Assembly: GCA_016906335.1 (NCBI GenBank)
Contig: JADEYG010000003.1
Coordinates: 62,001 to 126,000 of the forward strand
DNA: 64,000 nucleotides
Direction of reading: 5' to 3'
Source: Novakomyces olei
Lineage: Eukaryota
Shown: one piece after another, positions 1-64,000 of the stretch
Layout: each line of letters begins with the position of its first letter
Position numbering within the stretch: the first letter of the stretch is position 1
Position numbers and translations under genes: made by a program
The notes under the pieces: generated by a model
Databases searched by the model: none
The model's input: only the letters and a program-made list of their open reading frames with translations
Told to the model about the DNA's origin: nothing

Positions 1-475
1 TTGCTACAACTTTAGGCCGTTTGCGTAAAGATTTCGGGCCAAACGTCGTATCAAAAGGCTCGCTTTCAATAATATTTGCTTTCACCGGCCGCTCAGACGT
101 TTCCAACAGGCTCATTGGCAGCTTGTTCCGTTTCAATAGCACAGTATAAGGATCAGCACTTTGTCCCGCCATCCGTTCTCGGAATTGAGTCAAAGCATCT
201 TGGCTAATGACGCGTGTGTTGTTGAACCACCGCCGGTCTGGATTCACACGGGCTTTGGGGACCTCTGTTGACTGAAAGGCGGCTTCTTGCACTATATCGC
301 CCTGAGCGTTGCGTCTAGCATGGCCGCCCTTTAACAAATTTACTTGCTTTGCTTTCTTTGCATCGCGGTAGAAATTTTCGCCTTTAACGCGCAAATTAGA
401 CGCTTTTGCTGCATTCTCGTTTCCTGCACTTGTCTGCCGCGCTCTTCTATTTGCCTCCTTCTTTCCCGTTCCCAT
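1..475 (-). CDS. NOG2: Nucleolar GTPase Nog2 (5' part; gene runs off the window)
   Basis: Manual translation from ATG at 475: MGTGKKEANRR...NLRVKGENFYRDAKK...ARVNPDRRWFNNTRVISQDAL...VLLKRNKLPMSLL...FGPKSLRKRPK. This matches the NGP1NT N-terminus of Nog2. Not in the ORF track because it is truncated. Confidence 0.95.
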   Translation of the reverse strand, partial: MGTGKKEANRRARQTSAGNENAAKASNLRVKGENFYRDAKKAKQVNLLKGGHARRNAQGDIVQEAAFQSTEVPKARVNPDRRWFNNTRVISQDALTQFRERMAGQSADPYTVLLKRNKLPMSLLETSERPVKANIIESEPFDTTFGPKSLRKRPKVVA

Positions 476-1229
476 TTTGCAAAAGAGGCAGATAGATTAA
501 TTTTTCATTTGCTATTTTTTAAATATATTGATTTTTTTGTCTTCATGCTATTTTCTAAACCCTCCAAGATAGGGTTATCCATAATATGCTATACTGCAAA
601 TTACGAGCTAATCATAGGACTTTATTATCTGAAATCTCTGCTATACAGGAAACGCAACGCGAATTTGAATGAATTTTACTTTTGAAGCAAACCAAGTAAT
701 CACCCGACACCGATGATTTGATCACGGGCCCGTATACTTTTAAATGGACTGGACCTGACGTGTTACCAAAAACTGGGCGCCGTCTGGAAAAATCGAGTCT
801 TGTCTCTGCCCACAAGCGCCTTGGTCGATGGGGACAGCACACATTTCAATAATGGCACTTGAGAACAAAAAGTTATTGTCTATTGTGAATTGGATTGTTA
901 GGATTAGGGCTTTAATTACTTCCATTGGAACACGTATGAGCATTATTATGATAAAGACAGATACTTTGTGCGAGCGCCCGAGCACAAGTCTAAATCGTGC
1001 AGTGTATTCTTCTTCAACGTAGAGATTCGCTAATCGATAGTCTAGCAGTCATAAACGGACTACTACTTACTTGAGCGAATGAATAAAAGTCCTCGCCAAA
1101 AATGTAAATGCAATTTCTTAAAAATGAAAAAACGCTCTCAATTCAAATAACATTTCCAAAAAATTAAACAAATATCCCTTAATCATTATAGTCTACGCGT
1201 TTATATTCGACTTGATACCTCGTGTAATC

Positions 1230-2915
1230 CTATCCCATGAAAATGTTCCAGTTTTGTTCAAACATAACAGTGCGCCAGCCTCCAAGGTCTTGAATAGTGA
1301 TCGACGGTGAGGCGTCCAGCAACTGCCAGACCTTTGCTACAAGTTCGAAACCCTTTATCATGTTACCAAATTTTAATCGCCGCTCAATAGCAGCAAATCG
1401 CGACTGCACAAAAGTCCGGTTTGGCCCGGGAGCAATGTAGCAGGCGGCTTCTACCAAAGGCCAACAGTGAACTGTGAGAAGGGGTGAAGTTTCTGGGATT
1501 GACTGCATATACTCGACAATTCGTTCGGCTAAACGATAAGGCAACTGCGGATCTTCCTCCGGTACAAATGAAGGGATATGCGTATAAAGAAATATCAGCA
1601 TTGCCATACGATAACACTCGGCTGTTGACTGAACTCCGAAAGCCTGTTGCATGTTTTCGAGCACTCCCATTGGAGGCTGTGGAGGCTTCCACATCATCAA
1701 ATCTTCCGTGAGTGCGAGCAGCTTCTCCAACCGATCTGCCGTCGGATTCTCTTGGTACAGAAATATATAGTGTACAAGCAAAGGGATCCTGACAAAGACC
1801 CATTCCGCCGTCCCCAAGATTGGGTCCACCCGTGCAATCGCTGGTGTGGAAACAAGGTTATTTTGGTCAAGAGTAGCGTAATTCCGGTCGGGTAAAAGAC
1901 TCGGCATAGCTGCTGTTGGATTTGGCAGAGAAAGTGAAGCAATTGCATACTGATAAATCCACATTGATCTCACAAACTGAGCGACGCCAGACGAAACTCC
2001 GACAGGGACCACCAGTAGGTTATTCAACAACCTTTCGCAAGCATAAATATGCTCTTCTCCACACCTGGTTTTGGAGTCCCATACTTCGATCCAGCTGAGA
2101 CACATGATTGCCGCTGCAATTGAATCAACGTTTTTGTTTACCGCTAAAGCCTTTTGAATACCACCGATACTGCGGGAAGTAAACTCGATTCCCTCGCGAA
2201 TATAGCCTAAATGGTGTGCAGCCATCCCGCACAGGGCGTAGGCAAGGTAGGAACTATTCCTTGCCGCTGGAAGTACGTCTTTAACCCAAGGATTGACGGT
2301 GGAAATAGCTACCATGGGAGCCGTGTAGCTCGAATACATGGCTATGAAAACGTCGAGTATATTAAAAGCAGGAGACGACGGGATTAAGGATTCCATATCG
2401 CCCCGGGACTGGGTATCAATGACCCCATCCACTAAATCTCCGTCATCTTCTGACTTGGGGCTCGCACTGGCTCTTCGTGACCGTGGCCGATTAACGATTC
2501 TCATCGGCAACCCGTCGGGGTATCCGGCACACTCGATATTTTTCGATGAGCAGTTCCTGCACTACACACGGTAAGCATACAAATGAATTTGGTACAAGAG
2601 CACGCGGTCACCATGAGAAGGGCAAAACAAAACTTTTATTGCAAGAGCTACTAAAAGCGTAGATAAATTGAGTAGATAAAACACAAATGCGAAATAAATA
2701 AATTAAATAAAAAAATTAAATTAAATTAAATTAAAAAAAAGCAGAGCGGAGAGCCATACTTTAGGTTTAGTCTCGTCGCATTTTAGTCGTTTTCGTTTGC
2801 ACGTAAAACAGCCCATACGGCTGTTTTGCCGCGGGGGTCGTGTGATTTTTGGCTTGCTAGGCGCAATGCGAGCAATTGCCACCTTTGGCCGAGCGCAAAG
2901 AGCGTTCTGCTCCAT
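1230..2915 (-). CDS. Zn(II)2Cys6 transcription factor with a fungal-specific TF domain; 2 exons (2915-2760, 2561-1230)
   Basis: Exon 1 ends GCFTCKRKRLKCDETKPK|GTATGG. Exon 2 starts after TAG with CRNCSSKNIECAGYP, completing the six-Cys cluster in frame with the 426-aa ORF. The C-terminus resembles Fungal_trans_2. Confidence 0.9.
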
Positions 2916-3310
2916 CTTCCCAAAAGGTACTCGTCGAATACGTCGCAAGATCCGAGAAGCCCCGTGCCTTACGCCCAGCAAGCGGGCCTTTCAATATACT
3001 GCGATTTAAACGGGTTCTTGTATAGCACTGGAAGCTCCACGTCCGTCACCAACCGTCCAATCGACTGGCCTTCACTGTTTCCGAGCCCCCGCACTTTTGT
3101 ACCATCTGTTTGGCCGACAGATCTACTGCTGAGCCCTGCTGCCGTTCGAGCCCGCGACCAATTTTCTCTGCAGATAAGATTTGGTGATAAGAAAACCCGT
3201 GCGCTTCCATATACAGTAACCGACTCCGACGCGAGAACCAAAGTAGTTTAGCGCGCACTAATACTTGTCTGTCGTACAAGTAATAACGACCCGTAGACTG
3301 CTGCGCCCTA

Positions 3311-3376
3311 AATTAATTTGCCAATCTATTCTGCCAATTTATTCTGCCAATTTAATCTGCCAATTTAATCTGCCAA
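3311..3376. repeat. About 5 tandem copies of a 13-bp unit (ATTTAATCTGCCA-like) upstream of the Zn2Cys6 gene
   Basis: Read directly from the sequence. Confidence 0.85.
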
Positions 3377-4374
3377 ATTGACGCTCGCTCCAGCCCGTTT
3401 GCCATATAGATAGATAGTATGGGCATTGTTCTCGAGTCTGCAACGTCTCGTGGTCGTTATATATGCGCGCTAATGCGCGCTATCAAATCCGATTATCACG
3501 CTAGTCAAAAAATTCCTCTTTTCGAGCTTCGTGGCCGAATTAGCTATTGGCCTGTGACACGAATTAGCAGTTTACGATCAACAACAATACACGTCTGAGT
3601 CACTGTCTCCCAGACTTGAGCTTTCTCATAAACTGGCGCATATTTCGGGCACGAACTTATAGTATAGTATATTCAAAAAATAGTACTTTTTAACTTTAAT
3701 GCAAGTCTATGATATACCCACCCAAAAGGAAACGCAAAGCCAGGAACGGGTAACACGAGCAAACGTGGTGAAAGAGGCAATGCAAAAACGACCCGAAAGC
3801 GAGCAGTATAGGAAATGTGCTGTATACAACGAGAGGATCGACGAAATCAAAGAGATTCAGCGTAAAGAGCCACATAACCAGCCAATAAGCATCCAGTTTT
3901 ATTCCTATCGCGCAGTTGAGCGCTCGTCTGCCGCGTGTCTCGCTCTACCCCGCACTACGCTAAACCATTTCCAGGGCTAATGCCTCGAGCGTAAAAGGGT
4001 CTACATCCATTCCGGCTACTCGTAGGCAGTTGCGTAAAAATATTTTGAACATTTGATTTACTAGCAGGCATGGTAGTAAATAAATATGATGATATAAACT
4101 AAAATTCCCCTTCATCCCAATATTGTTGTGTACACATTTGACCGAAAATAAAGCAACGAATAGAAACCAAGTCTGCTCGTAAGCAGAAACTAAACATGAC
4201 AGTGATCCGCCAGTATTGGCATCTCAACAGCCATCCACCGATAACGGATTTTAATTCCCCACATTATTCCTTGTCTTTTCAAGACCATTTCTCTCTTTCT
4301 TTTTCTTTTTTTTCCTTTTTTATTTTGTGTGGGAGTTTCGGGTGGGGTCAAGCTCGGTAATTTCTTGGCCACGC

Positions 4375-6405
4375 TCACTTGCAGCAGTGGCTAGTGCCAT
4401 TGCTCCCATTGGCATGTGCCCCATTTGTACCATTCTTGTGTACCGCTGCCCCGTTTGCCTTGTCGCTGATGGCAAGAGTCGAAGTTCCGTCGACCAGAAC
4501 GCTGCTCGGGGGCACATCGAGGCAAGGGTTCTTCTCAAAGAAATGACTAGCTCGCAGCAATAAGCTCACGGGCTCTGCGGGCATAATCGGGAAATCTTCT
4601 GGACGTGGGAAATGCGTTAGTCCCATGTTTACCCACACAACAATATCCGTATTCTCCACTGGCTCCTCCGCCGCCACCCAATCCAGGATATTTGTGTTTT
4701 CCGGATTCTGTTCTCCGCTCGTTTGAGGCACAAAGTCTCCAGCGGGATACAGCTGCCCGTCACGGTACTGTGTGACCCAGATTGACTTGCGAGCGAATCC
4801 CGCCCGCTTCCATACTAAACTGCCCGGCTTGGCCATGAGACGAGGATTTTCACGGCAGACGACAGAGTACCCCACTGGTTTACCAGATGTTGCATTCAGC
4901 TTATTCGGGTTGACAATGCTCCATGTACGCATAGTGTCATGGTTATAATCATAGCCACCCGCCCGTTCAATTGTAGTCTTTTTGCTGTAAAAGGCGTTGC
5001 CATAGTAGTTGCCCTCACTGCCAACTTCGTCCTCGCCAGAGACGGCATCAGACTGGACAACAGAGTTGTTTTGCCCATCGATGCTCGGGTCGATACGCAA
5101 GTTGAAAATGTGCTGGTGATTGTGGGCAATTACGCCAGGGTTCACCATCGTTCCGTACCGGCTCGGGCTCTCGTCCGGTGCTACACAGTAAGTATTGAGG
5201 ATCCCAGTTAGCCGGAGCTCTGGCTGCACTGTCCCGTCCTGGTGGAAGGTCCAGTAGATCATGTACTCGTAATTGGCAGCGGTAAAGATTTGGGAAATAA
5301 CGAGTTTTGTTGCACGAGTAACAATGTGCGACTGGTCACGAAAGTCAGTGTGCTTAAAGAGCACTCCATTGTCCTCCTCGTGGATACATACTGCGTTTTT
5401 AATGACTGCTGGGTCACCGCTGCGGGTGTTGATGATGCCGTCGAGGTAGTGGATACTGCCTTTGCAGTCACAGCCAAGTTCCAGCGAGTTGGACATGAAC
5501 CCCATCCCGTACTCGCCCACGTCAAATGCATGTTTGCGCTGGTGAGGCCGGGAGGGGTCACCATAAGGCACAACCATCTCGGACAGGCTGAGCCGGTAAA
5601 AGAGGGGCCGATTGAACAGAGTTATATTGTTCAAGACAATACCCTCACGGTGGTTGAAGCCAATATGCATCTTGAACCCCTGCCAAGAGATCTCGTTCCC
5701 GTCCATTGTGAAATTAACGCCCTCTGGCTGTGAGACGTTGATGGGCTTGTTGTCGCGAAAAGTGTGGATAAACTGGGGCAGATAATTGCTCTGCTCCATC
5801 GGCACAGGCGTACGCTCAAGCTTGCTGCCCACGGGCTTGCGTACGTCAATGGCAATCACTTTACGCCTCTCCGTATCCACAACAGGGCAGAAGTCAAGTG
5901 GGTGAGCGTACTGGAAATCGTCACGTGACACGCGGTAGTACATGAGCGCCTGCTGCAGCCGCACACTGCTCCCAAACCGCTCATCGTACCCGACAGCCCA
6001 CGGATCACAATACACCTTGGACATGTCCGTTATACCGAGCGTTCGGCACTGCTCAATGACGTCAGCGTCGGCACGGACTACCTTCTCCGTCTCCACCAGA
6101 TCCTCGGGCGAGATTATCGGCTGTACGCCAAACTTTTCCTGCCACGCTGTGACTTTGGCGGCAGCGGTTGGGCCGAGCAGGACACGGCCTGCAAATAAAC
6201 GGCCCTCGCCTTTTTCGAGAACCACAATCTGCGCCTCTCGAGCCGGAGTTTCGCCTCCCTCGTAGAACTGCAAGAGCGCTTTTTTGGCCGGCTCTGCTAG
6301 CATTATACAGTTGAAGACGAGATCAAGACTCGGCTGGTAAGCTCGGGCAGCGGCCGCTGCCCGAGTAATCTCGGCCGCGCTCAGCGGGTCTAATGGGTGG
6401 ACCAT
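4375..6405 (-). CDS. Copper-containing (TPQ) primary amine oxidase
   Basis: 676-aa intronless ORF: HPLDPLS start, SLSEMVVPYGDP, TAANYEY (TPQ precursor motif), HNHQH copper ligands, THFPRPEDFPIMP. Confidence 0.97.
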   Translation of the reverse strand: MVHPLDPLSAAEITRAAAAARAYQPSLDLVFNCIMLAEPAKKALLQFYEGGETPAREAQIVVLEKGEGRLFAGRVLLGPTAAAKVTAWQEKFGVQPIISPEDLVETEKVVRADADVIEQCRTLGITDMSKVYCDPWAVGYDERFGSSVRLQQALMYYRVSRDDFQYAHPLDFCPVVDTERRKVIAIDVRKPVGSKLERTPVPMEQSNYLPQFIHTFRDNKPINVSQPEGVNFTMDGNEISWQGFKMHIGFNHREGIVLNNITLFNRPLFYRLSLSEMVVPYGDPSRPHQRKHAFDVGEYGMGFMSNSLELGCDCKGSIHYLDGIINTRSGDPAVIKNAVCIHEEDNGVLFKHTDFRDQSHIVTRATKLVISQIFTAANYEYMIYWTFHQDGTVQPELRLTGILNTYCVAPDESPSRYGTMVNPGVIAHNHQHIFNLRIDPSIDGQNNSVVQSDAVSGEDEVGSEGNYYGNAFYSKKTTIERAGGYDYNHDTMRTWSIVNPNKLNATSGKPVGYSVVCRENPRLMAKPGSLVWKRAGFARKSIWVTQYRDGQLYPAGDFVPQTSGEQNPENTNILDWVAAEEPVENTDIVVWVNMGLTHFPRPEDFPIMPAEPVSLLLRASHFFEKNPCLDVPPSSVLVDGTSTLAISDKANGAAVHKNGTNGAHANGSNGTSHCCK

Positions 6406-6825
6406 TGTGCTGTAAATTTGTAGACTTTCGCTTAATCTTTAAGCTTATCTTTAAGCTTAGTCTTTAAGCTTAGGCTCTCGGCTTTGTGGGTGTCAGTTCC
6501 GTAATGTAGAGTCTGCTCACTGCTCCGCCCGTATGCTAATCGCACGAAAGAGAGGCGGAGGTAGAGTATACGCGTGGGACAGAGGCAATTGGGACAATGA
6601 CAGTTGTCTTGCGGGCGGGCGGTCCCGGTATTTATACCATTACTGGCTGTGCGCTAGACTCGTCGCCCGGCACAGCCTTATCGCGATTTGCCCCACGCGC
6701 TACGAGATAAAAGGTTATGATTTGACTGATCGGTAACGGGGGAAAGGCGCGCACGAATCACACGCCGCCATTGGTTCCCGGCCAATCGGAATCCTTGTAG
6801 CGCCATACAGGAAATGGACAGATTA

Positions 6826-6925
6826 GTAAATGGACACATTGATATATGGACACATTGATATATGGACAGCATAATATATGGACAGTTTAATATATGGACA
6901 CATAAATTTAAGTATAAAATGGACA
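6826..6925. repeat. Imperfect ~16-17-bp tandem repeat (ATATATGGACACATTG) upstream of the amine oxidase
   Basis: ATGGACA core repeated at least 6 times. A second short TCTTTAAGCTTA repeat lies at about 6435-6472. Confidence 0.8.
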
Positions 6926-8290
6926 GATTACTAACGAGCGTATATGTAATGCTGTTTATGCGCTAATAACAAACGACATAAAGCACACTCGCTCTATCAA
7001 TTACTTGTTCCGAGCGTTCAATATGGTGCGACTCCAAGATGGACCAGAGCAAGTGCGAATAAATTGGATAATAGCTCTTGCAGGCTATTTGCTTTTGCAA
7101 GGCTTTTGTTGATAAAAGCTAGTCCGTCACAGATATAAAGCGCGTTTACGTTTAGTGCGTACTACCGTTTTTTTACAGATGTTTCAAGTTTAGATCGAGC
7201 TTAGCGCCTGCCTAAAAGGCGGGGGTTTGCTTGATTTTATAGATACAGTGGATCATGTGGATACTGTAAAAAAATGATCGTCTTTATTTGGTATTTTGTT
7301 CATCTTTGTCTCTTGCTTTCGGCTCTTGCTTTAGAATAGCACATGCTCGCGCTCAACAAAGGCCCTCATCGATAAATCATTCCATTTATTTGCCGTGTAA
7401 AGTTGATTGGGTATTCACTACATATAAGTTTTGTTCTTTACGTCAGTTTATTATACCTTCTAATCTGTACGCCAGGATTATGACTGACCAAAATCTACAT
7501 CCCTTTTATGCAGGGTTTCGAGATTGCCAAAACACTCAAATCACGTCATGGTCAATCATGAAAAGTGTAACAACGGCCGTCTGTATAGCAATTGCGATGA
7601 AACAGAGTCCACCAATAATATTGCTCAATCTATGTACTCCCGCCCACGCATTGTTGTGTGGATAAACCGCTCGCAAGTAATCGTCGACCCGAGTATTTTT
7701 TTTCTCTTGGGCGTATCGCAGGGTATATACAAATAAAAGCATTGGCAATTATTGGAGAAACCTAGTCTATAAGAACACCAGTATAATTTATTTACGGCTC
7801 TCCTGAATATGAAGACTACAGGATTTATGTGTGGCATGACGCTATGCCCGCAGTTCTCGCTTATATTTCCGCTTATAGCAATAAATAATAGCTCTTTGGG
7901 TATAACAAGCGAGAGTGCTGTTTTAACGGCGACCAAATCTTGCAATTGTGCAATTTAATTTAGGCTTGGATTTTATCGTGTGTGAATAGTCGCGATGGTG
8001 ATAATTGATAATATTCGTTTCATGTGGAGAAAAGTCCGACCTAAGCTCGCGGCGTTTGAAAGTAGAAAGAAAAAATGTCAAATCTGACAAAAGGCCCCAG
8101 CTTAGAGAAAGGCCTAGTAGTAAACAAAAGCCCTCATGCTTGCCTATAAGAGCATTGGGCTGCCCAGTTTCCCAAGCGATCCCTTATTTTCACATCCAAT
8201 ACAAACAAGCTCATTTTGAACTCGCAGTGCTCAGAGCTTTTGCGCTCGCTGCCGTCGAGCCTGGAATTGAGGGACTATTTTACCAACACA

Positions 8291-8821
8291 ATGGGTGAAG
8301 GCATCTTTAGCCAGCTTGCTCCGATGGAAACTCGTTTGAGCGCTCAGATTTCTGCAGTGTGCGACGACGTTACTACACTGAGAACACAATTCACGGCATT
8401 TGGCGCAGACCTCAACGGATGTATGTTTGATTTATTATAAATTTAAGTTTTCTAATAAAATCAGTGACTACAACAACAAAGCAAGAGTCGCGAATAGTCA
8501 CATTCGCAATATAACGAGCAGAATTACTCCGTTGAAAGCGCAGTTCACTAACACTGCCATTGTCGATTTCCCGATAACAGTTCATGAACTGAATTCTTTG
8601 AGCAGTAGGTGTTTAGAGCATGGGTGTTTTTTTTATTAATATTTTTGGGGAAGGTTTGCTTTTGGTTTTCTTTCAGTTTAGTCGCTACATTGAAATTTAT
8701 TGATTTTGGCGTATTTGAATGTAAAAAATTCGGAGCATATCATTTCCTGTGGCCACAGAGTCGAAAAATACGTAAAGCTATACCTTCATTGTTTGCAAAA
8801 CTTTCGCATATTTGCCGATAA
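8291..8821 (+). pseudogene. Degenerate paralog of the DUF1773/Mug135-like gene at 18737-19427
   Basis: Middle exon 8465-8604 reads DYNNKARVANSHIRNITSRITPLKAQFTNTAIVDFPITVHELNSLS, flanked by CAG| and |GTAGGT at the same positions and phases as in the 18.7-19.4 kb gene. Exon 1 (donor GTATGT at 8421) and exon 3 appear out of frame. Confidence 0.6.
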
Positions 8822-9279
8822 TTCAAATCAAGAGAGTAATTCGGTAATATTAGTCTTATACGTTGAAAATAATCGGGGCTGGAAAGACATTTAAGATCTC
8901 CATTTCATAATTTATAAATTCATTTGTTGCTTGTGTGTACGTAGAGCGAGAATGGGCATGCACCAATGCCGCGTACTAGTTTCTTTTTACCGTACGTAAT
9001 AAATTGATAGGAACTGGGAAATTCATACCAAGCAGACATACTAGATGATTCAAGCATTGTTATTAGACAATCAGCTTCATTCAGAATTGCATTTTAATAC
9101 ACTTTGTATCATATTCCAAACTCTTCTCCGAAACAAAACAAAACACAACCAATCGCGCACGGGAACCCTAGCACGATTCCGCGCTATATAGATATCTAGC
9201 ATGTAATTCAAAACTGCTTTCCTTCAATTTTCTCTGTAACGCTTTGTCACTTTATCCTTCTCCTGCCATATATAAGGCT

Positions 9280-12200
9280 CTATTTATTCCTCCTACCCGT
9301 CCTCAATCGGCGCCACAAGTGAGAAGGGGATATGCGACGGAGCAGATCATGTTCACGAATCCATGTGAAAATGTACGCCAATGAATAATTAAAAACAACG
9401 TATGCCAGGAGAATACCAAAATTCCGCCATTTCGTCCCTGGATCGATCGGAATCTGACCAAGGTACTCGCCGCCAATCCGGTAAGCGCAATAGTCGCAAG
9501 AGTCCTGGCCAAACGGGTTCACCAAATATCCAGAGGCCCCAGCGATCCAATCGCCAGCAAAACTAGTGCAAGTCTCGCCAGGAGGAATCAAGAACCTTTG
9601 TGTTTCCATTGCGGTACATTCGACTCGACGATTCTTCAAGAGGGTCCCGATAACACCCGAGGTATAATAATACATGGGTGTCAGGTAGGGCATCCAGTAC
9701 CGCCAAAAGACAGGAATCAGCCGGATCCGCTGAGTGACGCCAGTGAAGAGGTCATACGTAACCAAAATCAAGGGCACAACTTTGCTCATGACGGCAAAAG
9801 ACGGAGCAATCATAGAAAACGCTAGGGCCAGGCTATTGATGTAGATCAAAAGTGTAAGCAGCATCAAAAAGCTATACCCGCTCACGCTGGCGGCCACAGG
9901 CATGCCCATGGGAAAGTACCAGAGGACCCAGTAAAGTGTAGCTGTCAGGATACCATACGGCAATTCGACCACAACTATTCCAGTAACAAAAGCTGACCAA
10001 TGGTAAACTTTAGCCGGCCGCTCTCGCGCCACATAGACCTGTCGTAAGTCTGTGTACTTTGCGATAAGCGTAAAGAGCAATGCAGCAGGAATAGTAACAA
10101 TCATAAAGGCAGCAAAAAGGATCTTTTCCACACTCAAAATAGACGCGTCCAACCGGAAGAACGTAAAGCTGACAATAATTGCCTCAAAGCAAGCAGTAAA
10201 CACTTTTGAAAACGTATACTCTGCATCCCGCCAGTAATTACGAAAGAGCCGTAGGGTTACATAGTACATTTGAGTCCACAATGAGGCAGCAAACTCGCGT
10301 GAGTCGTCTCCTCCTTTTCCAGATTTCGTTGTGACTGTGTACTTTGCTTCCTCTAATGAGCAAAGCTGCTGCTCTACCGCACTCGACTCGGCCGATACTT
10401 GCCACGCATCTGCCGCTGAATGAGCAGATTTGCCACCGTGAGCTGTATCAATCAGCATATCTGCTTCATTGCCAGTTGAAGGTCGGGCCAGGTACTGCGG
10501 CACTTGGCCGCGGTCACCGAAATAAACAGTCCGGCCGCCACTGAGAGCCAGGACCCGGTCGAACAGGGAGAAGAGCGTAGCACTTGGCTGGTGAATGGTA
10601 CAGATAATGGCCAGTTGCCGGCTGTCTGCCAGTTTCCTCAGGAATCGGACTATATTATACGCAGACTGGGCATCCAGCCCGGACGTTGGCTCATCCAGAA
10701 ATAGTAGACAGTCCGGCCGGGAGCATAATTCGACACCAATAGTGACTCGTTTCTTCTCCTCCACCTGCAAAGTTTCAATTTCCGCGTCTTTGATATCTCG
10801 CAGCTCGAGTAAATCAAGCAGTGACTCAACTGTCTCCAATTTTTCCCGTTGGGAAACGTGGGCTGGCTGGCGCAGCATGGCAGAAAACACAAAGGCCTCT
10901 TCCACACTGGCCTTGCCGTCATGAATATCCATTTGCTCACAGTAAGCAGCTGTACGAGTGAAGGCTGGAGTCAGTGGACAGCCGTCAAACAGAATTGAAC
11001 CCTCTATTCTGCCCAGGCCAGAATTTCGTTGCGCCAGAGTGTTTAGGAGCGTTGTTTTCCCAGCACCAGAAGATCCAATTAGCGCTATCATCTCCCCGGG
11101 TTTAGCCCACCCATTTACACCGGAAAGAAGACGCCTAAAATCGCCATTAGGCAGGGCCACAGTCAGTGAGAGATTGTGCCACGTAAAGACATGTTGAGGC
11201 TGATCCAGATTGTCAATAGCTTTATTTTCAATAGCTTTATTTTCAATAGCTTTATTGTCAATAGCTTTATTTTCAATAGCTTTATTTTCAATAGCTTTAG
11301 AGGCAGGTCCCCGATTCTGGCGGCTTGATACACTCTCTTTGCCAGAGTGCGTCATGGCTTTTGCACTGCCATTGACATTATCGGTTTTGTTTCCTTCTTC
11401 CCTGCTTGAGCTGCCATTCGTCGTTTTAGTATTTGGACTAGTAGTTGCCTTCTCCGTATCTGAAGTAGAATTCACCTTTAGATTGTCCTTTGTGTCTCCT
11501 CGGGTTTCAATATCCCGAGTCTTCTGCCTCCGTACGAGCTCCAACGGCCTCGGACCTGAGTGTACAAACCTGACCCGCTCAAGAGCCACGATTTCAATCA
11601 CAATATAAGCCACCGTCCAGGCAATCACAATGCCGAAATTCCGCCAAATATGATGGGCCGAGTACCCATACCGCAATCCCACATACTCTGAGCCCCTTAC
11701 AAAGGCCTCGCCCGGCCGAGCTCCAGTGGCAGTGCAAGTCTGATGCTGCAATGTGTAGCGCGGGCCCTGTGGGACCATTGCGTCTGGCGTACAGGCAAAG
11801 AGCTGTCCCGAGTACTCGTTCGCCATTACTGCCTCATAAGCAAATCCGATAGGATCCAGGTACTGGAACCATCCGAACCAGGGCACTCTGCTCAACATTT
11901 GGTTTTTAGGGATAATATACCCCATAAACACGAGGCACGCGTCGAGGTAAGCTACACAGTACCTAATAGCCACAGGGAAACTTGGGCTCAAAGCCGCAGC
12001 ACATCGGTAGAGGCAGGTTAAGCATAGTGTAAGTACGTAAACAAACACGTAATAAGTAAAGAAATGACCTGCTGTGCGCTGGAAATTGCACATAAAATAA
12101 GCAATAATGGAAAACAAAAAAGTCTGAATAAAAAGTAACGGGATATCCACAAGGACCCGGCCGAGGGCGACTGCTGCTGGCCGGTAAAAGGCATAGGCCC

Positions 12201-13854
12201 TGTGCCTTTCGTATATTTCCCGGCCTTCAAGGATCGTATCCAGCTCTCCCAATTGAACCCATCCGGTATACAGCACTCCCAAGAAAAGAGCACCTCCACG
12301 TGGGAAGAGGTAGTCTGTTGTGGGCTGCATATTATAAAAAACGCTGCCCATCATAAGCGCATTTACGATGTTTAGGCCCGTTTTGGCTGCGAGTGCGTCC
12401 CTGTCGCCAAGCGTAAGCCAAAGCTGACGTTTTGCACACAGATAAACTTGCCAAGGTAGGGATACGGTGTAAGCAGAAGTAGCAAACCTCGACTTTTCCA
12501 TGTGCAGATAATTTGTCGCCTGCTTTTTATTGTTTTTCGCGTCGGCTACTGGTGCTTCTTTTGCGTACATGGTTATGCTCTCGCGGACTCTGCTATAATA
12601 CTCAGACCCACGGAAAGCCTGAGCCAGAGCTGTGGGAGTAAGCGGCGGTGAGCCGTGGTAAACCCGTTCATTGACGTCTGTTATACCCGTCAGAAAATCA
12701 GCTGCGTTCTGTCCCGGATGACGTACGAAGCCGAGCTGGCAAAAGTATTCTAGAGCCGCTGCAGGTGATCCGTAAAAGATTTCTTCGCCCTCATACAAGA
12801 GCATAATCTTGTCGGTCAGCTCATAAATATCATCAGACGCCTGGTACAGTGTGAGCACAGTCGTCATGTTTCGGCAGTCTGAAAGAACACGCAGACTCTT
12901 CACATAATCAAGCGCAGTTGCCGAGTCGAGACCGCGTGTAGAATTGTCCCAGCACGTTATGGTGGCACGAGTAAGTAAGCTCTCAGCGATAGAGAGCCGT
13001 TTCTTCTCTCCGCCAGAAATGCCACGTATAAATTCGTTGCCCACTGGTGTCGAGTAAATGTGGTCAATACCAAACATTTGCAGGAGAGAGTTTACGGTCT
13101 GATTGATCAAGTGCCGATGCCTCTTTGGCAGTTTAGTAGAGGCAGCAAACTTGAGCGTTCGGCCCACCGAAAGCACGGGAAAATGCTGATCATCGGCACC
13201 GTTGTAGATAACCTCGCTCCTATACTTGCGTGCCATTGTTGTGGCAGAAAGGCCACCGTAACTTATGTTCCCATTAACGGCACCATACTCTGCGTGCTGC
13301 AGGGCTATAGTCCGCAAGAACGTGGAGCAGCCGGCGCCTGGTTTGCCCAGGACAAGCAATATTTCTCCCGGATTGACTACACCACTAATATTGCGAATAA
13401 TAGGCGCTAATTTGGCATTGGTTCCGCCGAAGGGTGAAAGCTTCCGCACTAGATGGTAAAAGTCTAGACCAGAAACCGTAAGCCATATCGCCTTGGCAAA
13501 TGTTTTAGCAGGCACTGAGTGTGTACGCTCGCCAAGCACAGTCAAATCGTCAAAGGAGACTCCAAGAGCATGATCCGAAAATTGTGGGATCTGCTCTACG
13601 AGACGCGTAATTTCACCAAACACTGGCGTAGACTCATACTTTTCAATAGCGTTCGTCACGTGAACACGCGGCTCTTCCACAACCGTGCCCCTGTCGTCGT
13701 CAATTACATCATCGTACTCTTCCTGCGGCCATAAGGAATCGCTGTCCGGCGTGAACCGTTTGCGGGGCTCTGCCGCTATCGCTGTTCCGCTAGACGACGG
13801 GTCGTCTGAGGCAAACAGCGAGCTGCTTGAATGGCTGAAATAAGGTGGAGGCAT
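9280..13854 (-). CDS. Full-size PDR/ABCG-type multidrug ABC transporter (Snq2/Bfr1-like)
   Basis: 1524 aa with NBD-TMD-NBD-TMD order. NBD1 Walker A GKPGAGCST and signature ISGGEKKR. NBD2 GSSGAGKTT and LFLDEPTSGLD. PDR_CDR-type extracellular loops. Confidence 0.96.
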   Translation of the reverse strand: MPPPYFSHSSSSLFASDDPSSSGTAIAAEPRKRFTPDSDSLWPQEEYDDVIDDDRGTVVEEPRVHVTNAIEKYESTPVFGEITRLVEQIPQFSDHALGVSFDDLTVLGERTHSVPAKTFAKAIWLTVSGLDFYHLVRKLSPFGGTNAKLAPIIRNISGVVNPGEILLVLGKPGAGCSTFLRTIALQHAEYGAVNGNISYGGLSATTMARKYRSEVIYNGADDQHFPVLSVGRTLKFAASTKLPKRHRHLINQTVNSLLQMFGIDHIYSTPVGNEFIRGISGGEKKRLSIAESLLTRATITCWDNSTRGLDSATALDYVKSLRVLSDCRNMTTVLTLYQASDDIYELTDKIMLLYEGEEIFYGSPAAALEYFCQLGFVRHPGQNAADFLTGITDVNERVYHGSPPLTPTALAQAFRGSEYYSRVRESITMYAKEAPVADAKNNKKQATNYLHMEKSRFATSAYTVSLPWQVYLCAKRQLWLTLGDRDALAAKTGLNIVNALMMGSVFYNMQPTTDYLFPRGGALFLGVLYTGWVQLGELDTILEGREIYERHRAYAFYRPAAVALGRVLVDIPLLFIQTFLFSIIAYFMCNFQRTAGHFFTYYVFVYVLTLCLTCLYRCAAALSPSFPVAIRYCVAYLDACLVFMGYIIPKNQMLSRVPWFGWFQYLDPIGFAYEAVMANEYSGQLFACTPDAMVPQGPRYTLQHQTCTATGARPGEAFVRGSEYVGLRYGYSAHHIWRNFGIVIAWTVAYIVIEIVALERVRFVHSGPRPLELVRRQKTRDIETRGDTKDNLKVNSTSDTEKATTSPNTKTTNGSSSREEGNKTDNVNGSAKAMTHSGKESVSSRQNRGPASKAIENKAIENKAIDNKAIENKAIENKAIDNLDQPQHVFTWHNLSLTVALPNGDFRRLLSGVNGWAKPGEMIALIGSSGAGKTTLLNTLAQRNSGLGRIEGSILFDGCPLTPAFTRTAAYCEQMDIHDGKASVEEAFVFSAMLRQPAHVSQREKLETVESLLDLLELRDIKDAEIETLQVEEKKRVTIGVELCSRPDCLLFLDEPTSGLDAQSAYNIVRFLRKLADSRQLAIICTIHQPSATLFSLFDRVLALSGGRTVYFGDRGQVPQYLARPSTGNEADMLIDTAHGGKSAHSAADAWQVSAESSAVEQQLCSLEEAKYTVTTKSGKGGDDSREFAASLWTQMYYVTLRLFRNYWRDAEYTFSKVFTACFEAIIVSFTFFRLDASILSVEKILFAAFMIVTIPAALLFTLIAKYTDLRQVYVARERPAKVYHWSAFVTGIVVVELPYGILTATLYWVLWYFPMGMPVAASVSGYSFLMLLTLLIYINSLALAFSMIAPSFAVMSKVVPLILVTYDLFTGVTQRIRLIPVFWRYWMPYLTPMYYYTSGVIGTLLKNRRVECTAMETQRFLIPPGETCTSFAGDWIAGASGYLVNPFGQDSCDYCAYRIGGEYLGQIPIDPGTKWRNFGILLAYVVFNYSLAYIFTWIREHDLLRRISPSHLWRRLRTGRRNK
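11211..11298 (-). repeat. 15-bp coding tandem repeat, (KAI[E/D]N)x6, in the ABC transporter linker
   Basis: TCAATAGCTTTATTT/G repeated six times. Confidence 0.95.
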
Positions 13855-14557
13855 TGCAGAAACAGCTTTGTCCCGGCTCCTGCCTGCTTCAAGCTTGGGA
13901 GCTTCAAGTGCCGCTTCCCGTGGGACTTTGAAAACACTCTAATACGAGAATGTACAAGGGACACAGATGAAAAGTAAATTATGCCGACTCCTTCTCGCCT
14001 TTGTCTCTTCAAACTATTGGAAATAATCGAACCGATCGACTACATCACCGTCCCCAACTGCACGATACACTCTTAAATAAACTTCGTATTTATAGCTTGG
14101 AAATATGGTAAATCAAAATTTTATGTTTAAACACGAAAACCCTATGAATCTTAAACGGGCAGGTGCCCTCCTGTCACTGGCACCTTCCTAATACGTATAG
14201 CTTCTTTGAACTTTAAAGGCAGGTGCCGGCAACGCTGTATGACGATCAATGATTGATTACATAGCGATCCCCACCGCAAGTAACGTTCCAGGCTATATTT
14301 CAGACTATAGTTTGGCGGCGCGGCACAATTTACTAGTGTATAATTTATGCAAATGCCAGCGCGTATTTATGTACGTGTCAATGGAGCTGTTTTGAGCGGT
14401 TTCCCATTAGTTGACCGACGTTTGCAGTGAAACAACGTAATTCTTAGTAGAAGGAACGTCAACCGGTAAGTCAGGGTGATCAAGTCGTTCCGTAATTGGG
14501 TCGTTTCGGTGGCTATACGACGTATATGAGTAGCGTGCAACTGCGTAATTTACCGTC

Positions 14558-14576
14558 TTAGGGTTAGTTAGGGTTA
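14558..14576. promoter_or_regulatory. TTAGGGTTAGTTAGGGTTA telomere-like box, with an extra GGTTAGGGTT at 14592
   Basis: Same motif as at 22267, 52389 and 55062. Confidence 0.5.
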
Positions 14577-14698
14577 TTAGCCTATTTAACCGGTTAGGGT
14601 TCACACAAATTCATATGAAATAAACTTGCCCGTCAATTAATATGTACAACACGACGCGTGCCATTCGGCAACGCGCTCTAAATACAACCAAAAAATAA

Positions 14699-15738
14699 TC
14701 AGGCCTTATAACAAGGCAAATCAGGCACTGCTTCCTGTCGAAACGCCACGGTAATTGGAGCACATATTTTTACTACTCTGCCTGTGCTCAGCTGAAACTT
14801 GAGCTCGAGCGTGTGAGAATGCGAAACCAAACAAGTGGCCGTCGTACACGAGAGATGTTGACGCGAAAAGGAAAGCGGTAAATGCATCGGAGTCTGCGAG
14901 TGAGCCGGCAGCTCAATATCCGTTTTAAAATCGGATATTCTGAGAGCCGATGAAACATGAGTGGTAGCTGTTACGCCTCGATGACGTATATCCGTGTGGC
15001 CAATGATACTAGCGCGACAGGCGACAAGCTGCTGAGCACGGTTTCCGGGAGAAACAATAAGGTTTAGAATATGATCATTTGGAGAGATAATAGCGTCCGG
15101 TAGGACGGCAGTAAAAACTTCAAGAGGCCGAGATCGACGAAAGAAATTGCCCGAGATAATGCCCGACATGAACAGCGTCTCGCTATGGGGAGCTGCCGCA
15201 TTCAAAATAATCGGCGTCTGCTGAATGGTCCGGTCCCCCTTTTGTATTGCTATGTAGTATGATATACGGGATAAAAGATACAGCAAGTGATTTGCATCGG
15301 GATCGAGCGTGGCCGGAAGACTGGTTCCATGCACAGATCCTGAGCAGACACATGCGGCCGTTTGCATATTCAACGGGATTGTGAAGGCGAAATTGCCTAC
15401 TTCATCACACACAATCTGCATTCGTATAAACTAGAATGTAAGCATTAGTCTTGCGTCATTTTGTTGAAGCTTGAAAATTGAAGTTTATTAAATAGAGCTT
15501 AGCAGTATAATGAAATGCTGATTTCTTTATACGCAGATCCTGTCTTTCTCCTTACTTTGTGTATAATCTGACTAGCGGCTATTGTCACAGGAGACAAATC
15601 AACGGTACAAGCTCCGATAAAGCTAATTGTGAAATCCGGTTCTAAACCGTATATTTGGCCGCTCACTGTGTCTCCGGGGAGGTACGATTTCTGTTGCTCC
15701 GTTTCCTGGCGAAGAACCAGGCGGAGTTCATTGTGCAT
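14699..15738 (-). CDS. Arrestin-like (alpha-arrestin N-domain) protein; 2 exons (15738-15556, 15430-14699), about 304 aa
   Basis: Exon 1 MHNELRLVL...YLPGDTVSGQI ends |GTAAGG. Branch site GACTAAT and CTAG| join it in frame to FAFTIP...LPATL...ISYYIAI...SHSHTLELKF. Confidence 0.7.
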
Positions 15739-17438
15739 GATATTTTTGGAGCGGCGATAAAGCGGCCAAACATTCTGTATTGCGTGCGGAGACAGTTTGA
15801 GTGACAGGTTCACGCAAATTTAAAGCTTTAAAGTTAGACAAGACCGCGATGGTTTTTGACTTACCTTATACGTCGCCGACGTATATCTCAGTACTCTAGG
15901 CACTGTATACAAACTCTGAAACTTTTGTCGTGTTATACTCCAACCTGAGTTGGCGTACTAGTTCACTAGAACGTAAGCAATAGGGACAGCAAAACAAAGA
16001 AGAAGAAAAAAAAGCAAAGAAACGTTTGGAAGACAAAAAGTAAAAAAAAGAGCAAGAGTCAGAAATAGCCATTGAAAGATCATGACAGACACATATTAAA
16101 CAAAAAGTGCTGAGTTAATCGTCAAATTGGTTTGCCTACCAGAATCAAAAAGTAAAGTACCAGTGTCCACTTTGCTTTTTGTTTATTCACTCTCTTATCG
16201 GCTGTTGCTTTAACTAAATGAAGCGGTAAACTGACTAGTAAATAGCTTTTCTCTTGTCAAACGTGTTCTTTTCGCCTTCTTGTCGAACGGCCAGCTGTGG
16301 TTTGTCGGAGGTGTCAATTTCAATAACTCTTGGCTTCCTTCGCCAATGCTTTATAGGGCGGAGCCAACTGAATCGTGATTTGCACCTGATAAAATCAGTG
16401 GAGAAATGGACCTTTTAGGGAAGAGATACGGTGCTTAAAGTAATTGTGTTTCCGAAACGATTCATTCAGAATTCTGATCGGACGATAAGACATACTAACA
16501 AGCCTAAGCCTACATTAAAAGAGTCGCTAAAACAACAAACTAAACTTGCTCGACTAAACAGTGATCAACTGCACGTTGTCACAATTAAATTATTGCGAAA
16601 AGAATTGTTCGTTTGCTGAACTCAATTGCTGCTGATGATGTTTGATTATGCTTATACACATTCACCATGGCCCGATTAGGTAGCCGCTGTCATTTGCGGA
16701 GATACGAGATTTCAGTCATATATCTGTCGCTTCCTCTAATATAATGCGCGATAAGAAAAAAACATTAATTCTGTATCGGTACAGCATCATTTATTTTTTC
16801 TTCAGTGTGCTCCAATTAAATAGTAATTTTAACACTAAATTCCTGCCAACGAGGAGTAATTCATTCAGCAACCGTTTGGCCCGCGTCATTGCACGTTTAT
16901 GTGCAATGTAGGCTAAGATATTTGTAATTCAAGTAATACATGCTACCGTCCACCCGGCTAGGGCCAGATGAAGAGCCAATTTGGATTGTATACGAAAAAA
17001 AGCGATGCCATAAAGAAGCGGTACCGTATTTAACGCGCCTTTATTTAACGCACCTTTTAAACACCTAAATCACAAGACAGGGCGTAAGATTGCTTGGTGG
17101 TAAACGAATGATAAGCAATGAGGTAACGGTTATCAAATATATTATTCTTATACTGCCAAAAGGACCTGTCTGCCTATCGCGAACTGGCGCGTTAATTTAT
17201 CGATATACTTAAATTCACTATACATGAAGTTTCCTTTGATCACAGTCGCGTACGACGTATATATTGCTAATACTATAGAGAACTTATTCTGTAAAATGCT
17301 TCTTGTTTTGTGAAAAGATATATTGAAGATTACTTCTACCAGCATTTATAACAGTTAGTGTTAGCGTAAGATAACTAACCCTAAGCCTAACTTATTCTGG
17401 CTTACTATTGCTGAAGACTAGATAGATTGGCTCCAAGA

Positions 17439-17648
17439 TCAGTCACGAGTAACTGTAATAGCGTCAAGTGCCTTGATAAGGATTAAGTTGGCAATAACTC
17501 GCTCACTCATGCCGGACACTGTGCGATCAAGGCGCTCAATAAGGCTGTTAACATTGTCCTCTATATCGTCAAAGCGCTTATTCATAGCTTTACGGATCAG
17601 CATCAGCTCTTGTAGAATTTCGGCACCTATGTCGATTGGACGCTTCAT
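17439..17648 (-). CDS. 69-aa helix/stalk-only homolog of the DUF1773-like gene (ORF2-A)
   Basis: ATG-initiated and open in both duplicate copies. PIDIGAEILQELMLI resembles PIFDQGANILEQLRLL of the full-length gene. Confidence 0.55.
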   Translation of the reverse strand: MKRPIDIGAEILQELMLIRKAMNKRFDDIEDNVNSLIERLDRTVSGMSERVIANLILIKALDAITVTRD

Positions 17649-17910
17649 GGAGCCAGCGAGGAGACTCGAAAGCTATCTGAAATGCAGTATAATAGATATA
17701 AATTGAATTGATAACACGATAATGCTATCGCCTACGTGTATAGTAGGATTATGAGATAGATCCTTAAACTCATGCTGTTTCGAAAACCGCTATTTCGCGT
17801 GTCCATAATTGCGGCCTTGAAAAACCGAATAGGCTTGCTAAAAATAATATATTGCGATCAGTCAGTTCATAATACGAGTAACTTTGATAGTCTTCAAGGA
17901 AAGCAAAACT

Positions 17911-18198
17911 CTATACCTCAATGCGGATATCGTTGGCAACAGCTCGCTCTCTCATGCCAGCCACTGTGCGATCAAGGCGCTCAATTAGTCTGTTAAAATT
18001 GTCCTCCATGTCGTCAAAGCGCTTATCCATATCGTCACAGCGCTTATTCATATCGTCAAAGCGCTTATCGATAGCGTCACAGTGCTTATTCATATCGTCA
18101 AAGTGCTTATCCATACTGTCAAATCCCTTATCCATAGCCTTACCGATCAACTTCAGCTCTCGTAGAATTTCCGCACCTATGTCGATTGAGGGCTTCAT
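17911..18198 (-). CDS. 95-aa helix/stalk-only homolog with 21-nt heptad repeats (ORF1-A)
   Basis: MKPSIDIGAEILRELKLIG, then KGFDSMD KHFDDMN KHCDAID KRFDDMN KRCDDMD KRFDDME. Tandem paralog of ORF2 with a shared upstream AGCTTTCGAGTCTCCTCGCTGGC. Confidence 0.55.
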   Translation of the reverse strand: MKPSIDIGAEILRELKLIGKAMDKGFDSMDKHFDDMNKHCDAIDKRFDDMNKRCDDMDKRFDDMEDNFNRLIERLDRTVAGMRERAVANDIRIEV

Positions 18199-18736
18199 GG
18201 CGCCAGCGAGGAGACTCGAAAGCTATTTTAAGGGCCCTTGATATAAAGCGAGGGTGACTGATTCATATCACTCTCCGTTAATTTGCTTGCTTGACAACAT
18301 GGAACTTATCTCGGGAATCTTCCCATCTCTTTCAATATTTAAATTTATTAATGAAATGATATCTTATCCACCACGCTTTATGTATTTGGGTAGATCATCG
18401 TATTATTTAATAAAAATTTACTTTTAATCTAATATTCTGCTTCCTGCTATCTGATTGAGACCCTCGTAGTATTCTGTTGTCCTACCATCGTGTTTCAAGT
18501 TTTGTCACGTTTTACAAAGAATAGAAATGACCATTTATTAAATTGCTATGCGACGGCCAGATTAAAGGGGGAAAAAACTAATTAGTTAGAAGCTATCTAA
18601 GATATTCATCAATGCCTGATACGCACTGTTTTGGAAAACAAACGAGAGAAACAATTCGAAAAAACAAATGTAAAACAGAATGAAATCAAAATAAAGCAAA
18701 ATAACAGCACCGTCCAATTGAAGCATTCCTAACTGT

Positions 18737-19427
18737 TCAATCAAATTGCATAAAATAGTCCGGAATGGCGAGCAATCCTAGTTGTTTAAGAAGCTTCTTG
18801 ATCTTATGCTGTCTGTTTCCTCTATCGTTAATTCCCAATTCCATCAGAATACGGGAAACCTCAGAGTCTAAAAATTAATGCGAGAAAGATAATCGACACT
18901 TACAATTCAGTCTTAGAACTTCCTCGTATGTAGTAGGAAAGTCTGTGATCGGCTCTCCAGTACTTTTTGACATAAGTGGCTCGATGCGAGACGATACTAA
19001 TTGTGTACGACAATTAATGACTCGCACAGTGCAATTTTGCTCGCTACACAATGTCGCTTAGTAAATATTAATATATATAAAAACTTTACCTCCTCTCGAT
19101 AGAACTTTCGATTTGAGTGAAACGCTCGTTTATTGCCGCAAAGCTCCCATCGTTGGAATCAAACCGGGCTTCCATGAAGTCAAAGCGCCTAGACAAGTCC
19201 TGAAATTGCCTATCGTGGGCCTCCAAGCGCCTAGACAAGTCCTGATATTGCCTATCGTAGGCCTCAAAGCGCCTCTCACTATTTTCGTGAAGCAGCCTCA
19301 ATTGCTCAAGGATATTTGCACCTTGGTCGAAAATCGGCAAATGTAGCAGACCAGAGACAGCCGTTGCTAGTCCATGAATTTGGCCAACAAGGCTAGTAAA
19401 TTCGGGTCGCAAACTGGAAGAATCCAT
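18737..19427 (-). CDS. 202-aa protein: N-terminal helix, heptad-repeat coiled coil, DUF1773/Mug135-like C-terminal domain; exons 19427-19090, 19043-18904, 18867-18737
   Basis: Two canonical GT..AG introns (46 and 36 nt) join in frame to give ...IERSEQNCTVRVINCRTQLVSSRIEPLMSKSTGEPITDFPTTYEEVLRLNYSEVSRILMELGINDRGNRQHKIKKLLKQLGLL...FD*. Family assigned by eye. Confidence 0.8.
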
Positions 19428-20049
19428 GTTGTTTGGTTGTTTGTGGAACAATAGGGTGTGATTTAAAATTGTGTACTGGCTATCGACGTGCGCTATTTTG
19501 TTTTTTAATATTATAAAATGAGGACGCCCATAACTCGGTGTCAGGTTCGCAAATGCGGCCTTTTTTGCATATATATATTTGATCACTATAGGTGTATGGA
19601 CAAGATAGAAGGAGGGCATTTTGGGTACAATAATGTAGAAATCATGCTTTACACACAGGAACGAATTGATGGCAGAATTTGAATCTCGGGTTCTAAAATA
19701 TTTGAAGATTAATCATCCCACGCAATGACACATTGCAACTATTTACGGCGATGAGCATGCCCGGATTCTATTGGCAGGTGCTATCAAGGATTTTCAACTA
19801 AGTGATACAAGCTATTTACTATGATTTGGATATAATATATGCTCATTTTTTCGCTGTTCGAAATTGATCTACTATTCCTTTTTACCACTTGATGTAAATA
19901 TCCCCAAATTAACCAATAATAATTTTATTTATTTACTATTTAGTACTTGAATACAGCTCGTTAGGTTTGCACCTAAACATTATATCTTAATTATTAATAT
20001 AATTAATTAGTAAATTTATTATATATTTAAGATATTATATACTGTTCAT

Positions 20050-20355
20050 TGAAAGGGCCCTAGCTCAACATCGTGTCATGATAATCTAACATTGGGCGGC
20101 CCCCGGTTTATCTCCTTGTAGCCATTTAAACCACTTACTTAAAAGGGATTCTTATTGGAAATGGTATACAAAGGGAACGAAAGATGCATTTGCTCGATCG
20201 CACGTTGTCTATGAAAGGGACCCATTATCCCATAGCTTTACGTAATTTAATATTGATTTTAGTGCTTTGAAACTATTGTTGATTCGAGACGCCGTTATCC
20301 TATAGTTTCGCCTATATTGCAATAGCGCTGCTATCTTGTTTATTTCGATAAGGAC
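20050..20355 (+). mobile_element. Possible degenerate Ty3/gypsy integrase fragment (mirrored at ~30814-31110, minus strand)
   Basis: Across frameshifts: CHDNLTLGG-PG...HLLKRDSYW...AFARS-HV, then PII...FT*FNIDF. This resembles the HHCC zinc-finger region and the start of the integrase core. Confidence 0.35.
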
Positions 20356-20741
20356 TGTGTTGAATTATTTGAAGTTATGTTGAAGTTCGAACGGTTGATA
20401 TTAACTATCTGACTGTAGAAAAGAATGTTAAAGGTCCCCCAAGGTTCAGAGGCGCTGTCAGGGATATATATATATATTATTCAATAATAGATCTGGTAAA
20501 GACAGAATGTAGAAATTAGAGGAGATTTCAGTAAGTAAAGTAGAGACAGAATTATTCATGTAAGACAAGTGATTATTTCAAATAATAGAGTTAAATATAA
20601 GTTATATACTAGCTCATCGATTGGATTTTTTAAGGCTTGGTAGTTGAGAAATTATTCAAAGCAATACTTTTCTATGGCAGCGCTCTATGGAAAATGCAAA
20701 ACGCGAAAAATAAAAACTTAAATGATCAAAAACGATCTGGT

Positions 20742-22134
20742 CTAAGAAAACATCTTCGAATAAGCAGCGCGCTCTCGTTTCTTTTGATCAGCCAGACGCT
20801 GTTTGACAGTTGTTAGTTCACGTTGGATGGCAGCATCGCCCGGGGCAAGCTTATCTGCCTCCTCCAAATCTTTCAAAGCAGCTTCCAACGTTCGTGTTTG
20901 AATCATCGCAGATCCCCGCCGGTACAATGCCTTGGCCTTATCCGCTGCGCTGATTTTTTCATTATCAAGAGCGCTGTTAGCAGCGTTAGCGGCATCTTGC
21001 CAACGTTCCAATTTGAGATAGCACAATGCCAAATTAAGAGCACTGGAAGTGGCAATGGCAGCCAACTGTGAGTTTGCTGCAGCATCTTCGCTAGAATCAG
21101 ATGGTACAAAATCTGCAGTATAGCGGATAGCCTTTTCATACTTTTGCGCTGCCTCTTCCAAGGCTCCTTGCTTAAATAAAGCATTTCCGTACCCCTTAAT
21201 ATCATTTGCTGCTTTAAGCAAATCCGCAGCATTTCTTTCACCCGTGTGGTCTTGAGGATAGTCTTCGTACGAGTCACCAGAAGCGTCCGACGCAGATGGA
21301 ACATCTTCGTCAGGCGAAAGTTCGCCGCAGTCCTCAATGGTAACATTATTGAGTGGATGATCTCCACTGTCGGTTTTGGTAGCCTCAATTCGCCGTACTA
21401 TAGACTTGCCGGCGATCACACGACCAAACACGACATGTTTCCCGTCCAAATGAGGTGTCTCCGTTGTAGTAATAAAGAATTGGCTGCCATTTGTTCCAGG
21501 ACCAGAGTTGGCCATACTCAACAAGAAAGGCTGGTCATGTTTTTCCTGGAAATTTTCGTCGTCAAATTTTTGGCCTACTTGTCAGTATTGGGTTTTCTTC
21601 TTTCCTCAATCTAGACTAAATTTTGTCTTTAATCTTCGTCCACTTGTTCCATTTCCCTTTTAATTTCAACTTAAAGCTCGCTTGTAGACCCCTTGTTCTC
21701 TAATTTCCAAGTCTTACCATAAATGCTCTCGCCACCAGTACCGTTGCCGGCAGTAAAATCACCGCCTTGAATCATAAACTGAATTGTTAGTGGCATCAAA
21801 AATATGGCACACGCTCAAGCCAAGTCGCTTGTAATACGAGGTAAAAAAAATATATGCTGTGCATCTAACACTTACATTACGAATAACGCGGTGAAAAGAA
21901 CTGCCCTTGTAGCTCAATGGCACACCACTGCTACCTGTGCCCTTTTCGCCCGTACATAGAGCCCGAAAATTATCTGCTGTTCGTGGAACAATATCAGAAT
22001 AGAGTTCAAAATACACGCGGCCCAATGTCTGACAATTAACAAAATGGACCAATATCCAAGTCTTTGTGTAAGCTTACCTTTCCGCCCTGAGCAATTTGAA
22101 AGTACACGCGCGGTCGTGTGCTTATTACTGCCAT
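20742..22134 (-). CDS. CPR6: Cyclophilin-40 type PPIase with TPR domain (4 exons)
   Basis: [80 protein letters not shown], and a TPR tail (KAKALYRRG...AAYSKMFS). Confidence 0.95.
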
Positions 22135-22266
22135 TTCCCTATATCTGTCGATGCAAGTCGAAGGCCAATTTAGAGTTGTAAATAATTTGGGTAAACCGTA
22201 CGAATACGATAGAACAATGATTATCAAAGTCTAAACGCATCCAATCTTTAGCGTCGAGCATTACTA

Positions 22267-22285
22267 TTAGGGTTAGTTAGGGTTA
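22267..22285. promoter_or_regulatory. TTAGGGTTAGTTAGGGTTA box in the divergent CPR6 / WLM-protease promoter
   Basis: Exact motif about 130 and 170 bp from the two ATGs. Confidence 0.65.
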
Positions 22286-22454
22286 TATTCGTATTAATAT
22301 TATAATATTATAATATTCTCAGTTTATAATTCATAATCTAGCACCTTCTCGCCTTACAAATCAATCCCACGCAATAATTATAATATTATTAAAATAATGT
22401 TATTATTATAAAAATAATAATAATAAAGCGCGCAGTTTTCGACAAACTGAAGCA

Positions 22455-23345
22455 ATGTCGGAGCAGGATTACAGAGTCAAAGCGACTTTCCGTGGAAAAT
22501 CCTTCGAATACAGACTGCCCTCGGCGGACGCAACAGTTGGCGATTTACGTGGCTTGTTAGCGCGTGATACACAGACGCCGTCGTCGCAGCTTAAATTACT
22601 ATACAAAGGCCGACTCGATGACGACACTGCCAGTCTTGCGTCGCGTATTGCCTCTGGCGCCACGGTGATGGTGCTGCTCTCTCCAAGCGCAGACCAAGTA
22701 ATGGTAATGAACAAGAACGCGGCAAAAGCTGTCGGGGACAGGTCTAAAACGGGTGCACGGCCGTTTACTCGCAGTGCCTCTTCAGTGAGCCGTTTGCCCT
22801 CCATTTCTTCGCCTTTTACGTTTAACGAGATCCGGACTCTGCCCGGGTTGCCCCGGCAACGGGAGGCTCAAGCCTACTTGGAGCGCTTACGCGACGACGC
22901 CGGGATCCGTGGGATTATGAAAAAGTACGCGTGGACGGTTCCCGTCCTGTCTGAACTTGATCCCGCGGCAAACACGGAACATGGCGGCAAGATGTACCTC
23001 GGCTTTAACGTTAACGCCGGCTCGGAGATACAGCTCCGTATCCGGACCGACGACTACTCTGGGTTTCGGCATTATCCGACAGTGCGATACGCTCTGCTCC
23101 ACGAATTAACCCATAACCGGTTCGGCGATCATGACGCGGCCTTCCATCGGTTCTTGAACCAGCTGGAACGTGACGTAATCGCTCTTGATCCGTACGGAAG
23201 CGAGGGCCATTCGCTGTCGCGTGTACCGGCTGTTGCTGTGGACGAAACGGATGCTGACGTACGCGAACAACGACGGGAACTAGTACGGCAGGCGGCTTTG
23301 AAAAGGCAGCAAGACCAGAAACCGACAGAGCCGCGGTCGGATTAG
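22455..23345 (+). CDS. Ubiquitin-like domain plus WLM metalloprotease (Wss1-family)
   Basis: N-terminal UBL (QLKLLYKG), WTVPVLSELDP, LGFNVNAG-EIQLRIRTDDYSGFRHY, and the HELTH zinc motif. Confidence 0.9.
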   Translation: MSEQDYRVKATFRGKSFEYRLPSADATVGDLRGLLARDTQTPSSQLKLLYKGRLDDDTASLASRIASGATVMVLLSPSADQVMVMNKNAAKAVGDRSKTGARPFTRSASSVSRLPSISSPFTFNEIRTLPGLPRQREAQAYLERLRDDAGIRGIMKKYAWTVPVLSELDPAANTEHGGKMYLGFNVNAGSEIQLRIRTDDYSGFRHYPTVRYALLHELTHNRFGDHDAAFHRFLNQLERDVIALDPYGSEGHSLSRVPAVAVDETDADVREQRRELVRQAALKRQQDQKPTEPRSD

Positions 23346-24079
23346 TATTTCTGCCTTTGTCTTAAATATCATTGGTTTTGGTTGCCCGTTTACTCGAAGC
23401 GAAGGGCAGAGTTTCCTGGTGTTATCAATATTCTGAGTGCTCTGTGGACTAATGTTTTATGTCTATTTATGTATTAATTTGTTTATTAGAGAATGGAGAG
23501 TTCAAATTTTGTACCCTGTTTGTTGATTGTTGGGATTTTTATTGAGATTTTAATATCTTATTTTTGCTAATGTCTTGCCAAACAGGTCTGTACGGTAACG
23601 AGTTTGTGAGCACATACGATATACATTTTGTGCACAGACAGAGGGTTGTATAAAAGACAGATGGTTGTATAATAAAATCGTTGCTTTTACTATTAGAATC
23701 TATATCAAACCCATAATCCACTCTGTTATCCTCTGCTTGATTCTGGAACCAGGCAAAACAAGTTGCCAACACTATCCAAATACAAACAACCACGGCAACA
23801 ATCGGCTCTAAACAAGACGAACACAAGTCAAAGGTAGAAGAATAGTAGCAGCAAACACACGCACACTCGAAAACCCAAAATACACTAAACTAGAGACAAA
23901 TTATATGGTCAAGAGCAATAAAAACAAAACACAAATAAACAAAGGGCACGATTTTAAACAGAAAAAAATAAAATAAAAAAATACAGCAAGAGTCCCACAA
24001 GATATATATATGCGGAAAAAAAAACAAACAGATAAATCTTTGAGCGGCCGAGACGCAAAGTAGCGGCTTGCTTGTTCAT

Positions 24080-25709
24080 TTACGAAAAATTGAACCGACG
24101 CGAGGCGAGATACGCGGCAAGTGCGACCAGTAAAATAAGCCCAAGCACACCGAAAAACCAGCCTAGATTTTCCACGCTTTGTCCAGGCACCTGCACATTC
24201 ATACCAAAAAGGCCCGTAATAACGTTCATGGGCACAAGCACGGTACCAAGCAGTGTTACCCGGCCGAGCAACTCGTTTATACGGTTGTTGCCGCGAATAG
24301 CGTCGACAGACAAGTAAGCCAAGTAATTAGAATGAGAGCGGGACAAGATCTTTTCAAACTGCGACAAGGACGACGTCATTGTGATTAAATGGTCCTGAAT
24401 ATCGCCCAGGAACAGTCCGATTTCACCCGTCGGGGCAACGTTCCAATTTTCATTGCACCTTTTGGAAAACATCTTTATAACGTCCGCTTTCCCGTACAGC
24501 AAACGGTACATTTGCATAACATTGCGACGGCACTCGGCAATTCTGCGCAGTAATTCTCCGTTTTCATCGGCCCTCGCCAAAAGGACATCGTCCTCAATCG
24601 CGTCTGTTTCGTGTTCAATGTACCTGATCTGTGGAACAAACTCGTCGACAATATTATCAATTAACGCATAAGAAATCCAGTCGGACGTAACATGCACATA
24701 GTCACGCAGCTGACGGATCCGCCGCCTTACATTTGCTGGGTGCGGTGCTGGTGAAAAGTGGAAAGTGAGCACACCCGTTTTGAAGACGACAATGTACATA
24801 TTCAGTGGCTCCAGGTAATCCGGGTCCCTTCGGTCAGAGACAAAAGAACGGAAAGTGATAAAGTAGTAGCCGCGGAAAAGCTCCACCTTTTCACGAGTTT
24901 CCTGTACCCTAATATCCTCAGCCGTCAGCGGGTGGATAGAGAAGGCCTTGGCCAGCATTTTCATCTCGCTGTCGCTAGGCGCAAGCACATCGAGCCACCA
25001 GACTCCGTGGTCGGAGCTGAAAAGGTCACGGACACTGTCTTCCTCTCCCAGCAGATCCTCAAACTCTTGGGCATGTCGAGTCTCATCTACTTTGGACCGG
25101 AAAAGCGAAAATCTGTCGGGAGCAAATTCGCTGTGTGCCTGAGACACTACACGTGCCAGCCGAGCATCAGCAACTGCCTCCCCGTCAGCCATTTTTGCTC
25201 CCAATCTAAATCTGTCGTCTTGCGCATTGCCAATACTAGACTCTCCGTCCCCTGAGGAAGACTGCTTTTCTTTCAAGTCTGACCATTTCTCCTCCATTGC
25301 CTTTCTGTCCGCCCGCAGCGACTGCAAGTTGGGCATATCCAGTGCTGGAGGCTCAGTCACAGGAACGGCCATACTGTAATTGCGTGGACGCTTGAAGCTG
25401 ATGCTGGATCCACGACGCAGCTTCTTCTTTCTCCTCTCCTGCCGCTGGACTTTTAAAAAGTGTTCGATTTCATCAAAGTCAATATCACTCTCGTTCTCCG
25501 ACTCTGAGTCCATTGGGAAACAGACATCGCCAGAGGCTCCGTCCGAGTACTCTCCGTTTGAATTCAGCCGCGAAACTTGACTGTCGACAGAGTTTCTGCT
25601 CGAGGTATCATCAATTGCATGTTCCAAGTCGGGCCTGTCCGTCAGTCGGACTTTGGGAGGTTTTATTGTACTCGTTCGCCTTTGCGAACTGGACCCGGGC
25701 ACGGGTCCA

Positions 25710-25756
<47 letters not shown>

Positions 25757-26260
25757 GTTTGTACTGTCCGCTCTACGCGAAACTGGGACGGCCTCTCCGT
25801 TTTCGTCGGAACTGGAAGACGACGACTGTTCTTGTGGGTGGAGATCATCAAACCCGCTTATAATATCAGCGTCTGAAGCCTCGAGGCCGTCAAAAACAGG
25901 AGACGCACCAATCACGTGCTGGCTGCTTTCCGTAGAGAATACGGGATGGTTATGATTGCTCTCGCCGTCTCCGTCTTGCTCGACTGCCTCTTCGGCCCGA
26001 TCATTGGCAAAAACTGGTTCGCCAGCACTAGCTGAACCGGCCGAGTTCGATCGGGCCCGGCTAGCGCTGCTGCGTGAGCCGGCACGTGCTACACCAGGAG
26101 CCGGCACGTGCAAAAGATCCACACGGTCCATGCTTGATCGCGAAAGAGCACGCTGCTGGGCTCGATGGTCCAGAATATCAGGTGTCCCCGGGTTTCCTCC
26201 CGGGTTTCCCGCCGGGTTTCCCGGTACAGCGGAAGAGCTTGTAACGTTTCCCGGTGCCAT
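24080..26260 (-). CDS. ALR1: CorA-family Mg2+ transporter, Alr1-like
   Basis: WWLDV, AFSIHPLTAEDIRVQETREKVELF, and the GLFGMNV signature with two C-terminal TM helices. Contains a (GCA)14 poly-Ala tract at 25712-25753. Confidence 0.93.
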
Positions 26261-26513
26261 ATTCAAACGGGAAAAGAAAATCTGGTAATAAAATTCGTGC
26301 TAGTAAACGAGTAAACTCGTAGGCCAACAGTCTCAGGCAGACGTCTGTAAAGGCAGTGCGTGCGCTGTCTGAGCGCACACAGCAGCCAGTTTTGCGGAAT
26401 GAATGTCCAGTGTTGCCAACACTGCAGCTGGACAAAAGGGCAACGATTGTACTGTAGTGTTTTCACAGTTCTGTTTAGCAGCCTTTGTGAAAGCAGCCTT
26501 TCAAATATCAAGA

Positions 26514-26630
26514 CTGGAACAGTCTTGTACTGAAGAGTCTTGTACTGGAAAGTTTTGTACTAAAAATTTTGTAATGAAAAAGTCCTGTACTGAAGAGTCT
26601 TGTTCTGAAAAGCCTTGTACTAAAAAAGCC
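26514..26630. repeat. ~15-bp imperfect tandem repeat (AGTCTTGTACTGAAG) upstream of ALR1
   Basis: Read directly. Further simple repeats lie at ~27250-27320 (10-bp CATTATTCT-type) and ~27605-27680 (6-bp GATTT[T/A]). Confidence 0.8.
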
Positions 26631-28728
26631 TTACGGTGGTTTCCAAAGAGACTCAGAGCCAAACAACGGCGCGCTGGCGGCGCGGTTTAGCCAGAGTCCT
26701 GTGTAGGCGTAAATGTGGCCCTGCGCCAACGCGTAGAGACCAAAGTGTCCGGAAGCCAACTTGGAACTACCTGCGCACTTGGCGAGAGAAGAGCAAATCA
26801 ATCCAGTAATAAAGGAGACGAATGGGCACCGAGCAAAGGTCAATCGAGAACCAGATCGGCAGGCGAAAAAGATTCAGGTCTTACACAGTGCGATTGGTAA
26901 AGACGAGATCTCGTACGAGTCAGAGACCGAGTAAAAGACAAGTAAAGCACGAGCAAGTGTCGAACTGCTTAGAGACTTGTCGTTAACTTTTACAGAATTC
27001 GTGGGCCTTTTTTCACTTACCCGCACGATTACCGAACCGCTGGAGACCTATGGGAGATCAAAAGGAGACTGTGCGGCGAGAAAAGGGATAGAGCTCGCGG
27101 CGAAAGGTGTGCAGTACGTTCAAACTTTTAACGTTCAAATCTGTACTGTACTCCCTTTCTGCGAATCTGTTGATTGAAAAGATCCCTTTTGACGGAGTAA
27201 AGAGGATTCTTTCCACACTCAATATTTCACGCCACTAGTACCATAGTCTTACATTATTCTGCATAATTTTGCATTATTCTATATTGTTTTACATTATTCC
27301 ACATAATTTTACATTATTCTAACCGTCGCCTATTATTCTCCCTTTTTGTCTCTCCCGCGTCCGACTCGCCTGAAATTTTCTACTATATTATTACTTTATC
27401 GTATCCACCCTACGCCGTACATTTAAGCATTGTCAGGGTATTCTGTACACGTGCGGCAGCTGCTCTACAAAACTTGCCTTGAAAGGCACATTTGGGGCGG
27501 ACGAGGGCGGACGAGCCGGCGTTGTTTGCTTAAATTGAAGCCACTCTCGCCTGTCTTAAATGCACGCATGACCGATGGCAGCAATGGTGAGTCTTTAACA
27601 ATTCAGATTTTGATTTAGATTTAGATTTAGATTTTGATTTTGATTTAATTTTAGATTTAGATTAAATTTAAATTTAGACTTGGATGTATTTCGCATACTT
27701 CTGTTTCTGTGGTTTATAAAGTTTCATATCGTACAGTCGTGCTTATAGTTTACACGTAAGATTAGATATGTCGAGTTTTAGAAACGTACAATATATTCAG
27801 TACATTTTCGCGACAACGGGATCGTATTTTCGTGGATGAACAAGTGGTGCAGAGCAGCGCAGGATATATACTAGCTTGGGCAGCGGCGGCTTAATTCCAA
27901 AAATTTGCCAATCATGGACACAGTCACGGCGGCTGCTCGTGGTCTGCTTTTCCAATCAAACATTGATTTTGCGGGTCAAAAGCACGCAGACCGGCTAGCA
28001 CAGTATATAATCAGTGCATTCAGCGTAAATATCCCATCCTTTTATTCTTTGCACTGACAATTTAAGGTAATAGCTCTTGCCGCGGGATTTATACTGCAGG
28101 ATTTATTTGCTCTCGTGGTAGTTATGGCTTCGGGATTGGTTACCGCGCTTATTGTCGCTGTGCCACCTTGGCCAATGTATCGCAAACACCCTCTGCACTG
28201 GCGGCCGAGCAAGAGTTCTTGAGACAATTCTATTTTGCATCGCACTCTATAGCCTGTATACTTTACTGGTGCTATAAAACGCCGGCTTTGATTCTCTTTT
28301 AAACAGCATACTGTGCGAACTTTTGGCTATTAAAAGCATTAACTGCGAGTACATTTAGCCGTTTGGTTTTACGACACTTTACGGGCCTACCGATAATGTT
28401 ATGTGGCGCGTCCATAATCTGGCTCAATTGAGATTTTGTTTGGTGATCGTATTAGAAGCATTTATTTGTTGGCCATACAGAATCGTTGAAACCCTGTGTC
28501 CAATAATCGAATATATATTTGCATTCTCTTTATATACCTTTCTACCACAACAATGAATCGTGGAACTCACCATTCTTCCTCTGCATTCTCTGGTAATTTT
28601 TAAATTATAAGGAGAGAATAAGCGAATCCCTTAAAACTGTCCATTAAAGCCCGCGTATTCGTATTTATTGTCAAAAAACGGGCTTTGGATATATTTAATT
28701 GCTTTCAATAGTATTCACAACATCCGTC

Positions 28729-30273
28729 TTATTTGGACATGCTATCGCGGAAACTTTGAGAGCTGGCGCTCATTGTCCGCTGATTAGCAACTGGCAACGT
28801 TGCGGTGCGTGAATTTTGCTTGCTTTGATTCTGCTTGGCCACAGCGTACACAATCCCTGAAACAAATCCAATGGCAATCGCGGTAATAGAAAACATTGTG
28901 ACGGGTGCATCAAAAAACACAATGCCGGCAATAGCGATAGGAAGTTTGTTCAAAGAGCCCACAAAGCTATAAGTAGTAGAAGACGTTACCCGCACACACC
29001 AAGCAGAAGTGTAGGAAATGCCCACAGTAGACAAGCCGGAAAAGATCATCGACCAGATTACGGCCTGACGATGATCGGGTGGGAAGTTTATATCAACGTT
29101 CTCACCGCTCCAGTCCTCCATTAATATCGAGCAAAGTAGTAAAACAGGGACAGTGAGCAAATTGTTGTAGAACATGGCTACATCGTATCAGTACGTTTAA
29201 GATTGAAATAACAACAACAGTAAAGGTAATAATGTTTTCACGAGCTACTTACTGTCGAAATCTTTAAAGTTGGTAAGTTTAATCCGCTTGCGCATTCCCA
29301 ACACGTACAGCGCAGTAGTAACACAGTTTGAAAACATCCAAATGTATCCACTACTCAGCTGAGCAAGAGAATTTGCCTGTTGGGAGGGATTGGTAAAAGA
29401 GGAGATGACGGCTTGTACGTCGGCCCAGGCTGCAATCACGGATGAAAGAACCATAAGTCCAAAGGAGAATAGAGTCAATCCCGTGACGGTCCCTCCAAAC
29501 CACAATACCTCGCCGTAGGCAATCAAAATTATGGTCAAATTTTTGAAAATGGTGTATACCGGAATAGACAGGTACTGCAGACTTTCAGAGTTAGCGACAA
29601 CTATCCAGCTTTCAATACTTACGCTTTACTGCTTGTGTACGTCATCAATACCAGAAGCAGCGAAATAGGGAACCCTAGAAGCATAAGCAGTGTATTGAAT
29701 ATTAATCGACATACACTTTTTGGCCTCCGCCACATCAAAATCGCGAAACGTGATAACTTTGAATTGTTTGCCGATTTGAATTGCCATTACGGCGACGAGA
29801 GACTAGAATTAGAGTACTGTTGGCATTGCAGAAAGGACTCATTAATTCTGTGATCAATCGCTTAAAAGTACTCGGAAAATAATTTGCTTAATTGATTAAA
29901 GGAAAAGATTAGGAAACAGAAAAGAATACAGATGAATAGAGTCTGACACAATGGAAATATATAAACGCGAACAGTCAAGAAATGATTAGCCACGTACTTG
30001 AATCATAAGAAGGAAGAAGTTGAGATTAAAAGTGCCCGACAGCACATATTTATTGGTGGTTGTCATGAGAATCGATGCAATACAATAGCTTAATACAGGA
30101 ACCAGAGGATTGCTGATTATTAGTATAGTTTAATTATCTAAACCCTACTTGAGAAAGTGTGAAACTTCGGAAGAGAAACCAGAAGCCTTTGCTGGCCGGT
30201 AGAGATCATCGTCAACAGGTTCGTTTGTCGAGAACGTCGAAAGTTTGATATTGTCCTCTTTTGCATTGGCCAT
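28729..30273 (-). CDS. VRG4: Golgi GDP-mannose transporter (multi-exon)
   Basis: Exons translate to [68 protein letters not shown] and [21 protein letters not shown] (GALNK-type motif). Confidence 0.95.
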
Positions 30274-31711
30274 TATCGTGTTTGATCCTTTAAAAGATAT
30301 TTAGCGCTGTTTGGTTGTCTTTAACTCACTTTACGCCCAAAGACGCGTTAGGTACAGAAATGATCAGTAAGGCCGTTTAGACCGGTAAATAATCAAGCGC
30401 GAGACTAAATCGAGAGCTGGATCAAATTATATGCCAGATACAAGTCAGTTTTGTTCTGACTTATGAACCTCAAACCAGCCGGATTGAAGCGATTGATACG
30501 AGTTATCTGGTGTTTTGCAACTGTTTTCGTGTTTTGCTCGGTATTATATGTATTTTTTGTCTATTATCTTACATTACATGCGAAAGTTCAATGGGACAAA
30601 TTCTTTATTTTGTGCGCTTAAATCTACGGCATATTGTGCTAACCTAGCATAGACGTTGGGTCGCTGCCAATATCATATATTATAGATCAAACAAATATAT
30701 GTTGCCTAAAGTTTATAGTATAAATTTTATATAAAATAGTAATATTTAATATTAATATATAATATGTATGTTAGGACCCAAACCAATATTTGAATTAAAA
30801 CCTAACTATCCAATCCTTATCAAAATAAACAAGGTAGCAGCGCTATTGCAATATAGGCGAAACTATAGGATAACGGCGTCTTGAATCAACCATAGTTTCA
30901 AAGCACTATAATCAATATTAAATTACGTAGAGCTATGGGGTAATGGGTCCCTTTAATAGACCACGGGCGATCGAGCAAATGCATCTTTCGTTCCCTTTGT
31001 ATACCATTTCCAATAAGAATCACTTAAGTGGTTTAAGTGGCTACAAGGAGATAAACCAGGGGTAGCCCAATGTTAGATTATCATGACACGATGTTGAGCT
31101 AGAGCCCTTTCAATGAACAGTAATATCTTAAATATATAATAAATTTACTAATTAATTATATTAATAATTAAGATATAATGTTTAGGTGCAAACCTAACAA
31201 GCTATATTCATGTACTAAATAGTAAATAAATAAAATTAGGTGGTAAAAAGGAATAATAGATCAATTTCGAACAGCGAAAAAATGAACATATATTATATCC
31301 AAATCATAGTAAATAGCTTGTATCACTTAGTTGAAAATCCTTGATAGCCACCTGCCAATAGAATCCGGGCACGCTCATCGCCGTAAATAGTTGCAATGTG
31401 TCATTGCGTGGGATGATTAATCTTCAAATATTTTAGAACCGAGATTCAAATTCTGCCATCAATTCGTTCCTGTGAGTAAAGCATGATTTTTACATTATTG
31501 TACCCAAAATGCCCTCCTTCTATCTTGTCCATACACCTATAGTGATCAAATATATATATATATGCAAAAAAGGCCGCATTTGCGAACCTGACACCGAGTT
31601 ATGGGCAGAGAATGGCCTCATTTTATAATATTAAAAAACAAAATAGCGCACGTCGATAGCCAGTACACAATTTTAAATCACACCCTATTGTTCCACAAAC
31701 AACCAAACAAC

Positions 31712-31903
31712 ATGGCTTCTTCCAGTTTGCGACCCGAATTTACTAGCCTTGTTCGCCAAATTCATGAAATAGCAACGGGTGTTTCTGGTCTGCTACATTT
31801 GCCGATTTTCGACCAAGGTGCAAGGTGCAAACATCCTTGAGCAATTGAGGCTGCTTCACGAAAATAGTGAGAGGCACTTTGAGGCCTACGATAGGCAGTT
31901 TCA
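31712..31903 (+). pseudogene. Disrupted copy of the DUF1773-like gene
   Basis: MASSSLRPEFTSLV... A 7-bp duplication CAAGGTG (31814-31827) frameshifts to TGA at 31838. Most of the stalk and both C-terminal exons are deleted. Confidence 0.9.
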
Positions 31904-32071
31904 TAAGATATCATTTCATTAATAAATTTAAATATTGAAAAAGATGGGAAGATTCCCCAAATAAGTTCCACGTTGTCAAGCAAGCAAATTAACGGAGAGT
32001 GATATGAATCAGTCACCCTCGCTTTATATCAAGGGCACTTAAGATAGCTTTCGAGTCTCCTCGCTGGCGCC

Positions 32072-32275
32072 ATGAAGCCCTCAATCGACATAGGTGCGTA
32101 AATTCTACGAGAGCTGAAGTTGATCGGTAAGGCTATGGATGAGGGATTTGACAGTATGGATAAGCACTTTGACGACATGGAGGACAATTTTAACAGACTA
32201 ATTGAACGCCTTGATCGCACAGTGGCTGGCATGAGAGAGCGAGCTGTTGCCAACGATATCCGCATTGAGGTATAG
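32072..32275 (+). pseudogene. Disrupted ORF1 copy (ORF1-B)
   Basis: GAA>TAA at codon 10 (32099-32101). It is 84 bp (4 x 21 nt) shorter than ORF1-A. Confidence 0.8.
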
Positions 32276-32533
32276 AGTTTTACTTTCCTTGAAGACTATC
32301 AAATTTACTCGTATTATGAACTGATCGCAATATATTATTTTTAGCAAGCCTATTCGGTTTTTCAAGGCCGCAATTATGGACACGCGAAATAGCGGTTTTC
32401 GAAACAGCACGAGTTTAAGGATCTATGTCATAATCCTACTATACACGTAGGCGATAGCATTATCGTATTATCAATTTAATTTATATTTATTATACTGCAT
32501 TTCAGACAGCTTTCGAGTCTCCTCGCTGGCTCC

Positions 32534-32740
32534 ATGAAGCCTCCAATCGACATAGGTGCCGAAATTCTACAAGAGCTGATGCTGATCCGTAAAGCTATGG
32601 ATGAGCGCTTTGACGATATAGAAGACAATGTTAACAGCCTTACTGAACGCCTTGATCGCACAGTGTCCGGCATGAGTGAGCGAGTTATTGCCAACTTAAT
32701 CCTTATCAAGGCACTTGAGGCTATTAGAAGTTACTCGTGA
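32534..32740 (+). CDS. 68-aa helix/stalk-only ORF (ORF2-B), intact
   Basis: Near-identical to 17439-17648. It is the only open cassette ORF in copy B. Confidence 0.55.
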   Translation: MKPPIDIGAEILQELMLIRKAMDERFDDIEDNVNSLTERLDRTVSGMSERVIANLILIKALEAIRSYS

Positions 32741-32791
32741 CTGATCTTGGAGCCAATCTATATAGTCTTCAGCCATAGTAAGCCAGAGTAA

Positions 32792-32811
32792 GTTAGGCTT
32801 AGGGTTAGTTA
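32792..32811. promoter_or_regulatory. TTAGGG-box variant (GTTAGGCTTAGGGTTAGTTA) upstream of the phosducin-like gene; duplicated at 17372-17391
   Basis: About 225 bp upstream of the ATG at 33036. Confidence 0.5.
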
Positions 32812-33035
32812 TCTTACGCATACACTAACTGTTATAAATGCTAGCAGAAATAATCTTTAATATATCTTTTCACAAAACGAGGAGCATTTTACAGAATAAG
32901 TTCTATAGTATTAGCAATATATACGTCGTACGCGACTGTGATCAAGAAACTTCATGTATAATATAATATAGTGAATTTAAGTATATCGATAAATTAACGC
33001 GCCAGTTCGCGATAGGCAGACAAGTCCTTTTGGCA

Positions 33036-34070
33036 ATGGCGGCGAGGGTCGATGAGCTAGCAAACGTATATGCCCGCGACGTGCGGCAAACAAAAGAGTC
33101 CGTGGAACAAGACGATTTGGCAGACATTATTGACGCGGAGGAGGACGACGGTTTTAGTCTCGGAGCTTATCGCGAGGCACGTCGTGAACAGCTCGCGAAG
33201 GAGTAAGTCTAGACTTTTTTGTGGACTATTTCTTATCGTTCAACAGGCTTCAAAAGGCGCAGTTGCTTCACAAGGAAGGCCATGGCGCTATTCATAATTG
33301 TTCTTCGGAGAAGGAGTTTCTTGATCTATCTGTGTATGTGACCCCTAAGAACGAATAATATGGACAAGACACGATCCCGACGATAACGACGACAACTAAC
33401 GTGTAAAGAAAGACCAAGGTTATGATTGGTAGTGTATATCACAAGGATTTCCGGCGCTGTGAAATTTTGCGGCGGCACCTGGAGGTATCATTGGGCTCTT
33501 TGTATTAGTTTACGGCATTTCTCATCAGTTTCTATGCTTTTGTTAAATACCTTTTTTTATTATTTTTTATTTTATTATTTTAATTTTTTTTTGCCAGTCT
33601 ATCTCCAACGCTCGTTTCTCACTACATCGCTAACCTAACACTACAATCTAGACTCTCGCTGAAAAGCATTGGCGGACAAAATTTGTGAGTTTAAATGCTC
33701 AAGAAGCGCCCTTTCTGTGCACTAAACTGGGGATCCGCATACTCCCTTGCGTGCTACTTTTTCGAGACGGTCATCTCGTGGACCGGTATTACTTTGCCAT
33801 AGCTGTATGCTATAGACTAAATATCTAGTATTGTCGGATTTGATGATTTGGGGAATCGGGATGACTTTCCGACTCTAGCCTTGGAGGAGCGCATTTCGCG
33901 CAGTGGTACGGAAAGAGAGACTGCTTGTCGCTGATAGCTTAGGTGTATTTTCCGCGTCAGGCGAGACGCCTAATGTGGCACGTAAGAGCGATTGGATGAC
34001 GAGGTCGTTGAACAAGACTAGTTTGTCGAAGCCTCGAGACGATAGTGACGATGACTTGGATATTGATTGA
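33036..34070 (+). CDS. PLP1: Phosducin-like / thioredoxin-fold protein (Plp1/TXNDC9-like), many short exons
   Basis: Not in the ORF track. Exons give MAARVDELA...AYREARREQLAKE, EGHGAIH, HKDFRRCEILRRHLE, LAEKHWRTKFVSLNAQEAPFLCTKLGIRILPCV, VGFDDLGNRDDFPT-ALEERI, ending DSDDDLDID*. Confidence 0.9.
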
Positions 34071-35425
34071 ACATTGTGGCACTGATCAATAACGATATAC
34101 AGTTATGTATGGTCTATTATATTGTAGATTTATTTTCTAAAATTTTCATTTACAATTTCGCTTTTCAATAACAATTTCGCACCTCTACGTATATTTGAAT
34201 TGTATGTATGTGCAGGCATGTAAGCACCAGATAAATGATTAATATACTAAAAGGATGTTTTTAATTTGTCTGATCTTAAAACCTTCGTCGATATGGTATA
34301 ATTGAAGAATAAGACATGCAACATTGCTTTTTTTTTGAGCCTCCTACTTTTGCGTATTACGATAGTATAATTGCATAATGAAGGTTCGTCATTGTATCGA
34401 TTTTCCCGGCACCTTTAAGCCTTTGTAACTTTTATTCGCTTTCAGTTTTGTGTCCACTTCAGTCGCCAGCTTTAACCTAATTTTTTTTTTTTCATTTGCG
34501 TCGCTGACACCGACACTTGTATCACCATTCCACTCAATTATTTGTACATTTTATTCTCATCAATCCTTTTTAGCATTTATCAATCAGTAAAGTATCGATC
34601 GTTTTCTGCGAATCAGTCTCAAAACTTGTACCATCGCAGACGTCTAAAAATTTGCTCGATGATTGTGTTTGTTCTGCAAAACAAAGAAGTCCTGCTCTGT
34701 AACAAACCAGGCTTCGACATTGTTAGGCAGAGCAACATTTACAGAGTAGCGAAAAGCTTCCAAAGCCGTACCGATATTGTACCCTCTTTTCTTGGTAGGT
34801 TGAACCCGCCGCGTCTTTGTTTTCCGAGAGCGCTCCCTTTACAAACACAGAGACAGTAGTGATCTATGCAAAAGGTATCGAAATATCCACGTTCCACGAA
34901 AATATTGAAAACAAAAAACTTAAAATCTGGCTCGTAAAGTCTCTCTAAGGGGAAAACCAAACCTGACAAATAAGAAATAACAATAAAAGAAAAGAATCAT
35001 CAGAAAATAAAGTACACTTGACATACACATGTATACGTATATATACATACATACATACATACATATTATATATATATATATATATATAATGACGCATTGA
35101 TATATATAGTATATACTTCCGCCTAATGCCGATAAAGAATCATGATAATATAAAAGCTTGTCCAATGAACCTATTTAATAAGAACGTTGCATCATAACAG
35201 GGTGATTGAATAGCAAACATAAACAAAGCACGAAAAAAAAAAAACAATTTGATATCCAAATAAACAGTATTAAATTGGCATTTTTTCCGGCCAACAAATT
35301 ATCTTTCAGGCACTGACGAACCATTAGGTGCAAACTAGTGAGGGCAGCGCTGGAGAATTAACCCCCCTAATTTTTTATCGGCCGTAAAGCCAAGTAAGAT
35401 TCATCCACAAACAGCCGTCGCACAA

Positions 35426-38400
35426 TTAGCGCTTGTTTTCTTTATCGCGCCCAGAGTCCAGCTGGAAGGCGGTTGCTTGCACAGCTGTCCCATTGCTCTC
35501 CTTCTCCAATCCCTCGCCGCCATTGGCCAAAAGTTCACTAGCGTGTCCGTCAGCCAGCGGCTCTGCAGACCCGTTATCCGAGTTCTCTGCGACCTCAATG
35601 GAGACCAGCAGCTTTTCGATCGAGGTCAAATGCTTCCCAAATGTAACCTGTTTCAGAGTATAGAGCTGAGGCCGTAATTTAGCAATAAATCGTCGTCGCT
35701 GGTCGTTGCGGGAGATATCCAGCATCTTTTGCACGACATAGTTTGCAAACTGATCCTTCATCATCCCGACAAGCACAGGGTTCCCCTCAGCATCGTCGGC
35801 CAGTGCTTCTTCGATCAGGGACGCCACCTGGTCAGCCGAGCCAAACGCTAAGCATTTTTCCACGACATTACTGGCAAATTTGTGCTTGGAAAGAGCAACC
35901 ACGTTGCCCCGAACTGCCTCGATCATACGCAGTCTGTCCCCAGGTCTAGGCCCACCGTGCTCGATCACGTGCTGGGCCACGTAGTTGCCGTACTGATCCT
36001 GTATTAGCGATCTTGTATGCTTGTGCAGCTCGTCGAGCAAAAACACTTGAGCCGAGGGTACATGCTCAAACATACGCTGTACGACACGGCAGCCATAAGG
36101 GTGAGTGGCCAGGGCAAAAGCCTGGCCTCTGATGGCGTTGGAAATAAAGGCAATTCTGTCGCTCGGGACCCGTTCGATTATCCGCTGGATAACATGGTTA
36201 CCGTTCTGGTCCTTTATAAGCCGCAAAACAGATCCGTGCAGCTCTTTAATAAGCACCAGCTGCTGGTCAGTGAGGACAAACTCGAGAGCCTTTTGCACGA
36301 CACGGCACCCGTACATTTGGAGGGAAAGGCTCTGCATATGGCCCTCCATGCGCCTACCAATCTCGGCTTTTTGCACCTGGCTACCAAACTCCAATAGCTT
36401 TTGTATAACATAGTTGCCAAACACGTCCGTCATCAACTGTAGGCAGTTGGGCATTACCTCCTCAAAGACCATCTCCTTCTCCTCTATAGAAGCAGTCTCC
36501 AGCTTTTGCTGCAGGAACCGGCTGCCATGCTGGTCGCCTGCAAACTGCACTACCTGGCCACGCACGTCTTTTAGCTCCAGGTTCGTGTTCCGATTAGACC
36601 GGAACATTTCCAGTAAATGGCTCCTCTGTGGCATCCGACCAGCTCTGCCGTCTTCCCCAACAAGGCTGCTGCCGTGATGGCTGCCGTGGTGGCTGCTTGT
36701 GCCGCTCATACTATGGCCATTCCCGTTTCCATTCCCATTTCCATTGTTATTGTTATTGTTATTGTTATGGTGGTGACGGTGGCCGGACCCGTTGCCGTGC
36801 GGCTTTGCCGACAGAGTGCCGTACACGCTTCCGTTATTAGCACTCACACTACTCTCTCCACTGCTGTTTACACTGTTCCCCGGCTGAGCCGAGGGCATTC
36901 CGCCCGGCATTGCCGGTACAAGCCGGTGCCCGTAAACGGCACTGCCAGGGGCGTACATTGGATCCAGACGGAACCCGGCAGTATCCAGCGGAGGAGACAT
37001 GTCGTAGATGTTGCTACGTCCACCGTTTCTGCCCGCAGAAAGCTGGGAAAGATGGCTCTGACTTTGGCCTTGGTTCTGGCCTTGAATTTGGCCTTGAATT
37101 TGGCCTTGGCCTTGGCTATGGCCTTGCTGCTGGCCCGGGTTTGGTGGGTACTGGTAATGTGCCATTGCCGAAGCAAAGCTCGGAGACAGTGAAGCAGCTG
37201 CGGGACTATTGATCCCGACTGGAAACGGAGACGACGAGCTGCTTGATTGGACAAATGGCGGACGGTTGCCACTCTGTTGTTGATTTTGTTGTTGATTTTG
37301 CAGTTGCTGTTGTTGCTGATGATAATTCTGGTGCTGTTTATTCATCAGAGCGTGGACGGCAGACGGGTCTTCGCCCAGACCAGAGTGGGAAGCAAAAGAA
37401 AACCCTGGCGCAGTACTGCCACTGCCACTGCCACTGCTGCCATTCATATTCATATTCATATTCATATTCATATTGCTGGCATTAGTATTGTAGCTTTGCG
37501 GTACTCGAGCCGGCCGCACTTGGCCTCCATCGTGAGCAAACAGCTGTGGAGAGAATAACGAGTCTGGCGAATAGAAACTGTTCAGTCCAGCGTACGAAGG
37601 CATAAAGGCCGTATTGCCAGCCAGAGCAGGTGGAGGCGAAGACTGGTAAGGGAACGGCTGCGGTACTGCCTGCTGCTGAGCCGCTGGAAAGTCGTGTGGA
37701 TAAGATTGGGAGAGCTGTGGCTGTGTTTGATGGTAAGGCTGTTGCTGGAACGTCTGGCCCGGCTGGTGGTGTGCCGAGATCGTGGTTTGGCCTGTAGTTT
37801 GGTCCTGATTAGAGCCTTGATTGCCTTGATTGCCTTGATTAGAGCCTTGATTGCCTTGGTTAGAGCCTTGATTGGAGCCTTGATTAGAGCCTTGATTCTG
37901 CTGGTAAGATTGCTGGAACCCTCCAGCAGCATTAAGCAATGGAGACAGTCTCTGCTGCTGCTGCTGATACTGCTGCTGAGGCTGCTGAGGCTGATACTGC
38001 TGATAAGAATGCTGATGTTGATGCTGATGTTGATATTGATGTTGATGGTCAAAGGCAGATGGGGACACAGAGGCAGACGACGAGGATGGTGCTACGAACC
38101 GCTGCTCGGCCGACTGGCTGCTCGGCCGTTGCTCAGGGAGGGACCTTGCACTCTGCAAGTCCGGCTGAAAGTGGCGAGACTGGGTCTTTGCGTACCGAAT
38201 ACTCTCTCCCTCAAACTGCCTAGCAATCTCGTCAGCGCTGGCGGCAGAAGGAGGAGACAGGTGCTGGTTTGAGCGTGGTCCTGGCTGCGACTGGCGCTGG
38301 TCAGTGGCATTTCCCAGCCCGTACTCTCCAACCGCAGAATCGTCGGGCATAGAGCCGTGCTGGACGGAGGCAGAGGACCTTGAGGCAGCCAAAAGAGGCG

Positions 38401-39856
38401 ACCTGTCTCCGCCAGGACCTGCACTAGCGACACTGCGATAAGACGCTGCTGAAAGCGAAAAGGCGCCAGGGTAGAACTCGGCAGAAGCGTGTAGTGGAGG
38501 CGAGACAGATCCGGGTCCGTTTCCGGGTCCGTTACCCCCACCAGTGGCCCCCACTCCCACTCCTGCCCCCACATTGGCCCCCACTGTGGCCCCCACTGTG
38601 GCCCCCACTGCTGAGCCTACTCCGACGGGCTGTTGGTGGTAGCTGGGAGGAGTTGAACTGCTCCGCAGCAGCGACGGGTCCGACTGGCTCAATGGCTCAA
38701 CGAGCTTTGAGTAAAAAGGCCGATGAGACTCGGCAGAGGCAAAATTTGCAGTTGCTGGGTGCCGCAGACTATTGTTGCCATAATCCATATGACTGCCCTG
38801 TCCAGAATCGCTGCCGTGATGGAGCACGCCTCCGGCTAAAGGCAAGCCGGACATGAACCGGGACCGGCCCCGAGCAAATATATCCTCGTCCACTGGAACA
38901 GACGAGGCAGAGGCAGAGGCAGAGGCAGAGGCAGAGGCAGTTGCTGCTGAAGCAGCTGAAGCAGAAGAGGCAGAGCTGGTCAGAGCAGCTGCGGCTGCCA
39001 CAGGCGAAGAGCTCGTCATATCGTCCAGCCGGGAGTGAGGAGCAGTCACAGTCCGCTGCCGCCGAAGAAACGGGTCCAGGCCTTGGAAAGTGCTGTTTAT
39101 GGCATCCACGTTTAGCGAGGATGTACGGTTACGATCTGTGCTGTTTATAATCGGCCCACCAGCCGAGGAGTGTGGTCCGCTAGCGTAAAGGCTGCCGTTA
39201 GCGGCAGTACTGTTGTTTGTAGCAGAATTGCCCTCAAAGAGCGATGAGGACGAAGACGCTGAATGGTTCCTCTGGTGCGAAGTATAGGGCAGCTGCTTGC
39301 TCGAGGCAAAAGGCGAATTTGCAGAGTCGAGCAGGACTCCTGCCAGCGCCTGTGACGAAATGGAGGACGATGCTGGTGACGAGGGAGGTGGGAGGGAGAA
39401 AGCGTCACGTACAGCCGCAAAATTATCGTGTCTTGTGGCCGAGTGGACCATAGAAGACTGGAAACGAGAAGGCGATCTGCTGGCAGAGGAGGTAGTTGAT
39501 CCTCCTCCCACATTGTTTAGTGCTCCCACATTGTTTAGTGCTCCTGAAACAGTCCCGTTTTGCGGTACATTTGGCCCGCTTTGGTCTCGAGGAGAGCTGC
39601 TGCCCTTTTTGCCGCTGCTGTTGTGGCTGCCTGGTCCACGAGAAGAATTGGGTACGGATCCAGCTGCGGGCCACAGGTCGGGTCCCGAGTATACCCTTCC
39701 GAGTCCCTCGCTGCCGCTGCTGCTACTGCTGCCTGCGGCATTTGCTGTTGCCGGCGCAGAGGCTGCGGCCCACGGCCGTTTCGGCGAAGCAGAGGCCGCA
39801 TGTGGCCAGTCGCCGCCGCCGCCAGCAGACACGGGCTGGCTCAAGTTCGAGGCCAT
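35426..39856 (-). CDS. PUF3: Pumilio/PUF RNA-binding protein (Puf3-like) with a very long low-complexity N-terminus
   Basis: C-terminal PUF repeats: [84 protein letters not shown]. Confidence 0.93.
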
Positions 39857-40547
39857 TCCATGAAGAGGAGAGGGTTAAGTGGAAGCGAGTGTCTTTTCGA
39901 CAACAGGTCAGAGGGTAAGACGGTGGAGCGCAGAGCAATGGGCCAACACTATTACCAATTTCCAGTGGCAATGGAGACCGTCAGCCGGAAAGATCAAGCG
40001 CAAAAGGACAGAGAGAGGAGAGGCGGAGCGAGAAAAGAGCCGCTGGTTGTCTATAACTTTGTAGAGTTAGTATTCCAATAGTCTGACAGGGCCCGCGGCA
40101 GAAGGGGAGCCGGTATGGGGGCCGGTACGGAAGCCGGTACGGTCTTACCTTGGCACTGAGGCCCAAAGACTCGGGTGGCAGCGGTGCCGGCTGATCTGGG
40201 TTGAGCTTGGGAACGCGCCCGTTAGGAGGAGAGCAGGTTGAGCAAACGGCGCGTACTGGTCGGGCCACTTGACGCGTCAAGGCAGTAAAGCCAAGATTGC
40301 GATTAATTCAGAGAAGGAGCACTCGAGTTTTGTAACTGCTTAAAAGGCGGATCAGCTTTGACGGTTCCCGTACGTCTTGAGCGCTCGTTGCAATTGTGCT
40401 TGGGAAGGCGATAAAATAAAAATTTAGATTGACAGCTGCGTATGTACGTAGTTTCACGTTTATACGGATTTATTTATTAACGTACGCACATTGTATAGTA
40501 CGTACTTTGTACTGACATTTATATATAATACAAGAGGATCCTTGGAC

Positions 40548-40710
40548 AGGATTGGTGTAGGATTGGTATAGGATTGGTATAGGATTAGTGTAGGATTGGT
40601 ATTGGATTAGATGTATAGAGCAGTCTAAGGTTCTTGTATAGAGCAGTCTAAGGCTATGGCTATTTCGTGTAAGGCATGCAAACGCGCTCAAGGCATACAA
40701 ACGCGCTCAA
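40548..40710. repeat. Cluster of short tandem repeats (GTATAGGATTG about x5; GTATAGAGCAGTCTAAGG x2; AGGCATRCAAACGCGCTCA x2) upstream of PUF3
   Basis: Read directly from the sequence. Confidence 0.8.
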
Positions 40711-42652
40711 CACCGCAAAAGTTGCTACTTGGACTATGGCAAAATGGCATTATGTTAATGTGCTGGGCACTACCTACACGTTTGCTCAACATGTTTTATT
40801 AGGGTTTAGTAAAGTATAGTATATTATAATATAACACGGCACCTTGGCCGGTGAGCGGGTCGGCTACATTACACACATAATACACGTCGCTTGGCACGAG
40901 CACATTAGTAACGTTTGTCCAAAAGTTAGATTGAAGCGTGCTACGGTTGGCCACGTACATACAATACTGGCAATGCGCAATGTGTAAAAGTCGTGCTTCG
41001 CACCGGCCTGGACCAGAGCATGAGGGGCAAGAAAGGGCAGGAACAAGGGCGGAAATACAGCTGTCTACAAACAAAGGGATATAATTAACATGGTCATACT
41101 TTTTGGGCCGTCTTGTACAAATAACCTGTACGTCTCGGCTCCTCTGGTGTAAATCTACTCCTACCTCGGTCGTGGCCATGGGAAACCGACACGTTTTCTC
41201 ATGGGCCTTGGCTGTTTTCCACTCGTATATTCCCCGTGCAAATCTTATACTGTCCAAGGTGCGGAAATTGCTTGTGCCATTCCACCTTGCGAATTTCTCC
41301 CCGCTCGTCCACAGGCAAATGTCATAACATACATACTGCGTATATATCTCCTAGCGGAGCCAGTGGCTATCCTACTTTCTGTCTCCACTACACCCTTCAC
41401 TAAAAGCTACGTATATAGTTGATTGATTGATTGATTGATGAAATAAACAAAACTATATGCCTATACTAATATTAAACAACACGGTTCAATTGCCCCAGCT
41501 GCCGTAAATCTTGTCCTTTGTAATCTTTTTGATGTTGCTTCGTGCAGTGCTCGTAAACATACGATCCACTCTACTACACTATTGGACGCTCGGCAGTAAT
41601 TCGATAGCGCAAAAAACAGCGTATTAGTGCTCTCCCGTTCTGAAACAGTACATCTTACTTCCATCAACTCTACGTTGCACAGTTCGATAAACGTTATTGC
41701 CTTGCGTTATCTCGCGTGTGTTTGCAATCTAGGAGACACAGTGTGCAACGTCGCCAATCGCCTGAATACGTGACATCTACAACATTACGATCGCACAGGA
41801 GTATAAACAAACGGGGTATAATATAGTAGAAAACCGCGAGTTACATTCTCGCATGAGACGCTCGTGTCCAAAAATATGTTGCGTGTGGGCTTTCATTACA
41901 TAAAAAGTAGGCTCCAATTCAATTGGCTTGGAGCCTTTAGAGCACATTAGCGCAGAGTCCAACGACAGCCCCTGTAAAATCTCCGTCTTATTTTCCGCAT
42001 GCTCCCAATCTGTACACACATTACTTTTGTGCTGTGTAAAAATCCTCCGAATCGAATACGGCTTTTCCGATAGCATAGTCGGCCACTGATTTATCATAAT
42101 CTGTTACTGGTTTATTATAGTACGTAGGATGGTGCAGACAGGGTTTTCCGGTACTGCAATAATATTGCGGTAAGGCGTTGCGCGCTCTCCCGTACCGTGA
42201 AGCAAACAAACTGTCTCTTGAAGACGTTTCCATTCTTTTTTCAACCCGTTTTCACGTCTTCGGACCTCTTTCACTCGTTAGGATTTGGAGTTGGCACTCT
42301 TTTCTCTCTTTTTCCTTATAAATACGCGCTTTTCATTGACGCGTCAGACGCGTCTCTTTTGTTTATTTATCTTTTTACACCTTTTCCCTTGTTGGGTAGT
42401 TTGTTCAGCCTCCAAAGTCGGGCCTCAAATTGTGTTGAATTGCTGCTTTAGCGCAAGGAACGGACCTTGCCAATAGCCGGACGAACGTCTCGGCGGGTGT
42501 TTGGGCAAAATCTAGGGTTTTTCCCTTTGACTTGGACGATTTATTTGGGCTTTCAAAGGCAGGACAACTTTGGTCTGTGCGTGCGGATAAACTGCTCAAT
42601 ATTGGGCCAATTCCGCTTTTTTGGACGTTGATTTTTGAGTCGGTAATCACTA

Positions 42653-43201
42653 ATGGCGGTGGACCACAATGCCATTGTTTTGGCATGCGTGCTCGTGGCC
42701 CTTGTCCTCCTCTGCACAATACTAGCGGTAATATTACGAATAATGCACGTGCGGCGGCAGGCGGCCGCCTTAGCTTCAAAGGCAAGTTTCGAATCCTCTG
42801 ACCTGGAACGGTATACGCTGCCAGCGACAAAATCAAGTTATTCGCAAACAGTTTCTCAAACGGACGATTTGCCGGAAATTCCTCAATTCCATTTAACATG
42901 TGCCGATGATCATGCAAATGAGAATTCCAATTTAATTACCCCACCGTCTTCACCGAATCCAATGATGGTTACGGGATTCCAATCACGGTCTCCCCAACAG
43001 CCGCAATGTACGCCAAAGGCCTCGTATGACACGTGGCGTGAACAGCAACGGAGGTCGCGATTACAACAGAGCAATTGCGTAAAATTGAACTTGGGTGAGT
43101 CTGGAGGTGCTTATGTGGAAAAGGCACCAAGGTACGCGGATTTCGAGGATCTCGATGTGACTGCATTAGGCGGTCTTACCGAGAAGCGCCGGGTGCTTTA
43201 A
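42653..43201 (+). CDS. Hypothetical single-pass membrane protein, 182 aa
   Basis: ATG-initiated ORF with an N-terminal hydrophobic stretch followed by a basic RR stop-transfer and a polar S/P-rich tail. Confidence 0.7.
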   Translation: MAVDHNAIVLACVLVALVLLCTILAVILRIMHVRRQAAALASKASFESSDLERYTLPATKSSYSQTVSQTDDLPEIPQFHLTCADDHANENSNLITPPSSPNPMMVTGFQSRSPQQPQCTPKASYDTWREQQRRSRLQQSNCVKLNLGESGGAYVEKAPRYADFEDLDVTALGGLTEKRRVL

Positions 43202-44367
43202 GCTCTCATATTATTACATTCTCTACTTGCATCATTGGCCTTGATGATTACTATTTTTTTTGGGGGGAGGCCTTTATCGTAGGAAAGTAAATGACAATTG
43301 ATAGAATATTGTTTACAAGAAGTGTAGGTCTATATATATCGTTCAAAAGATATTATAGTACTTTGTTATGGACTTGTTTAATTCTTGTTTATCGACCGTT
43401 TGGAATAAAACAGCATTCATTTAGACCGCAAGCAGGATTGAAGTTTATTACGATACAGCCTTAACAAATACTTATTGTACCTACCGTTCGTTTCGAAAGA
43501 TTGCGCGTCTAGAACCGTCTTGAAACTCAATATTTCTATATCAAAAGCGAGATTCAGGTCAAAGGATAAGGCGAATACGCATAATTTGGACAATGCCTCA
43601 AATTCAAAGGTCAAACAGAGATGGCTTTGTATTGAAGGACCAGCTAAGCTACCCGAGATTAGATAAAGAGAAATAATACAAAAACGAAAATGTATGTCGC
43701 ATTCAAATCTGAACAGAAATATCTAAATATGAAGGACAAGATTGTAAACAGCATGTTTAGAAACCTGCGAGTCAATGGATGGACCGAGTGGAAGGGAAAT
43801 AAGAATTAAAATTAACGGATCCTAGATTAATACGGCAACAAGTAATAATTACTGTGTGCTCGTAGACGCTTTAGAGCCCGAGGTTCACCTGGGCTGGAAT
43901 GATACATAGCGATCAATTAATTGGACGATCATCATTGTATATGTTTTTCGGCTATAGCTCAATATCGGTTATTGCTTTTAATTTTAAATTTCAGAAATTA
44001 GCTAAACTTAATACCAAAAACGCGGGGAAATTCGAGAGTGCAAGAGCCATTGGTCGACGCACCATCGACCGCGTCTAACAAAAGCAGTGCTCAGTTATAA
44101 TTACACGCATCATATCTGCCATTGCGACTGCTTGCGCCTTGGTCCAATAAACATCCCGCGTTTTTTAATAGTCGAAGAACGGGAATTTTGCTCAAAAGGG
44201 TATTTTGCGGGGAGAATATTATCACTGCCGAAAAATATTAGCGATTGTGGGGAACAAGACAACATTCCAGATCTATCCAAATTGAACAGCGCACGCAGAT
44301 CTTTGAAAAGGATATATAACAATGAATCTACCTAATCAGAAAAGCAACATTCGCTTGGATCGGCAAA

Positions 44368-46288
44368 ATGTTATTTTCATTTCGTCCTGGATTCCAGACG
44401 CAATTGGCCATTACAGTACTGTGCGAGACTGCCTTTACATTGTATGGTTATGATCAAGGCCTTTTTGGAGGCATCGTGACGCAGCACAGCTTTTTAGAGC
44501 AATTTAATTACCCGGGTTCGACTGTCCTAGGGTTAATTATATCCGTTTATAATCTCGGATGCTTTTTCGGATGCGTCACGGCATTTATACTCGGCGATCG
44601 TCTCGGACGCAAACGCATAATGTGGACTGCTTTTACTATTATCACTCTTGGTGCTGCAGTGCAATGCACAGCTTTCACGTAAAAAATCAGATTTTTACCA
44701 CTTCTTCTACTGCATTAATTATATTTTCAAAATCAATTTAATTTATATTCTTATTTGCGACGCCATTTTCTTTCCGTTTTCCACGTTGCCCCCGCTTTCA
44801 GTTGCTCTGGTATACATTAAATGCTGCAAAGCCCATTTGCTCACATAAATAGCCGAGCTCACCTTTTGATTGCGCGCATTTTTACCGGCATAGGCACTGG
44901 AATGGAATGCGCTACGGTCCCGGTAATACTTTTCCTTTCAATTGCTTCCTATAAGTTTGCTTCGAATTCACATTATGACGATCCACAAAATCTCCTGCCA
45001 TCCTGTACCTCTTTATTTTGTCATTTGCACTCAATTTATAGTTGTGATTTTCTCCAGATAGCGCTCTGAAATTTCGACGCGGTTCCTGACCATTGTCTAG
45101 ATCTTCCAGGCAGAGCATTGCACACCAGAAAACCGAGGGAAACTTGTCTCTTCTGAGGTCATGTTTGTCGGAGTCGGTATTTGTATTGCCTACTTCCTCG
45201 ATTTTGGTCTATCGTTTGTAAACAGCCATGTTTCCTTCCGATTCCCAATCGCTTTCCAAGGAGTATTCTCCTTTTTCGTCGCTGTTTTGCTCTTTGGAAT
45301 CCCCGAAAGCCCACGCTGGCTAATGTCCGTTGGACGCGACGAAGAGGCATTGCAGGTCATGGAACAAGTCCGTGGCTACCCTCGAGACCATCCGGTAGTA
45401 CGCGAGCTTCATGACAATATTGTGACTGCGTTGAAGCTTGAGCATCAAAATGGCAAAGGAGAATTCACGTGGCGCAGTATCGTCCTGTGCCGTGATAATG
45501 TGCGCAGCCTGCGCCGTATTATTCTTGGTCTCGTTGTACAAGTCTTTAATCAGGTATGGTTGTGCCTTCATTTCTCCAAACATGACTAAATCTAATATCA
45601 GATTGGCGGTATTAATCTCGTTGTATACTATATCAGCTATGTGCTTGAAAACAACGTCGGTCTTGATCCAGTTATCGCCAATGCTCTAGGCGGCTGTGTG
45701 CAGGTCATGTTCACCGTCGGCTCGCTTGTTCCCTCGTTTTTTCTGGATCGAATGGGTCGCCGAAAGACAATGATGATCGGCTCGGCTGTTTTGTCGATTT
45801 GCATGCTTATGATTGCCATATTATTACGCGTTGGTACTCGCGAGGCATCTACTGCTTCAGTCGCGTTCTTTTTCCTTTTCAACTTTGCATTCGGAGCAAG
45901 TATGAACTGTGTTCCTTGGGTCTACCAGTCCGAAATTAGCCCATTGCAATTGCGTGCACGCAGTTCGGCTATCAGCATCTCCGGAAATGCATTGTGCAAT
46001 TTCGCGATTGTTTTAATTTCACCAATTCTCACTGAGAGGATCGGCTATGCCACCTATATTATATTTGCCGGCACCAATGCCGTCTTCGTTCCGATAGTGT
46101 ACTTTTTCTTTCCCGAGACCACCAACAAATCCCTCGAGTCAATCGACTTTATCTTTGCAAAGGACAAATCCCAGCTCGCTCTACAAAATTCTGCTGCTAC
46201 CGACGAATCTGCTCCAAAGGCAGCAGAGACGGACAAGAGTACTTTTGAGCATGCAGAGTACGCCGAGGATTATTCTTCAACTCGATGA
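44368..46288 (+). CDS. MFS sugar porter, Stl1-like (multi-exon)
   Basis: LYGYDQGLFGG, GDRLGRKR, ARIFTGIGTG, SFRFPIAFQ, IPESPRWL, DRMGRRKT, PWVYQSEISPLQLRA, FFPETTNKSLESID. Confidence 0.93.
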
Positions 46289-48092
46289 ATTATTGTTTCC
46301 GCGTCCCAAAACATTTTAATCGAGAGCTGTAATGAAAGCGCTACTGCCTTATCTAAGAAATTATTTATTGTGCCGGATTTATGAGCTGCCGTTTCATGAA
46401 GTTGTCTAGGCGGTTAATTATTGATAGGCCAAATGTATTTTTTGTTTTATGAGCCAAATATCATTTGGAAATGAGTTTTGAAATTTTTTAAGGCAAATAG
46501 TACGCGACATAGAAATAGTCTAGTCGTGAAACGAAACGTGTAGATTTTTTCTTATCGGTCTGAGGTTTGAGTCCAATTTGTTTAGTCTGTCATATGAGAG
46601 TATATAAACGCTAAATTTCCAATCGCTTTTCTTTTAGTACTAATAAATTACTGTATTTATCATTTTTATTAGTGCTGAGTATTTGTGTGCTATAGATAAG
46701 AAAAAACTAAACAGAGCCTAGAAGTGGTGGTAAACTAGAGTCCAAGCATTGAAAATATGGGCAACGGTAAATTATTATCTGTTTACCGGAAGGCTAACGA
46801 AAGTATAGGAGCAAAAGCACAGTCTCGAAGAGCGCGCCAGGACAAAACTACCGCTAAAAAAGGAAGTGGATCACAATTGAAGGTGGTAAGCTAGAAAAAG
46901 AAAAAAAAAAAACAAAAAAGAAAAAACGAAAAAAGGGAACCCGAGAAGAGAATGAATAGGCAAAAACATATCATAATCACCAACGACAGTCTATTGATGC
47001 AATTTAGAATGCCGAGGCTAAAAATGTCATTTGCCAAATTTGCCGGAATCCATTTATGCTGACCGTACGCGCACCTGAACTGCAACGCCATGCTGAGAGT
47101 AAACACAATAAAACTCTTCAAGACTGTTTTCCAGCCTTTTCTACTTGAAGTCTGTCATCTCAGAAAATGCCTTTAATGGAGTGGAAGGATCGATTAGCAT
47201 AATTAGCGAGCGAGTTGATAATTCAAATTGATTTTTACAGGTGAAGGGCCGGCGTGTAATTTTGTGACGCGAAATAGCATTTTAATTACTAAGAACAACA
47301 TCAGTAGCTGAACAGACAGATTTACAAAGGAAAATTGGGGGTAAAGATAAGCATCGCAAACAAGTTAGTGGCTACGTTCGACAAGTCTTTCCAATGCGTT
47401 CTATTATTCGGCAAGCGCCCACGCTTGAAGTGCCACTTCCTGTAAAACGCTGAAAATACTATAATTTCGGGAAGGCACCACTGCCCAAATTTGCGAAACG
47501 TTTCACCAGCATGTTTGGCCCGATCGACCAAGATACTCCAATTGTCACGAGTATAGTAATAAGCTATTGAAACGGGGCAAAAATCAACCAATTATAATGT
47601 AAAGACTGAACAAGAACGACCTGGTCATAAAACTTTTCATAATAAAAGTAAAGAAACGCCAATAAATGCCTCCAAACAGCGCTGGATGAAAAGCTATCAT
47701 GTAATTCCAAAATTGTCGGTCTATGCTGAAAATTGTCACGACTCTGAATCGCAATTCTACTAGAATAAAATTCGCCTCACGGCCTTGCTTTTGTCACAAA
47801 GTTCAGATATTTATAGTCAGCGATGAGCCTATTCCCTGGCAATTTAATAATAGTAGAATTATTATTACGCATAAATCCTCAAAATTGCACAGTACTAATC
47901 TTACTTGAAATTTCTATTGATCCCAATGATCAGCCCTAAAATGAACATTATTGCCGGTGTCTATCTCCAAGCAAATCGTAGAATAGGCGTGGGATATTCG
48001 TGATATATCCGCGATTATATAATCCGGGGTTTTAGTGCGGGATGAATTGCTGCTGTAATTGTTGAAAAAACCAGCACATCTGGTCCTTGGCT

Positions 48093-49058
48093 ATGTCGCC
48101 CTCACGCGAAGTCAATGTAGTAGCCAAAACTGCCTTTGATCAGAACGCTGAGCTTTATGACGCTATTCGTCCGTCTTATATCCCAGAGGCAGTTGAAAAA
48201 GTCATTGAGGTTGGCCGTTTGAAGCCCGGCAGCAAAGTCCTCGATCTTGCAGCGGGTAAGATTACGATTGTAAAATTGACAATTTAAAGGAGCAGCAACA
48301 GAACAGAGGAATTACATTAATTCATGATTAAACAGTTAAAGACAAAAAGACCACAAGGGCTAATAATGGTGAAGAATACTCCTTTTAATAGCCAAAAACG
48401 AGATGGTTAAAGATACTTACTCTGAAAAGGAACCGGGATATTTACACGCCTACTGACCAATCGGGGATTGGAGCTTGTGGCTGTAGAACCTGCCGAAGGA
48501 ATGAGACGCGAGTTTCAGTCACATTTGCCTGATATTAGAGTATACGAAGGCAGCGCGTACGAACTGCCTCTTGATACAGCGAGTGTGGACGCTGTTATCG
48601 TAGCTCAGGCGTTTCATTGGTTCGCAGACGCGGACGCGCTACGCGAAATTTCACGCGTTTTACGTCCAAATGGCGCCCTTGTTCTTATATGGAACAAGAA
48701 TATAGCAGACGCGAGCCTTCCATGGGCTCAGCGAATCCGGGAACGGGAATATCAGTATGATAAGCACGTGCCGCAGTACCACAAAGGCGACTGGAGCAAA
48801 GTCTTTACAGAAACCAGTATTTTTACTCCTATTCAAGAGTGGCTGCAAACGTGGGAAAGGTGCCTTACACCGACAGATTTCTGGCGCGGACTTCTCTCTG
48901 TGTCTTTTGTGTGGTCGCTGCCGGAAGACGAGCGCGAAAGGTTTCGCCAATTCGTTTTTGACGTGCTGAATAATGATCCCACAGTTAAGCACACGGATAA
49001 GGGCGAGGTGGTCATCCCGCACAACGTCCGTGTTGCGTGGGCGTATAAGAACGACTAA
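48093..49058 (+). CDS. Class I SAM-dependent methyltransferase (2 exons)
   Basis: YDAIRPSY...VLDLAAG|intron|TGIFTRLL...AVEPAEGMR...VDAVIVAQAFHWF. Confidence 0.9.
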
Positions 49059-49216
49059 TTTAGATTTGAAGTGATTCAGATTAGAGTTGATTTAACAACA
49101 GCTTAAAAAAGAAGATTGAGAGGAGAATTTAATGCTTTTAGTTCAAAGATGATAGCTCAAAACAGATTTGTCGTATTTCGAGCAAATTACTTTTACCTGT
49201 AAACGTAATTATTTTC

Positions 49217-52200
49217 CTATGAAAACATCCTGTATAAAGATTTCGTCGCAGTATGATATTTTACTGCATTTTCGGAAATTTGTTCCAGTTCAGAAGATTC
49301 GAGGGAAGACTCGTCGGTAGATTGGGATTTTCCCTGGAATAAAAGACTAATATATTTCAAGTCAAAAGCCATCTGCAGTTCGTAATTAATTGCGCCCCAG
49401 TCTTGGACTATTTCTTGTGAAGACGCTTGGTGTTTTGCATCTATGGCCAGTTCATCAGCGTCCTGGGTCTGGTCTGGTCTGGGAGGCATATCACCTTGAG
49501 CCTCAGATTGCTCACGGTCCTCTTTAACTTCCATAGACGAATCTGCCGTTGAAGTCTCATTATCTGGGAGATCAATATTTTTAATGTGTTCAACATCAGG
49601 TTTGCCGACAGCGACTTCAGAAGGTAAAGGAGCTGCTGCAATTTTCTCATTGAGGGCAGAGTCCGATTCTATACCTTCTCTGCCTTGCTCTCCAACTTCA
49701 ACAATTTGACCATTTGCAACATTATTTTGAGTCTCATTAGCTCGTGGGTTTTCAGTTTGGTTTTCTTCATGAGTTTTTCCATCTTTTTCGGCACCTCCAT
49801 CCCTTTCTTGATTATCAGGTTTTACGCCATTTTCTGATGTAGACCCTTCCTCTTCCGTTTCAATATTTCTATTAGTCTCATTTCCTTCTTGATGTCCGTT
49901 TTCCGCAGTGTTTCCGTTTGAAGTTTCAGTCGATGTCAATTTCCTGTCCGCTGGACGACAACGCTCAATCCACTCTCTAGTTTCCTGATAAAGAGAATCA
50001 ACTAGAGCTGCTCGAGTGACGGGATCAAAATCCTGCGGGCCTGCCGTAGAAATGTCCTTGCCCGCACTATGTACAAGCTGCGCCAGCGATCTGCTCGGCT
50101 TTAAGGGTATCCATTTATCTAGAGAAGAGGTAAGTTTGAATTAAAGAAACACAAATTCAGTTTTATATGGAAAGCCTTACCTTCCAGTCCAGTTTCGCTC
50201 CGTTTTGTTTCACTGTACGGAACAGAGTAGAGAAAAAGTGCATTTTTAATTGCTTCACACAGTCGCGCTCTCAGTTGATCCAGTACACCAAAGCCGTCAA
50301 CTTGAACTTGCAGTCGTGGTGCAGCGTACATTATACTTTCCCACCCGACTTTAAGTGCGGAAAGGCGACCTACTTTGTTAGTAATCGTTTAAAATTTGTA
50401 TCAAGTCACTTCTCGTTTTACATAACAATATTGAGTTAACACTCTTACCTTTGACAGAACTCGCATCAAGAGCTTTCGAAATGGATTCTTTTATGGTCAG
50501 GATAGCATTTGATCGTGACTTTTCGATATAACTGGCCTGTTCTTTTATCATTGTATTCTGACTGCTCTCCAACGCCTGGGTAATATCGCCAGCGAAAGAA
50601 ATCTGATCAGTGTAAAAAGCATTAACAGTTGAGACCACCTCTTCTGCAATTTTCACGCACTCATCCAAGTAAGACTTAAAAGCATGAAGAGGCTCTCGTT
50701 CGCCTTTAGCCGCAGCCAGGATTCGATATGATATCTCTCGTTCAGAAGCCTGCTCCCGATCTGGTCCTTGCAAAGGCTGTAACATGGCCGCAAATGAATA
50801 TGAAATAGAAGCAGAAAATGCGTCTTCTAAAAGACGACTCAATGTGGCCGTATTTACAATTAAGTTGGTTTCGTACAGCTCCAAAATTCGGGACTCTAAA
50901 GCCGGCGCCAGAGCATCACTCCATAGAACAAGCGTTAGGTCAGGCATTGATTCTTCCGCCAGCTCATATTCCCGAGCTTGTTTTAAAATAAGACGACTCT
51001 CTTGCAAAACATTGTCCAAAGATTGACCGGCTAAACGCTTGTTGAACTCTCGAAGAGCCGAAGCTAAAAGAGCCTGTTTCGTTGCTTCTTGAAGTTTGGA
51101 TTGGTTCGTTACTGGCTCTTGGCGGATCCACGCCCGAGCATTCAGAACCTCTTTTGCACTTAACAGCCTTTCTATCTCGGGCCGACGAAGTTGCACCAGC
51201 CGCCGTAAAATAAGATCATTTTGAAGCATTGGTGATTTTGTCGCAGAATTAAGTAGACTGGGCAAAACCTTTACAAGATTCTGTACGAGACTAAAAGTGC
51301 CTCCAACCATAGTCGCCACGTTTTTGCCCGTTAAACTATTTGCCCGGACATTTACTGCATGATCAAGTAAAGAAGATTCTCCACTAGAAGTCAAGATTGC
51401 TCTGGCCAACAGCGCATCGGCAGCTGTTTCTGCTGACTCCACGAGTACATGATCAATTTCGGACTTTAGCCATTGATCCAATTGTGAATTTTTTGAGCGA
51501 GCATTTGATATAATGGCTACTTCTGCAAGTTCAGGTGAATGAAGCAGCTCAGTACTATGTAAACACAGCCGGGCTACTAGAACAACACGAGCTGCGTCGA
51601 CCAAATTTTGTTGAGACACTAGATGCTTAATTACGCTGGGTGCATTTATAGCCAGTCGAATAAGCAAAGCGATAGGCGTTGACTCTGAGAATTTAGCACG
51701 CTTATCCAGAACAACCAAGAAATAAACGTATTCATCATTTTGTTGCAAAATAAATCAGCCATAGCAAGGGTTCAATAAGGACCTAGCCGTAGAAAGCCAT
51801 ATACGCCAAAAGCATCATTTAAATGACAGACTCGTTCAAGAATAATAAAGTATCTTAAAAAAGACAGAACAGCTAAGTTAATTAAAAAACCATGACATCC
51901 GTACCTTCTGTCTGAAGCTGAAAGGATTGATGAAGCGATTTCCGATCGCACGCTTGTCCCAGTTGTGTAAGATCAGAGTCAAATTGCTGCATAATTGCAG
52001 TCAGATCAATCACAGTTTCCGTAGTACGAAGCAAATCTTTGTACGAAGACCTAGAATTGTTAAGACGATGTAATTGATGCAAAGCCTACGCTACTAATAC
52101 ACGCAATTCTTTCGCCTTAGCGTTGGCCAACCCACTGATATTAGCATACAATAAGCACACAAATTGAACTTACAAAAGCTGAGACTCCAAATCGCGCAAT

Positions 52201-52268
52201 TGCGCCATTGAAGAGGCTGCGACAATTTGCCGCCATTGCGACTCGTCGCTTTGCAGCAGCCGTTCCAT
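49217..52268 (-). CDS. COG1: Conserved oligomeric Golgi complex subunit 1-like protein (multi-exon)
   Basis: N-terminal Vps51-like motif across exons (KAKELRVLV / SSYKDLLRTTETVIDL), a helical body, and C-terminal QMAFDLKYI...KYHTATKSLY. Confidence 0.7.
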
Positions 52269-52388
52269 GCGCCAAACAGAGTTTAGTCTAAAGTCATGCG
52301 TACCGCGTTAGACTAAAAGTCAATGGGAATTGTGAAACTGTCGAAGTACATAATCTGGTAATGTAGTCTAAGATACAGTAAAATTGAC

Positions 52389-52407
52389 AAACCCTAACTA
52401 ACCCTAA
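52389..52407. promoter_or_regulatory. AAACCCTAACTAACCCTAA box in the divergent COG1/CAF16 promoter
   Basis: Reverse complement of the recurring motif. Confidence 0.65.
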
Positions 52408-52552
52408 TATAATATGAAATATAGCCCCCAGTCAATATTATGGTTGAGCGATATAAAACGATTCAAAGAGAATTAAGTTAACAATTGGATAATATAATTC
52501 GATGATGACATTTCGCGATTAAATTTGGAAGAGCCTGTGCTAATTGGACGGG

Positions 52553-53658
52553 ATGACAATTCAGGTCCGGGATCTTTCATTTGCCTTTTCCGAGAACTCG
52601 CTATTATCTCTAGATAATGTGTCAATCGACCTCCCGGGTGGGTCACGCACGGTTTTAGTAGGAGCCAATGGCGCAGGCAAGACCACATTGCTTCGCATAC
52701 TTGCTGGAAAGCGTTTGGCAAAAGCTGGAAGCGTTACAGTCGATGGAGTAGACCCCTTCCGTACTGGTGTCGAGGGGTTGACGTATCTCGGCACAGGTAT
52801 TTGCTACAAGTATACGGCTGACATTATCTAATTAGAAAAAAATAGAATGGGTGAACAACCCGGTTGTTCGCAATGATATTTCAGTTTCGCATTTGATTCG
52901 GTCTGTTGGAGGAGACGCTTTTTCCGAGCGGCGTGATGAGCTTATTGAAATGCTCGACATCGATATGCGTTGGCACATGCATGCTGTATCAGATGGTAAA
53001 TTTTTGATATTAAATTTTTTTTCTTCGACTTCTATTTGGCGTCGGTGACTGTGATTGCACATCTCCTGAGTATCTGTGAGTACGCGCTTTGTTCTTATTC
53101 TTATATTTTCGTCTCTTCATTTTATGTTTTCGATCTTGGCTGCAGGTTTTGTCTGAAACCGCCTTGCAGCACATATAATAGATAAAGTTATGATTATCGT
53201 TATTAATGATTATAGGTGAACGGCGGCGCGTGCAGTTATGTATGGGCTTGCTTAAACCTTGGCAATTTTTGTTCCTGGATGAGGTTACAGTAGATTTAGA
53301 TGTGCTGGCACGTAAGGATCTTTTAGACTATATTCGACACGAAACAGAAGAACGAAACGCGGTTGTCGTTTATGCTACCCACATATTTGACGGCTTGGCC
53401 CAGTGGCCTACGCATCTCGCTCACATGTCACTAGGTCGTGTCCTACAAGTCGGCAAAGTATCGGATTTCCCTCGCCTCAGCCAGCCTTCTGCTGGCGGGA
53501 ATAGCAGTTTGCTTGAATTAGCCCTTGAATGGCTCAAACGCGACAAAGAGGCCAGAGGTACTCGTGAGCAAGAACGGCGGCTTCAGTGGTCCGACGTTGG
53601 CGTAAAGGACGACGGTGGTGTGTTTACTGATTACTTCAAAAGAAGTCGAGGCCTGTAA
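52553..53658 (+). CDS. CAF16: Soluble ABC ATPase Caf16 (3 exons)
   Basis: [67 protein letters not shown]. Confidence 0.93.
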
Positions 53659-53737
53659 TTAGACTGTAAAACTGAAACTAGCTAGCTCCTAATACGTATG
53701 ACATAAATTGGCATGTTTCTAATGAAAATAGTATCAC

Positions 53738-53755
53738 AACCCTAAATAACCCTAA
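53738..53755. promoter_or_regulatory. AACCCTAAATAACCCTAA box upstream of TDA10
   Basis: One-mismatch variant about 130 bp before the ATG. Confidence 0.6.
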
Positions 53756-53883
53756 GATTGAATTTAGCGCTTTGATGCGGGGTCAATGTATTAATAATCC
53801 CACGTTGCATCATTCGCTGAAAGCTTAATTATATTAAGGAACTTCAAACATTATGTTGCCGTGTCCGATATCCACGAGCAACG

Positions 53884-54723
53884 ATGGACAAGACACGATT
53901 AATCAGCAATTTTATCAAGTCACAGCTTGAGACCACACAAATCCGGCCTCTTATAATTGGCCTTACCGGGCCTCAAGGAAGCGGTAAGTCAACTGTATGT
54001 GCTTCGGTAGTGCGTGACCTCTTGGAGCAAGGTTTGTCGGCGTTTGTCTTGTCATTGGACGACCTTTACCTGACCTATGACGAGCAATTGCGCCTTGCCA
54101 GGTCTTATCCTGATAATGCACTACTACAATACCGCGGTGAGCCAGGAACGCATGATCTAAATCTGGCTCATCGTGTTTTTGAGCAATTATCGACTGTCGA
54201 GCAATCCGGGGCTGATCTCCCAGTCTACGATAAATCTTGTCACAATGGTCGCGGTGATCGATTACCGCCATCTGAATGGATCCATATAACCCCTCAGCAT
54301 GTTGACGTGGTGCTTTTTGAGGGCTGGATGGTAGGCTTCCGTCCAGTGACGGAAGAACAGGTGGAAAAGACTTGGAAAATCCCATCGTTTCCTCCAGGCC
54401 ATAAAATATCACATTTGCTTACAATAAATCAAAAACTGGGAAATTACACAAGTCTTTTCGCCCGACTACAGGCAATTGTTCACCTTGACACAAAGGATTT
54501 AAACAACGTTTATCGCTGGCGACTGGAACAGGAGCACTGTCTTATTCGTGCGCGAGGTTCGGGTATGAGCGATGAACAGGTAAAGGTTTTCATTGACGCT
54601 TATATGCCTGCATATTATCTCTATCTGGACACTCTACGCAAAGGGTTTTTCTCCACTCCCGGTAGACAGCTTTCACTAGTGCTTGATAGTGATCGACGCG
54701 TTGAAAAGGAAAAGGTGATCTAA
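53884..54723 (+). CDS. TDA10: P-loop kinase, Tda10/D-glycerate 3-kinase-like
   Basis: GPQGSGKST, SLDDLYL, RGEPGTHD, PVYDKS, FEGWMVGF, VYRWRLEQEH. Confidence 0.9.
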   Translation: MDKTRLISNFIKSQLETTQIRPLIIGLTGPQGSGKSTVCASVVRDLLEQGLSAFVLSLDDLYLTYDEQLRLARSYPDNALLQYRGEPGTHDLNLAHRVFEQLSTVEQSGADLPVYDKSCHNGRGDRLPPSEWIHITPQHVDVVLFEGWMVGFRPVTEEQVEKTWKIPSFPPGHKISHLLTINQKLGNYTSLFARLQAIVHLDTKDLNNVYRWRLEQEHCLIRARGSGMSDEQVKVFIDAYMPAYYLYLDTLRKGFFSTPGRQLSLVLDSDRRVEKEKVI

Positions 54724-55061
54724 TTCAATGGTCTTCTGAAGTGGTGGTGATATATTTATATATACATATTTCATTTTTCTGGCTTTTTTGATATACCGGC
54801 ATCTTGGTATGATATGAATCAATATATCTTGACTAATGATTGGTTTTGAGTTTGCATTTATTTTATTTTACGCCTGTTTGCAGACGGCTATTTCTCTACA
54901 GTATTCTCAAATTCCAATACATGTAGCTTCAAAAAAGAGGCTGAGGTTGCAATCGTCAAGCTTTACTCACCTCATTACGTGGAGGTATTGTTTTATGTTT
55001 TGGTGGTAGATTGATCTATGAACAAGCTGCTGGTAGTCACTAGTCCAACAAAATCTACAAC

Positions 55062-55080
55062 TAGGGTTAGTTAGGGTTAG
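55062..55080. promoter_or_regulatory. TAGGGTTAGTTAGGGTTAG box upstream of ELP2
   Basis: About 170 bp before the ATG at 55246. Confidence 0.65.
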
Positions 55081-55245
55081 ATACTGGCAGAACAATAATA
55101 TCATGAGCATATTCAAATTTTAGGCAACTTTGAGTGTTAAATGTATGGCTGTACCCAAAATTTGTATAATAAATTTCTCCATGGTCGATATCGAATAATT
55201 AATTTATTGACTCGAGTGACATTTCGTTCTTTATCTATTATTGAA

Positions 55246-58005
55246 ATGGAAAAAGATGCGATAGGAACCGAGTTTTTTGCAGGCGGCTGCAATCGCAGCA
55301 ACCAGACGTCAAGCGCACTTGTATTCGATGATTATACCTTATTTGCTTTTGCATCGTGCAACCAAGTTTGCTTATATAAAGTGGTAAGGCTTTTTCTGTC
55401 ACGTATTTTTATTCCAGCATTAACAGACCAAAGGACACAGTACGACTATCGCTTTTACGAATTATCAATGCGCGAGATGGTCTGATCGATTCATCTGACA
55501 TTACTGCACTGAAATTGGTAGTTTCCCCTTCAAATCGTATCTCTGTCGTTGTGGGCCATAGCAATAAAGCATGTGCTCTGGTTCATTTATTTACGGGAGC
55601 TGGAAATACCCTTGTTGCTTTATCCGGGCCGGCGATAAGCTTATTGCCGCCAAAACAGGGTTCTAGCGTTACTTGCGTAGACGCCTTGTCTCGTTCAGAT
55701 GATAAAGTGTTTTGCCTAGTAGGCAGTTTGTCGGGCAGCATTCACAATTTCGTTGTTTCCGATGACTCTATAACCGCTCAGCGATCATTTGATATACCAA
55801 GATACATTACAACTTGTGCAAAACTATATTCATTTGATGGCCTCAATAATACAATTAGCCTTGTTGGTGGCACAAGGGGTGATTTTCACGTTCTTGGGGC
55901 TTCGGCGACTGACGATGTTGCATTACAAATTCTGACTAGTGTAAAAGGCCATACGGACTGGCTTCGAACTATTGATACGTGCTTACAGCCCGACGGAACC
56001 TGCTTGATTGCAACTGGCAGTCAAGATCGTACGGTACGATTGTGGCTGCTGCGATCCGCAGAAGAGAAAAAAGGACTCGCTCAGTACTTGGACGGAGACA
56101 TCGTTGCCCCTATAAGTACTAATAATAAAGTAACCAGCAAATCTTATGATTTCAGACTGGCAGCCAACCAAAATGTGTATTCGATATGCACTGAAGCACT
56201 CTTACTTGGACACGATGACTGGGTACATACTGTTGCATTTGGTAGTGGCCAAAGTGCGACTGAGCTTCTCAGCATTTCTAGCGATACGTCCATGCTTATT
56301 TGGGCCGCTGATACGCATTCAGGAATATGGACCGTAACGTCGCGGTTGGGTGAACTGTCCGCTCAAAAGGGAGCAACTAGTGCGACCGGCAGTGCAGGCT
56401 GCTTCTATGGAGGCCTTTGGCTCAATCGGGATACTGTAGCGTGTAACACAAAAACCGGTAGCTGGAGGATATGGAAGAGAAGGCGCCAAGCTGAAGAAGA
56501 AATAAAAGAAGAAGGGGAAGAAAAGATAAGCGAAACCGAGCAAGATGACGGCGAGTACATTTTACAAAAATCTTCTCATGAAATAGAGACTTGGGAACAG
56601 TTACCGGGTCCTACTGGGCATATTGGAGCAGTTAAAGATTTGAGCTGGGAGAGAAGCTGTACTTCTTCTGGACTCTACCTGCTTACGTGCGGAGATGATC
56701 AGACTACCAGACTATGGGGCGGAAAAGGCTGCGAGTACCATGAGTTGGCTCGGCCCCAGATACATGGGTATGAAATGAATGCAATTGCCCTGGTGGATCC
56801 ATGGACGCTGGCCAGTGCAGCAGATGAGAAGGTGCTAAGAATTCTCCAATGCTCTAGTTTTATTCAAGGGAGACTGCAAAAATTGCACTGTGCTAGCCTC
56901 CTCAAGTGCCCTTATAATCTGCCACAGGCTTCGAGCATGCCATTGTTAGGTCTTTCCAACAAAACTATTGACAATGATCGAGGCGACGTTCAAGAAAAAG
57001 GCAAACAGGAGGAAAATGATGGTGGAGGTGGTGAAGAAACAGAGTCCTCTTTTCAATCTGGGGCTATTCCTACTGAAGAAGAACTACAAAGGTACACGCT
57101 TTGGCCAGAGAAAGAAAAATTATATGGGCACGGGTATGAACTGAGCGCAGTTTCTGCTTCGCCGGACGGTAATTTGGTAGTAACAGCGTGCAAATCAACT
57201 TCACCAGCGCACTCTGTTATTCGTGTTTACGATGCTAAAACGTGGCAGGAGGCCCAGGAACCGCTGGCAGCTCATTCGCTTACTGTAACACGAATGCAGT
57301 TCTCTCACGATGGGGTATATCTTGTCAGCGTTAGTCGAGACCGACAGTTGTCACTATACAGACGAGATAATGACAACAGACTCGATATTGTGTGTACTCT
57401 AGTTGCACATAAACGAATGGTCCTTGATGTAGCCTGGCTAAGAGGAGAGTACTGCTTTGCTACTGTTGGAAGGGATAAAATGCTACGTGTTTGGAAACTA
57501 AATGATGATAAAGATAATGCTATTACGGCGGCGGGTCAAATACAGGTTGATTCTACTTCATTTCCTACTGCTGTGGACTGCGTGGTTCGGGAGGAAAATG
57601 CTTATATTGCAGTCGGTACGAGCACGGGACAGATTAAATTGTACTCGACGGATAGTAATCTCGAAATTAAAGATCTAGGACCATTGCAGGGGTAAAGAGC
57701 TAATTAATAATATTTGTTTTATTTTATTAATTTATTTAAACTTCAGTTGTTTCAATTTTTTTTAATATTTTCAATATTTCTAATTTGATTAATCAATTAT
57801 TAATATTTTTTCTTTTTTAAATTTTTTTATTTTATCCTACTATTAATGCTGTTAACTTCTCATTTGCTAAATTGCTTCTAGTGTACCTCTTCCCATGAAA
57901 CCTATTACGCGTTTGCAGTGGAGTCCTTCTTTACCGGCGTCCCCAAATTTATTGGCCTGCGCTAGCGAGGACTGGTCGCTACGTGTAATCAGCGTACGCA
58001 ACTGA
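55246..58005 (+). CDS. ELP2: Elongator subunit 2 (WD40; 3 exons)
   Basis: AGGCNR, GHTDWLR, ALLLGHDDWV, HELARPQIHGY, TLWPEKEKLYGHGYE; last exon ends LACASEDWSLRVISVRN*. Confidence 0.93.
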
Positions 58006-58582
58006 ACGTAGTTAATAAGATGATTGTATAAAGTGGAAGGAATTTTGTATGGCAGACACCAACGGGCACAATGCAAAAAAAATTCGAAATAGAAATAAAA
58101 TGCAAAATTAATGTCATATAACTAAAGATCTGGCTAAAATTCTTGTGACTGAGTAAGCATAAAAGCAAAAAGAGTAGATACGCAAATCCCAGAGAAACAG
58201 CCTGGAATCATGTGACATACGACGGTCTTTGCTAAATTTATTATTCTCCGCTATTGACCATACACCAAACGATGGATCATATTATTCACAATTTAACCAT
58301 AATATTACTCCTCTATGGTTTTCGTGTGCAATTATAAGCCTGTCTCGTATTTAATAAAAGTATCCCCAATGAGCAAGCCAACGTCCAATGTCTTGGGAGA
58401 ATATATGAATTTTCAGGAGAAAAACACAAGGGAGTTTTACAGTGTATTATATATTCGCGCAAAGATCTATATATACATAAACAAATACATTGTCATACAT
58501 TAAGGCATTTAAGGCGATGAGCACCGAGTGCACTCGGGTCGCGTACAGCAGCTTAAAGTAAAGGCCTCATGATCCGTGCACT

Positions 58583-61500
58583 ATGAGCTCCCGTCAGTCG
58601 GACGGTGGCAATTCCACACACAGCCGGCAGAGCGTTTTTGCCGGAATTCCAGGAGCAATTATGCGTCTCGGGGGCAAGAAGAGCACCAGCTCGAGTCATC
58701 ATGATCCATCAGCACAGCTCGGAGGCACTATTGCCTATTCCTCATTAAGTGCAGACCGTTCGCCAATAGCAGTGAATCAGTTGCCGCCACCTGATCAGCC
58801 TGCGACAAATATGCATGTTAGGGCGCGAAGGCACGATTCTATGGTGGAACGAACTTTTTCCGTTGCTTCGTCGACAATTAGCAATAGCCGACTACAGCGG
58901 GACGATAGTATTTCTTCTCGACACAGTGTTTTTGCTCGGCCTTCTATGAGGTCAGCTAGTCGGCTACAAGACGATAACCGGAGCATTGCTTCGTCACGGA
59001 TATCTACAAGGAGCAGTGAGTCTACACGACAGTCAGCAATTACGTATGATTTCGTGGGACCGCATGGCGAGTTCAGTTTCGAGCAGCCTCGTGATGAGAG
59101 AGTGATTCAGCAGATGTTTGAAGCTTTGATGGTATGATTTACGTAGACACACCTATTTGTGACTTTTTCTACATTCAAATTTGAACTTGATTTACAACTA
59201 AAATGCCAATACAAATATTAGTCATTATTTTATTACATTATTTTGTTGCACTATTTTATTGTTTCTTTTTCTGTTTTAATGCTTATTCGACAATTGCTGA
59301 GTTTAGGCAAAACGCGACATGTCCTCCCTTCCGGAGCAGTCAAAGCGGCAAATGATGGCCTATCCAGTCTCCAAGAAATGGACTCTTATTCATCAAGATG
59401 CCCTTCAAGAATACGGTGAATGGGTATGTACAATTAATGCAAGCTGTAATCACCGCTTATACTTTTATAGAAACGAAAACGGCAAGGCCAGGCGGAACAT
59501 GATCGACGCAATAGCCCAGAATGGTTCATACGAGCAATTGTCAACAAGACGATAAAAGCCAAAGAGCTTCAGTCGCTCGAAGTATCCTTGCGCACCCAAA
59601 AGCTCGACTGGGTAGTAGCCTTTCTCGATAACCAGGGCCATATTGCACTCGGCAATTTACTTAACCAAACAAACAGGCAGAAAATGAATGATGGGGCACT
59701 GCAGATAGAGTATGAGATTGTCAAGTGCTTCCGTGCAATGTTCAATTTTGTCCCCGGTATTGAGGCAGTGATTGAGCGGCAGACAACAGTGAATGCATTA
59801 ATTGTGTCTCTGATTTCTCCCTCTGTTAATACACGCAAACTTGTGGCAGAATTATTAACCGTTGTATGCCATAATTTCGCAGCCGAAGGCCGCGACAAGG
59901 TTATGCTGGCCTTTGACTATCTCGCCCATGCTACTGGTGACCTTTCTCACTTTGATGCTTGGATGCGAGCCGTTGAGGCTACGCTGGACGGCCGAGGCCG
60001 ACTAGGCAGTTTAGTTGGTGCTTCGGAAGAGTACAGGCGCGGTGGACCTGGCGTAGAAGTGTTTTTGATTGATTATATGCTGGCTAATTTATATTTAATA
60101 TTTGAAGTAGCCAACGACGATGATGTTCGTGTCCGCATTCATATTCGGTACCAGCTAGAATCGTGTGGGATCGAACGGATCCTGGACAAAATGCAGGCCC
60201 TTCATCACGCAGTCATCGATGATTACGTCCGAGAATATTTTCAGCAAAAATCAGAGGACTTGGAAATTGTTAATAGTGGGGCTGAGGAGCTGCAGGTGGA
60301 TACAACAGACCCATTGGAAATTGTACAAACGATTTGGCATCGATTGGAAGGTTCAAGGAGTCAAGAACTATTTTTAAACGGGTTAAGGCACCTTTTATTA
60401 CTGCGTGAAAGTCCCGATGATACGGTTAAAATGTTTCAAATGATTGACACGCTCTTAATCCAGCTGGTTATGAACGGCAAAGGTACAATCTCAGAAAGCT
60501 CGGCGGCTCTAAATATGTCGATCCAGAAATTTATAGATCGAATGCATACAGAGGAAGAAGCTCAAAGGGCTCGGCACGATGCTAGAGAGGCTATTAAGCA
60601 TGCAAAACTGATGGAGTACGAAAGGGATCGTATGGCAGCTGAAGTCGCATTGGGTGCAGACGGAATGGTGGGCAAATTGAAAAAACGAGTTCATGAGCAA
60701 GCGGAATTAATACAAACGCTACAAAGAACGATTGATACCCTCAAGGAAGAATACGGTGAGCTGAAAAAGGTGCACATTGACCAGTTGCAGAAATCAGAGA
60801 TTGAAATACGCGAATTATTCTTGCAATTACAATCTGATGGAGACGCTGGGATCAGTTCTTCATCTGCCTTGAAATCGGCTCTTGATCCAGCGGAAAAGAG
60901 AGGTCTCCAGTTAACTTTAGCACAGCAACTTGAACGCAGAAAAACTGAATATAAATTGGAAGGGCTGTCTTGGACTGGCGCACCGGCGAATGAACGGTTG
61001 CGGATGCTACGTTTACGCATGGATCAGGCTGAAAAAGACGCAAAAGCTCTTGTTGATGAAAATGCACCATTTGCTTCGGACAGCGGTGCAAATAATATAC
61101 AGTTTGGGTCTTCCCGGGCACGAATGTCTTTACTTTTACGCAATTCTGCAATTGTTCAAGGCAGGCCAGAGGGAACTTTGGAACTAGACAATAAACAGTC
61201 GGAAACTGAAGTTTCAGGGACAAATTCAGCTCAAGAAAAAGGTCCTGGCTCAGCTGGTCTACGAAGGTCTCGAATCGAAAAGAACTTGCCTCGTTTAACA
61301 GCCGCCTCTGCTATATCTGAAGCTCCCGAAGACGAAAGTTCAAATGCTGAGGAAGATGAGAGTGTCTCTTCTTCAAGGCCAATTTCGATTTCTGTGGAAG
61401 ACCGAGCTCAAGTCGTGCATTTCCGGCGGCCAGGTCCTCCTTCTCATCCGCTTGTAAAGACGTTTGAGCTTTCGTCAAGACGCGGTGAAGCGGAAAATGA

Positions 61501-64000
61501 AGGCAACTTGTTGAATGCGCCTTCTACGGGGTCCACAGGATCTCCCTCCCTGGTAGCAAGCCAAGAGGAGAATAAAGAAGAAGGAACTAAAAAAGAAGCA
61601 AACAAAGAAGGAAATGGGCTACAAGATGGAGAAGATAAGTCGGAAAAGACTGCTTCTCCTCCTCCTCCCCCACCTCCACCTCCACCACCCCCACTTCCAG
61701 ACCTTTCTCGACCAGGAGCTGCTGTAGTCGGCGGCTCAGGCCCTCCGCCTCCGCCTCCACCGCCTCCACCTGTTCCGACAATAACCTCTACTGGCCGGCT
61801 CGTTGTGCCCGGCTTAAATCCGTCGGCCGGAGGTGCAATACCCCCACCCCCACCACCTCCGCCGCCGCCGGGTGGCCCAGCAGCAATAACATCTGCTCCC
61901 GGATCTCGCCTGGCAACACCTAAAACTTCACCGCAAATGGAAAACAACGGTTTTGAAGCAACACCAGGGTCAATTGCAGGTCGGCTAGCAGACGAAACAG
62001 GCCGGGAGCTTCCGATTCTTGATCCTGTTGCCCGATCGATGTTTGCTAAACGGCCAAAGTTAAAACAAATGCACTGGGATAAACTCGATACTGGCACAGA
62101 CTATACAATGTGGTCACAGAACCGAATTGATTCTTCAGAATTGCGAAAGGTCTTACACGATCGTGGAATCTTGGAGCAAATTGACAAGGCTTTTGCCATG
62201 AAAGACGTAAAGGTATTGACCGGCCGCAGAACCCAGCGAAAAGAATTGATGCCTACAGAATTACAGCATATGTTTGGTATTCAATTTCATAGATATGCGC
62301 ATTTATCTGTGGAAGATTTGGTCACAAAGATTCTGCATTGTGATCCCGAAATGGTAGACAATTTTAGTGAGTTTTTGGGTTTGGAAAAATTGCAAAATCA
62401 AGACAAGTTGAAACTGGCGTTGGAGCCTTATCGGACCGATTATCAGAATGGAGGGGCGGTCAAAATTTCAGGCGACAAAGACGTAAATGAACTTGCACGA
62501 TGGGACCATTTTTATGTTAAAACATTTGTTGACTGTGGTCATTACTGGAACAGAAGGCAGCAGGCGCTCACATTTAAAGTACAGCTGGAACGTAATTATG
62601 ACGGCCTACTTGCCCAGATCAGGGCCGTGGAACAGGCTTCGTTGGCGGTGAAAGGCTCAACAAATTTCCGGGAAGTTCTGGAGATCATTCTACACCTCGG
62701 CAATTATATGAACGACACTCCTCGACAGGCTGCCGGGTTCAAATTGACGTCTTTGACGCGACTGCCATTGACTAAAGATGAGAGAAACACGATGAGCTTT
62801 TTACAATTGGTTGAACGGATTGTTCGTCAGCAGTTCCCCCACTTGGAGCAATTTCTGCAAGACCTTTTAGGCCCCGTCGGTGAGGCTTGTCGGGTCAATT
62901 TGGAGAGCTTGCAAACTGAATGCCGTTACCTCAAGACCACATTGACCGTAGTACAGAGGGCAGTTGATACGGGAAGCCTGAGCGATCGATCGGTAATGCA
63001 TCCGCAAGACAAAGTAGTGGATATGCTTGTGCCCTGGCTTCCAGAGGCAGAAGAACAGGTCTCCCGTGTTCAAGCGTTGCATGAATCAATGCTTACAACA
63101 TTTGATAACGTACTGCAATTCTTTGGGGAGCAGCCGACGGACTCTGTAGCACGATCTACGTTCTTCCGTAAATTTGATACGTTTATGACGGACTATAGAA
63201 AGGCTCAAAGGGACAATCTAGCAGCAGAAGAAGATTCAAAGCGTACAGAAATAAGACGCCGAGCCCTCGAAAAGGCGAGCCAAAAAGACATACTCGAGCA
63301 AGCAATGAAATCCGATACTAGGGCCAAAGCAGCGGAAGACGATGCCGTGATGGATAATCTGCTGGCAAAGTTACGCAGTGGTGCTCCTGCCGGACGTAAT
63401 CGGCAATGGCAGCGGAATCGACTTACCGGGTCTTCCTCGGCTCCAGGTGCAGCAGCCAATACAGGCCCGCAAACTTCCGATGACTCTTCGAACGGTGTTT
63501 CTTCACACATTGTTTCGCGGCGAGAAATGCTACCGTCCCAGCGTCTTGTTCCGTCTGCTTCGACTTTGGGGTTTCCAAGAACGGTGTCCAGTTCGTCTAA
63601 TCTTGCAAATAAATTGTCAAATAATCCAACAAAAACGAGCTCCCATCAACATTTGGGTCAAAATTTGAGTACAAAATCAGGGACAAGTGGCAGCTTGAAT
63701 GGAACTTTGGATGAATTGCAACAGGTAAACAGTAGAGATGAAGCAGGCAATGATTCCGGGGCAGACGATCCACAGAATTTACCTTCTACACCTCCGCTTG
63801 CAGACTCGTCTGCTGATTCTTATCGTGAATTATCTACAAAACCCGGCACGTCACCCTTAGTTACCGTGTCGGAACGGAGTAAATCCGCCACTGAAATGCC
63901 TCTCGATCTTTCTGCTAGAGCTCAGTCTATGCTGGAAGGTTTGCGGACGGGTAAAATTGCACGGACACCTCCAATTTCTCCTCACAAAAGCCTGCATCGT
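58583..64000 (+). CDS. Diaphanous-related formin (Bni1/SepA-like); runs off the window
   Basis: GBD (QMMAYPVSKKWTLIHQD), FH3 (LDGRGRLGSLVGASEE), poly-Pro FH1 at ~61.65-61.87 kb, FH2 (KLKQMHWDKL, LGNYMND) and DAD (VMDNLLAKLR). Confidence 0.95.

Follow-up and report, generated by a model that had tools for sequence, protein, structure and literature searches.

Two short open reading frames, ORF95 and ORF69, lie downstream of a three-exon gene in the window, the 64-kb stretch of DNA that was analysed, and they derive from its coiled-coil stalk by partial tandem duplication, without the C-terminal domain (CTD), probably persisting as decaying or neutral, pseudogene-like relics. The original prediction had preferred to see in them separate antidotes or dominant-negative partners of the full-length protein, with decayed tandem duplicates as a fallback. 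The fallback is supported by the truncation of both frames, the lesions in a second copy of the array and the even divergence of coding and non-coding DNA, while the preferred inference is not supported, the premise of a Tdk-like parent gene being unsupported, selection on the short frames undemonstrable and the other copy broken. Gene fragments beside their parent are an ordinary outcome of local duplication, and the main use of the result is in annotation, in that short frames of this kind should count as members of the family only once RNA evidence supports them.

The full-length gene and its stalk-only paralogs

The full-length gene occupies positions 18737-19427 on the minus strand and consists of three exons (exon 1, 19427-19090, which is sequence P0001; exon 2, 19043-18904; exon 3, 18867-18737), separated by introns of 46 nt (GTAAAG..TGTAG) and 36 nt (GTAAGT..TTTTAG). 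Scripted splicing and translation yields a product of 202 amino acids with one stop codon, which is terminal. The protein is laid out as an N-terminus of ca. 30 amino acids, followed by a coiled-coil stalk and then a CTD of ca. 85-90 amino acids. A further, more distant family member is found outside the array at 8291-8830 (plus strand), with a CTD exon (8466-8603) that shares 37% identity with the second exon of the full gene. The family as a whole is represented by several intact and broken copies inside the 64 kb. The window itself is fungal-looking, with short GT..AG introns, and its other genes include Fungal_trans_2, a PDR-type ABC transporter, a copper amine oxidase, a Cyp40-like cyclophilin, a WLM-ubiquitin protein, CorA and a PUF protein.

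ORF95 (17911-18198, minus strand, 95 amino acids) and ORF69 (17439-17648, minus strand, 69 amino acids) are stalk-only paralogs of this gene, lying where they had been predicted, co-oriented with it and 0.5-1.3 kb downstream. ORF95 is made up of an N-terminal PSIDIGAEIL motif, approximately 6-7 heptad units (7 amino acids or 21 nt each, of the type D-K-R/H-F/C-D-D/A-M) and a ERLDRTVAGMRER tail; ORF69 carries one repeat unit. In a single BLASTP comparison with residues 31-113 of exon 1, ORF95 aligns ungapped with 25 of 83 residues identical (30%, E=1e-16), and the alignment opens with PSIDIGAEIL against PIFDQGANIL, confirming the IDIGAEIL-type start that the short frames had been said to share with the full gene. 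A repeat search locates six 21-nt heptad-coding direct repeats in ORF95 (18005-18136, minus strand), and the alignment of ORF95 with ORF69 (E=3e-19) contains a single gap of 35 amino acids, equal to five 21-nt (7-aa) units. The heptad periodicity is real, because this gap is composed of whole units of the 18005-18136 run. F and M/I/L recur at heptad spacing in the stalk of both short frames, and the heptad repeats are kept in them, as foreseen, in the form of 21-nt units. A P.[IF]D.GA.IL-like motif together with an RFD-type 7-residue stalk is present in ORF95, ORF69 and the full gene alike. The similarity of the stalks is partly driven by the repeat; at the level of sequence, it is the non-repeat N-terminal motif, combined with the adjacency of the loci, which makes the paralogy convincing.

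Both frames stop about where the CTD of the full gene begins, as the original prediction had it, and no remnant of the domain follows either of them. Searches by tblastn with exon 2, exon 3 and two database relatives described below, P0097 and P0154, revealed no CTD near ORF95 or ORF69. A local CTD profile run against six-frame pieces of 17100-18260 and 31900-33100 (174 pieces including controls) gave a best E of 0.67, on the wrong strand, with the controls, which are themselves in the profile, scoring 8.8e-23 to 2.4e-15. The CTD motifs (N..R..N, PL, I.[DQ]FP and L..LG) are absent from the two frames and their surroundings; the full gene and the paralog at 8466-8603 both possess them. The two ends themselves are of different kinds. 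The stop of ORF95 is a TAG within a donor-like GTATAG, which opens an intron-like stretch (17838-17916, minus strand; GTATAG ... ACTGAC ... TTTTTAG); if 17916-17838 were spliced, 15 more codons would be added before the next stop. The last ca. 10 codons of ORF69, on the other hand, line up with this same intron-like stretch after ORF95 (repeat family D10). Since ORF95 stops in a donor-like signal and ORF69 reads into sequence resembling that which follows ORF95, the ends differ and look accidental.

The splice-like signals allow another explanation, which is very unlikely, namely that ORF95 and ORF69 are exons of a longer transcript or that the full gene uses them as alternative 3' exons. The donor-like hexamer at the end of ORF95 would suit such an arrangement, as would an acceptor-like TTTCAGATAG immediately before the conserved 5' flank of ORF69, where an ATAG acceptor stands 24 nt before the ATG and a join directly after ATAG would keep the frame. 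Joining the exon 1/2 donor of the full gene to an acceptor before ORF95, however, leads to stops within ca. 10-30 codons, and the product would still be devoid of a CTD.

At the 5' side, the ORF95 and ORF69 units agree at 30 of the 33 positions preceding the ATG, compared with 150 of 177 in the coding part, while the next 60 nt upstream share only 16 of 60. The alignment score of the sequence further upstream was reached by 389 of 500 shuffles, although a TTATATC is common to both upstream regions, 48 and 53 nt before the two ATGs. No recognisable promoter therefore appears to have been co-duplicated with the short units, and the duplicated unit would be a small internal piece of the family gene, given that the CTD is absent and the upstream sequence unrelated beyond 33 nt. 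According to the preferred interpretation, in which the frames are relics, this piece would have begun ca. 33 nt before the ATG and ended shortly after the stalk, without the ca. 30-aa N-terminus, a recognisable inherited promoter or the CTD. The number of repeats may then have drifted by slippage or unequal exchange, giving the ca. 6-7, 3 and 1 units of the different copies, and the whole 3.2-kb array was later duplicated, in inverted orientation, to a position 10.4 kb away where it is now decaying.

Divergence and decay in an inverted second copy

The full gene, ORF95, ORF69 and their flanks constitute copy 1 of a segmental duplication (17154-20357, minus strand) detected by tblastn and blastn within the window. 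The new observation is that this entire 3.2-kb array has been duplicated in inverted orientation. Copy 2 (30811-33035, plus strand), situated 10.4 kb from copy 1, is 91-97% identical to it by blastn segment and shows the same gene order. The expectation that the three-gene order would be found at other loci is accordingly satisfied by one copy, but that copy is a recent inverted segmental duplicate with two of its three genes broken, in which the order is kept because the segment was copied as one block.

The lesions of copy 2 are readily located. The dead copy of the full gene (31712-31902, plus strand) carries a 7-nt duplication at 31814-31820, which shifts the frame, and then a deletion of 876 bp corresponding to 18368-19243. 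The ORF95 copy (32072-32275, plus strand) has a premature stop at codon 10 (GAA to TAA, 32099-32101) and is 84 nt shorter, having lost four repeat units. Only the ORF69 copy (32534-32740, plus strand) is open, encoding 68 amino acids; it differs from ORF69 by five non-synonymous and two synonymous codon changes, and a 1-nt indel alters its last residues.

The two copies of the array differ at 74 of 2195 aligned positions (3.4%), in a comparison without an outgroup in which changes are not assignable to either copy. Summed over regions, 21 of 597 coding positions and 53 of 1596 non-coding positions are different. By region, the differences amount to 3/204 in ORF95, 8/210 in ORF69 and 10/183 in the kept part of exon 1, with non-coding rows ranging from 2/107 to 12/281, and a further one at 27/889. 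Coding DNA is no better conserved than the flanks between the copies. RIP was also considered as the source of the divergence and was rejected, the differences comprising 47 transitions against 27 transversions and showing no strong direction (36 GC-to-AT changes, 26 AT-to-GC).

Divergence between the two short frames themselves is more difficult to interpret. Across 59 alignable codons of ORF95 and ORF69, dN is 0.14 and dS 0.27-0.29 (17.8 changes at 138.5 non-synonymous sites and 9.2 at 38.5 synonymous sites), giving a dN/dS of 0.49-0.53 that is indistinguishable from 1 (Fisher p=0.13). The original proposal of a ratio below 1 thus stands as a point estimate of about 0.5, but not as a significant difference. 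Such a value can be reconciled both with relaxed constraint and with a degree of constraint in the past.

Several of these features sit less comfortably with relics. Both frames of copy 1 are open with the ATG in the same place, the ATG is kept in all four short-ORF copies (three of which are open), ORF69 is open in both copies of the array, the dN/dS point estimate is below 1, and identity just before the ATG is higher (30/33) than in the coding part. Nor is much to be learned about copy 1 from the lesions of copy 2, decay being the expected fate of a redundant duplicate in either case. The same open frames, conserved ATG and dN/dS, along with the paired TTATATC, can be read in favour of small genes for single-helix coiled-coil proteins with a role independent of their neighbour. 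This possibility is unlikely, though it is the more plausible of the alternatives to decay: the frames diverge like non-coding DNA, their 3' ends look accidental, the ORF95 copy has acquired a stop, and the upstream similarity is no better than that of shuffled sequence. As relics, the short frames would still be open because they are short and young, and they would most likely be non-functional; if translated, they would produce single-helix peptides lacking the effector-like domain of the family.

Relatives of the family and of its repeat

Pfam searches with all pieces gave nothing above the cut-offs. A profile built from four stalk sequences and searched against 1.84 billion proteins returned 3838 matches at E<=0.001 and 187 at E<=1e-10, and 16 of the 17 profile-match sequences that were inspected are short heptad proteins of the DKRFD type without the CTD. 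Since the profile matches are mostly heptad proteins lacking this domain, the repeat alone is no marker of the family. The short DKRFD-heptad coiled-coil proteins, which were the top matches of the profile search and of a metagenome scan, share the same 7-residue repeat with the stalk while differing from it in having neither the fungal CTD nor a PSIDIGAEIL-type motif. They give sub-threshold Pfam matches to DUF7310, XhlA, UPF0184 and DUF16. By eye they are prokaryotic-looking, from a library that carries no taxonomy. The likeness to them lies in the repeat, and it is probably convergent.

An L.PL...FP.[TS] motif occurs in P0097 only, among the 150 listed profile matches together with P0001-P0003 (153 proteins). 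P0097 is a JGI metagenome protein of 163 amino acids with stalk and CTD, and a word-based protein search with its CTD found only P0097 itself and P0154, a 103-aa protein from NCBI/ENA whose CTD is 58% identical to that of P0097. Both stalk and CTD of the 202-aa protein are collinear with those of P0097 (BLASTP E=3.5e-16, 28% identity over 143 amino acids; phmmer 48 bits; both in a two-sequence database), while single exons of the full gene gave no significant BLASTP match to P0097. The link through the CTD alone is weak, a two-sequence exon 2 profile aligning with P0097/P0154 in hhalign at E=0.013 over 39 columns, in the expected register. In addition, P0154 contains an 18-aa insert exactly at the position of intron 2 of the full gene, which may be an unspliced intron in the public gene call, in which case the position of the intron would be shared. 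A cluster look-up for relatives of the P0097 CTD returned no names. ORF95 and ORF69 have the RFD-heptad stalk and the motif preceding it in common with this fungal P0097/P0154 family, but differ from it in being wholly without a CTD.

Searches directed at the short frames recovered mainly the repeat. A word-based search of exon 1 against longer proteins gave no match at E<=0.001 among 1537 candidates, and one of ORF95 against proteins of near length gave two (P0002 and P0003), on repeats only. Use of ORF95 in the ESM Atlas led to generic bacterial coiled-coil clusters only. In the metagenome scan, none of the 71 confirmed loci (0/71) harbors the fungal CTD or the N-terminal motif, with only two chance-level matches (E=0.15 and E=0.66). 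The abundance of short proteins with similar heptads would agree with independent small genes, whereas the lack of the N-terminal motif at all 71 metagenome loci, and the confinement of the P0002 and P0003 matches to repeats, speak against them.

Co-assembly and comparison with known systems

The wtf poison-antidote genes encode a multi-pass membrane protein. The 202-aa protein is unlike these, its peak 19-residue Kyte-Doolittle mean being 1.24, with no transmembrane-like segment.

The single-gene system of S. pombe to which the original prediction likened the full gene and its stalk is tdk1/mug135. In Tdk1, one protein is both toxin and antidote, and its toxicity is decided by the oligomeric state of the helical part, as described in the available text of two accounts (PMC11551393, PMC11551426, the latter for oligomeric state). 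The Tdk N-terminal region is described, in the accessible portion of a preprint, as a Z-shaped domain joined by a PP motif to the C-terminal region (bioRxiv 10.64898/2025.12.28.696746). Tdk1 is 357 amino acids long as opposed to 202 here, where only ca. 30 residues precede the stalk in place of a long N-terminal domain, no PP dipeptide occurs in exon 1 or the CTD, and PF08593 is not matched.

The premise of a Tdk-like full gene was not sustained by profile or sequence searches. PF08593 gave no match on exon 2 or exon 3 (E<=1 and E<=10), on P0154 (E<=10) or on P0097, the spliced CTD having been scanned as two separate exons, so that a weak whole-domain match could escape. PF07957 (DUF3294) was likewise without a match on exon 2, exon 3 and P0154 at E<=10, and on P0097 it was sub-threshold (E=0.064, 13.4 bits against a cut-off of 20.6), covering residues 80-125 of the protein and positions 84-133 of the 213 in the profile. 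No Tdk1 chain was present among the matches listed by PDB sequence searches, which gave coiled-coil look-alikes or nothing. In the ESM Atlas, by comparison, the nearest cluster to the P0097 CTD is named DUF3294 (score 0.88, 188/256 features) and contains 253 members from Ascomycota, with Mug135_C on 18%. This language-model link of the family to DUF3294/Mug135_C is a lead only. The AF2 model of P0097 predicts a helix over residues 14-95 (pLDDT 84-94 over residues 21-70), whereas confidence in the modelled CTD is low (pLDDT 41-59 in full P0097, mean 55.1 for the CTD alone); Foldseek against the PDB gave 0 matches at E<=0.001. The surrounding family, with its stalk and small CTD, is of more interest than the short frames. 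If the weak link to DUF3294/Mug135_C were true, the Tdk-like superfamily would gain a branch in a new lineage, where drive could then be tested, and the stalk-only copies would become natural suppressor candidates.

Association of the stalks was addressed by co-folding. With ESMFold2, ORF95 and residues 29-113 of the full gene gave a median score of 0.34 (0.35, 0.34 and 0.31), compared with 0.00 for the best of three controls; contact agreement between runs is at least 91%, and pLDDT of the partner is at least 80. In the calibration of this method, 51 of 78 solved complexes and 2 of 108 mismatched pairs passed the mark, but with a score of 0.60 or below only 5 of those 78 complexes did so, together with all 4 of the mismatches (of 180) that passed. 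The predicted co-assembly with the full-length coiled coil is hence a weak pass in silico, lending weak support to association of ORF95 with the stalk and counting to that extent against a purely relic status.

From here the antidote proposal may be weighed. It holds that the short frames are expressed, co-assemble with the full-length coiled coil and alter its oligomeric state, acting as antidotes or dominant-negative partners in a multi-gene, Tdk1-like system, and it is highly improbable. The retained stalk, with F and M/I/L at heptad spacing, would be suited to such a role, as would the co-folding result, the position of the P0097 CTD near DUF3294/Mug135_C clusters in the ESM Atlas (as a lead) and the dependence of Tdk1 toxicity on the oligomeric state of its helical part, as given in the available text of PMC11551426. 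Homologous coiled coils, however, are expected to co-fold in silico whatever the biology, and such a result carries no information on expression. Moreover, the full gene lacks Tdk matches in Pfam and the PDB, a long N-terminal domain and the PP motif, neither dN/dS nor the divergence of the copies gives demonstrable selection on the short frames, and in copy 2 the counterpart of ORF95 was free to break. The antidote of Tdk1 is itself the full-length protein, and a stalk-only antidote goes unmentioned in the available text of the Tdk1 accounts (PMC11551393, PMC11551426). A more elaborate version would have translated stalk-only frames lock the full-length protein into or out of a toxic assembly, in a Tdk-like locus split into toxin and antidote or driver and suppressor, with copy 2 as a resistant or suppressor haplotype, half decayed and left with only one short frame. 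The chance of this being correct is equally slight, but, if it were, it would represent a Tdk-like variant in a lineage where the family is unrecognised. An InterPro-based survey, in its accessible portion, reports the Tdk domain in 0 of 832 Pezizomycotina species (bioRxiv 10.64898/2025.12.28.696746).

While membership of the Tdk family is unsupported for the full gene, the two families are alike in architecture and in a pseudogene-rich habit. [quoted passage not shown] In that text, 49 of 93 tdk loci are pseudogenes, tandem pseudogene pairs and internal repeats occur, and the criterion for a pseudogene is an inactivating mutation or a terminal truncation (bioRxiv 10.64898/2025.12.28.696746). 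Judged by these tdk-family criteria, terminally truncated loci such as ORF95 and ORF69 would, by analogy, be called pseudogenes.

Inverted duplication and short open reading frames

The array that holds the 202-residue, three-exon coiled-coil gene (the full gene, 19427-18737, minus strand) and the two stalk-only ORFs downstream of it, ORF95 (17911-18198, minus strand) and ORF69 (17439-17648, minus strand), is one half of an inverted segmental duplication. Copy 1 (17154-20357) spans 3.2 kb, and copy 2 (30811-33035), shortened by deletions to 2.2 kb, differs from it by 3.4%, with the next gene's start codon (33036) immediately beyond its right end. The 10.4 kb between the copies, which encode a Cyp40-like cyclophilin, a WLM-ubiquitin protein and a CorA transporter, could be inverted through these two inverted copies.

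Two of the changes that separate copy 2 from copy 1 occur identically in both short ORFs: AAG to GAG at codon 24 (17577-17579 in ORF69, 18127-18129 in ORF95) and GAG to GAA in the I/T-E-R-L codon (17535-17537 and 17979-17981, respectively). This identity suggests that, after the segmental duplication, the tandem paralogs underwent short-tract gene conversion with each other.

On the minus strand, the heptamer TTATATC lies upstream of both ATGs, 48 nt from that of ORF95 (18240-18246) and 53 nt from that of ORF69 (17695-17701); the sequences around these two heptamers align no better than shuffled sequence. The full gene has a further in-frame upstream ATG at 19619 (minus strand), the use of which would add 64 residues (19428-19619). 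Near 19575 this AT-rich stretch contains a TATATATA run, and its copy 2 counterpart carries indels of 4 nt and 7 nt; promoter or 5' UTR is a likelier reading of it than coding sequence.

A distant relative and the heptad repeat

A more distant family member lies at 8291-8830 on the plus strand, its C-terminal domain (CTD) exon being 37% identical to exon 2 of the full gene. Because the canonical donor GTATGT at 8421 breaks the frame, which is preserved only with a GTTTGA donor at 8425, the gene may be frameshifted or spliced from an unusual donor. Its last part seems to be split by one more intron.

Outside the family, the D-K-R-F-D-x-x heptad builds thousands of short proteins (3838 at E<=0.001 in the stalk-profile search of 1.84 billion proteins) and recurs in 71 loci of the metagenome scan, inflating E-values whenever ORF95 or ORF69 serves as query. 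These short proteins are apparently prokaryotic, and their repeat looks convergent with the fungal stalk.

Affinities of the C-terminal domain

Published surveys (bioRxiv 10.64898/2025.12.28.696746) report the Tdk domain from no Pezizomycotina. In P0154, a 103-residue database protein with the family CTD, the public protein call contains an 18-residue insert (residues 49-66) positioned exactly at the second intron of the full gene, probably an intron that the gene caller read through. For the CTD of a second such protein, P0097 (residues 76-163 of 163; window counterpart 18737-19043), the nearest ESM-Atlas clusters are labelled DUF3294 / Mug135_C.

Follow-up and report, generated by a model that had tools for sequence, protein, structure and literature searches.

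A candidate three-exon gene for a Tdk-shaped coiled-coil protein in a small, partly decaying fungal gene cluster

We analysed a 64-kb stretch of fungal DNA, referred to in its entirety as the window, and found that the minus strand at 18737-19427 carries what we read as a real and probably protein-coding gene of three exons. It would be the sole complete copy in a small local cluster, partly decaying, that belongs to a lineage-restricted fungal family, a reading to which we assign a probability of roughly 0.55. With odds likewise slightly better than even, its product is a lineage-restricted, oligomeric coiled-coil protein that presents a small C-terminal domain. The preliminary description of this DNA had proposed a member of the Tdk1/Mug135 (DUF1773) family and, with it, a candidate killer meiotic driver. 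Our sequence searches do not support this step: the shape is Tdk-like, and homology to the DUF1773/Tdk family is undemonstrated.

The minus-strand coding sequence of the gene, including its stop codon, fills the interval exactly and is divided into three exons (Table 1). When the exons of 338, 140 and 131 nt are joined by their coordinates with a script, the resulting 609 nt form a single open frame that encodes 202 amino acids. Both introns (46 and 36 nt) have canonical GT-AG ends, and the codons that span the two splice junctions encode Ser and Tyr. The two-intron, three-exon structure given in the preliminary description therefore stands, as a model read from the DNA. Intron 1 contains TACTAAG, a branch-like site. 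Intron 2, at 36 nt, is short for this window, since the introns inferred elsewhere in it measure 40-48 nt. Exon 1 lies in a stop-to-stop frame of 208 codons, in DNA with a GC content of 38%.

Table 1. Positions of the gene, its relatives and the surrounding features in the window
Feature	Position	Strand	Description
Exon 1	19427..19090	-	338 nt; ATG at 19427; 112 codons + 2 nt; ends in phase 2
Exon 1 product	19090..19427	-	predicted N-terminal helix and heptad coiled-coil stalk
Tandem repeat in exon 1	19180..19274	-	42 bp x 2.3; 92% matches; score 169
Intron 1	19089..19044	-	46 nt; GTAAAG...TACTAAG...TAG; phase 2; from sequence
Exon 2	19043..18904	-	140 nt; ends in phase 1; first half of C-terminal domain (N..R..N, I.PL, TGEPI.DFPTT)
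Intron 2	18903..18868	-	36 nt; GTAAGT...TAG; phase 1; in-frame TAA; from sequence
Exon 3	18867..18737	-	131 nt; TGA stop; second half of C-terminal domain (LMELGI...G.R..KIKKLLKQLG)
Diverged paralogue	8291..8821	+	137 aa; short stalk; tentative exons 8291-8424, 8465-8604, 8682-8821
Left arm of inverted duplication	17154..20357		carries the gene cluster
Right arm of inverted duplication	30811..33035		about 3.3% substitutions plus indels
Truncated exon 1 duplicate	31712..31913	+	right arm; frameshifted
Stalk-only ORF, 95 aa	17914..18198	-	exon 1 homologue; 55.1 bits, E 3e-16, 24/75 identical
Tandem repeat in 95-aa ORF	18005-18136		21 bp x 6.3
Second stalk-only ORF, 69 aa	17442..17648	-	E 4.6e-3 to exon 1
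Right-arm copy of 95-aa ORF	32102..32275	+	N-terminus out of frame; most 21-bp repeats gone
Right-arm copy of 69-aa ORF	32480..32740	+	E 7.5e-4
Cyclophilin-TPR gene	20742-21581		between arms
Ubiquitin-WLM protease gene	22398-23345		between arms
CorA gene	24080-26260	-	between arms

The gene has a diverged paralogue within the window. Exon 2 matches it at 8466-8603 (+) with 34.7 bits (E 4e-10, 16 of 42 residues identical). When paralogue and gene are compared over their length, 33 of 123 aligned positions are identical (27% overall), and all three exons are open in the paralogue. The GTAGGT donor of its second intron agrees with the GTAAGT of intron 2 in both aligned codon and phase, and its first intron coincides with the position of intron 1 only if a weak GTTTGA donor is accepted. 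Between exon 3 and the third exon of the paralogue BLASTP finds no similarity; for the second half of the domain, the evidence of conservation is thus limited to short blocks, which pair both by eye and in MAFFT (LMELGI/FIDFGV, KIKK/KIRK and AIPDYF/AIPSLF). A three-row alignment was considered as an aid to folding and dropped, as the third exon of the paralogue was misplaced in it. A six-frame search with a profile made from both known copies of the C-terminal domain revealed no third copy in the window (best other match E 1.6). Taken together, the 208-codon frame, the match of exon 2 to the paralogue, the matching intron positions and the three open exons of the paralogue, along with matches of exon 1 to four other ORFs or copies within the window, confirm at the level of sequence comparison that the three-exon gene is real and more than a chance ORF.

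The 202-aa product has a helical N-terminus followed by a repeat-bearing heptad stalk, and ends in a C-terminal domain of ~90 residues that starts where the stalk helix ends. The exon translations thus bear out the three-part layout that had been proposed (N-terminal helix, repeat stalk, small C-terminal domain). The 42-bp repeat of exon 1 encodes 14-residue RRFEAYDRQYQDLS units, and the heptads listed in the preliminary description (RRFEAYD RQYQDLS RRLEAHD RQFQDLS RRFDFME ARFDSND) were found in exon 1 over this repeat. Of the C-terminal pattern given there, the motifs N..R..N, I.PL, TGEPI.DFPTT and ELG....G....K are present in exons 2 and 3, whereas the dot spacing from N to I.PL was a few residues short, which is immaterial.

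Structure modelling bears on the stalk. Modelled as four copies, exon 1 scored 0.73, compared to 0.45 for the best of three controls. Among proteins of known structure, 21 of 30 one-chain pairs and 0 of 23 single chains attained the mark applied to the four-copy model, in a calibration that was made with two copies while exon 1 was modelled with four, and in which passes by coiled coils may reflect memory of solved structures. Three runs share at least 91% of their contacts, with a partner pLDDT of at least 79. Over residues 9-111 the chains contact each other in register (64:64, 71:71, 78:78, 92:92 and 99:99), which indicates a parallel bundle; these residues form one continuous bundle in the four-chain model, with no separate N-terminal domain. 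Thus, the modelling supports a stalk that would form a parallel coiled coil. For the C-terminal domain, an AlphaFold2 model of the read-through from exon 2 across intron 2(X) into exon 3, calculated without an alignment, reached a mean pLDDT of only 41.2 (pTM 0.30) and is therefore too poor for a fold search.

The cluster lies in one arm of an inverted duplication. Aligned over 2217 positions, the arms differ by substitution at 74 of them, 47 times by a transition and 27 times by a transversion, and 49 columns hold indels. RIP-type mutation as the cause of these differences was ruled out by the proportion of transitions to transversions and by the equal GC content of the arms. In the right arm, the exon 1 duplicate is shifted out of frame by a 7-bp duplication at 31814-31830, and it has no counterpart of 18368-19242, the segment with the remainder of exon 1 and the whole of the other two exons. 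Over the 185 nt that it shares with the gene there are ten substitutions, seven of which are non-synonymous and three synonymous, and constraint on exon 1 is therefore not demonstrated by this comparison. Each arm also contains a pair of short ORFs with homology to exon 1, which amounts to four stalk-only ORFs in the window. The number of stalk repeats is unequal between the arms, and the difference between the 95-aa ORF and its right-arm copy is a case of repeat slippage in coding DNA. In the 64-kb window we count seven loci of the family, three of them visibly damaged. The multi-copy, decaying nature of the family, as it had been described, is therefore well founded, in the form of a truncated, frameshifted duplicate and of stalk-only ORFs that differ in repeat number.

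The gene might itself be a non-functional relic, either a recently dead family member or a frame without a product whose splice sites are leftovers or chance. This would fit the damage at three of the seven loci, such as the truncated, frameshifted duplicate or the right-arm stalk ORF from which start and repeats are gone, and also the 7 to 3 ratio of non-synonymous to synonymous changes between gene and duplicate, the very short intron 2 and the outcome of the protein searches, in which homologues elsewhere were not found. We nevertheless regard it as rather unlikely. The three exons are all open and together form one frame of 609 nt in AT-rich DNA, and the signs of decay are seen in the damaged copy and none of them in the main copy. 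In addition, the paralogue, though only 27% identical, has three exons in open frame and introns at the same places. That so diverged a copy retains its frame is hard to explain otherwise, and it argues for a coding capacity that has been under selection for long.

The two arms, of ~3.2 kb, flank a 10.4-kb core of housekeeping-type genes, which recombination between them could invert. Pfam matches of the large ORFs of the window are to Fungal_trans_2, copper amine oxidase, a PDR-type ABC transporter, CorA, PUF, WD40 and formin, and further ORFs match cyclophilin-TPR, ubiquitin-WLM and sugar transporter families. No tRNA or Rfam matches were found in the window. The accessory context claimed for the gene is unsupported, because the 10.4 kb between the arms hold core-type genes; the neighbours (cyclophilin-TPR, ubiquitin-WLM protease, CorA, PUF, WD40 and formin) are of the housekeeping or core type.

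Several of the other genes have features of their own. The WLM domain shares roughly half of its residues with S. pombe SPCC1442.07c. The ORF for the PDR/CDR-type ABC transporter (9280-13938, -) is intronless and comprises 1552 codons, and the linker that joins its halves carries a KAIENKAIENKAIDN... peptide repeat. The PUF (Pumilio) protein (35426-39874, -) is ~1480 aa long, and its first ~1100 residues consist nearly entirely of low-complexity runs rich in Q, N, H, S and G; the GC content at this gene is 53-59%, compared to about 44% for the window. The sugar transporter gene (44326-46288, +) is interrupted by short introns. A sugar-transporter pseudogene at 45101-46288 was ruled out, as the two in-frame stops lie inside an inferred 48-nt intron (~45554-45601). 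Two adjoining ORFs at 28729-29625 (-) presumably resemble a GDP-mannose (Vrg4-type) nucleotide-sugar transporter; Pfam assigned no family to 28729-29187 at E ≤ 0.001.

The Tdk family, to which the gene had been assigned, is described in recent reports. Its defining features are a Z-shaped N-terminal domain, a conserved PP linker motif, a long helix and an IPR013902 domain (PMC12930445). The Pfam domain of Tdk1 consists of the last 8 residues of the stalk and 65 residues of the C-terminal domain (PMC11551393). The tdk genes contain internal repeats and show a signature of many genes per genome and frequent pseudogenisation (PMC12930445). IPR013902 is recorded there in Schizosaccharomyces (not S. 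japonicus) and in some Saccharomycotina, Basidiomycota and Mucoromycota, and in 0 of 832 Pezizomycotina species (PMC11551393, PMC12930445); remote homologues are named from Debaryomyces hansenii and Botryobasidium botryosum (PMC11551393, PMC11551426, PMC12930445).

The gene resembles this family in several ways. In its product, a helical N-terminus leads into a long stalk that contains internal repeats and is oligomeric in the model, and the small C-terminal domain follows where the stalk ends; the long helix directly before that domain, a feature of Tdk proteins, would be present here as the oligomeric stalk. Several copies, many of them broken, occur in one region of the genome, as shown by the seven loci and their damage. 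At the sequence level, in contrast, the likeness was not found. The Pfam profile of the family, PF08593 (Mug135_C), has 82 positions and a curated cut-off of 23.8 bits. The HMMER comparison suggested in the preliminary description gave no match to it at E ≤ 10 for any of nine pieces, four from the gene and five from the paralogue and the stalk ORFs, in hmmscan runs in which the HMMER filters discard most matches above an E of about 0.1. The only families listed in these scans were sub-threshold coiled-coil ones. Each piece was either an exon translation or exons 2 and 3 read through intron 2 (with X), which inserts 12 intron-coded residues. This negative result is thus not decisive, because the domain was scanned in halves or with an insert, and a member that scores near 23.8 bits could be lost.

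Searches of the PDB sequences point in the same direction. Tdk1 is deposited in the PDB as 9JA6, according to PMC11551426. It was not returned at E ≤ 10 by phmmer with the read-through, by hmmsearch with a two-sequence profile of exon 2 or by phmmer with exon 3, and the best match of the exon 2 profile was a ClpP (E 1.3). Moreover, neither the three exon translations nor the splice-junction codons contain a Pro-Pro dipeptide, and the PP linker motif is therefore lacking. Finally, the product is much smaller than Tdk1 (202 versus 357 aa), and its two introns are a further difference from Tdk. On these grounds the proposed membership in the Tdk1/Mug135 DUF1773 family is not supported. We give true remote homology to DUF1773 a chance of about one in five.

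The stronger proposal, that the gene is a very remote, Pfam-invisible member of the Tdk/DUF1773 (IPR013902) superfamily and a present or past single-gene killer meiotic driver, whose product would change from a harmless oligomer into a toxic assembly as Tdk1 does, is in our view very improbable. The layout, in which the last turns of the stalk already belong to the C-terminal domain, agrees with it, as do the several copies and pseudogenes within a single 64-kb window, which recall the tdk signature, and the Pfam search of halves or of a domain with a 12-residue insert leaves room for a missed member. Against this, PF08593 is absent from all nine pieces, including the most conserved half of the domain from two paralogues, Tdk1 was not returned from the PDB, the PP motif and a separate N-terminal domain in the four-chain model are lacking, the protein is short and the neighbours are of the core type. 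The odds are lowered further by the finding that most of the tdk members tested do not drive; in the preprint, six further genes were assayed and showed no activity (PMC12930445). We also see very little likelihood that the gene founds a Pfam-invisible branch of Tdk-like single-gene drivers, within a fungal lineage that has none annotated, in which the stalk repeats would set the oligomeric state and the stalk-only ORFs would serve as co-assembling decoys or antidote-like modifiers.

No known family claims the product: Pfam returned coiled-coil noise, the PDB matches have E values of 0.3-1.3 and the Protein Atlas gave nothing usable. Two of the chance-level PDB matches deserve comment. The only PDB matches of exon 3 in phmmer are to the SAM domain of tankyrase-1 (5kni and 5jti, E 0.88 and 1.1), in an alignment of exon 3 LMELGINDRGNRQHKIKKLLKQL that covers only about 23 residues. 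The similarity concerns the helix-loop-helix stretch L.ELGI...G.R..KI..L, and the longer pattern L..L.Y.EV...L..LGI...G.R...I..L is one that we take, by eye, to fit the SAP consensus reportedly set out by Aravind and Koonin in 2000. The product might accordingly be an ordinary coiled-coil adaptor, not selfish, whose C-terminal module is a divergent SAM- or SAP-like one that binds protein or DNA. We regard this as unlikely, as the PDB matches are all at chance level, the spacing of the motif is not kept in the paralogue and the Pfam SAM and SAP models gave no match to the gene pieces at E ≤ 10, in scans in which the motif was split since it spans intron 2. Such an adaptor is in any case a variant of our favoured reading of an oligomeric coiled-coil protein and not an alternative to it. 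The second match is to the GH2 domain of GIPC1 (PDB 5v6b and 7nrn), which aligns with 66-69 residues of the read-through of exons 2 and 3 at E 0.31-0.39. This relationship was rejected as most likely spurious, since its E values are no better than chance and the 12 intron-coded residues lie within the alignment.

We also searched for relatives beyond the window. With the read-through of exons 2 and 3 as the query, an exhaustive phmmer search against 1.84e9 representatives (2.36e11 residues) gave a single match at E ≤ 0.001, a protein of 770 aa (P0005). It was rejected as spurious, because its tandem-repeat 'NCRCRILSTGEW' units align to the intron-coded 'NCKCRLS'. Word-indexed searches of longer proteins produced 85 candidates for the read-through and 40 for the exon 2 alignment, none of either at E ≤ 10, and such a search at near lengths produced 11 candidates for exon 1, none at E ≤ 1. 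In metagenome scans, 0 of 160 and 0 of 168 pattern matches were confirmed, and the Protein Atlas, queried with exon 2 and with exon 1, contained no usable match. No literature on the present gene family was found, and a nameless sequence family can hardly be searched for by words.

The weight of these blanks depends on what they could have detected. The paralogue within the window, at 34.7 bits, would have an estimated E value of several hundred in 2.36e11 residues, so that the search of the large library was unable to detect it. The species itself is probably absent from the protein collection, because an exact look-up of two intronless ORFs of the window, for the amine oxidase (4378-6405, -) and for CorA (24083-26260, -), found neither among 15 billion proteins. 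The blanks are thus weak: a score at the level of the paralogue would go undetected, the species is probably unrepresented and the queries were exon-wise pieces only. Lineage restriction of the family, which these sequence searches suggest, is accordingly weakly founded.

For the favoured reading, a lineage-restricted coiled-coil protein encoded by a real three-exon gene, the following picture can be proposed. A helix of residues ~9-111 would assemble as a parallel, in-register homo-oligomeric coiled coil with a core rich in aromatic residues, and 14-residue tandem repeats would in part set its length. Slippage of these repeats may then cause the stalk to differ in length between copies. In the end domain of ~90 residues, a helix-loop-helix motif (L.ELGI...G.R..KI..L) would come after a conserved loop (I.PL....T...I.DFP.T). 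As the stalk would bundle three or four chains, several C-terminal domains would be presented side by side, and their clustering could allow multivalent binding of a cellular partner, possibly on chromatin. The neighbouring stalk-only ORFs could encode proteins that co-assemble with the full-length one. The structure of the gene, its paralogy, the repeats and the decay of copies are shown by the sequence, and modelling supports oligomerisation; in this picture we infer the expression and splicing of the gene, as well as the partner and the cellular role of its product.

The case of this gene illustrates that layout alone can mislead the assignment of a protein to a family, and that short genes split by introns are hard to place from exon-wise translations alone. 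The tdk family has been argued to be ancient and patchy in a 2025 preprint (PMC12930445). If the gene were a true remote relative of Tdk, it would widen this family of drivers and offer a compact, 202-aa version for study. The cluster is also a clean example of a fast-evolving family of repeat-bearing coiled-coil genes whose birth and decay are visible, in the form of an inverted duplication, a deletion, a 7-bp duplication and the gain or loss of repeats.
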